64,000 nt of DNA, taken from positions 5,413 to 69,412 of the forward strand of contig QFNN01000003.1 in NCBI GenBank assembly GCA_003240855.1, read 5' to 3'. This DNA is from Sphingomonas sanxanigenens. GTDB lineage: Bacteria > Pseudomonadota > Alphaproteobacteria > Sphingomonadales > Sphingomonadaceae. Positions 1 through 64,000 of this stretch are shown in pieces (position 1 is the stretch's first letter; each line of letters begins with the position of its first letter). The position numbers were made by a program, and so were the translations under genes. The notes under the pieces were generated by a model, which was not told the origin of the DNA, made no database searches, and saw only the letters and a program-made list of their open reading frames with translations.

Positions 1-1
1 T

Positions 2-112
2 GACCGCATCGTGCAGCGCCACTTCGGCCTGACCGACGACAACGCCGCGCTCGCTGGCGGGCAGATCGCCGCTGACATCGAGGTGAGCAAGGCGCTCGCC
101 AAGAAGGACTGA
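2..112 (+). CDS. 3' end of an ORF that starts outside the window (...DRIVQRHFGLTDDNAALAGGQIAADIEVSKALAKKD*), function unknown
   Basis: The frame is open from the window edge to TGA at 110-112. The next ORF starts 5 nt later. No recognisable motif. Confidence 0.3.
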   Translation, partial: DRIVQRHFGLTDDNAALAGGQIAADIEVSKALAKKD

Positions 113-117
113 CCACA

Positions 118-342
118 GTGTCGGGCCTCCGGGCACTACAGCGTCGCGTGGCGAAGCTGGAGACCGCTCGGAAGCCGCGACCGTCACCCATCGTCATCAT
201 GTGCGGCTCGTTCGACGAGTTCGCCGACACCGCCTACGCGGAGGTAGAAGCGGGCAAGCTGGCAGGGGACTTCCTGCGAATCCTCGACACGCTCCGCACA
301 TGGGACGAGGGCGGGGTATGGGCGTTGGCATATGCCCGCTGA
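118..342 (+). CDS. hypothetical small protein (74 aa), possible mobile-element cargo
   Basis: GTG start preceded by AAGGA. It sits in a tightly packed small-ORF string next to a tRNA 3' end. No recognisable domain. Confidence 0.35.
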   Translation: MSGLRALQRRVAKLETARKPRPSPIVIMCGSFDEFADTAYAEVEAGKLAGDFLRILDTLRTWDEGGVWALAYAR

Positions 343-691
343 CGGTGAACCCGCGTGGCTACTAGCGTGGCAGGACCAGCAGAGTCGGCCAGCACCGCCG
401 CCAGCGCCTAAACCGCCGCGTCCCAAGTCGGCAGACGGGTTGCATGTGCCGCTCCGTATGCGCGGGCAGGCCGCCGCCATCGGTATCATCGAACCGGACC
501 CTTGGCCGTTCGACGGGTGCAAGCGTCGCGAGCCGGTGACGGACGAGGATCACCCGGGCCGTGTGGTCAGGAAGGTTGGCTGGCACCGCTGTCTCAAGTG
601 CCGCCGTCCATTCTTCTCAGAGGACGTGCTGCGCCTGCGCCTGTGCAGCGGCGCTCAGGGATGCCGGGGAGATGAAGATAGGTTTCGATGA
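332..691 (+). CDS. hypothetical protein (119 aa) with a Pro-rich N-terminal half and a C-terminal Cys cluster (CLKC...LC...GC)
   Basis: ATG overlaps the preceding ORF by 11 nt. The CxxC-containing tail suggests a zinc-ribbon-like fold. No family recognised. Confidence 0.4.
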   Translation: MPADGEPAWLLAWQDQQSRPAPPPAPKPPRPKSADGLHVPLRMRGQAAAIGIIEPDPWPFDGCKRREPVTDEDHPGRVVRKVGWHRCLKCRRPFFSEDVLRLRLCSGAQGCRGDEDRFR

Positions 692-810
692 GACAGGTTC
701 GCGGGGTAAGTCCTTCCCTCGCGCCGAGGCATAGCGGTTCGTTCCTCGTTAAATCCAACGGCCGCGCCAGCGGGGATGGTCTTGCCTTTCCTCCTACGTC
801 CTGACGCTGT

Positions 811-844
811 GCAGCGCCTCGTGCCCTCGGGTGCGGGGCGCTGC
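811..844 (+). terminator. GC-rich stem-loop (GCAGCGCC / GGCGCTGC, 18-nt loop) downstream of ORF 332..691; possible terminator
   Basis: A perfect 8-bp inverted repeat is visible in the sequence. No clear T-tract follows, so terminator function is uncertain. Confidence 0.3.
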
Positions 845-852
845 TGTTAGCA

Positions 853-913
853 GCTAGAGCGGCTAGAAATACGCTAGAAGGCGCGCGCCGCTGGCCTACG
901 CTGCGGCGCTAGA
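853..913. repeat. four direct copies of GCTAGA (853-858, 862-867, 873-878, 908-913)
   Basis: Read directly from the sequence. Spacings are 9, 11 and 35 nt, and the patch lies 35-95 bp from the tRNA-Lys 3' end. Confidence 0.6.
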
Positions 914-947
914 CCTTCTCTAAGTGGCTGTTTTCATTGAGAGAAAG

Positions 948-1023
<76 letters not shown>

Positions 1024-1128
1024 ACTCGGGAGGCGGCGAAATGGTCGATCGGGGCCGCGCAGTCAACCCATATCGACGAAAATATTTGTCCTTTCGCGCA
1101 ATCGTCGGTTCGACGGGCTTTTTTAGGG

Positions 1129-2247
1129 TCAGCGCAGGCCGCCGCGACGCGGCTGGCGGTCGAGCGACATCAATATGCCGAGGCAGATCATCACCGTCAT
1201 CATCGCCGATCCGCCGAAGGAGACGAGGGGCAAGGGGATGCCGACCACCGGCGCCAGCCCCATCACCATCATCAGGTTGATCGCCATGTAGAAGAAGATC
1301 GAGGTCGCTAGCCCTGCCGCCGTCAGCTTGGCGAAGCGCGATTCGGCCTTGATCCCGACGTTGAGACCCCAGCGCACGACGAGGATGAAGGCGACGATCA
1401 GGAACAGCCCGCCGGCGAGCCCCCATTCCTCCGCCATCGTTGCGAACACGAAGTCGGTATGCCCTTCAGGCAGATAGTCGAGATGGCTCTGCGTCCCGTT
1501 GAGGAAACCCTTGCCGAACACGCCGCCCGATCCGATTGCGATCTTCGACTGGCTGATATGATAGCCGGTGCCGAGCGGATCGGATTCGGGATCAAGGAAG
1601 ATCAGCACGCGGTTGCGCTGGTAATCGTGCAGCATCGAGAAGGCGATCGGCATGGCGGCTGCGAGAAGCGCGCCGCCGCCGACGAAGAGCCGAAGCGGAA
1701 TACCGGCGAGGAACATCACTGTCACCGCGCCGAAGATGATCATCATGGCTGTCCCGAGATCGGGCTGGAGCATGACCAGTCCTGCCGGCACTGCGAGCAG
1801 CGCGGCTGCGGGCCAGACCGCGTTGAGCGATCGCAATTGCGCCGCAGGGAGCAGCGAATAGAAACGCGCGAGCGCAAGCACGATCGCCGGCTTCATGAAC
1901 TCCGAAGGCTGGAGCCGAATGAAGCCGAGGTCGATCCAGCGCTGGCTGCCGCCGCTCACCTTGCCCATCAGTTCGACTGCCGCGAGCATCAGCACGATCA
2001 CGACATAGGCAGGGAAGGCGAGCTGCTGCCAGACTTCCTCCCGCACGCGCGACAGCAGGATCGCGCCGCCGAGGAATATAACGAACTTGACGCCCTGCGA
2101 GGCCGCCCAGGGGGTGAAGCTGCCGCCCGCCGCCGAATAAAGCACGGTCAGGCCGAAGCCGGTAATTGCGAGGATGAGGAACAGCAGCCGCCAGGGTAGC
2201 TGGCGGAGCGGCGCGGGGATGATCCCGGGGCGGCTGAGGCGGCTCAT
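1129..2247 (-). CDS. rodA: SEDS-family peptidoglycan glycosyltransferase RodA
   Basis: 372-aa polytopic membrane protein with typical FtsW/RodA/SpoVE sequence (QPSEFMKP, DLGT, HTDFVF). It is the last gene of the mre operon and has an ATGA overlap with mrdA. Confidence 0.95.
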   Translation of the reverse strand: MSRLSRPGIIPAPLRQLPWRLLFLILAITGFGLTVLYSAAGGSFTPWAASQGVKFVIFLGGAILLSRVREEVWQQLAFPAYVVIVLMLAAVELMGKVSGGSQRWIDLGFIRLQPSEFMKPAIVLALARFYSLLPAAQLRSLNAVWPAAALLAVPAGLVMLQPDLGTAMMIIFGAVTVMFLAGIPLRLFVGGGALLAAAMPIAFSMLHDYQRNRVLIFLDPESDPLGTGYHISQSKIAIGSGGVFGKGFLNGTQSHLDYLPEGHTDFVFATMAEEWGLAGGLFLIVAFILVVRWGLNVGIKAESRFAKLTAAGLATSIFFYMAINLMMVMGLAPVVGIPLPLVSFGGSAMMTVMICLGILMSLDRQPRRGGLR

Positions 2248-4268
2248 TGCTGATCGTCCGTATCGGCGGCTTCGGGGGATGCGGCGGGAGAGGGGGGCGT
2301 CATGTTGTCGCCGGCCGCTGCGCTGGCCGCCGCCTGGGCTGCGGCTGTTCCGTCGCGCGCCGCTTTGAACGCCGCTTCCTCGGCAGCCATGCGGGTCGTG
2401 AAATCGCCGCCCCAGGTCGGCTCCACCTCGGCGAGGCTGGCCATCGCGCGTTCCTGATCGAAGAGATAGGTCATGATGTCGCGACCGATCAGCGGCGTAT
2501 CGAGGTTGCGGACGGTATGGCCGTTATGCTCGAGCACGATTGCCGCAGCGTAGCGCGGATTATCAGCGGGAGCGAAGCAGACGAATAGCGCATGGTCGCG
2601 CAGCTTGAACGGCAGCGCGGCATTCTTGAGCACGCCCGCGCGCCGTTCGGCCATGGTGATGCGCCTGACCTGCGCGGTGCCGGTTTTTGCCGCCAGCATG
2701 ACGCCCGGGACCTGCAGGCGCGCAGCGCCGCCCGTGCCGCCGCCATTGACCACGCCCGACATCGCGTCGCGCACGATGGCGAGATGCTCGGGATCGATGT
2801 CGAGCGCGGGCGCCTCATGACGCTGCTGCTTCATAAACAGCACCGGGTCGAGCGCGCGCCCCGATGCGATACGCGAAGCCATGACGGCGAGCTGGAGCGG
2901 GTTGGCGAGCACATAGCCCTGGCCGATCGAGGCGTTGAGCGAATCCGCGACCGTCCAGCTCGTCTTGTAGCGCCGTTCCTTCCACTGGCTGTCGGGCACG
3001 GTGCCGTAACGCTGGCTGGCGAAGGGCAGATCGAACTTCTGCCCCAGCCCGGTCATCCGCGCGACCTCTGCGACGCGGTCATAGCCCAGCCGGCGAACCA
3101 TTTCGTAGAAATAGATGTCGCAGCTCTGCATGATCGCATGCTTGAGGTCGAGCGCGCCATGCCCGCCGCGCTTGTGGCAGTGGAAAACGCCGTTGCCGAC
3201 GCGCAGCGCGCCGGTGCAGACGACGCGTTCGTCGGGGCTGACGCCGGCGCGCATCAGCGCCAGTCCGTTCATCGGTTTGACGGTCGATCCGGGCGGGTAA
3301 AGACCTTGCGTCACCTTGTTCATCAAGGGGACGTGATCGTTGCTCGACAGCATGTCCCATTCGAGGTGGCTTATCCCGTCCGAGAAGCTGCTCGGGTCGT
3401 AGGCGGGCATGGAGACCATCGCCAGCATCTCGCCCGTGCGACAGTCGAACACCACGGCCGATCCCGAATTGGTGCCCAGCCGCCGCGCCGCATAAAGTTG
3501 CAGCCCGGCGTCGATCGTCAGCCGCACTGATTTGCCCGGCGTGTCGGGCTGCGTGGTAAGTTCGCGCACGACCTTGCCGCGCGCGGTGACCTCGACACGC
3601 TTGGCGCCCGGTTTGCCGCGCAGCACGGGCTCCAGCGTGCGTTCCAGCCCGTCCTTGCCGACCTTGAAGCCCGGGGTGACGAGCAATGGATCATGCGTCT
3701 TTTTATAATCGTCGGCCGATGCGCCGCCGACATAGCCGATCAGATGCGCGACCGCCGCGCCATCGGGGTAGTAGCGCGAATAGCCGCGCGCGGGCGCGAC
3801 GCCAGGCATTTCGTTGAGGCGCACGCTGACCGCCGCATAATGGTCCCAATCGAGATTTTCGGCGACCTGCACAGGCTGAAATCCCGCGCTTTTGTCCAGA
3901 TCCTCGCGGATGCGTTCGATCTCATCATCGCTGAGGCCAAGGATCTGGCGCAGCGCGGCGAGCGTGCGATCCGCGTCGGCGAGCCGTTCCGGGATCAGGT
4001 CGACGCGGAAGTCGGTACGGTTGATCGCGATCGGCTTGCCGTGGCGGTCGATGATCCACCCGCGCCGGGGCGGCACGAGCGTCATGTTCACGCGGTTGCT
4101 TTCGGACAAAAGCTTGTAGTGATCGTTCTCGACCACTGAGAGCCATGCCATGCGCCCGGCGAGCAGCGCGCCGACGCCTGCCTGCGCCGCGCCCAGGAAC
4201 AGCGCGCGGCGCGTGAAGATGAATCCCTGGCCGGCTTCGGAGACTTGCCGGCTGCCGAACAGCTTCAT
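2244..4268 (-). CDS. mrdA: penicillin-binding protein 2 (elongasome transpeptidase)
   Basis: PBP dimerisation and transpeptidase domains with STVKP (SxxK), SCD (SxN-like) and KTGTA motifs. I placed the start at the ATG forming an ATGA overlap with the mreD stop; an in-frame ATG at 4283 is the alternative. Confidence 0.93.
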   Translation of the reverse strand: MKLFGSRQVSEAGQGFIFTRRALFLGAAQAGVGALLAGRMAWLSVVENDHYKLLSESNRVNMTLVPPRRGWIIDRHGKPIAINRTDFRVDLIPERLADADRTLAALRQILGLSDDEIERIREDLDKSAGFQPVQVAENLDWDHYAAVSVRLNEMPGVAPARGYSRYYPDGAAVAHLIGYVGGASADDYKKTHDPLLVTPGFKVGKDGLERTLEPVLRGKPGAKRVEVTARGKVVRELTTQPDTPGKSVRLTIDAGLQLYAARRLGTNSGSAVVFDCRTGEMLAMVSMPAYDPSSFSDGISHLEWDMLSSNDHVPLMNKVTQGLYPPGSTVKPMNGLALMRAGVSPDERVVCTGALRVGNGVFHCHKRGGHGALDLKHAIMQSCDIYFYEMVRRLGYDRVAEVARMTGLGQKFDLPFASQRYGTVPDSQWKERRYKTSWTVADSLNASIGQGYVLANPLQLAVMASRIASGRALDPVLFMKQQRHEAPALDIDPEHLAIVRDAMSGVVNGGGTGGAARLQVPGVMLAAKTGTAQVRRITMAERRAGVLKNAALPFKLRDHALFVCFAPADNPRYAAAIVLEHNGHTVRNLDTPLIGRDIMTYLFDQERAMASLAEVEPTWGGDFTTRMAAEEAAFKAARDGTAAAQAAASAAAGDNMTPPSPAASPEAADTDDQQ

Positions 4269-4780
4269 CGCAGCAGCCGCCACCGGTCAAGCGCCGCGCA
4301 GAAGCGGACGACGAGAGGGAAAAGCAGGATCGAGGCGATAATCTGTGGCACGACGACGCGAACAGGACCTCCCCCGCCGGTCATGGCCGCGATCATGAAG
4401 TTCGCGACGATCACGAAGCTGATGATCCCGGCGGCGACCAGCCAGTCCTGCCAGTAATCGCGCCAGCGCAGCCGCTTGTCGATGGCTTCGATGACGAGGA
4501 AGGCGAGCGTCCAACTGAGCATCGCGCTGCCCAGCGGCTGGCCGCTGAACAGATCGTCCCAGAGCCCCAGCGGTAGCGGCGCCCAGATGCGCCAGAACTC
4601 GGGGCGCAGCAGACGCCAGGCGAGCAGGACCAGGAAGCTGAGCGGCGGCAGGATCGGCGCCTGTGCGACGAGCGGCAGGAGGCTGGCGAGGGCGGCGGCC
4701 ATTGTTGAAGCGATGGGCACGGCGCGCGCGCGCAGGCTCAGCGTGAGCTGGCTCGTCTCCATCCCGACGAGGCGCGTCAT
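4265..4780 (-). CDS. mreD: rod shape-determining protein MreD
   Basis: 171-aa hydrophobic protein lying between mreC and mrdA. The 4-nt overlap with mreC is typical operon placement. Confidence 0.85.
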   Translation of the reverse strand: MTRLVGMETSQLTLSLRARAVPIASTMAAALASLLPLVAQAPILPPLSFLVLLAWRLLRPEFWRIWAPLPLGLWDDLFSGQPLGSAMLSWTLAFLVIEAIDKRLRWRDYWQDWLVAAGIISFVIVANFMIAAMTGGGGPVRVVVPQIIASILLFPLVVRFCAALDRWRLLR

Positions 4781-5667
4781 TGGCGGGCCGGCGCTGCCGG
4801 CGGCGGTGCCAGCGGCTTTTCGATAGCGGGCTGGAATAGCGGCTCGACGATCGCGAAATCGGTTTGCGCGGGATCGGCGAGGGGCCGCGCGACGGTCTGG
4901 TCGCCCGCAACGCGGACCACAACGGCGACGGGAATGTCAGGCGCGTAAACGCCGCCGACGCCCGAGGTTACGAACACATCGCCGGCCTTGAAGGGGTTGT
5001 CGCCGGCGCCGAGCGCGCGCAGGTCGATCGCGCCTTCGCCCGTGCCTGTCGCGATCGCAGGCAGGCCGTCCTTGGCGCGGCGCACGGGAACGACCGTGCC
5101 GCCGTCGGTCAGCAGTGCGATCTGCGCCGTCGTATGGCCGACGGCGACCACGCGGCCGATCAGCCCCGCTGCGGCGCGGACCGGCATGCCCGCACGCACG
5201 CCGTCGGCATAACCCGCGTTCATCACCGCGAAACGCCGGCTGCTGGTCAGCGAGGAACTGACGAGGCGCGCGATCGCGACGCGCTGCGGCATCTTTTCAG
5301 TCACGCGCAGCACGGCCTTCAGGCGGACATTCTCGGCCTCGATCGCGCGGGCGCGGGCAAGCTCGATACGGTGTTGCTCAAGCTCGGCGGTGAGCGCGCG
5401 GTTCTTGGAGCCGGCGTTGATGTAGGCCGCGACTTCATCGACGACGCGCTCGCCGCCACGCGCTGCGCTGCGCCCGATACCGGAAATCGGCGCGGTCAGA
5501 TCGCTCATCATGGCGCGGATCGCGCCAAAGCCGGTCGGGTCGAAAATCGCCGCTGCAATCAGCAAGAGCGCAAAGACCGCCCCCGCGATCGTTGCGACAT
5601 AGCCGATGAACAGCCCATATTGGGCCCTGCGCGAATAACCCGGCCGCCGGTTTCTGGGCGGCGCCAT
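4777..5667 (-). CDS. mreC: rod shape-determining protein MreC
   Basis: N-terminal TM segment, a coiled-coil region and beta-rich domains typical of MreC. It is downstream of mreB. Confidence 0.9.
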   Translation of the reverse strand: MAPPRNRRPGYSRRAQYGLFIGYVATIAGAVFALLLIAAAIFDPTGFGAIRAMMSDLTAPISGIGRSAARGGERVVDEVAAYINAGSKNRALTAELEQHRIELARARAIEAENVRLKAVLRVTEKMPQRVAIARLVSSSLTSSRRFAVMNAGYADGVRAGMPVRAAAGLIGRVVAVGHTTAQIALLTDGGTVVPVRRAKDGLPAIATGTGEGAIDLRALGAGDNPFKAGDVFVTSGVGGVYAPDIPVAVVVRVAGDQTVARPLADPAQTDFAIVEPLFQPAIEKPLAPPPAAPARQ

Positions 5668-5771
5668 CGTCGTCTCCCTAACGCGCGTTCACGCCCGTGC
5701 GGGCAGGGCGCGACTGTCGCGAACCGGCCCGCGCGGGGATGAGCGGTCGGAGAAGGCGGCCACGCGCGCCC

Positions 5772-6818
<1,047 letters not shown>

Positions 6819-6952
6819 TTACGTCCTGTCTGTGTCTCGCCCTGGCCGCTTTCGCGGCCTTGCCCGTCCCGTCGCCCCCGTCCGGCGCCGCGCCAAAAAA
6901 ATAGGTAAACGCCGGGATGCGGGATGAGGCCGCTTGGGCTAGACACCAGCCC

Positions 6953-8701
6953 ATGTCAATACGCCGCCTGCCTTCGCATCTCGTCAATCGCATAGCTGCC
7001 GGTGAAGTGGTCGAAAGGCCGGCCAGCGCGCTCAAGGAACTGGTTGAGAACGCCATCGACGCGGGGGCGACTCGCATCGCAGTGAAGCTTGTTTCGGGGG
7101 GCGCCGATCTCGTCGAGGTGACGGACGACGGCTGCGGCATGACGCCCGCGGACATGGCGCTCGCGCTCGAACGCCATGCTACGTCGAAGCTGCCCGACGA
7201 CGCGATCGAGGCCGTCACCACGCTCGGTTTCAGGGGCGAGGCGCTGCCGTCGATCGCCAGCGTCGCGCGCCTCACCCTCGAATCGCGGGTGCGCGGTTCG
7301 GATGGGTGGAGCCGCGTCGTCGACAATGGCGAACTGGTGGGCGAGGGGCCGGCGGCGCTTCCGCCCGGCACGCGCGTCCGGGTCGAGGCGCTGTTCGACA
7401 AGGTGCCGGCGCGCCGTAAGTTCATGCGCTCGCCGCGTTCCGAATATGCTGCGTGCCTCGATGTCATGCGCCGGCTCGCGATGGCGCGGCCCGAGATCGG
7501 CTTTTCGGTCGAGCATGATGGGCGGACTGCCTTCTCGGTCCCGCCGGGCGAGGACCGGCCGGGCCGGGTCGCGGCGCTCACCGATCGCGCGCTTGCCGAC
7601 AACAGCGTGGCGGTCGATCTGGCGCGCGAGGGCGTGACGCTCGGCGGCGTCGCCGGCCTGCCGACCTTCAATCGGGGCGTCGCCGATCATCAATATCTCT
7701 TCGTCAACGGTCGCCCGGTGAAGGACCGGCTGCTCGTCGGCAGCGTGCGCGGCGCCTATGCCGATGTGCTGGCGCGCGACCGGCACCCGGTGGTCGCGTT
7801 GTTCCTGGATGTCCCGACCGACGCCGTCGACGTGAACGTCCATCCCGCCAAGACCGAAGTCCGCTTTCGCGATCCCGGCCTGATCCGGGGCATGATCGTC
7901 AGCGGGCTGCGCCATGCCCTCGATGCGGCGGGGCATCGCAGCGTCCAGCGCCCATCGGCCGCCGCCCTTGGCGCCTGGCGGGCGGAACCGCTCGCGCCCG
8001 ATTGGGCGCCGATGCCGCGCCAGCAGACGCAGCATGCCGTCTGGGATCGCACGGCCGGCTTTTCCGCGCCGCCGATGGCGCGCAGCGAGCCGGCCTATGC
8101 GCCGCCGCCGGAGCCTGTCTCCTATCCGCTCGGCGTCGCACGCGGGCAGGTGGCCAGGACCTATATCGTCGCGGAAGCCGAGGATGGGCTGGTGATCGTC
8201 GATCAGCATGCCGCGCACGAAAGGCTGGTGCTCGAACGGATGCGCAAGGCGACGGCCAATGGCGGCGTCGCGCGACAGGCGCTGCTCCTCCCCGAAGTCG
8301 TGGAGCTCGACGAGCCGGCCTGCGACCGGCTTGAGGCGCGCATCGCCGAGCTGTCCGATTTCGGGTTGGAACTTGAGCGCTTCGGCCCCTCCGCTGTGCT
8401 GGTCCGCGCGACCCCGGCGATGCTGGGCGCGGGCGACGTCAAAGGCCTCGTTACCGATCTTGCGGATGAACTGACCGCCTTCGATCAGGCCTTGTCGCTC
8501 AAGGAGCGCCTCGATCTGGTCGCCGCGACGATGGCGTGCCATGGGTCGGTTCGCGCTGGTCGTATCCTTTCGGTCGCCGAGATGAACGCGCTGCTCCGCG
8601 AGATGGAAGTCACGCCGCATAGCGGCCAGTGCAACCACGGCCGTCCGACTTGGGTGAAACTGGCGCATGGCGATATCGAGAAGTTGTTCGGTCGGAAATG
8701 A
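6953..8701 (+). CDS. mutL: DNA mismatch repair protein MutL
   Basis: N-terminal GHKL ATPase motifs ([31 protein letters not shown]) and a C-terminal dimerisation/endonuclease region. The start is set at MSIRRLP, 36 nt inside the listed ORF. Confidence 0.95.
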
Positions 8702-9096
8702 GGGGAATGCGCGCGGTGCTCAGGGACATGTTCGGCAGCTTTTCGTCGGGGCGGATCGGGCGACTGCGCTTTGTCGGCCTTACCCTGCTGCTTGACGTCG
8801 CGCTCGTCGCGGTAGGGCTGCTGTTCGGACTGTTTGCAGGCGTCATGGAACGGCTCGATCCCTATCGGACTCTGACCGCCAATGGCCCGATTCTGCCTGC
8901 GCTGGGCCTGACGGCCTTCACGATCATTGTCGCGGTCTCGCTGCTGGTGATTTTCGGCACGCTCAATCTTGTCGCCAAGCGCGCCCGGGACATCGGATGG
9001 AGTCCTGAGCTGCTCCTTATTCTGTGCGTGATGTTTTCGGGCGTGACTTGGATCGTGCTTGCGATCGTGCCGGGCAAGGCGGACGCTGCGGCCTAA
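8698..9096 (+). CDS. DUF805-family inner-membrane protein
   Basis: Motifs SGRIGRLRF...KRARDIGWS with 3-4 TM segments. The ATG overlaps the mutL stop (ATGA). Confidence 0.7.
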
Positions 9097-9998
9097 TCGC
9101 CCGCGCTCGCGACGGCCGTGCGCTCGCGGTGCAGCCGATGCTCGCGATAGACGATGTAAAGGCCGCTCGCCACAATGATCGGCGCCCCGATCCATGTGGC
9201 AGCCGTCGGGAAGGTGCCGAACAGCGCGTGGCCGAGCAAGGTTGCCCAGAGCAGGTTGGAATAGTCCATCGGCAGCACGACCGAGACGGGGGCGAGCCGC
9301 AGCGAGACGGTGAGCATGAGTTGCGCCACGCCGCCGAGAAGCCCCAGCGCCACGAGCATCGCCATCGTCGCCGGATCATGCCAACGCCCGAAGTGGATCA
9401 TCGCCACGGCCAGCGGCGCGCTCGACAGGATGGTGAACCAGAATACGGTCGTCGTCGCGCTTTCCGTCTTGCCGATCTGACGGAGCGTGATGCTGACTGC
9501 CGCGACGACGACCGAAGCGGTGACGCCGACGAGCACGCCCAGTGGCGCGGCATGATGCCCGCCTGGTTGGGCGACGATGACGACGCCGGCGAACCCCACG
9601 ATCACGGCCGCCCAGCGATGGCGGCCCGTCGGCTCGTGCAGCACCAGCGCCGAAAGGATGGTCGCGAAGATCGGCACCGAGAAGAGGATCGTCGTCGCCT
9701 CGGCGAGCGGCAGCAGAAGATAGGTGGTGAAGTTGAGCGCCATGCCGGTCATGCCGACCGCCGAGCGCCAGACATGCGCGCCGAAGCGCTTCGTGCCGAG
9801 CGAACCGAAGCCCGGCCCGGCCGCGATCCATCCAAGAACGAGCGGAATGGCCAGCGCTTGCCGATAGAAAAGGCTTTCGACCAGATTGACCCCGCGCGCG
9901 CCGACCAGCTTCACCAGCGCGAACATCAACGACAGGCAGATGACCGAGGCGAGCCGTGCGCCGATCGCCAGCAGGCGGCGGTCCTGATGCGCGCTCAT
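9093..9998 (-). CDS. EamA/DMT-superfamily transporter
   Basis: 301 aa, about 10 TM helices and a duplicated EamA-like architecture. Confidence 0.85.
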   Translation of the reverse strand: MSAHQDRRLLAIGARLASVICLSLMFALVKLVGARGVNLVESLFYRQALAIPLVLGWIAAGPGFGSLGTKRFGAHVWRSAVGMTGMALNFTTYLLLPLAEATTILFSVPIFATILSALVLHEPTGRHRWAAVIVGFAGVVIVAQPGGHHAAPLGVLVGVTASVVVAAVSITLRQIGKTESATTTVFWFTILSSAPLAVAMIHFGRWHDPATMAMLVALGLLGGVAQLMLTVSLRLAPVSVVLPMDYSNLLWATLLGHALFGTFPTAATWIGAPIIVASGLYIVYREHRLHRERTAVASAGD

Positions 9999-10882
9999 CC
10001 TTCGCTCCCTTCGATCATCGGGCGCAGCTCGATCACCAGCGCGTCGAGCCAGTCCACGAAACGCGATACGCGCGAAACCCCACGCAGGTCGCGGTGGACG
10101 ACAAGCCAGAAGGTCCGGCGAATGTCGATCCGGTCGGGGAGCAGGCGCGCCAGTCGCGGATCGGCGTCGCCGATGAAACAGGGGATGATGCCAACGCCCG
10201 CTCCGCTCGCGATCATCGTCGCCTGTGCGGCGACGCTGGTGCTGGCGATCGACGCGGCAAGCCCTTCGCCGACATCCTCCAGATAGCGCAACTCGGGTGA
10301 ATAGATGAGGTCGGGGACATAGCCGACGAGCCGATGCCGCGCGAGATCTGCGATGCGCGCGATGCCGTCCGGCGCCGCATCGCGCGCGGCATAGAGCCCG
10401 AGCCGATAGTCGGTCATCTTGCGGACGAGGAGTGGTCCCGCCTTGGGGCGCGCCAGCATGATTGCGACATCCGCCTCCCGGCGCGACGGATTGAGAAAAC
10501 CGGTGGAGGCGACGAGTTCGACTGCAAGATCGGGGTTGGCGGCGGTGAAGCGCGCAAGGTGCGGTGCGATGATCGATCCACCGAACCCTTCGGAAACGCT
10601 AACGCGGATCGTGCCGCCGGGATGTCCGCCCTCCGCGTCGCTGACGCTCAGTGCGAGAGCGGCGCTTTCCATCGCCTCGGCGTGGGTCAGCAGTTCGACG
10701 CCGCGCGGGGTGAGGACGTGTCCGGCAGGCGTCAGCTCGAACAGGGTGCGCCCGAGCCGTGCTTCGAGCCTGGCGACGCGCCGCGCCACCGTGGTCGCGT
10801 CGATGCCCAGCCGCTGCCCCGCTGCGCTCAGCGTACCGGCGCGGGCGACGGCGAGGAAGATGCGGAGATCATCCCAGTTCAT
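9995..10882 (-). CDS. LysR-family transcriptional regulator, probable regulator of the divergent mms operon
   Basis: N-terminal wHTH (MNWDDLRIFLAVARAGTLSAAGQRLGIDATTVARRV) plus a LysR substrate-binding domain. It is divergent from mmsA. Confidence 0.9.
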   Translation of the reverse strand: MNWDDLRIFLAVARAGTLSAAGQRLGIDATTVARRVARLEARLGRTLFELTPAGHVLTPRGVELLTHAEAMESAALALSVSDAEGGHPGGTIRVSVSEGFGGSIIAPHLARFTAANPDLAVELVASTGFLNPSRREADVAIMLARPKAGPLLVRKMTDYRLGLYAARDAAPDGIARIADLARHRLVGYVPDLIYSPELRYLEDVGEGLAASIASTSVAAQATMIASGAGVGIIPCFIGDADPRLARLLPDRIDIRRTFWLVVHRDLRGVSRVSRFVDWLDALVIELRPMIEGSEG

Positions 10883-10895
10883 AACGCGCGCTTAT

Positions 10896-10913
10896 TGCTG
10901 CGATATTGCAGCA
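10896..10913. promoter_or_regulatory. candidate LysR operator: palindrome TGCTGC-GATATT-GCAGCA in the divergent promoter region
   Basis: Perfect 6-bp arms can be read in the sequence. The half-site TTGCAGCAGG recurs at 10977-10986, and there is an AGCAGG-N14-CCTGCT inverted repeat at 10910-10935. Confidence 0.45.
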
Positions 10914-10995
10914 GGTAAATGCGATAATGCCTGCTTGTCTGCGATTTTGGGGTTGATATGGATCGCTCAAACAGATTTGCAGCAGGAGCCTGAAG

Positions 10996-12489
10996 ATGCG
11001 CGATATCGACCATTTCGTCGTGGGCGGGGCTAGCGGCGCGGCGCGTTTCGGCGACGTGTTCGACCCCAATAGCGGCCAGGTGCAGGCGCGCGTCCCGCTG
11101 GGCGACAAGGCGCTGCTCGACACGGCGGTGGCCGCTGCGCAGGCTGCGCAGCCGGCATGGGCCGCAACCAATCCGCAGCGCCGCGCTCGCGTCATGTTCC
11201 GTTTCAAGGAACTGGTCGAGGCCAATATGGAAAGCCTCGCGCGGCTGCTGGCCTCCGAACATGGCAAGGTGGTTGCGGACGCCAAGGGCGATATTCAGCG
11301 CGGGCTTGAAGTCATCGAGTTCGCCTGCGGCATCCCCCATGCGCTGAAGGGCGAATATACGCAGGGCGCCGGGCCGGGGATCGACGTCTATTCGATGCGC
11401 CAGCCGCTGGGCATCGGCGCGGGCATCACGCCGTTCAACTTTCCGGCGATGATCCCGCTATGGATGTCGGGCGTGGCCATCGCCTGCGGCAATGCCTTCA
11501 TCCTGAAGCCGTCGGAGCGCGACCCCTCGGTGCCCGTGCGCCTTGCTGAACTGTTCCGCGAAGCGGGTCTGCCCGAAGGCATCCTGCAGGTCGTGCACGG
11601 CGACAAGGAAATGGTTGACGCGATCCTCGATCATCCCGCGATCAGCGCGGTGAGCTTCGTCGGTTCGTCGGACATCGCGCATTATGTCTATCGGCGCGGC
11701 GTCGATGCGGGCAAGCGCGTGCAGGCCATGGGCGGGGCGAAGAATCACGGCATCGTCATGCCCGACGCCGATCTCGATCAGGTGGTGAACGATCTGTCGG
11801 GCGCGGCCTTCGGCTCGGCGGGCGAGCGCTGCATGGCGCTGCCCGTCGTGGTGCCGGTGGGCGAAAAGACCGCAGACGCGCTTCGCGCCAAGCTGATTCC
11901 CGCGATCGAGGCGCTGCGGGTCGGCGTCTCGACCGATGCCGAGGCGCATTACGGCCCGGTGGTCAACGCGGCCCATAAGGCGCGCGTCGAGAACTGGATC
12001 CAGACCGGCGTCGACGAAGGCGCGGAACTGGTCGTCGACGGGCGCGGCTTCAAGCTGCAAGGGCATGAACAGGGCTTCTTCATCGGCCCGTCGCTCTTCG
12101 ATCGCGTCACGCCTGACATGCAGGCTTATAAGGAAGAGATTTTCGGGCCTGTCCTCCAGATCGTCCGCGCGCCTGATTTCGAGGCCGCGCTCAGGCTGCC
12201 GAGCGACCATCAATATGGCAACGGGGTCGCGATCTTCACGCGCAACGGCCATGCCGCGCGCGAGTTCGCCGCGCGCGTCAACGTCGGGATGGTCGGCATC
12301 AACGTGCCGATCCCGGTGCCCGTCGCCTACCACAGCTTTGGCGGCTGGAAGCGATCGGCCTTCGGCGACATCAACCAACACGGCATGGAGGGCGTCCGCT
12401 TCTGGACCAAGACCAAGACCGTGACCCAGCGCTGGCCCGACGGCAGCGCCGATGGCGGCAACGCTTTCGTCATTCCGACGATGGGGTGA
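10996..12489 (+). CDS. mmsA: methylmalonate-semialdehyde dehydrogenase (CoA-acylating)
   Basis: 497-aa aldehyde dehydrogenase with the sequence typical of MmsA (FGSAGERCMAL catalytic Cys region). It is the first gene of a valine-catabolism operon. Confidence 0.93.
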   Translation: MRDIDHFVVGGASGAARFGDVFDPNSGQVQARVPLGDKALLDTAVAAAQAAQPAWAATNPQRRARVMFRFKELVEANMESLARLLASEHGKVVADAKGDIQRGLEVIEFACGIPHALKGEYTQGAGPGIDVYSMRQPLGIGAGITPFNFPAMIPLWMSGVAIACGNAFILKPSERDPSVPVRLAELFREAGLPEGILQVVHGDKEMVDAILDHPAISAVSFVGSSDIAHYVYRRGVDAGKRVQAMGGAKNHGIVMPDADLDQVVNDLSGAAFGSAGERCMALPVVVPVGEKTADALRAKLIPAIEALRVGVSTDAEAHYGPVVNAAHKARVENWIQTGVDEGAELVVDGRGFKLQGHEQGFFIGPSLFDRVTPDMQAYKEEIFGPVLQIVRAPDFEAALRLPSDHQYGNGVAIFTRNGHAAREFAARVNVGMVGINVPIPVPVAYHSFGGWKRSAFGDINQHGMEGVRFWTKTKTVTQRWPDGSADGGNAFVIPTMG

Positions 12490-12520
12490 TAGGGACATTC
12501 GACTCAAGCCGGGGCAGACG

Positions 12521-13666
12521 ATGACCAACCAGTTCGATCTGACTGACGACCAGCGCGAGATACAGGAGCTTGCGCGCCGCTTTACCGCCGATCGCATTAC
12601 GCCTTTCGCCGCCGAATGGGACGAGAAGCATCATTATCCGGTCGATGTGTGGAAGGCGGCGGGCGAACTGGGCTTTGGGGCCATCTATGTCGCCGAGGAA
12701 TCGGGCGGGATCGGGCTGGGTCGGCTGGAGGCGGCGCTGATCATGGAAGCGATGGCCTATGGCTGTCCGGCGACCAGCGCCTATATTTCGATCCACAACA
12801 TGGCGACATGGATGATCGATCGTTTCGGCGATCAGGCGATCAAGGATCGCTTCCTTCCCGACCTTGTCAGCATGGAGAAGATCGCCAGCTATTGCCTGAC
12901 CGAGCCGGGATCGGGATCGGACGCCGCCGCACTCAAGACGAGCGCGCGCCGCGATGGCGACCATTATGTGCTCAATGGCGCCAAGCAGTTCATTTCGGGC
13001 GCGGGCTATAACGACATTTACGTCTGCATGGTGCGCACCAGTGAGGAGAAGTCGAAGGGCATTTCCTGCCTGGTCGTCGAGAAGGGCACGCCCGGCCTGT
13101 CGTTCGGCACCCCCGAGAAGAAGCTGGGGTGGAACGCGTCGCCGACCGCGCAGGTGATTTTCGAGGATTGCCGCGTGCCGGTCGAGAACCGCGTCGGCGC
13201 GGAAGGCGATGGTTTCCGCTTCGCGATGGCGGGGCTCGACGGCGGGCGGCTCAATATCGGCGCCTGCTCGCTGGGCGGCGCGCAACGCTGCCTTGACGAG
13301 GCGGTGAAATATACCAGGGAGCGCCAGCAGTTCGGGCAGCCGGTCGCTGATTTCCAGAATACGCAGTTCATGCTCGCGGACATGGCGACCGATCTGGAAG
13401 CGGCGCGCGCGCTGCTTTACCTCGCGGCGGCCAAGGTCAATGCGAATGCGCCCGACAAGTCGCGCTTCTCGGCGATGGCGAAGCGGCTGGCGACTGATAA
13501 TGGCAGCTCGATCGTCGATCGTGCGCTCCAGCTCCACGGGGGCTACGGCTATCTGCGCGATTATCCGATCGAGCGCTTCTGGCGCGACCTGCGCGTCCAT
13601 TCGATCCTGGAAGGCACTAATCAAGTGATGCGGATGATAGTCGGGCGGGAGCTGACGCGCCAATGA
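12521..13666 (+). CDS. acyl-CoA dehydrogenase (isobutyryl-CoA dehydrogenase-like)
   Basis: Full-length ACAD fold ending in the IYEGTNQ-type motif (ILEGTNQVMRMIV). Start set at MTNQFDL. Context is the mms operon. Confidence 0.9.
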   Translation: MTNQFDLTDDQREIQELARRFTADRITPFAAEWDEKHHYPVDVWKAAGELGFGAIYVAEESGGIGLGRLEAALIMEAMAYGCPATSAYISIHNMATWMIDRFGDQAIKDRFLPDLVSMEKIASYCLTEPGSGSDAAALKTSARRDGDHYVLNGAKQFISGAGYNDIYVCMVRTSEEKSKGISCLVVEKGTPGLSFGTPEKKLGWNASPTAQVIFEDCRVPVENRVGAEGDGFRFAMAGLDGGRLNIGACSLGGAQRCLDEAVKYTRERQQFGQPVADFQNTQFMLADMATDLEAARALLYLAAAKVNANAPDKSRFSAMAKRLATDNGSSIVDRALQLHGGYGYLRDYPIERFWRDLRVHSILEGTNQVMRMIVGRELTRQ

Positions 13667-14703
13667 GCGATGTACTGACTGCGGTCGAGGGCAGGGCGGG
13701 GTGTATCCGGCTCAACCGTCCCAAAGCCATCCATGCGCTCAATCTCCCGATGTGCGAGGCGATGCTGGCGGCGCTCGAAGCGTGGCGGATTGATTCCGCG
13801 GTCGATCTGCTGATGATCGACCATGCCGAGGGCAGAGGATTCTGCGCCGGCGGCGACATTCGCATGCTGGCGGACAGCGGCGCGAAGGACGGTGTGGAGG
13901 CGCGCGCTTTCTTCCACACCGAATATCGCCTCAACAACCGGCTGTTCACCTATGCGAAGCCGACGGTCGCTTTCATGGATGGGATAACGATGGGCGGGGG
14001 CGTCGGCATATCAATGCCCTGCCGTTTCCGCGTGGCGACCGAGAACAGCAAGTTCGCCATGCCCGAAACGGGGATCGGCCTGTTCCCCGATGTCGGCGGC
14101 GGCTGGTATCTCTCGCGTCTGCCGGGACGCGTCGGGCAATTTCTTGCGCTGACCGGGGCGCGGCTCGACGGGGCGGAATGCCTGTATCTCGGCATTGCGA
14201 CTCATTATATTCCCACTGCGTCGCTCGACGAGGTGAAAGAAAAGATCGCCGCCGATCCTTCCGCTGTCGAGGCCATTCTCGATGCCTTCTCGGAAGAGCC
14301 GCCGGCGGCGCGGATCGAGGACAATCTCGATGCCATCGAACAGCTTTTCGCGTCGGACCGGCTAGAGGATATCTACGCGGCGCTGCAGGCTGACGGTTCT
14401 GACTGGGCGCGGAAGGAGCTGGCGACGCTCGAAACCAAATCGCCTCAGACGATGAAAGTCGCGCTCCGCCTGCTCGCGGAAGGCACGGAGATGAAGAGTT
14501 TCGCCGATGAAATGGCGCAGGAATATGCGGTCGGCAGCCGCGTCGTGATGCGGCACGACTTTATCGAGGGCGTACGCGCTGTCATCATCGACAAGGATAA
14601 TGCGCCCAGGTGGAATCCGGCGACGCCCGAGGGCGTCAGCGACGCGCTGATCGACGAGATTTTTGCGCCGCTTCCCGCCGGGGAAGCTTGGACGCCCGCC
14701 TGA
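13663..14703 (+). CDS. 3-hydroxyisobutyryl-CoA hydrolase (crotonase superfamily)
   Basis: 346-aa long-form crotonase with FCAGGD and [14 protein letters not shown] motifs, characteristic of HIBCH-type enzymes. It has an ATGA overlap with the ACAD gene. Confidence 0.85.
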
Positions 14704-14735
14704 CGATTCCGTCCAAAATCCAAGGAGAAGCCAAT

Positions 14736-15512
14736 ATGGCGAGTTACGAAACGCTTCTGGTCGAACAACGCGGGCCGGTTACGTTGATTACGCTCAACCG
14801 TCCCCATGCGCTCAATGCGCTCAACTCCGTGGTGCTGGGCGACCTGATTGCGGCGCTCGGCGCTTTCGATGCGGACGAGACGCAGGGCTGCGCCGTCATT
14901 ACCGGCAGCGAGAAGGCGTTCGCCGCGGGCGCGGACATCAAGGAAATGTCCGATCAGGGCTTTGCCGACATGTTCGGCGTCAATTTCTTCGCAGGCTATG
15001 ATCGCGTCACGGCGACGCGGAAGCCGGTGATCGCGGCGGTGGCCGGCTATGCACTCGGCGGTGGTTGCGAACTGGCGATGATGTGCGATTTCATTCTCGC
15101 GGCGGATACGGCGAAGTTCGGCCAGCCCGAAATCAAGCTGGGCGTATCCCCCGGAATGGGGGGATCGCAGCGGCTGACCCGCGCGGTCGGCAAGGCCAAG
15201 GCGATGGAAATGTGTCTGACCGGCCGGATGATGGACGCGACCGAGGCCGAGCGCGCCGGGCTGGTATCGCGCGTCATTCCTGCGGCCGATCTGATCGAGG
15301 AGGCGGTCAAGACCGCGACGGCGATCGCGGGTATGCCGCCGCTCGCGGTCAAGGCGAACAAGGAAATGGTCAACACCGCGTTCGAGACGACGCTCCATCA
15401 GGGCATCATGTTCGAGCGTCGCCTGTTCCACGCACTGTTTTCCACCGCTGACCAGAAGGAAGGCATGGCCGCTTTCATCGAGAAGCGCCCGGGTCACTGG
15501 ACCGGAAAATGA
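14736..15512 (+). CDS. enoyl-CoA hydratase
   Basis: 258-aa short-chain crotonase ([26 protein letters not shown]). AAGGAG RBS at 14722-14727. Confidence 0.9.
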
Positions 15513-15571
15513 GGGGCTGCCTCAGCCCGTCCCGAGAGGGTTGGGTTGGCGGCTTTCAAGACGTCTTTCGT

Positions 15572-15625
15572 GTCGAGCGAAGTCGAGACATGCTGAAGCG
15601 AACCGACGTCCCTCGACTTCGCTCG
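15572..15625. repeat. REP-like imperfect inverted repeat (GTCGAGCGAAGTCGAG ... CTCGACTTCGCTCG) inside the mms operon
   Basis: The arms read directly from the sequence at 15572-15587 and 15612-15625. The element sits in the 139-bp gap between the hydratase gene and mmsB. Confidence 0.6.
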
Positions 15626-15651
15626 GGACGAACGGATGGAGAGGATCAAGA

Positions 15652-16542
15652 ATGGCGCGCATCGGCTTTATCGGGCTGGGCAATATGGGCGGTGGAATGG
15701 CCGCCAATCTGGCGAAGGGCGGGCATGACGTGCGCGCCTTCGACCTTTCGGCCGAAGCGCTCGATCGGGCGAGGCAGGCTGGGTGTCTGCCTGTTGAAAG
15801 CGCGAGCGCGGCGGCCGAGGGCGCCGAGGCGATCGTCACCATGCTTCCCGCCGGAAGGCATGTCGCGCAGGTTTATGCGGAATCGCTCGTCGGCGCTGCA
15901 ACTCCGGGCACGCTGCTGATCGATTGCTCGACGATCGATGTGGCGACTGCGCGCAAGGTTGCGATCGAGGCGGAAGCGAAGGGTTATGCCGCAGTCGATG
16001 CCCCCGTTTCGGGCGGTATCGCGGCGGCCAATGGCGGCACGTTGACTTTCATGGTCGGCGGTTCGGCCGAGGCTTTCCACCGCGCCGAGCCGATCCTGAC
16101 GCTGATGGGCAAGGCGGTGATCCATGCCGGCGGCCCCGGTGCGGGGCAGGCGGCGAAGATCGCCAACAACATGCTGCTTGGCGCGACGATGGTGGCGACG
16201 TGCGAAGCCTTCCTGCTGGCCCAGAAGCTTGGTCTCGATGCGCAGACCTTCTTTGACATCTCGTCGCGGGCATCGGGGCAGAGCTGGTCGATGACCAGCT
16301 ATTGCCCGGTCCCCGGCGTCGGCCCGGAAACACCTGCGGATCGCGATTATCAGGGCGGCTTCGCGACCGCGCTGATGCTCAAGGATCTGAAGCTCGCGGT
16401 CGAGGCGGCAAGCGGGGCCGACGCCAGCGTGCCGATGGGCGCGAACGCGATGGCGCTCTATCAGGCTTTCGCCAACGCCGGGCATGGCGGACTCGATTTT
16501 TCGGCGATCATCCGCATGCTCGGCGGCGAAACGGGCAGGTAG
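15652..16542 (+). CDS. mmsB: 3-hydroxyisobutyrate dehydrogenase
   Basis: N-terminal Rossmann motif IGFIGLGNMGGGMA and a full-length HIBADH-family sequence. Start set at MARIGFIG. Confidence 0.92.
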   Translation: MARIGFIGLGNMGGGMAANLAKGGHDVRAFDLSAEALDRARQAGCLPVESASAAAEGAEAIVTMLPAGRHVAQVYAESLVGAATPGTLLIDCSTIDVATARKVAIEAEAKGYAAVDAPVSGGIAAANGGTLTFMVGGSAEAFHRAEPILTLMGKAVIHAGGPGAGQAAKIANNMLLGATMVATCEAFLLAQKLGLDAQTFFDISSRASGQSWSMTSYCPVPGVGPETPADRDYQGGFATALMLKDLKLAVEAASGADASVPMGANAMALYQAFANAGHGGLDFSAIIRMLGGETGR

Positions 16543-16569
16543 GGCGCACTTTTCGCTTGAACCTTCCCC

Positions 16570-16653
16570 GGCATTCCCGCGAAAGCGGGTGTCCATGAGC
16601 ATAGGCTTGCCCTGAAAAGGTGGTGGGCCCGGATTCCCGCTTTTGCGGGAGTG
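16570..16653. repeat. pair of direct REP-like hairpin units (ATTCCCGC-GAAA-GCGGG and ATTCCCGC-TTTT-GCGGG)
   Basis: The hairpins are at 16576-16589 and 16636-16649, each preceded by GG(C)ATT. They lie downstream of mmsB and abut the listed proS start. Confidence 0.6.
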
Positions 16654-18210
16654 ACGATATTCTTTGAGGTTCGAGCATTGAAACACGCGCTTTCCGTTAC
16701 CCGCGAGCAGGATTTCGCCGCCTGGTATCAGGCGGTCATCGCCGAGGCCGACATGGCCGAGGATTCGGGAGTGCGCGGCTGCATGGTGATGCTGCCGTGG
16801 GGCTATGGCATCTGGGAGCGGATCCAGCGTCTGCTTGACGCGCGCATCCGCAACCTGGGCTATGACAATACCTATTTTCCCCTCTTCATCCCGCTTTCCT
16901 ACTTCGAGAAGGAAGCCGAGCATGTTGAGGGCTTCGCCAAGGAAATGGCGGTCGTCACGCATCACCGGCTGATCCCTGATGGCAAGGGCGGGCTCGTTCC
17001 CGATCCCGCCGCGAAGCTCGAGGAGCCGCTGATCGTCCGCCCGACGAGCGAGACGGTCATCGGCGCGGGTTTCTCGCGCTGGATCCAGTCGTGGCGCGAC
17101 CTGCCGGTGCAGATCAACCAGTGGGCGAATGTCGTGCGCTGGGAAATGCGCACGCGCATGTTCCTGCGCACGGCTGAGTTCCTGTGGCAGGAAGGCCATG
17201 CGGCCTATGCCGATGCCAACCAGGCGAAGGTCGAGACCGCCAAGGCGCTTGAACTGTACCGCAGCTTCGCCGAGGATTGCGTCGCGATGCCCGTGGTTGC
17301 CGGCGAGAAGCCGGAGAATGAGCGCTTCCCCGGCGCCGTCGAGACCTGGTCGATCGAGGCGATGATGCAGGACGGCAAGGCTCTGCAGGCCGGCACCTCG
17401 CATTATCTCGGCACCCATTTCGCCGAGGCGCAGAATATCCGCTTCCAGAATCAGGAAGGCCAGTTCGAGCCGGCGCACACGATAAGCTGGGGCATGTCGA
17501 CGCGCATGGTCGGCGGCCTGATCATGGTGCATGGCGATGACGATGGGCTGCGTGTGCCGCCGCAAGTCGCGCCCTGGCAGATCGTCATCGTGCCGATGCT
17601 GCGCGACAATGACGAGGATGAAGTGCTGATCGCCTATTGTCGCGAGGTAAAGGAAGCGCTCGCGGCGCGGCAGGCGTTTGGCGAGCCGATCCGCGTCCTC
17701 CTCGATCTCAAGGCGACCAAGGCGGCGACCAAGCGCTGGGGCTGGGTCAAGAAAGGCGCGCCGATCGTCGTCGAAGTGGGCGGGCGCGATATGGCTGGCG
17801 GCAACGTCTCGATCATCCGCCGCGATCGCCTCTACCGCGAGGATGGCAAGCTCGACAGCGCGATTGTGACGCGCGACGCCTTCGTCGACGGCGCGGCCGA
17901 AACGCTGGCGGCGATCGAAAAGACGCTGTTCGCCGGGGCCAGGGCGCGGATGGAAGCCAATATCCGCCGTGACGTGACTGACATGACCACGCTCGCCGAT
18001 CATTTCGCCGAAGGCAATCGCTACCCCGGCTGGGTCGAGGTGCAATGGTCGAAGCCGACCGGCGCGGCGCTCGACAAGGTCGTCGAGACGCTGAAAGGGC
18101 TGAAGCTGACGTTGCGCAACACCCCGCGCGATGCGACGGCGGCGGACGGCGACTGCATCTTTACAGGCGCGCCCGCAGTCGAGCGCGTTCTCGTCGCCCG
18201 CGCTTACTGA
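16651..18210 (+). CDS. proS: proline--tRNA ligase (class II; short form without the large editing insertion)
   Basis: Conserved ProRS sequence (FAAWYQAVI..., RPTSETVIG, class II motifs). The start is uncertain: the GTG at 16651 overlaps the REP hairpin, and an in-frame TTG at 16678 is an alternative. Confidence 0.92.
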   Translation: MTIFFEVRALKHALSVTREQDFAAWYQAVIAEADMAEDSGVRGCMVMLPWGYGIWERIQRLLDARIRNLGYDNTYFPLFIPLSYFEKEAEHVEGFAKEMAVVTHHRLIPDGKGGLVPDPAAKLEEPLIVRPTSETVIGAGFSRWIQSWRDLPVQINQWANVVRWEMRTRMFLRTAEFLWQEGHAAYADANQAKVETAKALELYRSFAEDCVAMPVVAGEKPENERFPGAVETWSIEAMMQDGKALQAGTSHYLGTHFAEAQNIRFQNQEGQFEPAHTISWGMSTRMVGGLIMVHGDDDGLRVPPQVAPWQIVIVPMLRDNDEDEVLIAYCREVKEALAARQAFGEPIRVLLDLKATKAATKRWGWVKKGAPIVVEVGGRDMAGGNVSIIRRDRLYREDGKLDSAIVTRDAFVDGAAETLAAIEKTLFAGARARMEANIRRDVTDMTTLADHFAEGNRYPGWVEVQWSKPTGAALDKVVETLKGLKLTLRNTPRDATAADGDCIFTGAPAVERVLVARAY

Positions 18211-19652
18211 TCGAGCCAGGCCTGGAGGCGCGTCGCCGTCTCCGGGCCGGTTTCCAGCCCGAGACGGGTGCGCCGCCAGAGGATATCCTCGGCGGTGACG
18301 GCCCATTCGCGCGCGACGAGCCATTCGACTTCGCGCTCGGTCAGCCCGCCGCCGAAATCCTCGCCCAGTCCTTCGGCATCGCGCGCGTCGCCGATCACCG
18401 CCTCCAGCATCGTCCCATAAGCGCGCGCCATGCGCAGCGTGCGTTCCGGCCCCAGAAAGTGCCATCGCGCCTGCGCCCTTCCGACGAAGTCGTCGAAATG
18501 CGCGATGTCGCCGCCCGGGAAAATGCGCGCGCGGGTGACTGGCGCTACTCGCCTGCCCAGTGCGGGACCGATCTTGGCCAACGCATCCTCGCCAAGCTGC
18601 CGCGCGGTAGTGATCTTGCCGCCGAATATGCCGAGCAGCGGCGCGGCGCTATCCTCTAGTTCCAGTACATAGTCGCGCGTCACCTGTCGCGCCTCGCTGG
18701 CGCCATCGTCATAAAGCGACCGGACTCCGGAATAGCTGGAGACGATGTCGGCGCGGCTTGCCTGCCGCGTGAAATGACTGTTCACGGACCGGAGAAGATA
18801 ATCGATCTCGCCTTCGTCGATGACCGCATCCTGTGGCTTCTGGACCGGAATGTCGGTGGTGCCGATCAGCGTGAAATGATCGCGATAGGGGATGGCGAAC
18901 ACGATGCGGCGGTCGGGCTGCTGGAGGATATAGGCCTGATCGCCCTCAAACAGCTTGCGCGTGATGATATGGCTGCCCTTGATCAGCCGCGCGCCTGCGC
19001 TCGCATGGGCGCCGAGCAGCCTGTTGACCTCGGGTACCCATGGTCCGGCCGCATTGACGATCATGCGCGCATCCACCGAGCGACCATCGCTCAGCGTCGC
19101 GCGCCAGCCATCGGGGCCGCGATCGGCAGCGGTGACGGCGGAGCGCGTTGCGATTTCCGCGCCATTGTCCGCCGCGTCGCGTGCGTTGAGGATGACGAGG
19201 CGCGAATCGTCGACCCAGGCGTCGGAATAGACGAAGCCCCTGCCGCGTCCTTTGAGCGGCGCGCGGTAAAGCCAGTCGTCTGCGCGCAACCCGCGCGACT
19301 TGGCCAGCGACATGCGGCCGCCGAGATGATCGTAGAGGAACAGCCCGGCGCGGACCATCAGCCACGGGCGCAGCCTGTTCTCGTGCGGCAATATGAAGGT
19401 GAGCGGGTGGATCAGATGCGGCGCGGCTTTCAACAGTCGCTCGCGCTCGATCAACGCCTCGCGCACCAGTTTGAAGTCATAATATTCAAGGTAGCGGAGG
19501 CCGCCATGGATCAGCTTGGTCGATGAGGATGAGGTAGCCGAAGCCAGGTCATTCTTCTCGACGAGCAGCACGGACAGACCATTGAGCACAGCTTCGCGCG
19601 CGATGGCGGCGCCGTTTATTCCACCGCCGATAATCAGAAGATCGTAGGTCAC
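18204..19652 (-). CDS. glpD: FAD-dependent glycerol-3-phosphate dehydrogenase
   Basis: N-terminal DLLIIGGGINGAAIA dinucleotide fold and a conserved GlpD motif (KLIHGGLRYLE). Its stop overlaps the proS stop (TTACTGA). Confidence 0.92.
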   Translation of the reverse strand: MTYDLLIIGGGINGAAIAREAVLNGLSVLLVEKNDLASATSSSSTKLIHGGLRYLEYYDFKLVREALIERERLLKAAPHLIHPLTFILPHENRLRPWLMVRAGLFLYDHLGGRMSLAKSRGLRADDWLYRAPLKGRGRGFVYSDAWVDDSRLVILNARDAADNGAEIATRSAVTAADRGPDGWRATLSDGRSVDARMIVNAAGPWVPEVNRLLGAHASAGARLIKGSHIITRKLFEGDQAYILQQPDRRIVFAIPYRDHFTLIGTTDIPVQKPQDAVIDEGEIDYLLRSVNSHFTRQASRADIVSSYSGVRSLYDDGASEARQVTRDYVLELEDSAAPLLGIFGGKITTARQLGEDALAKIGPALGRRVAPVTRARIFPGGDIAHFDDFVGRAQARWHFLGPERTLRMARAYGTMLEAVIGDARDAEGLGEDFGGGLTEREVEWLVAREWAVTAEDILWRRTRLGLETGPETATRLQAWLDQ

Positions 19653-19774
19653 GCGCTTTGGCTAAAGACAATTGGGGCGGCGCGCCAGTCGCTGGCATCG
19701 CGGTGATGTTCTACCGGCTCAGGCCGATGCCAACAACCATGGCGCGATCCGCCGGCAGCCCCTAGACTCCGCCG

Positions 19775-22018
19775 ATGAGAAAACCGAAACCCGCCGGCCT
19801 GCCCTCGCGCGAGCAGATCATCCGCTTCATCACTGAATCCGAAACACCGGCGGGCAAGCGCGAGATCGCGCGCGCCTTCGGGCTTCACGGAGCGGAAAAG
19901 ATCGCACTCAAGGCATTGTTGAAAGACATGGCCGACGAGGGGCTGATCGATGGCGCACCCGGGCGCGCTTTCCACAAAATGGGTGGAATCCCCAAGGTCA
20001 CCGTGCTGCGGGTCACCGACGTCGACGAGGATGGTCAGGCCTGGGCCGTGCCGGAGCGCTGGGAAGCCGAATCCCCCGAGCCGCGCCTGCGCGTGAAGGA
20101 GAAGTCGCGCAAGGGGGCGCTCGGCCCGGGCGATCGTATCCTTGCGCGCACCGAGGAGGCAGGGCGCGGCTGGATCGCCCATCCGATGAAGAAGCTGCTG
20201 CGCGGCAGCGAGTTGATGCTTGGCGTGTTGCATGACGAAGGCGGGAAGTTCTGGCTGCAGGGCGTGGAGAAGAAGGAGCGGCGTGACTTTCCGGTCTCTG
20301 ATGTGGGCGAGGCGAAGGCGGGCGATCTGGTGCTTGCCGAAAAGACGGGGCGGCCGCCGCGTATCACCGCGCGTGTCACCGAACGCCTCGGTGATCCCTT
20401 CGAGCCTCGCAGTTTTTCGCTGATCGCGATCCATAAGCTCGGCATCCCCAATATTTTCCCAGAGGCCGCGATCGACGAGGCGAAGAAGGTCGCGCGCCAG
20501 TCGCTGGGCGTCATAGCGTCGAGCGAGCATGCTGACAGCGACGAACGCGAGGATCTGCGCCATCTGCCGATCGTCGCGATTGATCCTGCGGACGCGCGCG
20601 ACCATGACGACGCGGTCTGGGCCGAGCCGCTGGAGGATGGCGGCTGGCGTGCGATCGTCGCGATCGCCGACGTCAGTTTTTACGTCCGCCCCGGATCAGC
20701 GCTCGATCGTGAGGCGCGCAAGCGGGGCAACAGCGTCTATTTCCCCGATCGCGTCGTTCCGATGCTGCCCGAGGAATTGAGCGCCGACATCTGTTCGCTG
20801 AAACAGGGCGTGGAGCGGGCGGCGCTCGCCTGCCATCTGATCATTTCGGACAAGGGCAAGGTGACCGGCTGGCGCTTCACGCGCGCGGTCGTCCGGCTTG
20901 CGGCCAATATCGCCTATGAGGACGCCCAGGCCGCGATCGACGGTGCAGCCAGCCCGGTGCCCGCCGAACTGGTCGAATCTGCGCTGCACCCGCTGTGGGC
21001 CTGCTGGCAGGCCCTGTCCAGGGCGCGTGCCGATCGCGCCCCGCTCGACCTCGATCTGCCCGAACGGCGGATCATGCTTGATGAAAAGGGGCGGATTCTT
21101 TCGGTCGCCCCGCGCGAGCGCCTTGATGCGCACAAGCTGATCGAGGATTATATGATCGCCGCCAATGTTGCGGCGGCGAAGGCGCTCGAAGCGAAAAAGG
21201 CGCCGGTCATGTACCGCGATCACGAGCCGCCGGCGCGCGAGAAGCTGGTCGCGCTCAAGGACTATCTGGAGACTTTCGGCGTCGAGTTCGCGCTGGGGCA
21301 GGTCATCCGTCCGGCGACGTTCAACCGCGTGATCGAGCGGGTAGGAGACGCCGATTTTCGCCCGCAGGTGATGGAGCAGATACTGCGCACCCAGACGCAG
21401 GCTTATTATGCGCCCGCCAATACTGGCCATTTCGGGCTGGCGCTGGGCAGCTACGCCCATTTCACCAGCCCGATCCGCCGCTATGCCGATCTGCTGGTCC
21501 ACCGTGCGCTTGTCGGAGCCTATCGATTGGGGCCGGGGGCGCTCACATCCGACGAAGCGACATCGATGGAAAAGATCGGCGAGTCGATCAGCCAGCTCGA
21601 ACGCCGCGCGATGGAGGCCGAACGGGATACGATCGACCGTTATGTCGCCGCCTATCTTGCCGGCAAGGTCGGGGAGATCGTCGATACGCGGATAACCGGC
21701 GTCCAGCCTTTCGGTTTTTTCGCTACCGTCGAGGGTTTGGGCGGCGACGGACTCGTGCCGGCGTCCACGCTCGGCCAGGATTATTTCCGATATGACGAAG
21801 CAACCCACAGCCTGACCGGAGAGGATAGCGGAACATGTTTCTCGCTTGGTCAGCGGCTTAAGCTTCGCCTCGCGCAAGCCGATCCGGTGAGCGGCGCGCT
21901 GCGGTTTGAATTGCCGGAAGGCGGCGGAAAGCCGGGAATCCATCGCAACGGACCACGCGTGATCAAGCGACGAGGCCGTCCGGCGAATGTGCGCGCAAAG
22001 GGTGTGCGGCGCAAATAA
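19775..22018 (+). CDS. rnr: ribonuclease R
   Basis: 747 aa with cold-shock-like domains, an RNB catalytic domain (IDPADARDHDDAV) and a C-terminal S1 domain with a basic tail. Confidence 0.95.
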   Translation: MRKPKPAGLPSREQIIRFITESETPAGKREIARAFGLHGAEKIALKALLKDMADEGLIDGAPGRAFHKMGGIPKVTVLRVTDVDEDGQAWAVPERWEAESPEPRLRVKEKSRKGALGPGDRILARTEEAGRGWIAHPMKKLLRGSELMLGVLHDEGGKFWLQGVEKKERRDFPVSDVGEAKAGDLVLAEKTGRPPRITARVTERLGDPFEPRSFSLIAIHKLGIPNIFPEAAIDEAKKVARQSLGVIASSEHADSDEREDLRHLPIVAIDPADARDHDDAVWAEPLEDGGWRAIVAIADVSFYVRPGSALDREARKRGNSVYFPDRVVPMLPEELSADICSLKQGVERAALACHLIISDKGKVTGWRFTRAVVRLAANIAYEDAQAAIDGAASPVPAELVESALHPLWACWQALSRARADRAPLDLDLPERRIMLDEKGRILSVAPRERLDAHKLIEDYMIAANVAAAKALEAKKAPVMYRDHEPPAREKLVALKDYLETFGVEFALGQVIRPATFNRVIERVGDADFRPQVMEQILRTQTQAYYAPANTGHFGLALGSYAHFTSPIRRYADLLVHRALVGAYRLGPGALTSDEATSMEKIGESISQLERRAMEAERDTIDRYVAAYLAGKVGEIVDTRITGVQPFGFFATVEGLGGDGLVPASTLGQDYFRYDEATHSLTGEDSGTCFSLGQRLKLRLAQADPVSGALRFELPEGGGKPGIHRNGPRVIKRRGRPANVRAKGVRRK

Positions 22019-22088
22019 CCTGAAAGCATTTGCAGTAATGTAACACTTATGTCGCACAATCATCATCTCTATGCAAAGAAGGAGAGAG

Positions 22089-22454
22089 ATGATGATCAAG
22101 ACCGTTCTCGCCCTTGTCGGCGCCGCGTCCGTCGTCACGACGGGCGCGGCTGCGCAAACCGCCCCCAGCCAGGCGCAAACCTATGGCTTCAACGCGATCG
22201 CGCGCGGTGATCTCAATGCCGCCGAAGCGCGCCTCATCGCCCAGCGCGCCGAAGAGCCCAACGAGCCGTCGGTGCTGCTCAATCTAGCTTATATCTATGG
22301 CCGCACCGGCCGGGCTGACGAAGCCACGGTGCTTTACAATCAGATTCTCGCCAGCGACGATGTGCTGATGGTCTCCGGCAAGGGAGAGCAGATCGGGTCG
22401 CACGCGCTGGCGCGCAAGGCGATGAACCGCACGACCGGCATAGCCTCGCGCTAA
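22089..22454 (+). CDS. small secreted protein with one TPR-like motif
   Basis: Start set at MMIKTVLALVGAASVVTTGAAAQ (signal peptide), preceded by AAGGAGAGAG. There is a TPR-like stretch, LLNLAYIYGRTGRADEATVLYNQIL. Confidence 0.55.
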   Translation: MMIKTVLALVGAASVVTTGAAAQTAPSQAQTYGFNAIARGDLNAAEARLIAQRAEEPNEPSVLLNLAYIYGRTGRADEATVLYNQILASDDVLMVSGKGEQIGSHALARKAMNRTTGIASR

Positions 22455-23281
22455 TCGACGGGCGGGCTGTCCAATGTGGAAAGCTCGCCGATCGCTTTCA
22501 GGATAATCGCGAACAGGCGGTCCTCGTCGCCGGGTCCGGCAAAGCCGTGCGAAGCGGTGGGGACCGTCGTTACGCTGATCCGCGCGCGGGCGGTGGCGAA
22601 AGGTGGTTTGCGCCACTCGGCTGCGAAGGCCATCGCCGTCATGTCCCGCTCCGCGAGGATGATCTGCGCGGGCGGCGCATCGGTGAGCGCGGCAGCAAGT
22701 CGCATGACCAGTGGTTGCGCTGAGGCGGGGTGAGCCGCGCGCGACAGGCCCAGCGCCAATTTGCCAAGGTCGATCCTGCCGCGCTGCAGCGCGCGCCAAG
22801 CCGCCGGATCGCGTAGCCGCCGCGCATAATGCCGCCGGATCGCACCGGGGGGCGGCAATCCGTCGTCGTTTTCGACCGCCCAGGGATTGGAGAGGATCAG
22901 GGCGTCGAGCCGAGCATCATTATGGAAAAAAGCGAGCGCTGTCGCGGCATCGCAATTGCCGAAGCCGATCAGGCGCGAGACATGCGGGCAGGCGGCGCGG
23001 AACGCGGCTGCTGCTGCGGCGATGTCGGCCGCGCTGGCGGTAAAGCCGTCATTCTCGCCTCCGCTGTCGCCCACGCCGCGCCGGTCGAAGCGAAAGACGG
23101 GGATTCCGCGCGCCGACAGATGCGCGGCCAGGCGCGCCATCCCGGCATGCGCGCCGGCGCGGATTTCGTTCCCCCCCGATACGATCAGCAGACCTGTTCC
23201 ACCGGACGCCGTATCCAGTGTCGCGGCGCAGATTTCATCTTCACACGAAAAGTTCAGGATATAGCGCAAGATTTTGACCAA
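22451..23281 (-). CDS. alpha/beta-hydrolase-fold protein, 'hydrolase 1, exosortase A system-associated' type
   Basis: N-terminus LNFSCEDE...LLIVSGG, elbow GFGNCDAA (Cys110, nt 22952-22954) and a C-terminal ASHGF His. Gene context supports the call. The apparent start is TTG. Confidence 0.8.
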   Translation of the reverse strand: MVKILRYILNFSCEDEICAATLDTASGGTGLLIVSGGNEIRAGAHAGMARLAAHLSARGIPVFRFDRRGVGDSGGENDGFTASAADIAAAAAAFRAACPHVSRLIGFGNCDAATALAFFHNDARLDALILSNPWAVENDDGLPPPGAIRRHYARRLRDPAAWRALQRGRIDLGKLALGLSRAAHPASAQPLVMRLAAALTDAPPAQIILAERDMTAMAFAAEWRKPPFATARARISVTTVPTASHGFAGPGDEDRLFAIILKAIGELSTLDSPPVD

Positions 23282-23913
23282 TATATAATATCTTGCACGA
23301 TCCAGTTCGTCAGATCGGGATCGTCGCCAGGTTCAGCGCGTCGCCAGATAGGCGCGAAGTCGATATAGGCGTCGGCGGGTGCAGGATCATCTGCGGTGCG
23401 GATCGTCCGCGCCTTGTTCGACGCCATAGGAACCGCCGCTATCAACTCGGCATGAAGCTCGCGGCCCACCCGGTGCCCGCCGCGCAACAAATAGGGGGCA
23501 TCCGCAGCGTCGGCTTCGCCGCCGACAAGTCGCCCGCGATCAAGGTCGCGGATCAGCGCCGCTCCCGCGACAGGGGACAGCCGCCAATGCGGAATATCGC
23601 CTGCCGCGTCGTCGATCAGCGCGCCGCCCCTAAACGCGATCGTGAAAGCGGGAGCGGCTGCAGCCGCGATTGCCGCCCGCCAGTCTTTCAAGCGCGCATT
23701 GGCCAGGTCGCTCAGGCTCTCGCCGAGCCCGGCGAGTACCGGCATCCGTGTGCCGATGCCGTTCATAGCAAGCGTTCGCATCGCCTGCGCGATCACGCGG
23801 CGCATGCGGTTATGCTCATCGAATAAGGGAGGTATAACAATACCCTGAACGGGATTGTCATCGCCATATATCAATTCGAGTTCGCCGAACCCATCGGGGC
23901 CGGCGAAGCGCAT
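23254..23913 (-). CDS. alpha/beta-hydrolase-fold protein, 'hydrolase 2, exosortase A system-associated' type
   Basis: 219 aa with IVIPPLFDEHNRMRR...LAGLGES and an elbow-position AFRGGA (nt 23620-23634) that has no Ser or Cys. Its start overlaps the ACP stop (TGATG). Confidence 0.7.
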   Translation of the reverse strand: MRFAGPDGFGELELIYGDDNPVQGIVIPPLFDEHNRMRRVIAQAMRTLAMNGIGTRMPVLAGLGESLSDLANARLKDWRAAIAAAAAPAFTIAFRGGALIDDAAGDIPHWRLSPVAGAALIRDLDRGRLVGGEADAADAPYLLRGGHRVGRELHAELIAAVPMASNKARTIRTADDPAPADAYIDFAPIWRRAEPGDDPDLTNWIVQDIIYWSKSCAIS

Positions 23914-24182
23914 CAGGCGAGCACTTTGCGCGTGACGAAGGCCACCAGCGCGCCGAAGCTTTCGAGCATCTCGCCGTCCACCTCATCATCCTCGATGATG
24001 ATGCCCAACCTGTCCTCAATCTCCGTCAACAGCCCCGCGACCGCCATTGAATCAAGTTCAGGCATTGCGCCGAACAGCGGCGTTGCCGGTTCCAGCGCGG
24101 CGGCGCGCGCATCGGACAGCGCCAGCACGTCACGCAATGCGCCGCGCACTCCGGCCTCGATCCGTTCACGCTCGTCAGTCAC
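23913..24182 (-). CDS. dedicated acyl carrier protein (exosortase A-associated type)
   Basis: 89-aa acidic protein with the phosphopantetheine-attachment motif ELDSMA (Ser45, nt 24048-24050). Confidence 0.85.
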   Translation of the reverse strand: MTDERERIEAGVRGALRDVLALSDARAAALEPATPLFGAMPELDSMAVAGLLTEIEDRLGIIIEDDEVDGEMLESFGALVAFVTRKVLA

Positions 24183-24211
24183 TCATGCTCTCCGTCAATT
24201 CCACGCGCCGG

Positions 24212-25243
24212 TTAGTCGACGCGGCGTCCCCGGACAAGGGCGGAAAGCCATGCCCAGGCCGCGCGCGGCCAGGCAGTGGGGCGCGAAAGATTGAATAGAT
24301 CGACGCGCTGCAAAACCCGTTTCTCGTCCATCCAGTCAGCCTTGTAGGCATCGTCGCCCGTGCCGAAGTCGATTGTCTGAACGCCGTCCATGTCGATCGC
24401 GCGCTCGAACATGGCCGCGCTAAGCACCGTGCCGGGGGAATGTTCTCGCGCATCCTCGGCATGCGCGAGTTTGTGGATGATCGCGACGCCGTTCTCGACC
24501 GTCCAAAGCTGGGCCGCTATCGGTCGCCCGCCGAGCCGCGCCACGCCGATCCTCAGCGTGCCGGCTCCGCCTTCCTCTTCGGCGAAGTTTCGCAAAAAGG
24601 TGGGGGAGCCTTCGGCTGGTTTCCAGCTTTCGCCATAAACCTGTTCATAGGCATCCCATGCGGCGGCGTCGAAATGGTCGAAAATCTCGATGCCCAGGTC
24701 GGTGCGCTTGCGCTCGACGGTCGAGCGAAGCTGGCCGGGGCGCGCCGCCCAATATTCGCTGAAGATTCGGCCATTCACGTTCAGTCGCCAATTCGCGGTC
24801 GCCGGACGCACGATGCTGAGCCATCCCGCGCGGCGGAAGGCGCGCGCCAGCGCCTGCGCTTCTTCGTCCGGAACCGGGCTGAGCGAAATGCTGGCGATGC
24901 CGAGCGCGGGCGCGCGCAGCCGGCGCGCAATCGCGCGGAGCAGCCGGCGTTTGAGCAGCGCATCGGGCGTCGCCGAATAGACGGGGGAAAAGGCCAGCGT
25001 GTACCAGCTCGCCAGAGGAACCAGACGGTCGCGCCGTTCGCGTGCGAGGAACAGCCAGGCATCGGCGCCATCGGAGCGTGCGCGGATCATCAGCGGAGCG
25101 ATCCCCGGCGGGACAAGCGCCCATGTGCGTCGGAACCAGCCGAGCCGATCGAAAGGCGCGGGCTGAGCGTTGCGATCAAGCGTGCCGCGCGCCACCTTGG
25201 CGACGGCGTCGAGATCGTCGAAACATTCCCCCTTGACCAACAA
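24212..25243 (-). CDS. GNAT-superfamily acyltransferase, CelD/FemAB-like
   Basis: 343 aa. The C-terminal domain ...IIHKLAHAEDAREHSPGTVL...TIDFGTGDDAYKADW resembles the FemAB-like protein at 34726..35781. The apparent start is TTG. Confidence 0.75.
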   Translation of the reverse strand: MLVKGECFDDLDAVAKVARGTLDRNAQPAPFDRLGWFRRTWALVPPGIAPLMIRARSDGADAWLFLARERRDRLVPLASWYTLAFSPVYSATPDALLKRRLLRAIARRLRAPALGIASISLSPVPDEEAQALARAFRRAGWLSIVRPATANWRLNVNGRIFSEYWAARPGQLRSTVERKRTDLGIEIFDHFDAAAWDAYEQVYGESWKPAEGSPTFLRNFAEEEGGAGTLRIGVARLGGRPIAAQLWTVENGVAIIHKLAHAEDAREHSPGTVLSAAMFERAIDMDGVQTIDFGTGDDAYKADWMDEKRVLQRVDLFNLSRPTAWPRAAWAWLSALVRGRRVD

Positions 25244-25295
25244 GGCGCTATCGCTCCTCCCGACCGTCAGACGTTAAGCAGAGGATGAGGCGCGG

Positions 25296-26810
25296 GTGCA
25301 AGCCCCGGATTCCACAACAAGGGCCGAACCGAGGCCGATCGACCGCATAGCGCTGTCAGGCGCGGGCGATGCGCCGGCGCTCGCGATGCGGGATCTGGTG
25401 CTCGATTATGCAGAGCTTGAAGATCGCGTCGCCAGGCTTGCGGCATGGATACGTGCGCAGGGGGTAGCGACCGGTGATCGGGTGGCGAGCTGGCTGCCGA
25501 AAAACGTCGAGGCGTGCCTGATGCCGCTGGCGGCGGCGCGCGCAGAGGCGATCCACATCCCGATCAACCCGTTGCTCAAGCGCGCGCAGGTCGCGCATAT
25601 CCTTGCCGATAGCGGCACAAGGCTGCTGCTGACGGGCGCAGGCCGGGCCGCCACGCTCGAGCCGGGGGATTTGCCCGAAAGCTGCGCGCTGGCGATCGAT
25701 GCCGCGATCACGCCGCCGTCGGAAGGCCTGCCGCCATCCGACGCCGATCCGTCGGCGCTTGCCGCGATCCTTTATACGTCGGGGTCGACCGGCCTGCCCA
25801 AGGGCGTGATGCTCAGCCATGCCAATCTCTGGCTCGGCGCGATCTCGGTTGCGACCTATCTCAAGCTGTCGCCAGTCGATCGTGTGCTGTGCGTCCTGCC
25901 GCTGAGCTTCGACTATGGCCAGAATCAGCTTTTATCGACCTGGGCGGCGGGCGGCTGCGCTGTTCCTCTCGACTATCTGGCGCCGCGCGATGTCGTTCGC
26001 GCTGTCGAGCGCGAGGCGATCACCACGCTCGCGGGCGTGCCTCCGCTCTGGCTGCAACTTGTCGAGGTGGAATGGCCGGCGGAAACCGCGGCGCGCCTGA
26101 AGCGGCTGACCAATTCGGGGGGGGCGCTCACTCCGCCGCTGGTGCGCGCCCTGCGCGCGACTTTCCCGGCGGCCGACATTTACGCGATGTACGGGCTGAC
26201 CGAGGCGTTCAGGTCGACCTATCTTGATCCGGCGTTGATCGACGCGCACCCCGATTCCGTGGGTAACGCCATCCCCTTCGCCGAGGTTATGATCGTGCGT
26301 CCGGACGGCAGCCCGGCCGGTGCGGATGAGCCGGGAGAACTCGTCCATGCCGGGCCGCTGGTGGCGCAGGGATATTGGCGCGATCCCGAACGCACCGCGC
26401 TGCGCTTCCGCCCGGCTCCGCCTGCGTCGCATTATGGCGGTACGGCGGTGTGGTCGGGCGATACGGCGCTGCGCGGAGCGGACGGGCTGATCCGTTTCGT
26501 CGGCCGGGACGACGAGATGATCAAATCCTCGGGCAACCGCATCAGCCCTGCCGAGATCGAAAGCGCCGCCATCGCAAGCGGCGCAACGGGGGAGGCCGTT
26601 GCGATCGGGGTGAAAGACGCGCGGCTGGGGCAGGCGGTGCTCCTCGTCGCGCGCGGAGACGGCAGCGGCGAGGATGCGCTGAAGAGCTGGCTGAAACGCG
26701 AACTTCCCGCCTATATGCAGCCGCGCGAGATCGTCTGGCGTAGCGAATTGCCGCGCAATCCCAATGGCAAGCTCGATCGGGCGGGGCTGAGGAAGGAACT
26801 GGCGTCATGA
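25296..26810 (+). CDS. AMP-forming acyl-CoA/acyl-carrier ligase (exosortase A system-associated type)
   Basis: Adenylate-forming core motifs ILYTSGSTGLPKGVMLSH, YGLTEA, GD...GRDDEMIKSSG and PRNPNGKLDR. GTG start. Confidence 0.88.
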   Translation: MQAPDSTTRAEPRPIDRIALSGAGDAPALAMRDLVLDYAELEDRVARLAAWIRAQGVATGDRVASWLPKNVEACLMPLAAARAEAIHIPINPLLKRAQVAHILADSGTRLLLTGAGRAATLEPGDLPESCALAIDAAITPPSEGLPPSDADPSALAAILYTSGSTGLPKGVMLSHANLWLGAISVATYLKLSPVDRVLCVLPLSFDYGQNQLLSTWAAGGCAVPLDYLAPRDVVRAVEREAITTLAGVPPLWLQLVEVEWPAETAARLKRLTNSGGALTPPLVRALRATFPAADIYAMYGLTEAFRSTYLDPALIDAHPDSVGNAIPFAEVMIVRPDGSPAGADEPGELVHAGPLVAQGYWRDPERTALRFRPAPPASHYGGTAVWSGDTALRGADGLIRFVGRDDEMIKSSGNRISPAEIESAAIASGATGEAVAIGVKDARLGQAVLLVARGDGSGEDALKSWLKRELPAYMQPREIVWRSELPRNPNGKLDRAGLRKELAS

Positions 26811-28033
26811 AGCCGATGGGGCCGATCCCGCCCGATTTTCAACGCCAGCGGGGCATTCTCACGATTGGCGGGCAAAGCGTTGCTGCGTTGGCGGCGGAGG
26901 CGGGCGATACGCCTTTCTTCGCCTATGATCTGGGCGTCATCCGCGCGCGGGTCGCCCGGTTGCGAGCGGCGTTGCCAGCATCAGTCGCGATCCATTATGC
27001 GATCAAAGCCAATCCCTTTGCGCCGCTGGTGACGGCGATGGCCGGGCTGGTCGACGGGCTCGACGTCGCATCCGAAGGCGAACTGGCGCTGGCACTTGCA
27101 TCGGGTGGGGAGGAGATTTCCTTCGCCGGTCCCGGCAAACGGGACCGCGAGCTTGAGGCGGCGATCCTCGCAGGTGCGACGCTCAACCTTGAATCCGAAG
27201 GCGAGGCTGATCGTGCGCTGGCGATCGCCGATCGGATCGGTATTGCACCGCGCCTTGCCGTTCGCGTGAACCCCGATTTCGACCTGCGTGGTTCGGGGAT
27301 GCGGATGGGAGGCGGCGCAAAGCCCTTTGGCGTCGATGCAGAGCGCGTGCCCGCTTTGGTGAGGCGTCTGGTCGCCGCAGGCGTGGACTGGCGCGGCTTC
27401 CATATTTTCGCCGGATCGCAGGCGCTCGATCCTCAGGCGATCATCGAAACGCAGGCTGCGACCGTCGCGCTTGCCGCGCAACTGGCCGAATCCGCAGGCG
27501 CGCCGCCGCCATTGGTCAATCTCGGCGGTGGTTTCGGCGTACCCTATTTTGCGGGTGATGAGGCGCTCGATGTCGAGGCGGTTGGCCGCGCCCTTGCGGA
27601 TACGCTCGCCGCGCGCCCGGCGATCCTGGCGGACAGCCGGTTCGCAATCGAACTGGGGCGCTGGCTGGTCGCCGAAAGCGGCGTCTATGTGACGCGCATC
27701 GTTGACCGGAAAGTGAGCCATGGCGATATTTTCCTCGTCGTCGACGGCGGCCTGCATCATCAACTCGCCGCCAGCGGCAATTTCGGCACGGTCGTCCGTC
27801 GTAATTATCCCGCTGCGATCGCCACGCGCCTGGGCGAGCCGGCCGTCGAGGAAGCAAGCATCGTCGGCTGCCTTTGCACTCCTCTTGACCGATTGGCCGA
27901 CAAGGTCGCGCTCCCGCATGCCGAGGTCGGCGATCTGGTCGCGATCTTCATGGCCGGGGCCTATGGAGCCAGCGCCAGCCCCGCTGCTTTCCTTGGTCAC
28001 AAGCCTGCCGCCGAATTGCTCGTCGAGGGCTGA
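26807..28033 (+). CDS. PLP-dependent decarboxylase, Orn/DAP/Arg decarboxylase fold (exosortase A system-associated type)
   Basis: PLP-Lys motif HYAIKANP, GGGFGVPY, and a C-terminal CTPLD motif. It has an ATGA overlap with the ligase gene. Confidence 0.88.
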   Translation: MKPMGPIPPDFQRQRGILTIGGQSVAALAAEAGDTPFFAYDLGVIRARVARLRAALPASVAIHYAIKANPFAPLVTAMAGLVDGLDVASEGELALALASGGEEISFAGPGKRDRELEAAILAGATLNLESEGEADRALAIADRIGIAPRLAVRVNPDFDLRGSGMRMGGGAKPFGVDAERVPALVRRLVAAGVDWRGFHIFAGSQALDPQAIIETQAATVALAAQLAESAGAPPPLVNLGGGFGVPYFAGDEALDVEAVGRALADTLAARPAILADSRFAIELGRWLVAESGVYVTRIVDRKVSHGDIFLVVDGGLHHQLAASGNFGTVVRRNYPAAIATRLGEPAVEEASIVGCLCTPLDRLADKVALPHAEVGDLVAIFMAGAYGASASPAAFLGHKPAAELLVEG

Positions 28034-28106
28034 CTAACGCTATCTTCACTCTTCCGGCGCATAGCGCATCCTGAACCCGCGCGCCCCAAATCCGTGCGGG
28101 AACAGG

Positions 28107-28763
28107 GTGATGACGATGCGTTTCCGTGTGCCTCTTCCCTCCATCCCGGTCGCGATCGCGCTGCTGCCTTTCGCTGCGTCGGCGTTGGCCGAGACCAAGG
28201 ATGCGCCCAGGTTACCCACCGCCAATTTCGTCGCGGTCGAGGACAAGCCCTCGGAAACCTACGTCATCGGTCCGCTCGATACGCTGACGATATTCGTCTG
28301 GCGCAATCCCGAACTGGGCGGCAAGGTCCAGGTCCGCCCTGATGGCCGCATCACCACGCCGCTGATCGAGGATATGCAGGCGGTCGGCAAGACGCCCAAA
28401 CAGCTTTCCGACGATCTGGCGGAGGCGCTTTCCAAATATATCACCACCCCACGCGTCTCGGTGATCGTCGAGAATTTTTCGGGCACCTTCTCGCAGCAGA
28501 TCCGCATCGTCGGCGCGACCGACAAGCCCGCCGCCATCCCCTATCGCGCGAACATGACCTTGCTCGACGCCATGATCGCGGTGGGCGGCCTTTCCGAATA
28601 TGCGGCGGGCAACCGCGCGCGCCTGATCCGATATGATCGCGCATCGGGCAAACAGATCGAGTTTCGTCTGAAGATCACCAGTCTGCTCCGCAAGGGCGAC
28701 ATCAAGGCCAATGTCGGGCTTGAACCGGGCGATGTCATCATCATCCCCGAAAGCCTGTTCTGA
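28107..28763 (+). CDS. polysaccharide export outer-membrane protein (Wza-like, PEP-CTERM locus type)
   Basis: Signal peptide, a Poly_export motif (PLDTLTIFVWRNPEL...VRPDGRITTPLI) and an SLBB-like C-terminus. The start is ambiguous (GTG 28107, ATG 28110 or ATG 28116). Confidence 0.88.
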   Translation: MMTMRFRVPLPSIPVAIALLPFAASALAETKDAPRLPTANFVAVEDKPSETYVIGPLDTLTIFVWRNPELGGKVQVRPDGRITTPLIEDMQAVGKTPKQLSDDLAEALSKYITTPRVSVIVENFSGTFSQQIRIVGATDKPAAIPYRANMTLLDAMIAVGGLSEYAAGNRARLIRYDRASGKQIEFRLKITSLLRKGDIKANVGLEPGDVIIIPESLF

Positions 28764-28767
28764 GCCG

Positions 28768-30324
28768 ATGGGCGCGCTCTATGACGAACTGCTGATTGCG
28801 CTCCATCTGGTGTGGCGACGGCGCTGGATCGCGCTTGGCGTGGCATGGGCCATCTGCCTCGCGGGCTGGCTGGTCGTGGCGCTCATCCCGAATCGCTATG
28901 AGAGCCGCGCGCGCCTCTCGATCCAGGCGCAATCGCTGCTTGGAGGCAGCGTCGGCATAGACGACGCCCGCCGCCAGCGCGATCTAGACCAGATCCGCCA
29001 GACGCTCGTTTCGACGGTCAACCTGCAGAAGGTGGTCAAGTCGACCGACCTCAATCTGACGGTCGCCAGCGACCGCGACGTGGCGTCGCGCGTCGAAAGC
29101 CTGCGTCAGGCGATCAGCATCGTCGCCCAGCAGGATAATCTGGTCGAGATCAGCGCGCGCTGGGGTGCTCCGGGGCTTTCCGACTCCGTCAATGCGAAGC
29201 TGGCGCGCGCCATCGTCCAGCGCCTCGCCGATCTCTTCATCGAGCAGAATCTGGCTGACGGGCGGGAAGAAAGCAGCCGCACGCTCGCTTTCCTCGACGC
29301 CCAACTCGCCGAACGGTCGAAGCAACTGAGCGAGGCCGACGCCAAGCGCGCCACGTTCGAGGCGCAATATCTCGGCGCACTGCCCGGGACCGGTTCGGTC
29401 GCAGATCGCCTCGACGCAGCGCGGGCCGAGCTTTCGCGCATTGACTCAGATCTGGCGGCGGCAGGAAGCGCGCTGGTTGCCGTCAACGCGCAGATGGCGG
29501 GCACATCGCCAACGGTCGCGGGGGCAGGGAGCGCAGCGGCCCCCGCCACGGCAGGCCCGGCGCGCGCACGCGTCGCCGCGCTCGAAAGCCAGATCGCGGA
29601 GGGCCGGTCGCGCGGCTGGACCGATCAGCACCCTGACATGGTCGCGCTCAGCGTCCAGCTTGCGCAGGCGCGCGCGGCTGCGGGTGGCGAGCGGCTTGTC
29701 ACAGCCGCTGCCGGCGGCGCAGCGAGCGCCAATCCGCTCTATCTGTCGCTGCGTTCGATGCAGGCAGACCGGCAGGCGGCGGTCGCCGCGCTGTCGGCGC
29801 GCAAGGCGCAGATCCGGCATGACATCGACCAGTATCTTGAGCGGACATCGGCCGACCCCGCAGTGGCGGCCGAAGCTGGGCGCGTCAGCCAGGACTATGC
29901 CGTGCTCAAGGATCAATATGACAAGTTGCTCGCCGAGCGCGAGCAGGCGGCGTTGCGCGGACAAGCCGAGACCAAGGCCGGCCCCGTCCGCATCGCCCTG
30001 ATCGACCCGCCGAGCGCGCCGCGCCTGCCTGCGGCGCCCAACCGTCCGCTGCTGCTGACGGCGGTGCTGCTGCTCGGTGTCGCGGGTGGCGTCGGCGCGG
30101 CCTATGCGCTTGGCCGGATCAGGACGACCTATCCCACGGCGCGCCGGCTGGAACGCGCCAGTGGCCTGACTGTCATCGGGGCGATTGGCGAGGCGCAGAC
30201 CGAGGCCCGCCGTGCGATCGCCGCGAAGCAACGTCGCTGGCTGATGGGCGGCGGCGCCGCGCTTGCGGGCGCCTGGGCGCTGCTGCTCGTCATCGAGCTT
30301 GTCCAGCGTGGCATGGTGGCATGA
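28768..30324 (+). CDS. chain-length determinant (Wzz/PCP-type) protein, PEP-CTERM locus type
   Basis: N- and C-terminal TM helices flank a long coiled-coil periplasmic region, with a Wzz-like N-terminal motif. Start set at MGALYDEL. Confidence 0.85.
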   Translation: MGALYDELLIALHLVWRRRWIALGVAWAICLAGWLVVALIPNRYESRARLSIQAQSLLGGSVGIDDARRQRDLDQIRQTLVSTVNLQKVVKSTDLNLTVASDRDVASRVESLRQAISIVAQQDNLVEISARWGAPGLSDSVNAKLARAIVQRLADLFIEQNLADGREESSRTLAFLDAQLAERSKQLSEADAKRATFEAQYLGALPGTGSVADRLDAARAELSRIDSDLAAAGSALVAVNAQMAGTSPTVAGAGSAAAPATAGPARARVAALESQIAEGRSRGWTDQHPDMVALSVQLAQARAAAGGERLVTAAAGGAASANPLYLSLRSMQADRQAAVAALSARKAQIRHDIDQYLERTSADPAVAAEAGRVSQDYAVLKDQYDKLLAEREQAALRGQAETKAGPVRIALIDPPSAPRLPAAPNRPLLLTAVLLLGVAGGVGAAYALGRIRTTYPTARRLERASGLTVIGAIGEAQTEARRAIAAKQRRWLMGGGAALAGAWALLLVIELVQRGMVA

Positions 30325-30331
30325 GGCGTCG

Positions 30332-31186
30332 ATGACCGAACATGGCCCCATTCGCACTGGATCGCTGATCGAGCGCGCAGCCGAAATCTACGATTTCGCA
30401 AGCTTCCGGCAAGCGGTGAAGCCTGCGCCAGACGCGACGGCTGATCGACCGCAGCCCCACATCGCATCGGCCGGCGTCCAGGCCATTGATCGTGACCTTT
30501 TGCGCATGTCGGGATTTATCGTCCCCGGAGAGGCCGTCAGCCCGATCGCCGAGGAGTTTCGCATCGCCAAGCGCCAGTTGCTGATCGGCGGCATGGCGTC
30601 GGCCAGGGATCGCGTGATCCTGATCGGATCGGCGCGCAAGGGCGAGGGCAAGAGCTTCTGCGCGGTCAACCTCGCGCTCTCGCTTGCCTCTGAGCGCGAC
30701 CTCGAAGTGCTGCTCGTCGATGGCGATGTCGCCAAACCTTCGATATTTTCGATGCTTGGCGTCGCAGGTGGACCCGGGTTGATGGACGCGCTTGCAGACC
30801 CCGGCATCGCGATCGACGATTGCATCGTCGAGACGGATATAGCGGGCCTGTCTCTGCTCCCCGCAGGTCGCGCGACCCATAACGATACAGAACTGCTCGC
30901 CTCGGCCCGCACCGCGTCGCTGATTGCAGCGCTTGCCGAAAAGAACCTGCGCCGCCTCGTCATTCTCGATTCGCCGCCGCTGCTTGACGCTTCCCCAGCC
31001 TCGGCGCTCGCCCTTCACGCCGGTCAGGCGTTGCTGGTTGTCCGCGCTGATGTGACGAGCGAGGCGGACCTGCGGGCCGCCGTTGCGATGCTTGATCCGT
31101 GCGGGGAGGTGAAGCTGCTGCTGAATGGCGTCAGCCGCATGGTCTCCGGGCAGCGCTTTGGCGATTATTATGGCGAAGTACCGTGA
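30332..31186 (+). CDS. BY-kinase-like P-loop ATPase (chain-length determinant tyrosine kinase, PEP-CTERM locus type)
   Basis: Walker A ARKGEGKS, Walker A' LLVDGDVAKP, Walker B LVILDSPP. The short C-terminal tail GDYYGEVP has only two Tyr. Confidence 0.85.
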   Translation: MTEHGPIRTGSLIERAAEIYDFASFRQAVKPAPDATADRPQPHIASAGVQAIDRDLLRMSGFIVPGEAVSPIAEEFRIAKRQLLIGGMASARDRVILIGSARKGEGKSFCAVNLALSLASERDLEVLLVDGDVAKPSIFSMLGVAGGPGLMDALADPGIAIDDCIVETDIAGLSLLPAGRATHNDTELLASARTASLIAALAEKNLRRLVILDSPPLLDASPASALALHAGQALLVVRADVTSEADLRAAVAMLDPCGEVKLLLNGVSRMVSGQRFGDYYGEVP

Positions 31187-32787
31187 TCCGGCGCCTGCTC
31201 TTGATCGCTGCGACGCTGCTCGCCGTGCCGGGGATGGCCGGTGTGGCCGAGGCGCGTTCGAATGCGCAGATCACGCCTTATATTGAAGTCGATCAGGTCG
31301 TTCTCGCCGACCTCAAGGGGGCGGGCGACGTCCTGACCTACACCACATTGGCGGCCGGCGTCGACGCCAGCATCGCCGGGCGCAATGCGGAAGGGCAGGT
31401 GAGCTATCGCTATGAGCATCGGTTCGGCTGGGGGCGACGCGCGGGCGACGAAGGTGTGCATTATGGCCTCGCGCGCGGGCGGCTGACCGTTACCGACGGG
31501 TTCAGCCTTGAAGCGGGCGGAATCGCGACACGCGCGCGCAGCGATATTCGCGGGGCCGCAAACGGCTATGGCGATCTCAATCCGGACAATGTCTCGAATG
31601 TCTATGCGTTATATGCGGGCCCCGCTTTCGCGAGGCGCATAGGCGATCTCGATGCCGCGGCCGCCTATCGCATCGGTTACACCAAAGTCGATCCTGCCGA
31701 CATCATCCTGCCTGCAGGTCAGCCCCGTCTCGATCAATATGATCATTCGCTCAGCCATTATGCGACCGCCAGCATCGGCATACCCGCGCGCATTTTTCCG
31801 CTGTTCGGCTGGAAGCTGTCGGGTCTGTGGCAGCGTGAGGCGACCGGACAGCTAGACCAGCGTTTCGACGATAAGGCGGTGAGACTCGATCTCACCCGCC
31901 CCCTCGGCCGCACGCTCGCGCTGGTCGGCTCGGCGGGATATGAAAAGATCACGATAAGCCAGCGCCCGGCCCTGCGCGATGCAAATGGCGCTCCGGCGTT
32001 CGACGCCAAGGGGCGTTTCGCGACCGATAAGAGCGCGGCGCGGCAACTCGCTTATGAAACTGACGGACTGATCTGGGACGCCGGCCTGTCCTGGCGGCCC
32101 AGTCAACGGACTATGGCAGAGTTCCGCGTCGGCAGGCGTTATGGATCAACTATTTATACTGGCTCTCTCACGCACGAAGTTAAGCCGGGCGTGGCCGTGC
32201 AGGTGACTGCCTATGATGGCCTCCAGAGTTTTGGTCGGCAACTGACGGATGGGCTGGTCGGCCTGCCCACGCAATTCGCGACATTCAGCAATCCGCTCGC
32301 CCGGACGATGGGCGGCTGCATCTATGGCGCGAAGGCGGCAGGAACCTGCCTCGATGACGCCTTCCAGTCGATCGCGACAGCCCAATATCGCGCTCGGGGC
32401 GTAACGGCGCTGCTATCGGTCAATCGCGGCCCGTGGAGCGGGGGTGTCGGCATCGGCTATGCCCGCCGCAAATATCTAGCGCCCGAGGATGGCCTCTTCT
32501 TTTCGCTCGACGGCGTCGTCGACCAAAGCTGGTTCGGACAGGCTCAGATCGGCCGCAGGTTGAGCGAGCGATCGAGCGTTGAAGCGAGCCTTTACGCCAA
32601 TCGCTACGAAAGCGGCATCGCCTTCGCGCCCGCCGTGACCTCGACGGGAACGACGGTCAGCTATTATCGCCTTATCGGTCGTCGGCTGAGCGCCACGGCG
32701 TCGATCGGGTTGTTCACTTCGGATCAGGACGGCTTCGCCAATGATGTGGTAGCATCGGGACTGATCGGCCTGCGGTATAGTTTCTAG
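31183..32787 (+). CDS. predicted outer-membrane beta-barrel protein, PEP-CTERM system-associated (uncharacterised family)
   Basis: Signal peptide (LLLIAATLLAVPGMAGVAEA), alternating beta-strand pattern and a C-terminal ...GLRYSF. GTGA overlap with the kinase gene. Confidence 0.75.
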   Translation: MIRRLLLIAATLLAVPGMAGVAEARSNAQITPYIEVDQVVLADLKGAGDVLTYTTLAAGVDASIAGRNAEGQVSYRYEHRFGWGRRAGDEGVHYGLARGRLTVTDGFSLEAGGIATRARSDIRGAANGYGDLNPDNVSNVYALYAGPAFARRIGDLDAAAAYRIGYTKVDPADIILPAGQPRLDQYDHSLSHYATASIGIPARIFPLFGWKLSGLWQREATGQLDQRFDDKAVRLDLTRPLGRTLALVGSAGYEKITISQRPALRDANGAPAFDAKGRFATDKSAARQLAYETDGLIWDAGLSWRPSQRTMAEFRVGRRYGSTIYTGSLTHEVKPGVAVQVTAYDGLQSFGRQLTDGLVGLPTQFATFSNPLARTMGGCIYGAKAAGTCLDDAFQSIATAQYRARGVTALLSVNRGPWSGGVGIGYARRKYLAPEDGLFFSLDGVVDQSWFGQAQIGRRLSERSSVEASLYANRYESGIAFAPAVTSTGTTVSYYRLIGRRLSATASIGLFTSDQDGFANDVVASGLIGLRYSF

Positions 32788-32799
32788 GGGGTTAGCAAG

Positions 32800-33861
32800 G
32801 TGTATAACAGCTTTTACGGCCTGACTGATCGGCCCTTTCAGCTCACCCCGGATCCGCGCTTCTATTTCGAGAGCGCGACGCACCGGAAGGCGATGGCCTA
32901 TCTCGGCTATGGTCTCGCGCAGGGCGAGGGCTTCATCGTCATCACCGGGGAGATCGGATCAGGCAAGACGACGCTGACCGGTCACCTAATGCAGACCGTT
33001 GATCCCGCGCGGCTGACGGCGGCGCGGATTACGACGACCCAGGTCGACGGCGACGATATGCTTCGCCTCACCGCCCAAGGGTTTGGAATCGACATTGATG
33101 GCGCAGATAAAGCGACCATTATCAGGAGATTGGATGATTTTCTTGCGGAACAATCTCGGATCGGTAAACGCAGCCTGCTGATCGTCGATGAAGCGCAGAA
33201 TCTTCCGGTCGAGACGCTCGAAGAGCTGCGCATGCTCTCAAATCTCCAGGCGCACGGTCATGCGCTGCTCCAGATCTTCCTGCTCGGCCAGCCCGAGTTT
33301 CGCGATCGCCTGGCCGGGCTTGAGCAGCTTCGCCAGCGCGTCATTGCAACGCATCACCTCGAACCGATGCTGGCCGAGGAGGTTGAGCCTTACGTGGTGC
33401 ATCGGCTGAGTCTTGCGGGCTGGACGGGAAATCCTGAGTTCACCCCTGACGCCTTCGTGGCCGTCTACCGCTTCAGCGGAGGCATACCGCGCCAGATCAA
33501 CGCGCTGGTCTCGCGCGTGCTGCTGCTTGGCGCGATCGAGAAGCTCGCGCTGATCGACGGCGCGACCGTGGACCGTGTCATCGCCGATTTTGAGCATGAC
33601 GCGACGGCGCCGGTCACGGCGGTTTACGCCGCCGTGACGGAAGCGCCGAATGTTGTCGTGGAGCATGAGCCCGTCGCTGCCGCCGTCATGCCGTCGATTG
33701 TTCCCGACTCTGCACTCGTCGCGCGGGTCGAGGCGCTTGAGGCTCAGGTCGCGGCGCAGGACGCCGTCATACGCCGCGTGCTCGCGCTGCTCCTCGACTG
33801 GGTCGAGACCGAGCAATATCCGCCGATTCCGACTGGCCTTATGCGCGACAGCGCGGCCTGA
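32800..33861 (+). CDS. AAA/ExeA-like ATPase, XrtA/PEP-CTERM system-associated
   Basis: Walker A GEIGSGKTT and Walker B LLIVDEAQNL. Conserved position in XrtA loci. GTG start. Confidence 0.85.
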   Translation: MYNSFYGLTDRPFQLTPDPRFYFESATHRKAMAYLGYGLAQGEGFIVITGEIGSGKTTLTGHLMQTVDPARLTAARITTTQVDGDDMLRLTAQGFGIDIDGADKATIIRRLDDFLAEQSRIGKRSLLIVDEAQNLPVETLEELRMLSNLQAHGHALLQIFLLGQPEFRDRLAGLEQLRQRVIATHHLEPMLAEEVEPYVVHRLSLAGWTGNPEFTPDAFVAVYRFSGGIPRQINALVSRVLLLGAIEKLALIDGATVDRVIADFEHDATAPVTAVYAAVTEAPNVVVEHEPVAAAVMPSIVPDSALVARVEALEAQVAAQDAVIRRVLALLLDWVETEQYPPIPTGLMRDSAA

Positions 33862-33877
33862 CGCCGTTTGAGGGGGC

Positions 33878-34729
33878 ATGCCCATGCTCAACGCGCTGTC
33901 AGTCGACGTCGAGGACTGGTTCCAGGTGGGCGCTTTTGAGCGGGTGATTGCGCGCGGCGACTGGCCGACGCTGGAATCGCGCGTCGAACGCAACAGCGAC
34001 GCCGTTCTCGACCTGTTCGAGCGGGCAGGCGTGAAGGCGACCTTCTTCATTCTCGGCTGGGTCGCTGAACGTCATCCCGCGCTGATCCGCCGCATCGCCC
34101 AGCGCGGGCATGAAGTGGCCAGCCACGGCGTCGACCATGCCCGCATCTTCACCTTCACCGCTGGCCAGTTCCGCAACGACATCGATCGCGCCCGCAAGGC
34201 GATCGAGGACGCGGCTGGCGTTGCCGTCACCGGCTATCGCGCGCCGAGTTTCTCGATCGATGCGCGCACGCCCTGGGCGCATGAAGCGCTTGCGGAAGCG
34301 GGTTACGCCTATTCGTCCAGCGTGGCGCCAGTCGTTCACGATCATTATGGCTGGCCTGACGCACCACGCTTCGCCTTTCATCCCGTTGCCGGAAGTGCGC
34401 TGGTCGAACTTCCAGTGACGACTGCGCGCTTCGCCGGACGGACGCTCGCGGCTGGAGGCGGAGGCTTTTTCCGCCTTCTGCCTTATTGCTTTTCCGCATG
34501 GGCGATCGGCCGGGTGAACCACCGCGAGGGGCGCCCGGCAATCTTCTATTTCCACCCCTGGGAAATCGATCCGGGTCAGCCGCGTGTGGCCGGCGCGCCG
34601 CTGCGGTCGCGCCTGCGACACTATAGCCGGCTCGATGCGATGGCCGGCAAGCTCGATCGTCTGCTCTCCGAATTCGCGTGGGGGCGCGTGGATGCCGTCG
34701 CTGCCGATCAGGCGCGGAGGCTTGCGTGA
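33878..34729 (+). CDS. polysaccharide deacetylase (CE4), PEP-CTERM locus subfamily
   Basis: N-terminal LSVDVEDWFQ and HEVASHG motifs, typical of this NodB-homology subfamily. Confidence 0.88.
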   Translation: MPMLNALSVDVEDWFQVGAFERVIARGDWPTLESRVERNSDAVLDLFERAGVKATFFILGWVAERHPALIRRIAQRGHEVASHGVDHARIFTFTAGQFRNDIDRARKAIEDAAGVAVTGYRAPSFSIDARTPWAHEALAEAGYAYSSSVAPVVHDHYGWPDAPRFAFHPVAGSALVELPVTTARFAGRTLAAGGGGFFRLLPYCFSAWAIGRVNHREGRPAIFYFHPWEIDPGQPRVAGAPLRSRLRHYSRLDAMAGKLDRLLSEFAWGRVDAVAADQARRLA

Positions 34730-35781
34730 ATGCGGCTGTGCGCCATTCCTTCCCCGGCGTTCGCGAAGCCATGCTCGGCGACGCGCGGGAGGCGGCGGCG
34801 CTCGACGCTTTCGTCCGTGAACATCCGCATGGAACGCCTTTTCATCTGACCGGGTGGAGCCGAGCAGTCGAGGCGGGTTGCCGTCAGCGCGCGCGGTTTC
34901 TGATCGCGGGGCAGGGCGCGCGGATTGAAGGCGTGCTGCCGTTGACCGAGATAGCTTCGCCGCTGTTCGGCCGTGCGCTCGTCTCGACGGGTTTCGCGGT
35001 CGGCGGGGGTATTCTGGCGGCCGGACCCCAGACAGAACTGATGCTTGCCGACGCCGCCCGCGACCTCGCCGGCCGTCTGGGCTGTCCACTCGAACTGCGC
35101 GGCGGGCCGGCGCCAGGCGAGGGCTGGGTGATCGACGACGCGACTTATGCCGGCTTCGCGAGGCGCCTTGCTGCGGACGATGATGCCGAGCTGAAAGCCA
35201 TCCCACGCAAGCAACGCGCCGAGGTGCGGCGCGCGCTTGGCTTCGACCTCAACATCGAAGCTGGTCGATCCGCCCGTGAACGGGCCGTGCATTATGCTGT
35301 CTATGCCGAGAGCGTCCGCAATTTGGGAACCCCCGTTTTCCCTCGATCTCTTTTCGATTATGTTCTGAATGAGTTCGGAGAAGATTCTGATATATTGACG
35401 ATAAGTCAAAATGGCGTCCCCATCTCCAGCGTCCTGAGTTTCTACTATCGCGGTAGCGTCATGCCCTATTGGGGCGGTGGCACGCGGTCTGCGCGAGGCT
35501 GGCGCGCCAATGACCTGCTTTATTTCGCGCTGATGCGTCATGCGCGCGCGCGCGGTTGTACGCGTTTCGATTTCGGCCGCTCGAAGGTCGGGACGGGCGC
35601 TTATGCTTTCAAAAAAAATTGGGGGTTCGATCCCGTGCAGCTCCGCTACGCGACGTTGGGGCCGGGGCGTTCGATCAATCCGCTCGATCCGCGCTATCGC
35701 TTCCAGGTCGCGCTGTGGAAGCATATGCCGCTTGCTGTCGCCAATCGGATCGGGCCGATCATCGCGCGCGGCCTCGGCTGA
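34726..35781 (+). CDS. FemAB-family (GNAT-fold) protein, PEP-CTERM system-associated
   Basis: About 350 aa, with C-terminal ...YYRGSVMPYWGGG...RFDFGRSKVGTGAYAFKKNWGF. The GTG start overlaps the deacetylase stop (GTGA). Confidence 0.82.
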   Translation: MNAAVRHSFPGVREAMLGDAREAAALDAFVREHPHGTPFHLTGWSRAVEAGCRQRARFLIAGQGARIEGVLPLTEIASPLFGRALVSTGFAVGGGILAAGPQTELMLADAARDLAGRLGCPLELRGGPAPGEGWVIDDATYAGFARRLAADDDAELKAIPRKQRAEVRRALGFDLNIEAGRSARERAVHYAVYAESVRNLGTPVFPRSLFDYVLNEFGEDSDILTISQNGVPISSVLSFYYRGSVMPYWGGGTRSARGWRANDLLYFALMRHARARGCTRFDFGRSKVGTGAYAFKKNWGFDPVQLRYATLGPGRSINPLDPRYRFQVALWKHMPLAVANRIGPIIARGLG

Positions 35782-36971
35782 TGACGGGCGAGATCCTCTT
35801 TATTGCACATCGCGCGCCCTATCCGCCCGATCGCGGGGACCGGATGCGCGCCTGGCCCGTCCTTCGCGCGCTTGCCCGATTGGCCCCTACGCACCTGGCC
35901 TGCTTTGCTGACGGTCGGGCCGAGGTCGATGCGCTTGGTCCGATACTCCCGCTGCTCGCGAGCGCTTATGTGGAGCAACGTGCGCCAGCCGGCGCCATGA
36001 CGGCGCTCCGTGCAATAGGCGGCGGACGCCCTGTTTCGCTAACCGCATTTGAAAGCCCGTCGTTCGCTGCGCACGTCAAGGGCCTGCTGAGCGAGCGCGA
36101 TATTACCCATATCTATGTTTTCTCTGGGCAAATGGCGCAGTTCGTTCCCGCTGGCCGCACCTTCGTGATGGATTTCGTCGACGTCGATTCAGCCAAGTTT
36201 GAGGCCTATGGCCGCAGCCCGTTCGGCTGGATCTACCGCCGCGAGGCGCGCCTGTTAGCCGGTTGGGAAGCCGAAGTCGCGGCGCGCGCCGATCGCAGCC
36301 TGTTCGTCAGCGATGCTGAGGCGGCGCTGTTTCGCGCGCGCAGCGGTCAGGGCGACCGCGTGGAAACGCTCGCCAATGGCGTTGATACCGATCGCTACGA
36401 TCCGGGATTCCCGGCGGAAGCGGTCGCAGGGCGGGGGCCGCTCATCGCCTTCACCGGCCAGATGGACTATCGACCGAATGTCGAGGCGGTCATCCGTTTT
36501 GCACGCGACACGTTGCCCCTGATCCGCGCGCGTCGGCCCGATGCCCGCTTTGCGATCGTCGGCCGCGCGCCCACCGCCGCAGTGAGGGCGCTCGCCCGCC
36601 AGACAGGCGTCATCGTCACCGGCGAAGTGCCTGACATTCGTCCCTGGCTCGCCGCCGCCAACATCATCGTTGCGCCGCTTGGCCTTGCGCGCGGCGTTCA
36701 GAACAAGCTCCTTGAAGCGATGGCGATGGCGCGCCCGGTTGTGGCGTCGCCCGCCGCCGTCGAAGGAATAGACGCCATAGTCGGCGAGGAAATCGTCATT
36801 GCCGATGGTGCGCCGGCCGAGGCCGCGGCCATTCTCAGCCTCATTGCGGATCCCGCCCGCGCCAGTGCGATCGGCGCGGCGGCCCGCGCGCGAATGCTCG
36901 GCGACTATGGCTGGTCGACGCGTCTCGCGGCGCTGCCTGCCCTACTGGGGCGTGAAAGCGTGCCAGCATGA
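35781..36971 (+). CDS. GT4-like glycosyltransferase, PEP-CTERM/exosortase A-associated (stp1-like)
   Basis: The N-terminus ILFIAHRAPYPPDRGDRMR is characteristic of this family, and the C-terminal GT-B half ends in an E..LEAMAM motif. The ATG overlaps the previous stop by 1 nt. Confidence 0.85.
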   Translation: MTGEILFIAHRAPYPPDRGDRMRAWPVLRALARLAPTHLACFADGRAEVDALGPILPLLASAYVEQRAPAGAMTALRAIGGGRPVSLTAFESPSFAAHVKGLLSERDITHIYVFSGQMAQFVPAGRTFVMDFVDVDSAKFEAYGRSPFGWIYRREARLLAGWEAEVAARADRSLFVSDAEAALFRARSGQGDRVETLANGVDTDRYDPGFPAEAVAGRGPLIAFTGQMDYRPNVEAVIRFARDTLPLIRARRPDARFAIVGRAPTAAVRALARQTGVIVTGEVPDIRPWLAAANIIVAPLGLARGVQNKLLEAMAMARPVVASPAAVEGIDAIVGEEIVIADGAPAEAAAILSLIADPARASAIGAAARARMLGDYGWSTRLAALPALLGRESVPA

Positions 36972-38470
36972 ATCCGGCGCTTATCCTTGCGCCGCCGCGT
37001 CTGGCGCAGGGCTGGCGCATCCAACTCGCGTGGCTCGGCGCGGTCTGGGGCGCGCTTCTTGTCCTGTTCCACCATGATATTCTCGCAATGGCGGGCATCT
37101 GGTGGAACAGCTCGACCTTCAACCATATCCTCTTCCTCCCGTTCATCATCGTCTGGCTGGTCAGCCTCAGGTGGCGGGCGCTGATGCATTTTACGCCGGC
37201 AGGATGGTGGCCGGGGCTGATCCTCGTCGCGCTCGGAGCGGTCGCGTGGCTGCTGGGCAGCGCCGCCGGCGTCGATTTCGCCTGTCAGCTCGGCGTCGTG
37301 ATGATGATGCAGGGCGCAGCGATCGCGCTGCTCGGCCCTGTCGTATCGTGCGCGCTTGCTTTCCCGATCTTCTATGCTCTTTTCCTCGTCCCCTTTGGCG
37401 AGGAACTGGTGCCGCCGCTCCAGACGCTCACCGCGCGCATGTGTATGGCGCTTCTGCATCTGAGCGGCGTGCCGGCAGCGATCGAAGGTGTCTACATCAC
37501 CATCCCCAACGGCGCTTTCCGCGTGGCGGAGGCATGTTCCGGCGTGAAGTTCCTCGTCGCGATGGTCGCGCTCGGGGCGCTTGCCGCCAATCTCTGCTTT
37601 CATTCGTGGCTGCGGCGTCTTGGCTTCATGGCGGCGTGCGTGGCTGCGCCCATCCTGGCCAATGGCGTCCGCGCTTTCGGCACGATCTGGATCGCGCACC
37701 GCACCAGCAGCGATTTCGCAGTCGGGGTCGATCATGTCGTCTATGGCTGGTTCTTCTTCGCCTTCGTGATCGCGCTGGTCATGGGGACGGCCTGGCCTTT
37801 CTTCGATCGGGGGCCTCGCGATCCCTGGTTCGACGCTGATCGCCTCGCAGACCTCAGTTTCCACGCAGCCAGTTCGCCGCTGGTCGCGCTTGGCTGCCTG
37901 GCGTTTGCAGTCGCGCCCTTGCTGTGGAGCGGGGCGGGAGCGGCAGCGCCGGCACCGCTTTCTGCGCCCCCCACCGTTCCCGGCTGGACGCGTATCGAAG
38001 CGAAGCCCGCCACGCCATGGCGGCCACGCTTCGATCGCGCCGATCACCTCGTCGTGGCGCGCTATCGCGACCGGAGCGGCGCCACGGTCGATCTCGCTAT
38101 CGCCGTCTATGCCGATCAGCGGGGGCGTGAGATGATCGGTTATGGGCAGGGCGCGATCGACCCCGACGCCGATTGGCAGTGGCTGGCCGACAGCGCGTCC
38201 TTCCCGCGCGCCCACGCGCAGCGGATTGCTGCGCCGGGCGGGTTGCAACGCGAGGTTCTTGTTTTCTACCGCGTGGGCGACCTTCTCACCGGCAGCGAAA
38301 GCGAGGCGAAGCTGGAAACCATGAAGGTACGCCTCTTTGGCGGTCCCCAGCGGGCCGTCGCGATCCTCGTATCCGGCGAAGGCGACGGCGCGCGCGCAGC
38401 GGTGGAACGGTTCGTCGCCGCGCTCGGCTCCATTTCGGCTCTTGCCGACCGGGCGGCCGGGCTGGAATAG
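36968..38470 (+). CDS. xrtA: exosortase A (XrtA) fused to a C-terminal EpsI-family domain
   Basis: Residues 1-280 are polytopic and carry the exosortase motifs EACSG (Cys190, nt 37535-37537), NGVRA (Arg235, nt 37670-37672) and VDH..YGW (His256, nt 37733-37735). Residues ~300-500 comprise one TM helix plus a soluble EpsI-like domain. Confidence 0.88.
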   Translation: MNPALILAPPRLAQGWRIQLAWLGAVWGALLVLFHHDILAMAGIWWNSSTFNHILFLPFIIVWLVSLRWRALMHFTPAGWWPGLILVALGAVAWLLGSAAGVDFACQLGVVMMMQGAAIALLGPVVSCALAFPIFYALFLVPFGEELVPPLQTLTARMCMALLHLSGVPAAIEGVYITIPNGAFRVAEACSGVKFLVAMVALGALAANLCFHSWLRRLGFMAACVAAPILANGVRAFGTIWIAHRTSSDFAVGVDHVVYGWFFFAFVIALVMGTAWPFFDRGPRDPWFDADRLADLSFHAASSPLVALGCLAFAVAPLLWSGAGAAAPAPLSAPPTVPGWTRIEAKPATPWRPRFDRADHLVVARYRDRSGATVDLAIAVYADQRGREMIGYGQGAIDPDADWQWLADSASFPRAHAQRIAAPGGLQREVLVFYRVGDLLTGSESEAKLETMKVRLFGGPQRAVAILVSGEGDGARAAVERFVAALGSISALADRAAGLE

Positions 38471-38481
38471 GCGGCCCCACC

Positions 38482-40419
38482 ATGTGCGGCATCGCCGGAA
38501 TCTTCCATATCGAGACAGCCAAGCCTGTCGATCCCGCGCGGGTTCGCGCGATGGCCGATGCACAGGCGCATCGAGGCCCCGATGGTTCGGGCGTATGGAC
38601 CGCGCCCGGCGTGGGTCTTGGGCATCGCCGCCTGTCGATCATCGATATCGAAGGCGGCGCGCAGCCGATGCTGAGCGAGGATGGCCGCATCGCGATAAGC
38701 TATAATGGCGAGATTTATAATTTCGCCGAGGTCCGCGCCGATCTGCAGGCGCGCGGCCACATCTTCCGCACTGCGAGCGATACCGAAGTGATCCTGCATG
38801 GCTGGAGAGAATGGGGGGCGGACTGCCTCGATCGCTTCGATGGCATGTTTGCCTTCGCATTGTTCGACGCGGGGCGGCAATGCCTGTTCCTCGCTCGCGA
38901 CCGTTTGGGCGTGAAGCCGCTCCACTATGCGCTGCTTGGTGACGGCAGCCTGATATTTTCGTCAGAATTAAAAGGGTTGATGGCGCATCCTCTCATGCGT
39001 CGGGATGTCGATCCACGCGCCGTGGAGGATTTTCTCGCCTTCGGCTATGTGCCGGATGATAGCTGCATCGTCGCGGGCGTACGCAAGCTCGCGGCTGGCC
39101 ATCACTTGCTGGTCGAGCGCAAGCGCGGCCTTCGCGAGCCCTCGCGCTGGTGGGATGTCGATTTCACCGCGCGCGCGGGTGGGACGGAGGGAAGCCTCGG
39201 CGATCAGTTGCGCGATCATATGCGCCGCGCCGTGCGTTCGCGCATGATTGCCGATGTTCCCCTCGGCGCTTTCCTTTCGGGCGGCGTTGACAGCAGTTCG
39301 GTCGTTGCGCTGATGGCCGAAGCAAGCCCGCGCGCGGTCAACAGCTTTTCGATCGGCTTCGACGAGGCGGAGCATGACGAAAGCGCCTATGCTGCGGAGG
39401 TCGCCCGGCGCTTCGCCACGGATCATCGCAGCCGCACATTGGCGGCGGATGACTTCGCGCTGATCGGCACCCTTGCAGACGCATTTGACGAGCCTTTCGC
39501 CGATGCTTCCGCGCTTGCCGGCTATCGCCTCTGCCAATTGGCGCGCGATCATGTGAAAGTCGCTCTTTCGGGCGACGGCGCGGATGAAGCCATGGCGGGT
39601 TATCGCCGCTACCGCTTTCAGGTCGCCGAGGAACGCGTTCGGGCGCTGCTGCCCGATCGCCTGCGTCGTCCGTTCTTTGGCGGTCTCGGCAATCTCTATC
39701 CGCAGGCGGACGGGGCGCCGCGTCTGCTGCGTGCGAAGGTCACTCTCCTTGCGCTCGGGATGGACGGAGGGGAGGCCTATGCGCGCGCGGTCGGGATCAC
39801 TGCGCCGGAAATGCGCGCGAAGCTGTTCAGTCCCGCTTTCCGGCGCGAGCTTCAGGGGCACCGCGCCGAAGATCGTTATGTCAGCGCGATGCGTTATGCC
39901 CCGGCTGACAATGCGCTTGATCGCGCCCAATATGCCGACCTCAAAATCTGGCTGCCCGGCGATATCCTGACCAAGGTTGATCGGACGAGCATGGCCGTGG
40001 GTCTTGAGGCGCGCGAGCCGCTGCTCGATCACCGGCTGGTCTCCTTCGAGGCCAGTCTTTCGCCCTCGCTGAGATTGAGAGGAGGCGAAGGCAAGTGGTT
40101 GATGAAGAAGGCTATGGAACCCTTTCTCCCGCGTAATATTCTCTACCGGCCCAAAATGGGGTTCGTCACGCCGGTGGGCGCATGGTTCCGCGGCCCTCTT
40201 GCCGACGAAGCGCGGGCGCTGGCGCGCGCGCCGTTGCTGGGCGGCAGCGGCTGGTTCGATCCTGCCGTGATCGAGATCCTGGTCGCCGAGCATCTGGCGG
40301 CGCGGCGCGATCATGGTCGGTTGCTCTGGCAGCTCGCAATGCTCGAACGGGCATTGGGGCGCCTTTTGGGCGTCAGTAACGAGCGCCCACGAAATACAGC
40401 CCGTCCGGCGGCGCATTGA
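38482..40419 (+). CDS. asparagine synthase-like glutamine amidotransferase, XrtA/PEP-CTERM system-associated
   Basis: N-terminal nucleophile MCGIAGIF, a GATase-II domain, and the SGGVDSS PP-loop of the synthetase domain. Start set at 38482, not the 38173 extension. Confidence 0.92.
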
Positions 40420-41110
40420 AGCCCAGCGCCTCGCGGTCGCGCGCATCCAGCGCGGCCTTCAGGTCTGCGGCTTCCCATTTGCCTTCGCCGACCAGACCGA
40501 GGCAGCCGACCATCGATCGCACCTGATGGTGGAGGAAGGAACGCGCCTCCGCGAAAACGGTGATCCGGTCGCCCGTGCGAGTCACGTCGAGCCGATCGAG
40601 CGTACGGACCGGGCTGTCGGCCTGACAATGAACTGAGCGGAAGGTCGTGAAATCATGGCGTCCGACGAGCAGTTGCGCGGCGTCGTGCATGGCCTCTGCA
40701 TCGAGCGGTTTTGGGACGCGCCAGGCGAGCCCGGCTTCGAAGGTGAGCGGGGCGCGGCGATTGGCGATGCGATATTGATAGGCGCGGCCGAGGCAGGAGA
40801 AGCGGGCGTGCCAGTCGTCCGCGACCGTTTCGCAGGACAGGATCGCGACCGGATCGGGGCGAAGCAGGGCGTTCAGCCCTTCCATGAGCCGGAAGGGCGC
40901 TACTGGCTTCATGACGTCGAGATGCGTACGCATGGCGGTTGCGTGGACGCCCGCATCGGTGCGGCCGGCGGCGTGGACTGCAACCTCTTCGCCCAGCATG
41001 CGAAACGCGGCGCTTTCGATTGCTTCCTGGACGCTCGGGCCATGGTCCTGGCGTTGCCAGCCCATGAACGGCCGCCCGTCATATTCGATCGTCAGCGCGA
41101 AGCGGGTCAA
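40373..41110 (-). CDS. truA: tRNA pseudouridine(38-40) synthase
   Basis: Conserved TruA sequence ([23 protein letters not shown]-terminal GLYFVGARY). Confidence 0.93.
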
Positions 41111-42039
41111 AGCCGGGTTCCGGCAGGGATCGGGAATCCGCGAAGCAGTTCCGTAACCGTCATCGCGCCCCGGCCCGCGCGCTGCACGATCTCTGGCCTG
41201 ATTGCGCCCTTGCCGCAGCCGATCGCAAGTTGATCATCAAGGACCACGCCCGGTTCAATTGGGAAGCTGACGTCAAAGGGATCGTCTTTGCTGCTTTGAA
41301 TCCTGACGGTAAGCAGCTTGATCCGTTCGCCCCCATATTCGAACCAGGCGCCCGGGGCCGGATTGAACGCGCGGACATGCCGGTCGACTTGTACGGCGCC
41401 GAGTTTCCAGTCGATCCGCGCCTCGGCCTTTTCGATCTTCGTTGCATAGGTGACGCCGTCGTTTGGCTGCGGGCGGGACGGATGGGCGGCCAAATCGCCG
41501 AGCACGTCGACGATCAGCTCCGATCCCAGGGCCGAAAGGCGTTCGGTGAGTATCCCGGCAGTATCGTAGGGACCGATCTGCGTTTCGACGGTGGCGAGCA
41601 TCGGGCCGGTGTCGAGGCCGGCTTCCATCTGCATGATCGTAACGCCTGTCGTCGTGTCGCCCGCAAGAATCGCCCGCTGGATCGGCGCGGCGCCGCGCCA
41701 GCGCGGGAGAAGCGATGCGTGGACGTTCAGGCAACCATGCAGGGGGGCGGCGAGGATCGGGCGCGGCAGGATCAGGCCATAGGCCGCAACCACCGCGACA
41801 TCGAGGCCAAGCCCGGCGAAGGCTGCCTGCTCGGCCTCGTCGCGAAGCGTCAGCGGGGTGCGGACTTCGATCCCCAGCGCCTCGGCGCGCTGGTGAACGA
41901 GGGAGGGGGTGAGCGCCTTGCCGCGTCCGGCGCGACGCGGCGGCTGGCTGTAGACGACGGCGACGTCGTGCCCGGCCTCGACGAGCGCGTCGAGCGTCGG
42001 CACGGCGAAGGCCGGGGTTCCCATGAAGGCGATACGCAT
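41107..42039 (-). CDS. fmt: methionyl-tRNA formyltransferase
   Basis: [36 protein letters not shown] and a C-terminal Fmt domain. Confidence 0.95.
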
Positions 42040-42092
42040 GATTTTGCTGAAACGCTTGGCAGCGGCGAGCGCAACCCCCTATTTGTTCGCAC

Positions 42093-42689
42093 ATGGCTTC
42101 ACAGGAAATAGAGGCGCTCACGCAGGCGCTGGCCCGGCTGCCCGGATTGGGGCCGCGATCGGCGCGCCGCGCGGTGCTGCATCTGATGAAGAAGCGCGAA
42201 ACCGCGCTCGATCCGCTGCTCCGCGCGCTTGAGGCGGTAAACGACCGGCTGGCGACCTGCCATATTTGCGGCAATGTCGATACGACCGACCCGTGCGCGA
42301 TCTGCGCCGATCCCCGCCGCGATGCGCGAGCGCTGTGCGTGGTCGAGGAAGTGTCAGACCTTTGGGCGCTCGAACGCTCACGGCTTTTTCCGGGGCGCTT
42401 CCACGTGCTCGGCGGGCGGCTGTCGGCGCTGGAAGGGGTGCGGCCGGAGGACTTGCGGATCGACAGCCTCGTCTCGCGCATCGCCGCGGGGGGCATCGAC
42501 GAGGTGGTGCTGGCGATGAACGCCACGCTGGAGGGGCAGACCACGGCCCATTATATCGCTGAGCGGATCGAGGCTTATCCGGTGCGGCTGACCCAGCTTG
42601 CCCATGGCCTGCCGGTCGGCGGCGAACTGGATTATCTCGACGAAGGCACGCTGGCGCAGGCGCTGCGCGCGCGGCGGCCGGTGGTTTGA
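42093..42689 (+). CDS. recR: recombination protein RecR
   Basis: HhH motif ([11 protein letters not shown]), C4 zinc finger (CHICGN...CAIC) and a Toprim domain. Confidence 0.95.
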
Positions 42690-42737
42690 GCCGGCGCTGA
42701 TCTTGACCAAAATCGGCGCGAAACCTACATTCGCGCC

Positions 42738-43265
42738 ATGGCCATTCTTCCGATCATCGAGACGCCGGACCCCCGGCTGCGCATCATCTCAAAGCCCGTC
42801 GAGACGGTTGACGACGAACTGCGCGCACTGATCGCCGACATGTTCGAGACAATGTACGATGCGCCGGGCATCGGTCTGGCCGCGATCCAGGTCGGCGTGC
42901 CCAAGCGGCTGCTGGTCATGGACCTGCAGGAGCCGGAGGAAGAAGGCGGCGAGGCTGTCCGCAAGCCGAGGGTTTTCATCAATCCTGAGATCCTCGAGGA
43001 ATCCGAGGAAACCCAACCCTATAGCGAGGGCTGCCTCTCGGTCCCCGATCAATATGCCGAGGTGCTGCGCCCGGCAGTGATCCGCGCAAAATGGCTGGAC
43101 GAGCATGGCAAGGCGTATGAGGAAACGCTCGACGGGCTGCTCGCCGTCTGCCTCCAGCACGAGATGGATCATCTGGAAGGCATCCTTTTCATCGACCATC
43201 TGTCGAAGCTGAAGCGCGACATGCTGCTGAAGAAGCTGGCCAAGGCGCGCGCCAAGGCGGCCTGA
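42738..43265 (+). CDS. def: peptide deformylase
   Basis: The three PDF motifs are present: [13 protein letters not shown] and HEMDH. Confidence 0.96.
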
Positions 43266-43350
43266 CCCTTCCCACCATTGCGGGCATGGCGATCCGGCAG
43301 GTGCTGCGGCAGCGGCTGGATTGTTTCGTCATGTCCGCAATGGCGGCGTG

Positions 43351-43367
43351 GGCAGCGTGACGCTGCC
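43351..43367 (+). terminator. stem-loop GGCAGCG-TGA-CGCTGCC downstream of def; possible terminator
   Basis: Perfect 7-bp stem, followed by the T-containing but weak tract TGCTGT. Confidence 0.3.
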
Positions 43368-43547
43368 TGCTGTAGGGAATGGCGGAAAATCGCGATTCCC
43401 GGTCTTGGAAGTTGACAAAGTTGAGAGGCTGGAGCGCTGTTCTCAACTTGCGAGTTCGGGCGATGTCAAAGAGCAGCGGCGAGCGTTCCGGATCGGCGCC
43501 AGCCTAGCATCGCACGGCGACTGTAGGACAGCGTTTCAGCGCGGACG

Positions 43548-43985
43548 CTATTCGGGCCGGACGAACCTCAACGGCCGGCTGCCGATCGGCGCGCCGGTGG
43601 CGGCGTCGATCACCACGGGCTGGACCTGCTCGCCCGTCTCCTCATCGACGAAATAGCTGGTCGGGCCGCCGCCATGATGTTTGCGGCCCCAGGCGGCGAT
43701 CGCCTGCAGGACCGGCATGAAGTCGCGTCCGGCAGTGGTCAGCACATATTCGTCGCGCGGAGGGCGTTCCGAATAGCGGCGCTTTTCCAGCAGCCCGTCC
43801 TCAACGAGTGCGGCCAACCGCCGGGTGAGGATGTTGGGGGCGATGCCAAGGCTCTGGCGAATCTGGTCGAAGCGGCCGAGGCCCAGGCCGATGTCACGCA
43901 GGATCAGCATGCTCCAGGCATCGCCGACGCGGGCGACGCCGCGAGCGACGGTGCAAATGCCATCAGAATATTTTCCAGTGTCCAT
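43548..43985 (-). CDS. HxlR-family (MarR-like wHTH) transcriptional regulator
   Basis: C..ARGVARVGDAWSMLILRDI... is typical of HxlR. Start set at MDTGKYSD. It is divergent from an SDR gene. Confidence 0.88.
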   Translation of the reverse strand: MDTGKYSDGICTVARGVARVGDAWSMLILRDIGLGLGRFDQIRQSLGIAPNILTRRLAALVEDGLLEKRRYSERPPRDEYVLTTAGRDFMPVLQAIAAWGRKHHGGGPTSYFVDEETGEQVQPVVIDAATGAPIGSRPLRFVRPE

Positions 43986-44055
43986 TGCAAAATAATAGTA
44001 ACGTTCATATCGAAATGCAAGCGACTCGACGGATCGAGTCGATTGGAGACTGACA

Positions 44056-44862
44056 ATGAGCAATTCCCCCCTCGGAACCGCTGTCGTTACCGGCGCATCC
44101 AGCGGCATCGGCGCCGTCTATGCCGATCGTCTCGCCAGGCGCGGCTATGACCTCATCCTCGTGGCGCGCGACGTTGCGCGCCTCGCGGCGCTGGCCGATC
44201 GGCTGAAGGCCGAAACCGGCCGGAATGTGGACGTGTTACAGGCCGATCTGACCTCGACGGCAGATCTGACGAAGGTGGAAGCGCGTATCGCCGAAGACGT
44301 GGCGATCACGCTGCTGGTCAACAATGCAGGCATGTCGCTCAATGGCGGCATTCTTGAAAACGACGCCGCCAATCTCAGCCGGATCATCGCGCTCAACATC
44401 ACGGCGCCCACGGTGCTGGCTGGCGCGGCGGCGCGCGCCTTCATTGCGCGCAAGGCGGGGGCGATCGTCAACATCGCGTCCGTCCTCGCCCTTACGCCGG
44501 AAATGTTCGACGGCGTTTACAGCGGCACCAAGGCCTATCTGCTCAATCTCAGCCTGTCGCTCGCGCAGCAGGGCAAGCCTGCCGGCGTCTATACGCAGGC
44601 CGTTCTCCCCGGCGCGACGCGCACCGAGATCTGGGAGCGTTCGGGCAAGGATGTCGAAGCCTTCCCGCAGGATATGGTGATGGACGTCAACGATCTGGTC
44701 GATGCGGCGCTGCGCGGCTTCGATCGCCGCGAGGAGGTGACCATTCCGCCGCTGGCCGATGAGAGCCTGTTCGATGCGTGGAATAACGCCCGCCTTGCGC
44801 TGGCGCCTCATCTTTCCAAGCGCGAAGTGGCGCTGCGTTATCGCGAGGTGGTTGACGCCTGA
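44056..44862 (+). CDS. SDR-family oxidoreductase
   Basis: TGASSGIG cofactor motif and YSGTK catalytic motif. Confidence 0.88.
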   Translation: MSNSPLGTAVVTGASSGIGAVYADRLARRGYDLILVARDVARLAALADRLKAETGRNVDVLQADLTSTADLTKVEARIAEDVAITLLVNNAGMSLNGGILENDAANLSRIIALNITAPTVLAGAAARAFIARKAGAIVNIASVLALTPEMFDGVYSGTKAYLLNLSLSLAQQGKPAGVYTQAVLPGATRTEIWERSGKDVEAFPQDMVMDVNDLVDAALRGFDRREEVTIPPLADESLFDAWNNARLALAPHLSKREVALRYREVVDA

Positions 44863-44876
44863 GGCTGGTTCGCGCC

Positions 44877-44896
44877 GCTCCGGCTTACGCCGGAGC
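44877..44896. terminator. bidirectional stem-loop GCTCCGGC-TTAC-GCCGGAGC between the convergent SDR and fhs genes
   Basis: Perfect 8-bp GC-rich stem centred in a 42-bp convergent gap. No strong U-tract on either side. Confidence 0.45.
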
Positions 44897-44904
44897 ACTC
44901 GGCA

Positions 44905-46575
44905 TCAGAACAGACCTTCTATGTGTCCGGCGGGGTCGATGTGGATCGACTCCGCCGCCGGTTTTCTCGGGAGGCCGGGCATCGTCATGATCTCGCCGCA
45001 GATGGCGACGACGAAGCCCGCGCCTGCCGCCAGGCGCACCTCGCGGACAGGCACGACGTGGCCGGTGGGCGCACCGAGCCGCGTCGGATCGGTCGAGAAA
45101 CTATACTGCGTTTTCGCCATGCAGACCGGGAGATGGCCGAAACCGGCTTCCTCCCATCGTTTTAGCTGGGCGTGGACGCCGGGGTCGGCGATTGCCTCTT
45201 CCGCGCGATAGATGCGCGTCGCGACGGTGTTGATCTTCGCGAACAGCGGCAGTTCGTCATCGTAGAGCGGTGCGAACTGCGCGGGGAGTCCGCTGGTGAG
45301 GCGCACGACCTCCTGCGCCAGCGCCTCGGCGCCCGCGCCGCCTTCGGCCCAGTGACGGCAGAGAATGGCCGTTGCGCCATGGCTGGTCGCGATGCGTTCG
45401 ATCTCGGCGACTTCGGCATCGCTGTCGGACGCGAAATGATTGATCGCGACGACCACCGGCAGACCATATTGGCGGATATTCTCGATATGTCGGGCAAGAT
45501 TGACGCCGCCGGCGTGAACCGCCGCGACATTTTCCGCCCCCAGATCCGCTTTGGCGACGCCGCCGTTCATCTTGAGCGCACGGACGGTGGCGACGAGCAC
45601 CACCGCGTCGGGGCGAAGGCCGGCCTGCCGGCATTTGATGTCGAAAAACTTCTCCGCGCCCAGATCCGCGCCGAAGCCGGCCTCGGTCACGACATAGTCG
45701 GCGAGGGCGAGCCCGGCGCGCGTCGCTATCACCGAATTGCAGCCATGCGCGATATTGGCGAAGGGGCCGCCATGGATGATCGCCGGATTGCCTTCCAGCG
45801 TCTGGACGAGGTTGGGCTTGATCGCTTCGGCGAGCAGCACGGCCATTGCGCCGTCGGCCTTCAGGTCGCGCGCGGTCACCGGCTTCCGATCGCGCGTATA
45901 GGCGACGATGATGTCGCCCAGGCGGCGCTCGAGATCCTCCAGACCGTTTGCCAGGCAGAGGATCGCCATGACTTCGGAGGCGACGGTGATGTCGAAGCCC
46001 GATTCGCGCGGGAATCCGTTGGCCACGCCGCCGATCGACTGGACGATGTCGCGCAGCGCGCGGTCATTCATGTCGAGCACGCGCCGCCAGACGATGCGGC
46101 GCACGTCGATGCCCAGTTCGTTGCCCCAGTGGACATGATTGTCGATCATCGCGGCAAGCAGATTGTGCGCGGCGGTGATGGCGTGGAAATCACCCGTGAA
46201 GTGGAGGTTGATGTCCTCCATCGGCACGACCTGCGCCATGCCGCCACCGGTTGCGCCGCCCTTGGTGCCGAAGCAGGGGCCGAGCGAGGGTTCGCGCAGG
46301 CAGAGTGCCGTGCGCTGCCCGATGCGGTTAAGGGCGTCGGCAAGACCGACCGATGTCGTGCTCTTGCCTTCGCCGGCGGGCGTCGGGTTGATCGCGGTGA
46401 CGAGGATCAGCTTGCCTTCGCGGCCCTTGCCCTGGCTTTCGATCCAGCCGAGATCGATCTTGGCCTTGTGGCGGCCATAAGGCTCGATCGCTTCATCGGG
46501 GATGTCGAGCTTTGCCGCGACCTGGCCGATGGGTTGAAGGCGCGCGGCGCGCGAAATCTCGATATCGCTTTTCAT
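44905..46575 (-). CDS. fhs: formate--tetrahydrofolate ligase
   Basis: 556 aa with a highly conserved FTHFS sequence ([35 protein letters not shown]). Confidence 0.96.
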
Positions 46576-46676
46576 GGCGTTTCTAGAGCCGAGCGCGGCG
46601 CGGCTTGCAAGCGGCTGTTGCCAAGCGGCGGCCGAGCGGCCAATGTTGCCCGAATGTTCTTTTTGAAAGCCGATCG

Positions 46677-48071
46677 ATGGACCCGCTGATTCCCTTGCTG
46701 CTCATAGTCGCTCTGGCGATAGGTCTTGTCGTCGGCTGGCTGGCCTTCGGGCGGAGCGCGGCGACGTTGCGGCGCGAGCGCGACAAATATCTCGACAATT
46801 TCCGCACCGCTATCACCGACCTCGCCGGCGCGGAGGAGCGTGCGAAGGCGGCGGGCGAGCTGCGCGTTGCGCTGGCCGCAGCGGAGAAGGGGCAGAGCGA
46901 GGCGAAGCAGACGCTGGCGCGGCTGGAGGCGGAGCGGGTGGAGCGCGACCGTGCGTTCGAGGCGCGGCTGAAAGAGTTGCGCGAAGCCAAGGATCAACTC
47001 GCCGCGCAGTTCAGCGAGACGGCGGGCAAGCTGCTCAATGAGGCGCAGGCGCATTTCCTCAAGCGCGCCGACGAGCGCTTCCATCAGGCGGGGGAGAAGA
47101 GCGAGGCGCATCTGAAGGCGCTGCTCCAGCCGGTCGAGGCGACGCTGAAGCGCTATGAGGAAGGGCTGGCCAAGGTCGAGAAGGACAGGGTGGACAGCTA
47201 TGCCGGATTGCGCGAGGCAGTCGAGCAGGTCCGCCTCGGCCAGACGGCGGTGAAGGACGAGGCGGCGCGACTGGTCAATGCGCTGCGCTCGAGCCCCAAG
47301 GCGCGCGGGCGCTGGGGCGAGCAACAGTTGCGCAACGTACTCGAAATGGCGGGGCTCTCCGAACATGCCGATTTCCAGTCCGAAGTCTCGGTCAACACCG
47401 ATGACGGGCGGTTGCGCCCCGACGTGATCGTCCGCCTGCCGGGCGGCAAGCAACTGATCATCGACGCCAAATGCTCGCTCAATGCCTATCTCGATGCGTC
47501 GGAGACCGTCGACGACGCCGAGCGCACGCGGCTGCTGACCATGCATGCGGCGGCGCTGCGCAACCATGCCAACCAGTTGGGGCAGAAAGCCTATTGGAGC
47601 CAGTTCGGCGACGCTGCGGACTATGTGGTGATGTTCATCCCTGGCGAGCATTTCCTCTCGGCCGCGCTCGAACAGGATCATGAGCTATGGCAATGGGCCT
47701 TCGACCGCCGCGTGCTGCTCGCCACGCCAACCAATCTGATCGCCATCGCGCGAACCGTTTCGGCGGTGTGGCGACAGGAAAAGCTGGCCGAGGAAGCGGC
47801 GACGATCGCAGCGCTGGGCAAGGAGCTTCACGCACGCCTTGCGACGATGGGCGCGCATGTCGGCCGGCTGGGACGCAATCTGGAGCTGGCGACGGGGGCG
47901 TATAACGCCTTTGTCGGCAGCCTCGAATCCCAGGTTATGTCCCAGGCGCGACGCTTTGAGGCGCTGGAGGTGGCGGGCGGCGCCAAATCGATCGAGGATG
48001 TCGGCATGGTCGAAGCCTTGCCGCGACCGCTCAAGCGGCTGGCGGAGGGCGGCGCTGCTGACGAGGACTAA
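46677..48071 (+). CDS. rmuC: DNA recombination protein RmuC
   Basis: N-terminal TM segment, a long coiled coil and a conserved RmuC nuclease-like C-terminal domain. Start set at MDPLIPLL. Confidence 0.9.
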
Positions 48072-49135
48072 CGCGGCTTGCGGTCGAGATTCCGGTTGAA
48101 GAAGCGCGCGATGATATCGAATGCTTCCTGCGATTCTGGCATGTCGGGCCACATGAAGAAGGCGTGGGGCAGGCCGTCGAAGAGCTGCAATTCGCTGGGG
48201 ACGCCGGCTGCGGTCAGCTTCCTGTGAGCCAGGGTCAATGTGCTCGCCGCGAAATCGCGGCTGCCGGCGAGGAGCAGTGTGGGGGGCATCATTTTGGTCG
48301 TCGCCGCATCTTTCAGCGGATAGGCGATCGGATCGCTGGCCGGCACGCCCGCCATATAGGCGCTGGCCAGCGTTGCGGGCAGTTCCGGGGCGGTCAGGGG
48401 CGCGCCGCCGGTCGTGACTGGCGCGAGATAGGGGCTGTCGCCGCTATAGGGAGCGCCCGTGCCGCAGAAAGTGCCGATCGCGCCCGGGCGGGGGAGGCGC
48501 TGGCGCGCAATCCATGCCGTCGCCTGCGCGGTGATGACGCCGCCTGCCGAACAGCCATAGATGCCGATATTGGCCGCAGGATAGCGCTTGAGCAGATCCC
48601 GATAGACGGCGGTCACGTCTTCCGAAGCAGCAGGATAATGATGTTCAGGCGCCAGCCGATAGTCGACGGTCACGACGCGGATCCCCATCGTCGCGGCAAT
48701 AGGGATCGCCTCGACCAGCGCGCCGCCGCCTGATCCCCACATGAATGCGCCGCCATGGACGTTGATCAGCACGCGCGCGCGGTTCTGCGGCGCAACGCCC
48801 GTGGAAGGTTCGACGATGTCGACGCGAACGCCGCCCATTGTCTCGCGGCGCTCGACGGTCCGGAAGCGCCGGCGCATTTCGGCAAGTCGATCGTCATTCC
48901 ACTTGCCGTAGAAGGCCCGTTGCCGCTGGACGTCGCCGTCGATCGCGGCGGGCGCGGCTGCGGCTTTCATCCGCAAGAGAATCTGCCTGGCCTCATCGCT
49001 GAGCTGGTTCGAGTCAGGCAGAAAGAAGCCGGGCGCGACCTGCGACGGGGCGGTGGCCCCGATCGACGATATGGCGAGCAGCGGAGCCGCAAGAGCGAGG
49101 GGGCGGATCAAGGGTAGCGTTAATCCCGGATGCAA
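48068..49135 (-). CDS. secreted alpha/beta hydrolase (HSL-type esterase/lipase fold)
   Basis: Signal peptide, HGGAF oxyanion motif, GCSAGG nucleophile elbow and C-terminal DGLPHAF. Confidence 0.82.
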   Translation of the reverse strand: MHPGLTLPLIRPLALAAPLLAISSIGATAPSQVAPGFFLPDSNQLSDEARQILLRMKAAAAPAAIDGDVQRQRAFYGKWNDDRLAEMRRRFRTVERRETMGGVRVDIVEPSTGVAPQNRARVLINVHGGAFMWGSGGGALVEAIPIAATMGIRVVTVDYRLAPEHHYPAASEDVTAVYRDLLKRYPAANIGIYGCSAGGVITAQATAWIARQRLPRPGAIGTFCGTGAPYSGDSPYLAPVTTGGAPLTAPELPATLASAYMAGVPASDPIAYPLKDAATTKMMPPTLLLAGSRDFAASTLTLAHRKLTAAGVPSELQLFDGLPHAFFMWPDMPESQEAFDIIARFFNRNLDRKPR

Positions 49136-49251
49136 TGATGGCGCTGCGGAGCAGGACTTTGTCCCAGATGCCCACGCCCGGCAAGCAACGGTGCGGCCGG
49201 GGGTCGGGTCTATCGGCTCCGCAGTTCCACGTCAGTCAAATCGCCGCTCGC

Positions 49252-49980
49252 TCAAGTGCTCCAGCCGCCGTCGATTACGAACGGCTGGCCCGTGACGAAA
49301 GCGGCGGCGTCGCTCGCGAGATACAGGGCGAGCGCGGCGATCTCGGTCGGGCGGCCGACCCGCCCCATCGGCTGACGCGCCTGGAATGCCGCCCATGCGG
49401 CCTCGTAATCGCCGGTTGCGCGAAGGCGATCGTGCAGAGAGGGGGTGTCCACCGTGCCGGGGCAGATGGCGTTGCAGCGAATCCCCTGGGTCACGAAGTC
49501 CGCCGCGACCGCTTTGGTGAGGCCGATGACGGCGGCCTTCGTCGTGCCATAAGCGAATCGATTGGCCACGCCCATCACGGAACTGGCGACTGACGCGATG
49601 TTGATGATGGAGCCGCCGCCGTTGGCGATCATCTCCGGCAATGCGCGCCGGATTAGCCGATACATGGCGGTGACATTGATATCGAAGGACAAAGCCCAGT
49701 CCTTCTCATCGCACTCGAGGATCGAGCCGTTCGCAACATAGCCGGCGCAGTTGAACAGGATGTCGATCGGCCCCGCCTCGGCGAGAGCGTTGGCGATGGC
49801 CGCATCGTCGCAAACGTCCAACGCCAGCGTTCGGCAGCCATCGAGCGTTTCGAGTTTCTCCGCGCTGATGTCCGTCGCCACGACGGTGGCGCCTTCCCGC
49901 GCGAACATCAGAGCGGTTTCGCGGCCGATACCCTGGCCAGCAGCAGTGACGAAGGCGGTCTTGCCTTTCAAACTTGTCAT
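49252..49980 (-). CDS. SDR-family oxidoreductase; candidate 2-keto-3-deoxy-L-fuconate dehydrogenase
   Basis: TAAGQGIG and YGTTK SDR motifs. It is the last gene of the fucP-mutarotase-AKR-lactonase string, and the specific role is assigned from that context. Confidence 0.7.
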   Translation of the reverse strand: MTSLKGKTAFVTAAGQGIGRETALMFAREGATVVATDISAEKLETLDGCRTLALDVCDDAAIANALAEAGPIDILFNCAGYVANGSILECDEKDWALSFDINVTAMYRLIRRALPEMIANGGGSIINIASVASSVMGVANRFAYGTTKAAVIGLTKAVAADFVTQGIRCNAICPGTVDTPSLHDRLRATGDYEAAWAAFQARQPMGRVGRPTEIAALALYLASDAAAFVTGQPFVIDGGWST

Positions 49981-50002
49981 ATACAGCCTTTCATTGAAAA
50001 TC

Positions 50003-50839
50003 TCAGATGGCGGCGGGCGCTATCCGGTAAACCTGGCGTGCGGCACCGCCGAAAACGGCGTCGCAGTGCGCCGGGGCGCACGCCTCGATGCGCCGCCGGC
50101 AGATGGCGAGCCAATCGCCGTAAGTGATCGCCGTCGTCGCGACAGGCCAGTCGCTGCCCCAGATGAGGCGCTCGCCGCCGAAGTGACCGACCAGTTGCTC
50201 GATGCAGGACTCAATGACTTCGATCGGCGCGCCGGGCGGCAATTCCGTCGCCAGCCCGGAAAGCTTGCACAGGACATTGTCCTGGCGCGCAAGCGAGGCG
50301 ATGTCCTGCCGCCAGCGATCCATGGCCCGCGCATCGCCGAACGGCGGCTTGCCGGCATGGTCGAGCACGATCACCAGATCGCGATGCCGCCGCGCCAGCG
50401 TCTCGATCACCATAATCTGATCGGCGCGGATCAGGGCGTCGAATACGAGTCCGGCCGCGGCGATCGCTTCGAGGCCAGCGCCCAGCGCCTCACCGAGGAT
50501 CCACTCCGGATCGCCCAGATCCTGCAACATGGGACGCACGCCGACGAAAAGCGGATCTTGAGCACGCGCTTCAATGTGCGCCGGCGCGGAAGGGGCGGAG
50601 AGATCAACCCAGCCAACGACGCCGAGGATGAACCGGCTCTCCCGCGCCAGATCGAGCAGGAAATCGGTTTCCGCAACGGTCGCCGCCGCCTGCACGGTGA
50701 TGCCCCCTTGCACGCCTTGGCCTGCGAGGTGCCTTTCCAGGTCGGCGGGCAGGTAGGCGCGCCAGAGCGGCGCGCCCGGCTGCAGCCAGCCATAATCACC
50801 GCGAGCCGGATCCCAGAAATGCTGATGCGCGTCGATCAT
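50003..50839 (-). CDS. amidohydrolase-2 family lactonase; candidate L-fucono-1,5-lactonase
   Basis: MIDAHQHFW metal-binding start and a COG3618-type sequence. Context is the L-fuconate pathway genes. Confidence 0.78.
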   Translation of the reverse strand: MIDAHQHFWDPARGDYGWLQPGAPLWRAYLPADLERHLAGQGVQGGITVQAAATVAETDFLLDLARESRFILGVVGWVDLSAPSAPAHIEARAQDPLFVGVRPMLQDLGDPEWILGEALGAGLEAIAAAGLVFDALIRADQIMVIETLARRHRDLVIVLDHAGKPPFGDARAMDRWRQDIASLARQDNVLCKLSGLATELPPGAPIEVIESCIEQLVGHFGGERLIWGSDWPVATTAITYGDWLAICRRRIEACAPAHCDAVFGGAARQVYRIAPAAI

Positions 50840-51873
50840 CGATCGGGGGCGCCGGGGGTTGGGGCGTCGTCGGGGATCAGCCCTTGCCGGCGCAGCGCGA
50901 TCCAGAAATCGGAGGGGATCGGCGCGCGGTAAAGCGCAACGGCCTGCCGGACCTGATCGGCGCTGCCCAGCCCGGGAATCACGCTCGCAACCGCAGGATG
51001 CGCCAACACGAACTGAAGCGCCGCAGCCGGCAGGGGCACGTCATGATCCGCGCAAACCTTCTCGATCTGCGCGACGCGCGCGATGATGTCCGCCGGCGGA
51101 GAGGCGTAGTTGTAATAAGTCGGGACGCCGGATGATACGCCGGTCGCGAGAATGCCGGAATTATAAGGGCCGCCAATGACGAGCGCCGTTCCTGCGGCCT
51201 CGCAGCGAGGTAAGAGGCTCGTCAGCGCTTCCTGCTCGAGCAAGGTATAGCGTCCGGCCAGCAGGATGACATCCAGCGCCATATGATCGAGAACCCGCCC
51301 GCACGCTTCGATCTCGTTCACGCCGATCCCGATCGCCCGGACGGCGCCCGATTGCCGGAGTTCGGCCATTGCGCGCAAACCGCCGCCGGCGGTCAGGGCG
51401 TCGAAGTGCAGCTCATCGGCCTCGCCATGAGTCAATCGGCCGATATCGTGGACATAAAGGATGTCGATCTGCGCCAGTCCCAATCTTTGGAGGCTGTCGG
51501 CATGGGATCGAAGAATGCCGTCGTAGGAATAATCGAATACCGGCTCGAACTGCAGCGGCGACCGGAAGCCATGGCGGAGATCGCCGGGTATGAGAGCAGA
51601 ATCCGGCCGGAGCAGTCGCCCAACCTTGGTCGAGCGGACAAGATCAGGCCGCCCCCGCAGCATATCGCCCAGCCGACGCTCGCTCAGGCCGAAGCCATAA
51701 TGCGGCGCCGTGTCGAAATAGCCGAAGCCGCACTCTATCGCCGCGGCGACGGTGGCCGCGGCCTCATCATCGGGGACTGCGCGATAAAGATTGCCGATCG
51801 CCGCAGCGCCGAAGCCGAGCTCCGTCACAGCGAGCCCGGTGTCGCCGATGCTGCGGGTGGGAAGCAGCGCCAT
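50836..51873 (-). CDS. aldo/keto reductase; candidate L-fucose (D-threo-aldose) 1-dehydrogenase
   Basis: AKR fold (LGFGAAAIGNLY, FDTAPHYG). Start set at MALLPTRS. ATGA overlap with the lactonase gene. Confidence 0.78.
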   Translation of the reverse strand: MALLPTRSIGDTGLAVTELGFGAAAIGNLYRAVPDDEAAATVAAAIECGFGYFDTAPHYGFGLSERRLGDMLRGRPDLVRSTKVGRLLRPDSALIPGDLRHGFRSPLQFEPVFDYSYDGILRSHADSLQRLGLAQIDILYVHDIGRLTHGEADELHFDALTAGGGLRAMAELRQSGAVRAIGIGVNEIEACGRVLDHMALDVILLAGRYTLLEQEALTSLLPRCEAAGTALVIGGPYNSGILATGVSSGVPTYYNYASPPADIIARVAQIEKVCADHDVPLPAAALQFVLAHPAVASVIPGLGSADQVRQAVALYRAPIPSDFWIALRRQGLIPDDAPTPGAPDR

Positions 51874-51875
51874 GG

Positions 51876-52211
51876 CTATATCTCCGGATCGAGGGCGAAT
51901 ATTCGTTCCATCTCGATCCACTTTTCGTCGGATGCGCTACCCGGAAGGCGCTTCTGGAATCGATCCATCAGCCGTTCCCATTCCGTGATTCGCGCCGGCT
52001 CTTCAATCGCGCGCGGGAAATCGTCCGACACGTCGGCGATCATCACCAGTCGATCAGCGACCTGCCATATCTCCATCGTGTGGACGCCCTGCGCGCGAAT
52101 ATGGTCGAGCACCTCGATCCAGACCGCGCCCGGCCGGTGCCGGGCCCGGTATTCGGCGATCAGATCGGCATCGTTCCGAAGATCGAGTGCGCGCACGATC
52201 CTCCGCATCAT
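51876..52211 (-). CDS. L-rhamnose mutarotase-family (RhaM/DUF718-like) protein; candidate L-fucose mutarotase
   Basis: The 111-aa product is the C-terminal part of the listed 328-aa ORF (MMRRIVRALDLRNDADLIAEYRARH...). ATGA overlap with the fucP stop. Confidence 0.72.
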   Translation of the reverse strand: MMRRIVRALDLRNDADLIAEYRARHRPGAVWIEVLDHIRAQGVHTMEIWQVADRLVMIADVSDDFPRAIEEPARITEWERLMDRFQKRLPGSASDEKWIEMERIFALDPEI

Positions 52212-53512
52212 CCTTGCCCTCTCGCGAAACGCGGCGCGCGCCAGGCGAATGCAAGGCAGACTGCGAAACACAGCGCCGGCAACGCCATTGCATATTGAAG
52301 GTGGCCGAAATGATCGGACATCAGCCCCATCGCAGGCGGGACGACGGCGCCGCCGATGATCGCCATGACGAGGAGCGGGACGGCAAGCTCGGTTTCGTCG
52401 CCCAGCCCGCGAATGCCGAAGGCGAAGATAGAGGGGAACATGATCGACATGAAAAAGCTCGTGGCCCACAGAGCGGCGATCGCAGCCCAGCCCGAGGCCA
52501 GCGCGGCGATCACACACAGCAGAATGTTGATGGCCGCATAGATCGCCAGCAGACGACCGGAGCCAATTTTTTTCTGCAGAAACGCTCCTGAAAAGCGGCC
52601 GATCATCAGCAGGGCAAGGCTGGTCGACAGAGCGAATGCGGCCGTGCGGTCGGGAAGCTGCGGCAATTGCTCCCTGCTGAAGTCGATGAAGAAGCTCCAG
52701 ATTCCGACCTGCGCTCCAACATAGGCGAATTGCGTTGCAATCGCCCAGCGGAGCGAATTGTGACGCAGGACGCGCAGAATGGGGCTGCGGCGTTTTACGG
52801 CTGAACCCGCGTTCGCGACGTCGGGAAAATGGATCCGCGCGATCGCGAAGGCCAGGACGCAAATGACCAGGCCGATGACGAGGTAAGGCCCCTGGACTGC
52901 GGCGGCCTGCGCAGCCTGGAACGCATTCAGCGCCTGCGCGGGCATCGCGCGGATTGCTTCCGGCGACGCTTCACCGCCCGAAAAGATGAAGATGCCCCCA
53001 ATGAGCGGGCCGGTAACGGCGCCGAGCCCGTAGAGTGACTGCGCCAGCGTGAGCCGGGCTGCTGAGGTTTCGGGGTCGCCCAGCAGGACAATATATGGAT
53101 TCGCAGATGTTTCCAGAAAGGCCAGGCCGAACGCGATTGTGTAAAGCGCGAATAGAAACACCATATAATCGCGCGTTATCGACGCCGGATAAAAAAGAAA
53201 TGCGCCTGCCGCATAGAGATAAAGGCCGATAAGAATACCGGTTTTGTATCCATACCGCCGATTCAGGAGAGAGGCTGGAATGGCCGCGCAAAAATATCCG
53301 ATATAGAACGCAAACTGAACAAGGCTTGCCTGCAGTTTTGTGATCGAAAGGGCGATCTGGAAATGGCGTATCAATACGTCATTGAGAGATGACGCGATCG
53401 CCCAGGAAAAAAACAGGCTTCCGACGAGCCAGAATACGATCCTGTACCTCTTCTCGACAATCGGAGGGGAAGAGGGAGGGGGGGCTCTGGAAGGCAAATC
53501 GGCTTCGGCCAT
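52208..53512 (-). CDS. fucP: MFS L-fucose:H+ symporter permease
   Basis: 434 aa with 12 TM segments and the FucP-type N-terminal motif FFSWAIASSLNDVLIRHFQ. Start set at MAEADLPS, so the upstream part of the listed ORF is excluded. Confidence 0.88.
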   Translation of the reverse strand: MAEADLPSRAPPPSSPPIVEKRYRIVFWLVGSLFFSWAIASSLNDVLIRHFQIALSITKLQASLVQFAFYIGYFCAAIPASLLNRRYGYKTGILIGLYLYAAGAFLFYPASITRDYMVFLFALYTIAFGLAFLETSANPYIVLLGDPETSAARLTLAQSLYGLGAVTGPLIGGIFIFSGGEASPEAIRAMPAQALNAFQAAQAAAVQGPYLVIGLVICVLAFAIARIHFPDVANAGSAVKRRSPILRVLRHNSLRWAIATQFAYVGAQVGIWSFFIDFSREQLPQLPDRTAAFALSTSLALLMIGRFSGAFLQKKIGSGRLLAIYAAINILLCVIAALASGWAAIAALWATSFFMSIMFPSIFAFGIRGLGDETELAVPLLVMAIIGGAVVPPAMGLMSDHFGHLQYAMALPALCFAVCLAFAWRAPRFARGQG

Positions 53513-53834
53513 CGGTACGCAATGCTCTCCTGCGGGTGTCCGGTGCGCGTACGGCGCGCATCCGACTCCGGCAATTCTTAATTGAGCGTGCCTGGTTGCG
53601 CCAGCTTTAATTTTCACATATAAAGTTATACAGCACATACGAATTATCCGGGAGTGCGGCGCATTTGGCGGCGCGTGCCCGATGCTGCGTTCGCGTATCC
53701 GCGGGCGGACCGGAAAGGGGGCTGCGGTCGTTGATAAATATATTTGTATTTGAGCGGCTTGCGCAAAGACGGAAAGTCCGGGCGCGGAGGCAGTCGATCC
53801 CGTCAGTTCTTCGATCCCGAGCGATCGGCCGCGT

Positions 53835-53849
53835 CGCGCATTTTGCGCG
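53835..53849. promoter_or_regulatory. perfect palindrome CGCGCA-TTT-TGCGCG 44 bp upstream of the fuconate dehydratase start; candidate operator
   Basis: Read directly from the sequence. It lies in the 380-bp divergent fucP/fucD control region. Confidence 0.3.
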
Positions 53850-53892
53850 CGTGTCGCCTGGCGCACATTTCAATCTTGCCTGAAAGTTCTTC

Positions 53893-55194
53893 ATGACCAC
53901 CATCACGAACATGCGGGTGCTCGACGTCCGTTTCCCTACGTCGCTGGCTCTCGATGGGTCCGACGCGATGAACCCGGATCCTGATTATTCGGCGGCTTAC
54001 GTCATCCTCGAGACGGATCAGCCCGGCCTCAATGGCCATGGCCTGACTTTCACCATTGGTCGCGGAAACGAGATCTGCTGCGCGGCCATCCGTGCGCTGG
54101 AGTCGGCGGTGGTCGGCCTTGATCTTGATGGCATCCGCAAGGATGGCGCGGGCTTCTGGCGCTATATTACCGGCGATAGTCAGCTTCGCTGGATCGGCCC
54201 TGACAAGGGGGCCATGCACCTTGCCGTGGGCGCGGTGGTCAATGCGGTTTGGGATCTTCTGGCCAAGGCGGCGGGCAAGCCGCTGTGGCGGCTGATCGCC
54301 GATATGTCGGCCGAAGAGATCGTCGGGCTGATCGATTTCCGCTATCTCACGGACGCGATCACGCAGGACGAGGCGCTTGTGCTCCTCCGGCGCTGCGAGC
54401 CGGGCAAGGCCGATCGCCTCGCGCGGCTCGAGGCGACCGGCTACCCCTGCTATACCACGTCCGCCGGCTGGCTTGGCTATTCCGACGAAAAGCTCCGCAG
54501 GCTCTGTCAGGAGGCCGTGGATCAGGGCTTCAACCACATCAAGCTTAAGGTCGGGGCCGATCTGGACGACGATGTTCGCCGCGTCACGATCGCGCGTGAC
54601 GTCATTGGACCGGATCGCAAGCTGATGATCGACGCCAATCAGGTGTGGGAGGCCGATCAGGCGATAGCGTGGGTCAAGGCGCTCAGCTTCGCGAAGCCCT
54701 GGTTTATCGAGGAGCCGACGAGTCCCGACGATGTCGCCGCCCACCGTCGGATCCGGCAGGCGATTGCGCCGGTCAAGGTGGCGACCGGTGAAATGTGCCA
54801 GAATCGCATTCTTTTCAAGCAGTTCATCGCTGGAGAAGCCATCGATATCGTGCAGATCGACAGTTGCCGGGTCGGCGGCGTCAACGAGGTGCTGGCCATT
54901 TTGCTGCTTGCCGCGAAATATGGACTCCCCGTATTGCCGCACGCTGGCGGCGTGGGGCTGTGTGAATATGTCCAGCATCTGTCGATTATCGATTATCTCT
55001 GCGTATCGGGTCAGATCGAGGATCGGGTGATCGAATATGTCGATCATCTTCACGAGCATTTCGTGGACCCCTGCGTTATCCGCGACGCCGCTTATCAATT
55101 GCCGACTGCGCCCGGCTTTTCGATCGAGATGAAGCCCGAGACGCTGCGGCGCTTCGCCTATGCGGAACCGGAGGTTGGCGCTGTGCTCGCCTAG
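53893..55194 (+). CDS. fucD: L-fuconate dehydratase (enolase superfamily, mandelate racemase subgroup)
   Basis: 433 aa. The N-terminus ITNMRVLDVRFPTS...DAMNPDPDYSAAYV and the MR/MLE C-terminal barrel motifs closely match the characterised FucD type. Confidence 0.88.
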   Translation: MTTITNMRVLDVRFPTSLALDGSDAMNPDPDYSAAYVILETDQPGLNGHGLTFTIGRGNEICCAAIRALESAVVGLDLDGIRKDGAGFWRYITGDSQLRWIGPDKGAMHLAVGAVVNAVWDLLAKAAGKPLWRLIADMSAEEIVGLIDFRYLTDAITQDEALVLLRRCEPGKADRLARLEATGYPCYTTSAGWLGYSDEKLRRLCQEAVDQGFNHIKLKVGADLDDDVRRVTIARDVIGPDRKLMIDANQVWEADQAIAWVKALSFAKPWFIEEPTSPDDVAAHRRIRQAIAPVKVATGEMCQNRILFKQFIAGEAIDIVQIDSCRVGGVNEVLAILLLAAKYGLPVLPHAGGVGLCEYVQHLSIIDYLCVSGQIEDRVIEYVDHLHEHFVDPCVIRDAAYQLPTAPGFSIEMKPETLRRFAYAEPEVGAVLA

Positions 55195-55201
55195 ATCGAC
55201 G

Positions 55202-56977
55202 ATGAAATCGGGCCTGCCTCCACCTGCCTCCGCAGAGGACGCGAACCGCATGCTCGCGGAGGCGGAGAGGTTGCGCGGCCTGGGGGCGTTCGGCGCGGCG
55301 GCAGAGGTCGTTCGCGCCGTCCTGGCGTTTACGGGTGATGATGCGGGGCTTTTGCGGGCCTATGCGCTGCTGATCAGCGACGCCGGCGATCCCGAGGCCG
55401 CCCTCGCCGTGTTGGGCCGCGCGGTGCGGCTGGCTCCTCGCGATCCCGCCATCATAAACAGCCGGGGCGTCGTTCTTTCAAGGCTGGGCCGGCACGCCGA
55501 AGCGCTGGAAGCGCACGATCTCGCGATAACGCTCATGCCGGATTTTGAGGATGCGCGGCTCAACAAGGCGATCAGCCTGCAGGAGTTGGGGCGCTTTGAC
55601 GAAGCTCGTGCGATTTATCGGGCATTGAACGGCGTTGAAGCGCGATACGCGCTTGCGACGCTGGAGCGTGAGGCAGGAGAGCCGGCCGTCGCCGCACAGA
55701 TACTCGATGATCTGATCGCAGCGGAGCCTCGCCCGGAATGGCTCAGGGCGCGTGCGATGCTTGCCCTCGAGCGGCTCGAACAGGATGCGCGCAGCCGACT
55801 GGCGGCCACGCGGCGGTCCATGCCGGACGATCCCGATCTGCTGATCGCTGATTTGCTCGACGGCGCCGGGTGCGATGTGGAGCCGATCATCGAACGGCGT
55901 CTTGCGGCTCACCCGAACTGGTATGACGGACTGCGCGCGCTCGCCAGCTATCGACGCGAGACGGAAGAAGGCGATGCCTGGCTTGAGCCGTTCGCGGCCG
56001 CGCTCGCCCGCCGCCCGGCGGATCCGGCGTTATGGAGGGAGTTGATCAACGGCTTTTCGGCAGGTCATGCGTTTGCCGATGCCGCCGTTGCGTGCCATCG
56101 CGCGGCCAGGGCCACGGACGATTACGCCTTCATCGCGGCGGCTTTCGCCTTTCACAGCGCGTCGGGCAACATGGCGGCCGCTTCGGCCATCCTTGGCGAC
56201 CCGCGCCTTGCGCCGCAGATCGCTCCGCTTGCACAGGCGGAGCACGCAGTGCGCCGCAGTGCGCTGGATGAGGCCGGCGATATTCTGGAACGCCTCTGCG
56301 AAACGGGGGAGGGCGGCGTCGCCGCATGGGCCTTGCGTGGCATCGTCTGGCAGATGACGGGCGACGATCGCGCGGAATGGCTCACGGGTCAGCCGGCGCT
56401 GGTCGCCGCGATCGATCTATCCTGTCACGGGGTCGACTGTGCAGCCGTCGCGGCCGCCCTCGACCATCTGCATGAGCATACCCGGCGCCCTGTCGGCCAA
56501 TCAGTGCGGGGCGGTCGCCAGACGCGCGGCAATTTGTTCGCTGCCGACCTGCCCGAAATCGTCCGCCTTCGCCATGCCGTCGAAACCGCTGTCGCCGAGT
56601 TCCGGGCGGACCTGCCCCGGCGTGACGAGCGACATCCCGCCTTGCGCCATCGCGATGCGCGCTGGCGGTTTTCCGCGAGCTGGTCGGTGAGCTTGCCGCC
56701 CGGCGGGCATCATATCAGCCACATCCACCCCAAAGGCATCTTCTCGTCCGCAACATACTGGCATGTTCCAGAGGACGATGCAGGCACGGGCGAGGGGGCT
56801 CTCGAACTGGGCGCGGCGCCGCCGCATCTTGGCGTCGATCTGCCGCCGATCAGGCGCATATCGCCACGGGTCGGTCAACTGGTGCTGTTTCCGAGCATAT
56901 TTTATCATGGCACCCGGCCGGCCACGACGGGGCGGCGGTTAACCGCCGCGTTCGACCTGGAGCCGTTTCCCGCCTGA
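55202..56977 (+). CDS. TPR-repeat protein with a C-terminal 2OG-Fe(II)-oxygenase-like (cupin/JmjC-like) domain, uncharacterised
   Basis: N-terminal TPR units (e.g. AYALLISDAGDPEAALAVLGRAVRLAP). The C-terminal ~90 aa (nt 56708-56977) carry HISHIHPKG...GALELG...GQLVLFPSIFYHGT, an HxH...H facial-triad-like pattern. The start is 7 nt after the fucD stop. Confidence 0.7.
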   Translation: MKSGLPPPASAEDANRMLAEAERLRGLGAFGAAAEVVRAVLAFTGDDAGLLRAYALLISDAGDPEAALAVLGRAVRLAPRDPAIINSRGVVLSRLGRHAEALEAHDLAITLMPDFEDARLNKAISLQELGRFDEARAIYRALNGVEARYALATLEREAGEPAVAAQILDDLIAAEPRPEWLRARAMLALERLEQDARSRLAATRRSMPDDPDLLIADLLDGAGCDVEPIIERRLAAHPNWYDGLRALASYRRETEEGDAWLEPFAAALARRPADPALWRELINGFSAGHAFADAAVACHRAARATDDYAFIAAAFAFHSASGNMAAASAILGDPRLAPQIAPLAQAEHAVRRSALDEAGDILERLCETGEGGVAAWALRGIVWQMTGDDRAEWLTGQPALVAAIDLSCHGVDCAAVAAALDHLHEHTRRPVGQSVRGGRQTRGNLFAADLPEIVRLRHAVETAVAEFRADLPRRDERHPALRHRDARWRFSASWSVSLPPGGHHISHIHPKGIFSSATYWHVPEDDAGTGEGALELGAAPPHLGVDLPPIRRISPRVGQLVLFPSIFYHGTRPATTGRRLTAAFDLEPFPA

Positions 56978-57282
56978 CATTTCGGCGGAGCAAACATGCC
57001 GGGCCGGCTTCCATCAGCGCACGCTCCACGCGCCGCGCCCTCCATCGCGCAAAACTGCGGGCAAGGCGGCGCATCAAGGCCCGCTGGCGCGTCGACCGAC
57101 GCATAAATGCCACATATTTGACTTTCGTATGTAAAAACACTTGCATCAATGATTTTGACTGGCATAACCCACCGCCAGAGGAAACCGCGCTTCCACGTTG
57201 ATCGGAGTCGCGCGCTTTCGGGGAGTTGGGCCGTTTTTGGGCTGGGCGGCGATTGGTGTGATGTCGAACGTGCAATTCTGCC

Positions 57283-57304
57283 AATTAGTATTGTCGTGCT
57301 AATT
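57283..57304. promoter_or_regulatory. inverted repeat AATTAG-N10-CTAATT in the AT-rich leader of the TonB-dependent receptor gene; candidate operator
   Basis: Read directly from the sequence. It lies about 100 bp upstream of the TBDR ATG. Confidence 0.3.
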
Positions 57305-57402
57305 TATATTTAAATCCGCGCTGTTTGCTTGGGGAGTGTCTCCATTTATCTACGGCTCGAATTAATTTTAGTGTGATTTACATACAAAAGGGGAATATTC
57401 AG

Positions 57403-60381
57403 ATGAAGTCGAGCGGCTTTCGTGTTTACCTTATGGGAACTACTCTGCTTGCTACGCTGTGGAGCGTCTCCGCTAGCGCGCAGGATGTGCAGCCAGCGGA
57501 AGCTGCTGCGTCGGCCGCCGACAATTCTGGTGAAATCGTGGTCACCGGGTCGCTGATCCGCAATCCCAACGTGGCGAGCGCCACCCCCGTCACTTCGATC
57601 GGCCAGAAGGAAATCCAGCTTCGTCAGGCGGTCAATGCCGAGCAGTTGATCCGTGACATACCGGGTTCGGTGGCTGGCATTGGCAACAATGCGGTGTCGA
57701 ACAATCCTGGCGCCTCGACGGCGGACCTTCGTGGTCTCGGCTCAAATCGCAATATCGTTCTGCTCGACGGTCAGCGCGTCGTGCCTTACGGCCTGGAGGG
57801 CGTCACCGATCTTAACGTGATCCCGCTCGCCCTGATCCAGCGCACTGATGTCCTTACCGGCGGCGCGTCGACGACTTATGGCGCGGATGCGATTTCCGGC
57901 GTGGTCAACTTTGTCACGCGCCGCGACTTCAACGGGCTCGACGTGAACGCGTCCGCCGGCCTCTCGGAGCGGGGTGATGGCCTGACCTACCGCTTCGACG
58001 TCACGATGGGCGCCGACCTGGCCGATGGCCGCGGCAATATCGCAATCTCCGCCGGTTATCAGAAGCAGGACGGCGTCGCCCAGCGCGAGCGCGACTGGGC
58101 CGCCTATCCGATCAACTCCTACACGGGGAAGATTGGCGGTTCGACTGCGGGCGTCCCGGCGCGCCTCGGTTCCGTCACCACCGTCGTCAATGGCAGCCGC
58201 GTCACCGCGATCTCGGGCACCACGCAGATCGATCCCGCCACGGGCACAGCCGTTGCGCCATATTCGCTCTACAATTACGACCAGACTCAATATTTCCAGA
58301 CGCCGTTCGAGCGCTATAATCTCTATGCGACCGGTCATTATGACCTGACGGACAATATCGAGTTCTACGGCCGCGGGATGTTCTCCCAAACGCGCGTTTC
58401 CGCGATCATCGCGGAGTCGGGCGCGTTTGGCATCGCGGTCGCTGTGCCGTTCAGCAATCCGTATCTTCCGACGGGGCTGCGCAACCAGATCTGTAACGGC
58501 GCGGGCCTGACGGCGGCCCAGTGCACGGCGTCGGCCGCTGCAACGTCGACTACCGATCCCAATTATCGCACCTTCACCACATCGCTTTCCAGGCGCGCGG
58601 TGGAGGCTGGCGGTCGCACCAGCGACTTCACGACCACCCTGTTTGATTTCAGCGGCGGTCTGCGCGGCGATCTGAACTCGTCGCTGCACTGGGATCTGCA
58701 TGGCAGCTATGGCCAGAGCTCGCAGGTGCGGGCGATCAGCAACTATACGCTGGTCTCGCGGATCCGCGATGGTTTGCTGGCCACCAACACCAGCACCTGC
58801 CTGAGCGGCAACGCGGGCTGCGTTCCGTTGAACGTGTTCGGCCCGGCCGGCTCGATCACCGATGCGATGCTGCGCTATGCAAAGGCGGACAGCACCGTCC
58901 GGCTGCGGACCACGCTCGCCCAGGTCCACGGCGAGTTGAATGGCAGCCTGCCGATCGCTTCGCCGCTGGCGGAGGACAAGGTGCAGTTCGCCGTGGGCGG
59001 CGAATATCGCTCCTACACCGCGTCGCAGTCGCCTGATCTTCTTGCGGCGACGGGCGATCTTGGCGGTGCGGCGGTCGTTTCGGCCGTGAAGGGCGCCTAT
59101 TCGGTTTATGAAGGCTTTGCCGAAATCGATGCGCCGCTGATCCAGAACAAGCGCTTCTTCGAGATGCTGGACCTTCAGGCGGGTGTCCGCCGGTCGCAAT
59201 ATGATATTGACGCCGTCGGATCCCCGAGCTTCGGCACCACGACCTGGAAGGTCGGCGTGAACTGGAAGCCGGTCCGCGACCTGAAGCTGCGCGGCAACTA
59301 TCAGCATGCCGTTCGCGCGCCCAACATCAACGAGCTGTTCTCGCCGATCACCACGGGCGTTTCGCGACTGGCGGTGGATCCGTGCGCCGGCGCCGCGCCG
59401 CTGGCCAATACGAACCTGGCCGCCATCTGCGTGGCGCAGGGCGCGCCTGCCAGCACGATTGGCGCGATCGAGAATCCGACATCGAGCCAGGCCAACCTGA
59501 CGAGCGGCGGCAACTCGAACCTCAAGCCCGAAAAGTCCGATAGCTTCACGATCGGCGCGGTTGCGCAGCCGCACTTCATTCCGGGCCTGACGCTGAGCAT
59601 CGACTATTACAAGATCAAGATCACGGACGCGATCACGTCGCCGACGCCTGCGGACCTCGTGAATGCGTGCTTCGGCTCGATCACGGCGAGCAGCGCGAGC
59701 AGCACGGCCTGCACCATCATTCGGCGCAACCCGATCACGGGGTCGCTGGACGGTGACTCGACGGTGGTCGGGGGGCTGTACGGAACGCTGTCGAACCTGG
59801 GCAAGATCAAGACCGACGGCATCGATTTCTCCGCGAGCTACACGCGTGACATCAACTTCGCGACGCTGAACCTGGCGTTCAACGGCAACTGGACGAACCG
59901 GTCGCAGTTCCAGGCGACGCCGACGTCGGTCAATCGCGAATGCGTTGGCTATTTCAGCGCGAACTGCGGCCTGTCGGGATCGCTGCAGCCGCGGTTGTCG
60001 TGGAATCAGCGCACCACGCTCAGCTTCTCCAAGGCTGACATCTCGCTCAACTGGCGGCACATCAGCTCCTTCAAGCAGGAGCCTCTGACCGTGACGCCGT
60101 CGACCACGGCATATGTCGGCACGTTGCCGAGTGTCACCGGCCTTGACGGGACTTACAATTTCGGGCGGATCAAGGCGTATAACGCTTTTGACCTGACCGG
60201 CCGCGTAACGATCCAGAAGAACTACGATCTGACGCTTTCGATCTTTAACCTGTTCGACAAGCGCGCGCCGCTTGTCGGCGACGGCATCGGGGCAGGCGGT
60301 TTCTCGACCGGCAATACCTATCCGTCGACCTATGACACGATCGGGCGTCGTTACATGGCGACTGTGCACGCGAAGTTCTAA
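57403..60381 (+). CDS. TonB-dependent outer-membrane receptor (carbohydrate-type)
   Basis: Signal peptide ending SASAQ, a plug domain (GEIVVTGSLIRNP..., DLRGLGSNRNIVLLDGQR), a long beta-barrel and a terminal aromatic (...VHAKF). Start set at MKSSGFRV with an AAGGGG RBS. Confidence 0.92.
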   Translation: MKSSGFRVYLMGTTLLATLWSVSASAQDVQPAEAAASAADNSGEIVVTGSLIRNPNVASATPVTSIGQKEIQLRQAVNAEQLIRDIPGSVAGIGNNAVSNNPGASTADLRGLGSNRNIVLLDGQRVVPYGLEGVTDLNVIPLALIQRTDVLTGGASTTYGADAISGVVNFVTRRDFNGLDVNASAGLSERGDGLTYRFDVTMGADLADGRGNIAISAGYQKQDGVAQRERDWAAYPINSYTGKIGGSTAGVPARLGSVTTVVNGSRVTAISGTTQIDPATGTAVAPYSLYNYDQTQYFQTPFERYNLYATGHYDLTDNIEFYGRGMFSQTRVSAIIAESGAFGIAVAVPFSNPYLPTGLRNQICNGAGLTAAQCTASAAATSTTDPNYRTFTTSLSRRAVEAGGRTSDFTTTLFDFSGGLRGDLNSSLHWDLHGSYGQSSQVRAISNYTLVSRIRDGLLATNTSTCLSGNAGCVPLNVFGPAGSITDAMLRYAKADSTVRLRTTLAQVHGELNGSLPIASPLAEDKVQFAVGGEYRSYTASQSPDLLAATGDLGGAAVVSAVKGAYSVYEGFAEIDAPLIQNKRFFEMLDLQAGVRRSQYDIDAVGSPSFGTTTWKVGVNWKPVRDLKLRGNYQHAVRAPNINELFSPITTGVSRLAVDPCAGAAPLANTNLAAICVAQGAPASTIGAIENPTSSQANLTSGGNSNLKPEKSDSFTIGAVAQPHFIPGLTLSIDYYKIKITDAITSPTPADLVNACFGSITASSASSTACTIIRRNPITGSLDGDSTVVGGLYGTLSNLGKIKTDGIDFSASYTRDINFATLNLAFNGNWTNRSQFQATPTSVNRECVGYFSANCGLSGSLQPRLSWNQRTTLSFSKADISLNWRHISSFKQEPLTVTPSTTAYVGTLPSVTGLDGTYNFGRIKAYNAFDLTGRVTIQKNYDLTLSIFNLFDKRAPLVGDGIGAGGFSTGNTYPSTYDTIGRRYMATVHAKF

Positions 60382-60479
60382 GCTTGTCATCGGGGGCGTG
60401 CGCTGGCGCGCCCCCGATATTTTCGAGTGTCACGGTGAACGCTCGTCTATGGGGCGAATTGTATAAGGATGGGACTGTA

Positions 60480-62342
60480 ATGCGCTTGACCGGCCGACGT
60501 CTGCTGCTCGCTTTGCTGGCTGCGGGGGGCGGCCTTGCCGCCTGTTCCGCTGCGGCGGCTCCGGTCCGGCCAGGGCTGGCGGATGAAAACCCCATCGCCT
60601 CGCTCCAGCCGCTTCCTGCCAAGACCCCCGATGCCGCGACGGCAAAGGCGCTTGAGCGCTTCAATCGCGATCGCTTCGCGATGTTCATCCATTGGGGCCT
60701 CTATTCGCAGGCCGGCGGAATCATGCGCGGCGAGCGCTATTATGGCCTTTCCGAATGGATCATGAAGAATTCAAAGACGCCGACGGCCGAATATCTGGCA
60801 ATGGCGAAGGATTTCAATCCGACTGAATTCGACGCTCGCGAATGGATCCGTACGGCGAAGGCCGCTGGCGTCAAATATATCGTCATCACCACGAAGCATC
60901 ATGAAGGCTTCGCCATGTTCGACAGCAAGGCGTCGAACCACACCATCACGAAGATGACGCCTTTCAAGCGCGATCCGCTCAAGGAACTCGCGGATGCCGC
61001 CGCAGCCGAGGGCATCGGGCTTGGATTCTATTATTCACAGTTCCAGGACTGGACCGAACCGAACGGCGGGGGCAACGATTGGGAGTTTGATCCCGGCAAG
61101 GTGAAGTTCGATACCTATTTCAATCAGAAGGTGATCCCGCAGGTCACCGAGCTTTTGACCAAATATGGCAAGCTGCGCGAGATCTGGTTCGATACGCCGG
61201 GGACGATGGGGGCCGAATATTCCAAAAGACTTTACGAACTGGTGAAGCGATATCAGCCGGATTGCCTGGTCAATTCCCGGATCGGAAACGGGTATGGCGA
61301 TTATACGTCGCCGCCGGATTCGGAAGTGCTGCCCGCATCGCTTGCACGCGACGACTGGGAAGCCGTTTTCACGCACAATGATAGCTGGGGCTATTCAAAG
61401 TTCGACCATGATTTCAAGTCGACCAGCGATCTGATTTACCTTCTCGCGCTCTCCGCCAGCCGGGGCGGAAACTTCATGATCAACATGGGGCCTGACGAAA
61501 AGGGCCGCTTTCCCGCCGCTGCGACGGAGCGGTTGTTGCGCGTGGGCAAATGGCTTGGCGTGAATGGCGAAAGCATTTTCGGAACGGATCGTTCGCCGAT
61601 CCCGCAGACGCCGTGGGGCGTCGTCACGCAGAAGCCCGGCGCGATGTATCTTCACATTTTCAATAAGCCGGCGGATCATGTCGTCGTCGTGCCCGACATG
61701 GCCGGAGTGAAGGTGCAAAGCGCTTCGCTGCTCGCCGATGGGCGGGCGCTTGCGACGGCGACGCGCGATGACGAAGCGCTTATCACGCTGCCCGCCGATC
61801 TTCCCGCCGAGCGGGATGTTGTCGTGAAGCTGACGATCGAAGGAAAGCCGGCCGCCGATGCGTCCGGGCCGGCTCTGATTTCGGCCGCCTTTGGCATGCA
61901 GGCGCTCGATGTCGCCGATGCCCGGCGTGAAGGCGACGGGCTTGAACTCGTGATGCTCCGCACGACGACCTATATGCACGATTATCGTAAATTCTATACG
62001 GTTACGGGCTTGAACGATCCTTCGCGTTCATTGTCCTGGAAAGTCCGTGTCGATGCGCCGGGCGATTATCACCTCGATCTCCAATATGCCGCGATCGAAG
62101 GGCAGGAGGGGCGCGCTGGGACCGTCGTGGCCGCCGGGCAGACCCTGACCTTCAAGTCATTGCCCGGTGCGCCCATCAGGCGGAGCGGCGTCGCGAGGAT
62201 TGCGCCGACGCAGTTGATCGATCATCCGATCGGCACGATCCATTTCGCGGCCCCCGGCACATATGACATAAAGGTCGCGCCCGAAACGAGCGGACCGGAT
62301 CTGTTTCACCTGCGCGCAGCGCTTCTCACGCCGGTCGATTGA
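60480..62342 (+). CDS. alpha-L-fucosidase (GH29), lipoprotein, with an additional C-terminal beta-sandwich-like domain
   Basis: Lipobox LAAC in MRLTGRRLLLALLAAGGGLAAC. GH29 motifs FIHWGLYS, KHHEGFAMFDS and EIWFDTPG. About 200 extra C-terminal residues. Confidence 0.88.
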   Translation: MRLTGRRLLLALLAAGGGLAACSAAAAPVRPGLADENPIASLQPLPAKTPDAATAKALERFNRDRFAMFIHWGLYSQAGGIMRGERYYGLSEWIMKNSKTPTAEYLAMAKDFNPTEFDAREWIRTAKAAGVKYIVITTKHHEGFAMFDSKASNHTITKMTPFKRDPLKELADAAAAEGIGLGFYYSQFQDWTEPNGGGNDWEFDPGKVKFDTYFNQKVIPQVTELLTKYGKLREIWFDTPGTMGAEYSKRLYELVKRYQPDCLVNSRIGNGYGDYTSPPDSEVLPASLARDDWEAVFTHNDSWGYSKFDHDFKSTSDLIYLLALSASRGGNFMINMGPDEKGRFPAAATERLLRVGKWLGVNGESIFGTDRSPIPQTPWGVVTQKPGAMYLHIFNKPADHVVVVPDMAGVKVQSASLLADGRALATATRDDEALITLPADLPAERDVVVKLTIEGKPAADASGPALISAAFGMQALDVADARREGDGLELVMLRTTTYMHDYRKFYTVTGLNDPSRSLSWKVRVDAPGDYHLDLQYAAIEGQEGRAGTVVAAGQTLTFKSLPGAPIRRSGVARIAPTQLIDHPIGTIHFAAPGTYDIKVAPETSGPDLFHLRAALLTPVD

Positions 62343-62368
62343 ATGATCGGGGCGGCGTCAATTTCGGT

Positions 62369-63145
62369 TCAGGCTTGGACCGGGGCGCCGCCCAGTTCGT
62401 GTGAAATAGCGGTCGCATAATGCGCCAGGCGTTTGGCTGCTTCATCGAGCGTGACCGTCGCAGCGCTCAGATGCACGAATGGCGTCGTCAGTGCAGCGGC
62501 TACGCCATTGGGATCGAAAACCGGGGCCGATACGTCAGTCACGCCACGCACGACGTCGCTCTCGCTGGAGTGGATTCCCGACCGTCGCGCTTCATCCGCC
62601 TGCCGCTGGAAGGTCGCCAGCCGACCGTCGCGCTTGGGTTTGCCGATCAGTTGCAGGATCTGCTCGCGCTCATCGCTGTGCGCGAAGGCGAACAAGACAA
62701 CCCCCGAATTGGAACCGATGATCGGTTGATGCCGGCCGACGCGAACCGAAAAGCCAAGATCGCCGGGCGATTCCGTTCGCGCGACCACGACCATCTGGCT
62801 GCCGCTGCGGACGACGAGGTGGGCGGACTGGTGCATTTCGTCGGAAAATCCCCGCATCGACGGGATCGCCGCTTCCACCAGAGAGCGGATCGGCGCCTTG
62901 GCCATGCCCAGCTCGAAAAGGCGGTTGGTCAGGATGAAGCCGTCACCATTGGGCGAAGGCGCGATCAACCCGCGATGCTCAAGAACCTGCGCCATGCGGA
63001 AAAGCTCGCTCTGCGAACGGCCAAGGGCCGTGCAGATCTGCGTGAGCGTAAGCGGGGTTGCGGTGCGCGCCAGCAACTCCACGATGTCGAGCCCTTTTTC
63101 CAGGGCGGGGGCGCGGTATTTCTGTCCGTTTTCCGAAAAGCTCAT
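62369..63145 (-). CDS. IclR-family transcriptional regulator
   Basis: N-terminal wHTH (LEKGLDIVELLARTATPLTLTQICTALGRSQSELFRMAQVLE) plus an IclR effector domain. Confidence 0.9.
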   Translation of the reverse strand: MSFSENGQKYRAPALEKGLDIVELLARTATPLTLTQICTALGRSQSELFRMAQVLEHRGLIAPSPNGDGFILTNRLFELGMAKAPIRSLVEAAIPSMRGFSDEMHQSAHLVVRSGSQMVVVARTESPGDLGFSVRVGRHQPIIGSNSGVVLFAFAHSDEREQILQLIGKPKRDGRLATFQRQADEARRSGIHSSESDVVRGVTDVSAPVFDPNGVAAALTTPFVHLSAATVTLDEAAKRLAHYATAISHELGGAPVQA

Positions 63146-63304
63146 GGATATTGTGGAGAAGCATTTCCACAGCGCGTGTCAAGCTTGCTCATGGGAAGCG
63201 GGCAGGCAATATGCCGTTCGCGGATCATTCGGACGAGCGAAGCCAATCTTCACGGATGGCGATCCCCGAATCCGGTGATCCTTCCCGCGAAGTTGGAAAG
63301 ATAC

Positions 63305-63871
63305 ATGGCTGAAGCCGGAACCCCCCAGATAGGACCATTTATCCTCGAGTTCAGGAAGCGTCAGTCAATGACGCTGGACATGCTCGCCAAGGCGTCCGGC
63401 GTATCCCGCTCCATGTTGTCGCAGATCGAGCGGGGCCAGACCAACCCGACACTGGCGACCGTATGGGCGCTGGCCAAAGCGCTCAAAGTGGACGTGTCGG
63501 AGCTGATCGGTTCAAAACCGGCCGAACCGCGCCCGCTCCTGGAAGTTGCGTCGGCGTCGTTCACGCCCGAGATCCGCACCGAGGATGGAACCTGCATATT
63601 GCGTATCCTGAGCCCGGCCGATCGCGTGGGAAGCCTGGAGTGGTACGAGGTGATTATCGAGCCGAACGGGGCGCTGATCTCTGCGCCGCATGGGCGGGGA
63701 ACGCGCGAACATCTGACGATATTGGAAGGTACGGTGACGATCGTGCTCGATACCGAGCGGACCCAGGTCTCCAAAGGGGAAACCGCCCGTTATCCCGCTG
63801 ACGTGAAACACCAGATCCTGAATCTTTCCGATGCCCCCGCGCGTGCGCTTCTCGTCGTTGTCGCGCATTGA
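63305..63871 (+). CDS. XRE-family HTH regulator with a C-terminal cupin domain
   Basis: HTH_3 motif (LTLDMLAKASGVSRSMLSQIERGQTNPTLATVWALAKAL) and a cupin-like C-terminus (GETARYPADVKHQILN). Only the last 188 codons of the listed 483-aa ORF are credible. Confidence 0.85.
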   Translation: MAEAGTPQIGPFILEFRKRQSMTLDMLAKASGVSRSMLSQIERGQTNPTLATVWALAKALKVDVSELIGSKPAEPRPLLEVASASFTPEIRTEDGTCILRILSPADRVGSLEWYEVIIEPNGALISAPHGRGTREHLTILEGTVTIVLDTERTQVSKGETARYPADVKHQILNLSDAPARALLVVVAH

Positions 63872-64000
63872 TTTTTTGTATCCGGGATACTGGACCGATA
63901 TTCCATTATATCGTATCACATTGACATGCTGAAATCTGTTGTCGAGTCACAAGCCGGAACGGCCTCCGAAGAGGCCCTGTCGCTCATTTCAATCGGCGAT

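What the first reader, a model, noticed from the sequence alone, without database searches (positions are those of the whole stretch)
22451..28033. Six-gene ACP / AMP-ligase / PLP-decarboxylase / GNAT / twin-hydrolase cassette attached to the exosortase A locus: a conserved pathway with no known product
**Seen in sequence.** Two divergent, tightly coupled transcription units share a 52-bp control region (25244-25295).
- Leftward unit: a CelD/FemAB-like GNAT (24212-25243), an 89-aa carrier protein with LDSM Ser45 (23913-24182), hydrolase 2 (23254-23913, start overlapping the ACP stop as TGATG) and hydrolase 1 (22451-23281).
- Rightward unit: an adenylate-forming ligase with YTSGSTGLPKGV (25296-26810) and an Orn/DAP-fold PLP decarboxylase with AIKANP (26807-28033), joined by an ATGA overlap.

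**Established knowledge.** As I recall, these families carry 'exosortase A system-associated' names in TIGRFAMs/NCBIfam (ligase, decarboxylase, hydrolase 1, hydrolase 2). The names rest purely on co-occurrence with XrtA. I know of no assigned substrate, product or phenotype.

**Inference.** The parts list fits a small carrier-protein-based pathway. The ligase would load a carboxylate or amino acid onto the dedicated ACP. The decarboxylase would create a primary amine. The GNAT would transfer the unit and the hydrolase pair would release or edit it. A primary-amine-bearing, possibly acylated molecule is what a sortase-like transpeptidase needs as an acceptor nucleophile. The cassette could therefore make the still-unknown acceptor or anchor for XrtA-processed PEP-CTERM proteins. 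Alternatively it could make an aminoacyl/amide decoration of the EPS.
Basis: partly seen in the sequence, partly recalled or inferred. Interest (0 to 1): 0.85.

Follow-up and report, generated by a model that had tools for sequence, protein, structure and literature searches.

The report
Carrier-protein amino-acid module beside exosortase locus
Next to a sphingomonad's exosortase/exopolysaccharide genes sits a small carrier-protein pathway that most likely turns aspartate or glutamate into a carrier-bound beta-alanine or GABA unit for decorating a surface sugar polymer, which gives a concrete, testable chemistry to gene families so far named only by their neighbours.

Summary
All six genes are at the stated coordinates, with the stated motifs and overlaps. 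They adjoin a canonical XrtA/PEP-CTERM locus (28107-40419) in an ~18-kb block bounded by housekeeping genes. The core is a trio, not six genes. The PLP decarboxylase is far closer to BtrK, which decarboxylates glutamyl-S-carrier protein (242 bits), than to DAP decarboxylases (~123-133). The "acyl-CoA ligase" is an NRPS-type adenylation enzyme with the amino-binding Asp invariant. The ACP's Asp-Ser site is invariant. Relatives occur as ligase-decarboxylase and decarboxylase-carrier fusions. This matches the published Btr/Cta/Vin/Flv logic: Asp or Glu loaded by its side-chain carboxyl, then decarboxylated on the carrier to beta-alanyl- or GABA-S-ACP. Hydrolase 1 is a Cys-His-Asp alpha/beta-hydrolase, plausibly a transacylase. 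Hydrolase 2 lacks a triad (Arg at the nucleophile position) and fails its HMM cut-off here. The GNAT has a FemX-like aminoacyl-transferase fold but is absent from about half of related loci. The trio persists under purifying selection where the hydrolases and XrtA locus are absent, and lies in polysaccharide loci in actinomycetes. Glycan aminoacylation is therefore better supported than a dedicated XrtA acceptor. No experimental literature was found.

The parts
25296..26810 (+). Adenylation enzyme (annotated 'acyl-CoA ligase, exosortase A system-associated', TIGR03098). Proposed amino acid:ACP ligase of the VinN/FlvN type.
   Evidence: TIGR03098 615.9 bits, above the 592.35 cut-off. The best solved relatives are NRPS A-domains and stand-alone aminoacyl-ACP ligases. 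The A4 'FD' Asp206 and Arg306 are invariant in 73/73 homologues. Asp206 aligns with the A4 Asp of LgrA.
26807..28033 (+). PLP-dependent alanine-racemase-fold decarboxylase (TIGR03099). Proposed aminoacyl-S-ACP alpha-decarboxylase of the BtrK/CtaF/VinO/FlvO type. Translationally coupled to the ligase by an ATGA overlap.
   Evidence: TIGR03099 578.4 bits. Best PDB hit is BtrK at 242 bits, against 133 for the next and ~123 for LysA. Relatives are fused to the AMP-ligase or to a PP-binding domain.
23913..24182 (-). Stand-alone 89-aa carrier protein (ACP/PCP) with the phosphopantetheine site at Ser45.
   Evidence: Pfam PP-binding 24.4 bits, above the 20.8 cut-off. The PELDSMAVA motif with D44-S45 is invariant in 69/69 homologues. 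It lies next to the ligase in nearly all related loci.
24212..25243 (-). Tandem-GNAT, FemX-like putative aminoacyl transferase (Pfam Acetyltransf_6). An accessory component.
   Evidence: PF13480 77.5 bits. AF2 model pLDDT 91.4. Foldseek top hits are FemX, Sba18/Sbb17 and MprF/aaPGS, E 3e-14 and TM 0.61-0.64 for FemX. Missing from 17 XrtA-linked loci.
22451..23281 (-). Hydrolase 1 (TIGR03100): an alpha/beta-hydrolase with a Cys110-Asp213-His245 triad. Proposed thioester-forming transacylase or editing thioesterase.
   Evidence: TIGR03100 213.2 bits. The G-[NL]-C-[DE]-[AG]-A elbow is present in 49/49 sequences. C110, D213 and H245 are invariant. The AF2 model (pLDDT 87.6) puts C110 at the strand-turn-helix elbow. 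The fold is a generic alpha/beta-hydrolase.
23254..23913 (-). Diverged 'hydrolase 2': the positional counterpart of TIGR03101, lacking a catalytic triad. Probably a non-catalytic partner of hydrolase 1.
   Evidence: Only 31.6 bits against the 202.75 cut-off. Arg95 sits at the nucleophile-equivalent position in 45/46 sequences, including canonical Thauera-type members, and no conserved Ser/Cys/His is found. The start overlaps the ACP stop, and the 3' end overlaps the hydrolase 1 start.
25244..25295 (.). 52-bp divergent spacer between the GNAT and ligase starts. It holds both ribosome-binding sites.
   Evidence: Sequence. No sigma-70-like hit. The spacer is ~3-65 bp in relatives, and only an SD-like motif recurs.
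22071..22454 (+). Small secreted TPR-like protein (127 aa) converging on hydrolase 1. Membership is uncertain.
   Evidence: ORF with a signal-peptide-like N-terminus. No NCBIfam hit. TPR proteins also flank the hydrolases in Thauera and Aquabacterium, but no sequence similarity to this one was detected.
28107..34729 (+). First half of the XrtA/PEP-CTERM EPS locus: export protein, chain-length determinant, Tyr autokinase, conserved unknown (31099-32787), ATPase, and polysaccharide deacetylase.
   Evidence: TIGR03027, TIGR03007, TIGR03018 (below cut-off), TIGR03015 and TIGR03006.
34678..35781 (+). FemAB-family XrtA-system protein (TIGR03019), in the same Pfam family as the cassette GNAT. Candidate universal user of the aminoacyl-ACP.
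   Evidence: TIGR03019 340.7 bits. PF13480 63 bits. Weak colinear similarity to the cassette GNAT, E 0.13. Present in all 31 XrtA-ATPase-anchored loci.
35556..40419 (+). Second half of the XrtA locus: stp1 glycosyltransferase, XrtA-EpsI fusion (36968-38470), and AsnB-like amidotransferase.
   Evidence: TIGR03087, TIGR03109 + TIGR02914, and TIGR03108.

Best explanation
The core of the finding is a three-gene thiotemplated module, with variable accessory enzymes around it.

1. The adenylation enzyme (25296-26810) activates an acidic amino acid through its side-chain carboxyl. L-Asp is slightly favoured over L-Glu. It loads the amino acid as a thioester on the phosphopantetheine arm of the 89-aa carrier protein (Ser45).
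2. The BtrK-like PLP decarboxylase (26807-28033) removes the alpha-carboxyl while the amino acid is tethered. The product is beta-alanyl-S-ACP or gamma-aminobutyryl-S-ACP, an activated acyl donor with a free primary amine.
3. The unit is then transferred to an acceptor by aminoacyl transferases of the FemX/Acetyltransf_6 type. These are the XrtA locus's own TIGR03019 protein and, in this lineage, the extra cassette GNAT. The Cys-His-Asp hydrolase 1 and its triad-less partner hydrolase 2 act either as a thioester-forming transacylase or as an editing/release thioesterase.
4. The most likely acceptor is a sugar of the exopolysaccharide made by the adjacent locus, for example an amine exposed by the locus's polysaccharide deacetylase. 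That would give an amino-acylated, amine-bearing EPS.

Basis for each step:
- Steps 1-2 rest on strong homology and gene fusions.
- Step 3 is inferred from folds and catalytic residues.
- Step 4 is inferred from gene neighbourhoods only.
For: Decarboxylase:
- BtrK (L-glutamyl-[BtrI ACP] decarboxylase) is by far the best solved relative: 242 bits against 133 and ~123.
- The literature states that BtrK, CtaF, FlvO and VinO act on ACP-tethered Glu/Asp loaded through the side-chain carboxyl.

Ligase:
- It resembles NRPS A-domains and stand-alone (beta-)aminoacyl-ACP ligases, not fatty acyl-CoA ligases.
- It scores 254 bits on the amino-acid-adenylation model.
- The A4 Asp206 is invariant, as is an Arg in the pocket loop, in 73/73 homologues.

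Carrier:
- The D44-S45 site is invariant in 69/69 homologues.

Coupling:
- An ATGA overlap joins ligase and decarboxylase.
- Ligase-decarboxylase adjacency is near-universal.
- Natural ligase-decarboxylase fusions are preceded by a coupled carrier gene.
- A decarboxylase-carrier fusion lies next to an ATP-grasp ligase.

Transferases:
- The GNAT model matches FemX, Sba18/Sbb17 and MprF.
- TIGR03019 shares its Pfam family.
- Hydrolase 1 has an invariant Cys-Asp-His triad at canonical positions. This echoes the Cys-His-Asp thiotemplated transacylases BtrH and CtaG that act downstream in the characterised systems.

Glycan link:
- 37 of 59 decarboxylase-anchored loci have the hydrolase pair and the trio beside an XrtA EPS locus, and four more have the trio there without one or both hydrolases. 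26 of 31 ATPase-anchored XrtA loci have the trio directly upstream.
- In Aquabacterium, UDP-glucose dehydrogenase and an epimerase are inserted between ligase and decarboxylase.
- The Actinoplanes trio sits with a Wzx flippase and sugar-nucleotide enzymes.
Against: - No biochemical or genetic data exist for any of these proteins in the searched literature.
- The substrate (Asp, Glu or another amino acid) is not determined. The Arg306 register is uncertain because of a 2-residue gap in the alignment.
- The preference for Asp rests only on chemical reasoning: there is no second protecting ligase, and a GABA thioester would lactamise.
- The trio also occurs with none of the proposed transferases or EPS genes within 10 kb. 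It is still under purifying selection there, so it must be able to feed something else.
- The hydrolase pair and the GNAT are each dispensable in some XrtA-linked loci (L084), so their roles cannot be essential to the core chemistry.
- The FemX family uses aminoacyl-tRNA, not aminoacyl-ACP. Use of an ACP donor by this fold is assumed, not shown.
Confidence: 0.55

Rival explanations
1. The cassette builds the still-unknown primary-amine acceptor (on EPS, lipid or glycan) onto which exosortase A transfers cleaved PEP-CTERM proteins. This would be analogous to FemXAB building the pentaglycine acceptor for sortase A.
For: - The predicted product carries a free primary amine.
- Two FemX-fold/Acetyltransf_6 transferases are in the block.
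- Adjacency with XrtA loci is strong in both directions.
- Exosortase is suspected, but not shown, to be a transpeptidase, and no acceptor is known.
Against: - The trio is retained intact, with dN/dS 0.14-0.25, at the same trxB-truA site where the XrtA locus and hydrolases are gone. This happened in at least 3 independent lineages.
- Family members above the HMM cut-offs occur in Gram-positive actinomycete polysaccharide loci.
- 4 of 31 XrtA loci lack the trio upstream.
- No PEP-CTERM substrates are encoded in the window.
- Whole-genome presence or absence of XrtA could not be checked.
Confidence: 0.15
2. The annotation taken at face value. An ordinary acyl-CoA (fatty or organic acid) ligase plus a free-amino-acid decarboxylase (DAP/ornithine-like) make an amine and an acyl donor. 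The GNAT joins them into an N-acyl amine or lipid, in the spirit of the exosortase-linked N-acyl amino acid synthases.
For: - NCBIfam names the ligase 'acyl-CoA ligase', and it also hits fatty-acyl-CoA ligase models at lower scores.
- A genetic link between N-acyl amino acid synthases and PEP-CTERM/exosortase systems is reported (Craig et al. 2011, as cited in PMC4897644).
Against: - The ligase is closest to amino-acid-activating A-domains and keeps the amino-binding Asp in all 73 homologues.
- The decarboxylase is ~110 bits closer to the ACP-dependent BtrK than to any free-substrate decarboxylase.
- A dedicated carrier protein is always adjacent, and is sometimes fused.
- The GNAT fold matches aminoacyl transferases rather than FeeM-type N-acyl synthases, and it is often absent.
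Confidence: 0.08
3. The trio is a stand-alone supplier of free beta-alanine or GABA, or of a small diffusible thiotemplated product such as an oligo-beta-alanine. It happens to be parked at a conserved chromosomal site next to which the XrtA island is inserted. The association would be positional rather than functional.
For: - Orphan trios lie between trxB and truA and are under purifying selection.
- A relative is fused to pantoate-beta-alanine ligase.
- CtaD/CtaF iterate to oligo-beta-alanine in closthioamide biosynthesis.
- A ligase-decarboxylase fusion with a carrier gene sits in a non-EPS context.
Against: - The linkage to XrtA-type loci recurs outside sphingomonads (L067, L073, L145, L155). 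XrtA-family genes such as the AsnB-like protein and a TPR protein flank the Thauera locus.
- Polysaccharide genes are interleaved with the trio or adjacent to it in Aquabacterium and Actinoplanes.
- The PanC fusion is on a single 2x-coverage contig.
- An ATP-consuming carrier route to free beta-alanine would be wasteful.
Confidence: 0.12

Closest known systems
Vicenistatin/fluvirucin starter-unit module: VinN/FlvN (adenylation enzyme), VinL/FlvL (stand-alone ACP), VinO/FlvO (PLP decarboxylase), plus VinK and VinJ
   Same: - The same three-part logic with the same enzyme classes: an AMP-forming A-domain-type ligase, a stand-alone ACP and an alanine-racemase-fold PLP decarboxylase.
- Asp or 3-methyl-Asp is loaded through the side-chain carboxyl and decarboxylated only after thioester formation.
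- An alpha/beta-hydrolase (VinJ) also belongs to that pathway.
- Entries 3wvn/3wv4, which I recall to be VinN, are among the ligase's better PDB hits.
   Different: - There is no PKS, no second protecting adenylation enzyme (VinM) and no VinK-type acyltransferase.
- The context is an exopolysaccharide/exosortase locus in Gram-negative bacteria, not a macrolactam gene cluster.
- The alpha/beta-hydrolase here has a Cys nucleophile and a triad-less partner.
Butirosin AHBA side-chain pathway (BtrI/BtrJ/BtrK/BtrH/BtrG) and closthioamide CtaD/CtaE/CtaF/CtaG ('non-canonical thiotemplated' pathways)
   Same: - BtrK is the closest solved homologue of the decarboxylase.
- The carrier is of similar size (87 against 89 aa).
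- In butirosin the decarboxylated unit is transferred to an amine on a sugar (ribostamycin).
- The downstream transacylases use Cys-His-Asp triads with thioester intermediates.
   Different: - The loaders there are ATP-grasp enzymes (BtrJ, CtaD), not AMP-forming ligases.
- The transacylases there are papain-like, whereas here the Cys-His-Asp triad sits on an alpha/beta-hydrolase scaffold.
- No hydroxylase, gamma-glutamyl cyclotransferase or thioamide synthetase is present.
TIGRFAMs/NCBIfam 'exosortase A system-associated' families TIGR03098-TIGR03101
   Same: - The ligase, decarboxylase and hydrolase 1 pass the curated cut-offs and sit beside XrtA as the family names state.
- The families are 'hypoth_equivalog' models with no assigned function.
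   Different: - Hydrolase 2 here fails its cut-off.
- The names over-reach. Orphan sphingomonad and actinomycete members pass the same cut-offs with no XrtA locus nearby.
- 'Acyl-CoA ligase' is probably a misnomer.
FemXAB aminoacyl transferases feeding sortase A; MprF/aaPGS
   Same: - The cassette GNAT has the tandem-GNAT FemX fold.
- These enzymes transfer an activated aminoacyl group to an amine or hydroxyl of a cell-envelope precursor, and FemXAB thereby creates the sortase acceptor amine.
   Different: - Fem and MprF enzymes use aminoacyl-tRNA donors, whereas an ACP thioester donor is proposed here.
- Sequence-level membership is in Pfam Acetyltransf_6 (CelD/BcsL-like), not the FemAB family.
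- The acceptor is unknown.
Carrier-protein-mediated aminoacylation of surface polymers: DltA/DltC D-alanylation of teichoic acids and AlmE/AlmF/AlmG glycine addition to Vibrio lipid A (recalled from memory)
   Same: - A stand-alone AMP-forming ligase loads an amino acid on a small dedicated carrier protein for transfer to a cell-surface glycopolymer or lipid.
- DltA is among the ligase's PDB hits.
   Different: - Those systems have no on-carrier decarboxylation step.
- Their transferases are of different families (MBOAT DltB, lipid A acyltransferase AlmG).

Membership tests
TIGR03098 (ligase, exosortase A system-associated) | Score at or above the curated cut-off | tested here: met
   615.9 bits against 592.35.
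TIGR03098 (ligase, exosortase A system-associated) | Lies next to a TIGR03099 decarboxylase, in an XrtA context | tested here: met
   ATGA-coupled to the decarboxylase. The XrtA locus starts 74 bp downstream.
TIGR03099 (PLP decarboxylase, exosortase A system-associated) | Score at or above the curated cut-off, with the PLP-lysine motif | tested here: met
   578.4 bits against 478.45. AIKANP Lys67 is nearly invariant in alignment A2.
TIGR03100 (hydrolase 1) | Score at or above the cut-off, with an alpha/beta-hydrolase fold | tested here: met
   213.2 bits against 168.45. The AF2 and Foldseek results give an alpha/beta-hydrolase fold.
Serine alpha/beta-hydrolase (classical Ser-His-Asp) | Ser at the nucleophile elbow (G-x-S-x-G) | tested here: not met
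   Hydrolase 1 has an invariant Cys110 there. Hydrolase 2 has Arg95 at the equivalent position and no triad.
TIGR03101 (hydrolase 2) | Score at or above the curated cut-off | tested here: not met
   31.6 bits against 202.75, and only residues 25-87 match. The Thauera counterpart scores 256.
TIGR03101 (hydrolase 2) | Positional equivalence (between hydrolase 1 and the ACP) and a shared sequence signature | tested here: met
   Same position in 37+ loci. The L/F-R-[AGS]-G motif is shared with canonical members.
Phosphopantetheine carrier protein (PF00550) | Pfam gathering score and a conserved Asp-Ser attachment site | tested here: met
   24.4 bits against 20.8. D44-S45 is present in 69/69 homologues.
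Phosphopantetheine carrier protein (PF00550) | Actually phosphopantetheinylated | not testable with these tools
   Needs MS of the protein. No PPTase gene is present in the block.
BtrK/CtaF/VinO/FlvO-type aminoacyl-S-carrier decarboxylases | Closer to a characterised carrier-dependent member than to free-substrate decarboxylases | tested here: met
   BtrK 242 bits, against 133 for 6knh and <=123 for DAP decarboxylases. The LCTP[LE]D motif is shared with BtrK.
BtrK/CtaF/VinO/FlvO-type aminoacyl-S-carrier decarboxylases | Encoded with a stand-alone carrier and a carboxylate-activating ligase | tested here: met
   Fusions in relatives.
BtrK/CtaF/VinO/FlvO-type aminoacyl-S-carrier decarboxylases | Decarboxylates only the carrier-tethered amino acid | not testable with these tools
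   Requires in vitro reconstitution.
VinN/FlvN-type amino acid:ACP adenylation enzymes | A-domain core motifs with the amino-group-binding Asp in A4 | tested here: met
   YTSGSTGLPKG, FD(206), YGLTE and NPNGK are present. D206 is found in 73/73 homologues and aligns with the LgrA A4 Asp.
VinN/FlvN-type amino acid:ACP adenylation enzymes | A pocket residue that recognises the substrate's free alpha-carboxylate | tested here: inconclusive
   Arg306 is invariant, but its register relative to PheA 330/331 is ambiguous. VinN residues could not be retrieved.
FemABX aminoacyl transferases | Tandem-GNAT FemX fold | tested here: met
   Foldseek FemX E 3.5e-14, TM 0.61-0.64.
FemABX aminoacyl transferases | Sequence membership in the FemAB family, and an aminoacyl-tRNA donor | tested here: not met
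   Only Pfam Acetyltransf_6 is hit. There is no FemAB Pfam, NCBIfam or PDB sequence hit. The donor is not testable.

The most novel reading that the evidence does not exclude
The trio plus the Fem-like transferases install a beta-alanyl (or GABA, possibly oligomeric) 'stem' with a free amine on the exopolysaccharide or a lipid-linked precursor. That amine would be the nucleophile onto which exosortase A transfers PEP-CTERM proteins. This would be a Gram-negative counterpart of the FemXAB/sortase A system that uses a carrier-protein donor instead of tRNA. In lineages that lost XrtA, the same decoration would persist on another glycan.
Probability: 0.15. Interest if true: 0.9.

Novelty: new variant of a known kind. 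Interest (0 to 1): 0.6.

Why it matters
The four 'exosortase A system-associated' families are annotated in thousands of genomes with names that rest only on co-occurrence, and one of them ('acyl-CoA ligase') is probably wrong.

Recognising the ligase-ACP-decarboxylase trio as a Btr/Cta/Vin-type thiotemplated module turns an unknown into a precise, cheap experiment. Load holo-ACP with Asp or Glu and look for a -44 Da shift.

The model also predicts a specific chemical signature, beta-alanine or GABA amide-linked in the EPS of floc-forming and biofilm bacteria. It would extend 'non-canonical thiotemplated' chemistry from antibiotics to cell-surface glycan decoration. It also offers a candidate for the unknown attachment chemistry of PEP-CTERM proteins, although the comparative data here argue that this is not the module's only role.

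Tried and rejected
- **Literature (look-ups).** No paper in the library reports function, mutants or chemistry for these families. The two most relevant papers (Craig 2011, PMC3187218; VinN structure, PMC4223343) are not held.
- **Sequence search of the GNAT and hydrolase 2 against the PDB.** Nothing was found. Hydrolase 1 gave only marginal hits, and one alignment misplaced the nucleophile by two residues. The family alignment and the model corrected this.
- **hhalign of the hydrolase 1 and hydrolase 2 families.** Only residues 46-94 aligned with 39-85. The Cys110/Arg95 equivalence therefore rests on motif register and is not proven.
- **Promoter/operator search in the 52-bp spacer.** Nothing was found beyond RBS-like motifs.
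- **Small unannotated ORFs before the ligase in non-sphingomonad loci.** No families and no mutual similarity were found.
- **Decarboxylase-PanC fusion as a clue to beta-alanine.** It sits on a single 2x-coverage contig, and the neighbouring 89-aa ORF is unrelated to the ACP. The clue is too weak to use.
- **Idea that the orphan trios are a separate paralogue.** Rejected by the tree and the shared flanks.
- **Idea that the hydrolase pair strictly co-varies with the XrtA locus.** Rejected by L084, L015, L068 and L037.
- **GC3-based gene calling.** It preferred antisense ORFs at 23293-23826 and 26981-28000. These are high-GC shadow ORFs.
- **PEP-CTERM tail scan.** It found no substrates in the window.

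Full report
**1. The observation.**

Junctions:
- The ACP stop and hydrolase 2 start share base 23913 (TGATG).
- Hydrolase 1 overlaps the end of hydrolase 2 by 28 nt.
- The ligase stop and decarboxylase start form ATGA.
- The GNAT and ligase starts are separated by 52 bp.

Family assignments:

| Protein | Model | Bits | Cut-off |
|---|---|---|---|
| Ligase | TIGR03098 | 615.9 | 592.35 |
| Decarboxylase | TIGR03099 | 578.4 | 478.45 |
| Hydrolase 1 | TIGR03100 | 213.2 | 168.45 |
| ACP | Pfam PP-binding | 24.4 | 20.8 |
| GNAT | Pfam Acetyltransf_6 | 77.5 | 22 |
| Hydrolase 2 | TIGR03101 | 31.6 | 202.75 |

The GNAT has no NCBIfam model. Hydrolase 2 matches TIGR03101 over residues 25-87 only.

Immediately downstream (28107-40419, + strand) lies a canonical XrtA/PEP-CTERM locus. 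It encodes:
- the export protein, chain-length determinant and Tyr kinase;
- a conserved unknown protein;
- the ATPase, polysaccharide deacetylase and FemAB-family protein;
- the stp1 glycosyltransferase, an XrtA-EpsI fusion and an AsnB-like amidotransferase.

The ~18-kb block is bounded by RNase R on the left and truA, fmt, recR and def on the right. The organism is a sphingomonad.

**2. What the core is.**

The decarboxylase's best solved relative is BtrK, the L-glutamyl-[BtrI acyl-carrier-protein] decarboxylase of butirosin biosynthesis (242 bits, E 1e-70). The next hit scores 133 bits and true DAP decarboxylases about 123 or less.

The ligase is closest to NRPS adenylation domains and to stand-alone aminoacyl- or beta-aminoacyl-ACP ligases, including DltA and entries I recall as VinN. 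It also scores 254 bits on the amino-acid-adenylation model.
- In 73 homologues the A4 'FD' aspartate (Asp206) is invariant. This is the residue that binds the substrate amino group in A-domains.
- Arg306, in the pocket loop after the A5 YGLTE motif, is also invariant.
- Alignment to LgrA confirms Asp206, but leaves the exact register of Arg306 ambiguous because of a 2-residue gap.

The carrier's PELDSMAVA motif is invariant in 69 of 69 homologues.

Close relatives of the decarboxylase occur as natural fusions:
- ligase-decarboxylase fusions, preceded by a translationally coupled carrier gene;
- a decarboxylase-carrier fusion next to an ATP-grasp ligase.

This matches a published rule. Asp or Glu is activated (BtrJ, CtaD, FlvN, VinN) and ligated through its side-chain carboxyl to a small carrier (BtrI, CtaE, FlvL, VinL). 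Only then is it alpha-decarboxylated by a PLP enzyme (BtrK, CtaF, FlvO, VinO), giving GABA- or beta-alanyl-S-carrier. I therefore read the ligase-ACP-decarboxylase trio as such a module. By enzyme class it is of the VinN/FlvN (AMP-forming) sub-type.

**3. The accessory enzymes.**

- **GNAT.** A confident model (pLDDT 91.4) is a tandem-GNAT fold. Its top structural matches are all aminoacyl transferases: FemX (E 3.5e-14, TM 0.61-0.64), Sba18/Sbb17 and MprF/aaPGS. The XrtA locus's own FemAB-family protein (TIGR03019) belongs to the same Pfam family, PF13480, and is only distantly related to the GNAT.
- **Hydrolase 1.** It is not a serine hydrolase. All 49 homologues have G-[NL]-C-[DE]-[AG]-A at the elbow. 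Cys110, Asp213 and His245 are invariant. The model (pLDDT 87.6) puts them at the canonical nucleophile, acid and base positions. The fold is otherwise generic.
- **Hydrolase 2.** It has a conserved Arg at the nucleophile-equivalent position in 45 of 46 sequences, including canonical Thauera-type members. It has no conserved Ser, Cys or His. It is probably a non-catalytic partner. The equivalence rests on motif register, because hhalign aligned only the preceding segment.
- **Parallel with known systems.** In the characterised Btr and Cta systems, the enzymes that take the unit off the carrier (BtrH, CtaG) are Cys-His-Asp transacylases that form thioester intermediates. Hydrolase 1 could be a convergent equivalent, or alternatively an editing thioesterase.

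**4. Comparative genomics.**

*Decarboxylase-anchored loci.* 80 loci came from one-genome-per-species contigs, of which 59 were assessable.

| Loci | Content |
|---|---|
| 20 | All six genes + XrtA locus |
| 17 | No GNAT, + XrtA locus (one clade) |
| 12 | ACP-ligase-decarboxylase only, no XrtA genes within 10 kb |
| 10 | Other combinations, including trio + GNAT + XrtA without hydrolases, and trio + XrtA alone |

*The orphan trios.*
- They are interleaved with XrtA-linked loci in the decarboxylase tree.
- They occupy the same chromosomal site. trxB normally lies outside hydrolase 1, but in the orphans it abuts the ACP. truA normally lies beyond the XrtA locus, but in the orphans it follows the decarboxylase.
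- Their dN/dS (0.14-0.25 for ligase and decarboxylase) equals that of an XrtA-linked pair (0.17-0.27). dS is near saturation, so these values are rough.
- They, and an Actinoplanes pair, pass the 'exosortase A system-associated' cut-offs.

*Links to glycan synthesis.*
- The Actinoplanes trio lies with a Wzx-type flippase, an epimerase/dehydratase and a GFO/IDH/MocA oxidoreductase.
- In Aquabacterium, UDP-glucose dehydrogenase and an epimerase are inserted between ligase and decarboxylase.
- In Thauera, canonical hydrolases 1 and 2, the ACP, the ligase and the decarboxylase are followed by an AsnB-like protein.

*The reverse test.* I anchored on the XrtA-system ATPase in metagenome contigs.
- 26 of 31 XrtA loci have the ligase and decarboxylase directly upstream of the export gene.
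- 4 complete XrtA loci do not.
- L084 has the trio and the XrtA locus but no hydrolases.

*Conclusion.* The association with XrtA-type EPS loci is strong but not obligate in either direction. The trio is the conserved unit, and the common denominator of its neighbourhoods is polysaccharide biosynthesis.

**5. Mechanism and rivals.**

Best explanation (confidence 0.55):
1. Asp or Glu is loaded by its side chain on the ACP.
2. It is decarboxylated on the carrier to beta-alanyl- or GABA-S-ACP.
3. The unit is transferred by Fem-like transferases and/or the Cys-hydrolase to a sugar of the EPS. Plausibly this is an amine freed by the locus's deacetylase.

Steps 1-2 rest on homology and fusions. Step 3 is inferred from folds, catalytic residues and gene context.

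I slightly favour Asp to beta-alanine. A GABA thioester lactamises readily and, in butirosin, needs a protecting step for which no enzyme is present here. This is chemical reasoning only.

Rivals:
- **A dedicated XrtA acceptor (0.15).** Attractive by analogy with FemXAB and sortase. Exosortase is only suspected to be a transpeptidase, with no known acceptor. The orphan and actinomycete trios weaken this reading.
- **The face-value acyl-CoA/free-amine reading (0.08).** Contradicted.
- **A stand-alone beta-alanine/GABA or small-molecule role with merely positional linkage (0.12).** Supported, but contradicted by the recurrence of glycan genes around the trio.

**6. Novelty.**

The gene families and their co-occurrence with XrtA are already catalogued (the NCBIfam names). 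I found no functional literature.

What is new here:
- The trio is identified as a known kind of thiotemplated module in a new setting, surface-glycan and exosortase loci rather than antibiotic clusters.
- Hydrolase 1 has a Cys-His-Asp triad, and hydrolase 2 appears to be a pseudo-enzyme.
- The GNAT has a FemX-like fold.
- The hydrolase pair and the GNAT are accessory, while the trio outlives the XrtA locus.

I rate this a new variant of a known kind, with interest 0.6. The result is a concrete, testable hypothesis for widely distributed families of unknown function, with a minority chance of bearing on the exosortase acceptor problem.

Noticed in passing
window 31099-32787 (+): A 562-aa protein in the middle of the XrtA locus has no NCBIfam or Pfam hit. 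It is conserved in position in essentially all XrtA-linked loci examined, at 23-52% identity.
   Followed up: partly
window 36968-38470 (+): XrtA is fused to an EpsI-family C-terminal domain in one 500-aa protein (TIGR03109 at residues 22-280, TIGR02914 at 332-489). It also scores 207 bits on the XrtW model, below that model's cut-off.
   Followed up: no
window 30263-31186 (+): The XrtA-associated tyrosine autokinase scores 195.8 bits, below its 230.65 cut-off. Like hydrolase 2, the sphingomonad versions of some XrtA-system proteins are diverged from the models, which were probably built largely on Betaproteobacteria.
   Followed up: no
L072 (Actinoplanes subglobosus) 8370-11489; also L079 (Micromonospora) and L069 (Amycolatopsis): Gram-positive actinomycetes carry ligase/decarboxylase(/ACP) genes that score higher on the 'exosortase A system-associated' models than the window's own (776 and 589 bits). 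In the tree they nest among beta/gamma-proteobacterial sequences, which suggests horizontal transfer. The L072 neighbourhood is a polysaccharide locus.
   Followed up: partly
L075 (Aquabacterium MAG) 5743-11212: UDP-glucose dehydrogenase and an NAD-dependent epimerase are inserted between the ligase and the decarboxylase.
   Followed up: no
P0379, P0383, P0376, P0353 (relatives of the decarboxylase): Other natural fusions of BtrK-like decarboxylases occur: with sulfotransferase domains (two cases), with a 2OG-Fe(II) oxygenase fragment, and with pantoate-beta-alanine ligase. The last is on a single 2x-coverage contig.
   Followed up: partly
window 23293-23826 (+) and 26981-28000 (-): Long antisense 'shadow' ORFs with GC3 as high as the real genes overlap hydrolase 2 and the decarboxylase. 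A naive GC3-based caller picked them. Hydrolase 2 has the weakest coding signal of the six (GC3 0.67).
   Followed up: yes
L080 3423-4097 (-), L075 4608-5300 (-); window 22071-22454 (+): A TPR protein (42% identical between Thauera and Aquabacterium) flanks the hydrolase/ACP side of the cassette. The window has an unrelated small secreted TPR-like ORF in the analogous position.
   Followed up: partly
L080 10019-11830 (+): In Thauera the decarboxylase is followed by an AsnB-like protein that matches the XrtA amidotransferase model only from profile position 109 onward. It therefore apparently lacks the N-terminal glutaminase part. It may correspond to the 'asnH' named in floc-formation studies.
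   Followed up: no
L161 5882-10366: One metagenome locus has the ACP-ligase-decarboxylase trio directly next to an XrtA-type ATPase homologue, but none of the other XrtA-locus genes.
   Followed up: no
window 948-1023 (-): The only tRNA gene in the window is tRNA-Lys(CTT). It is unrelated to the finding.
   Followed up: no
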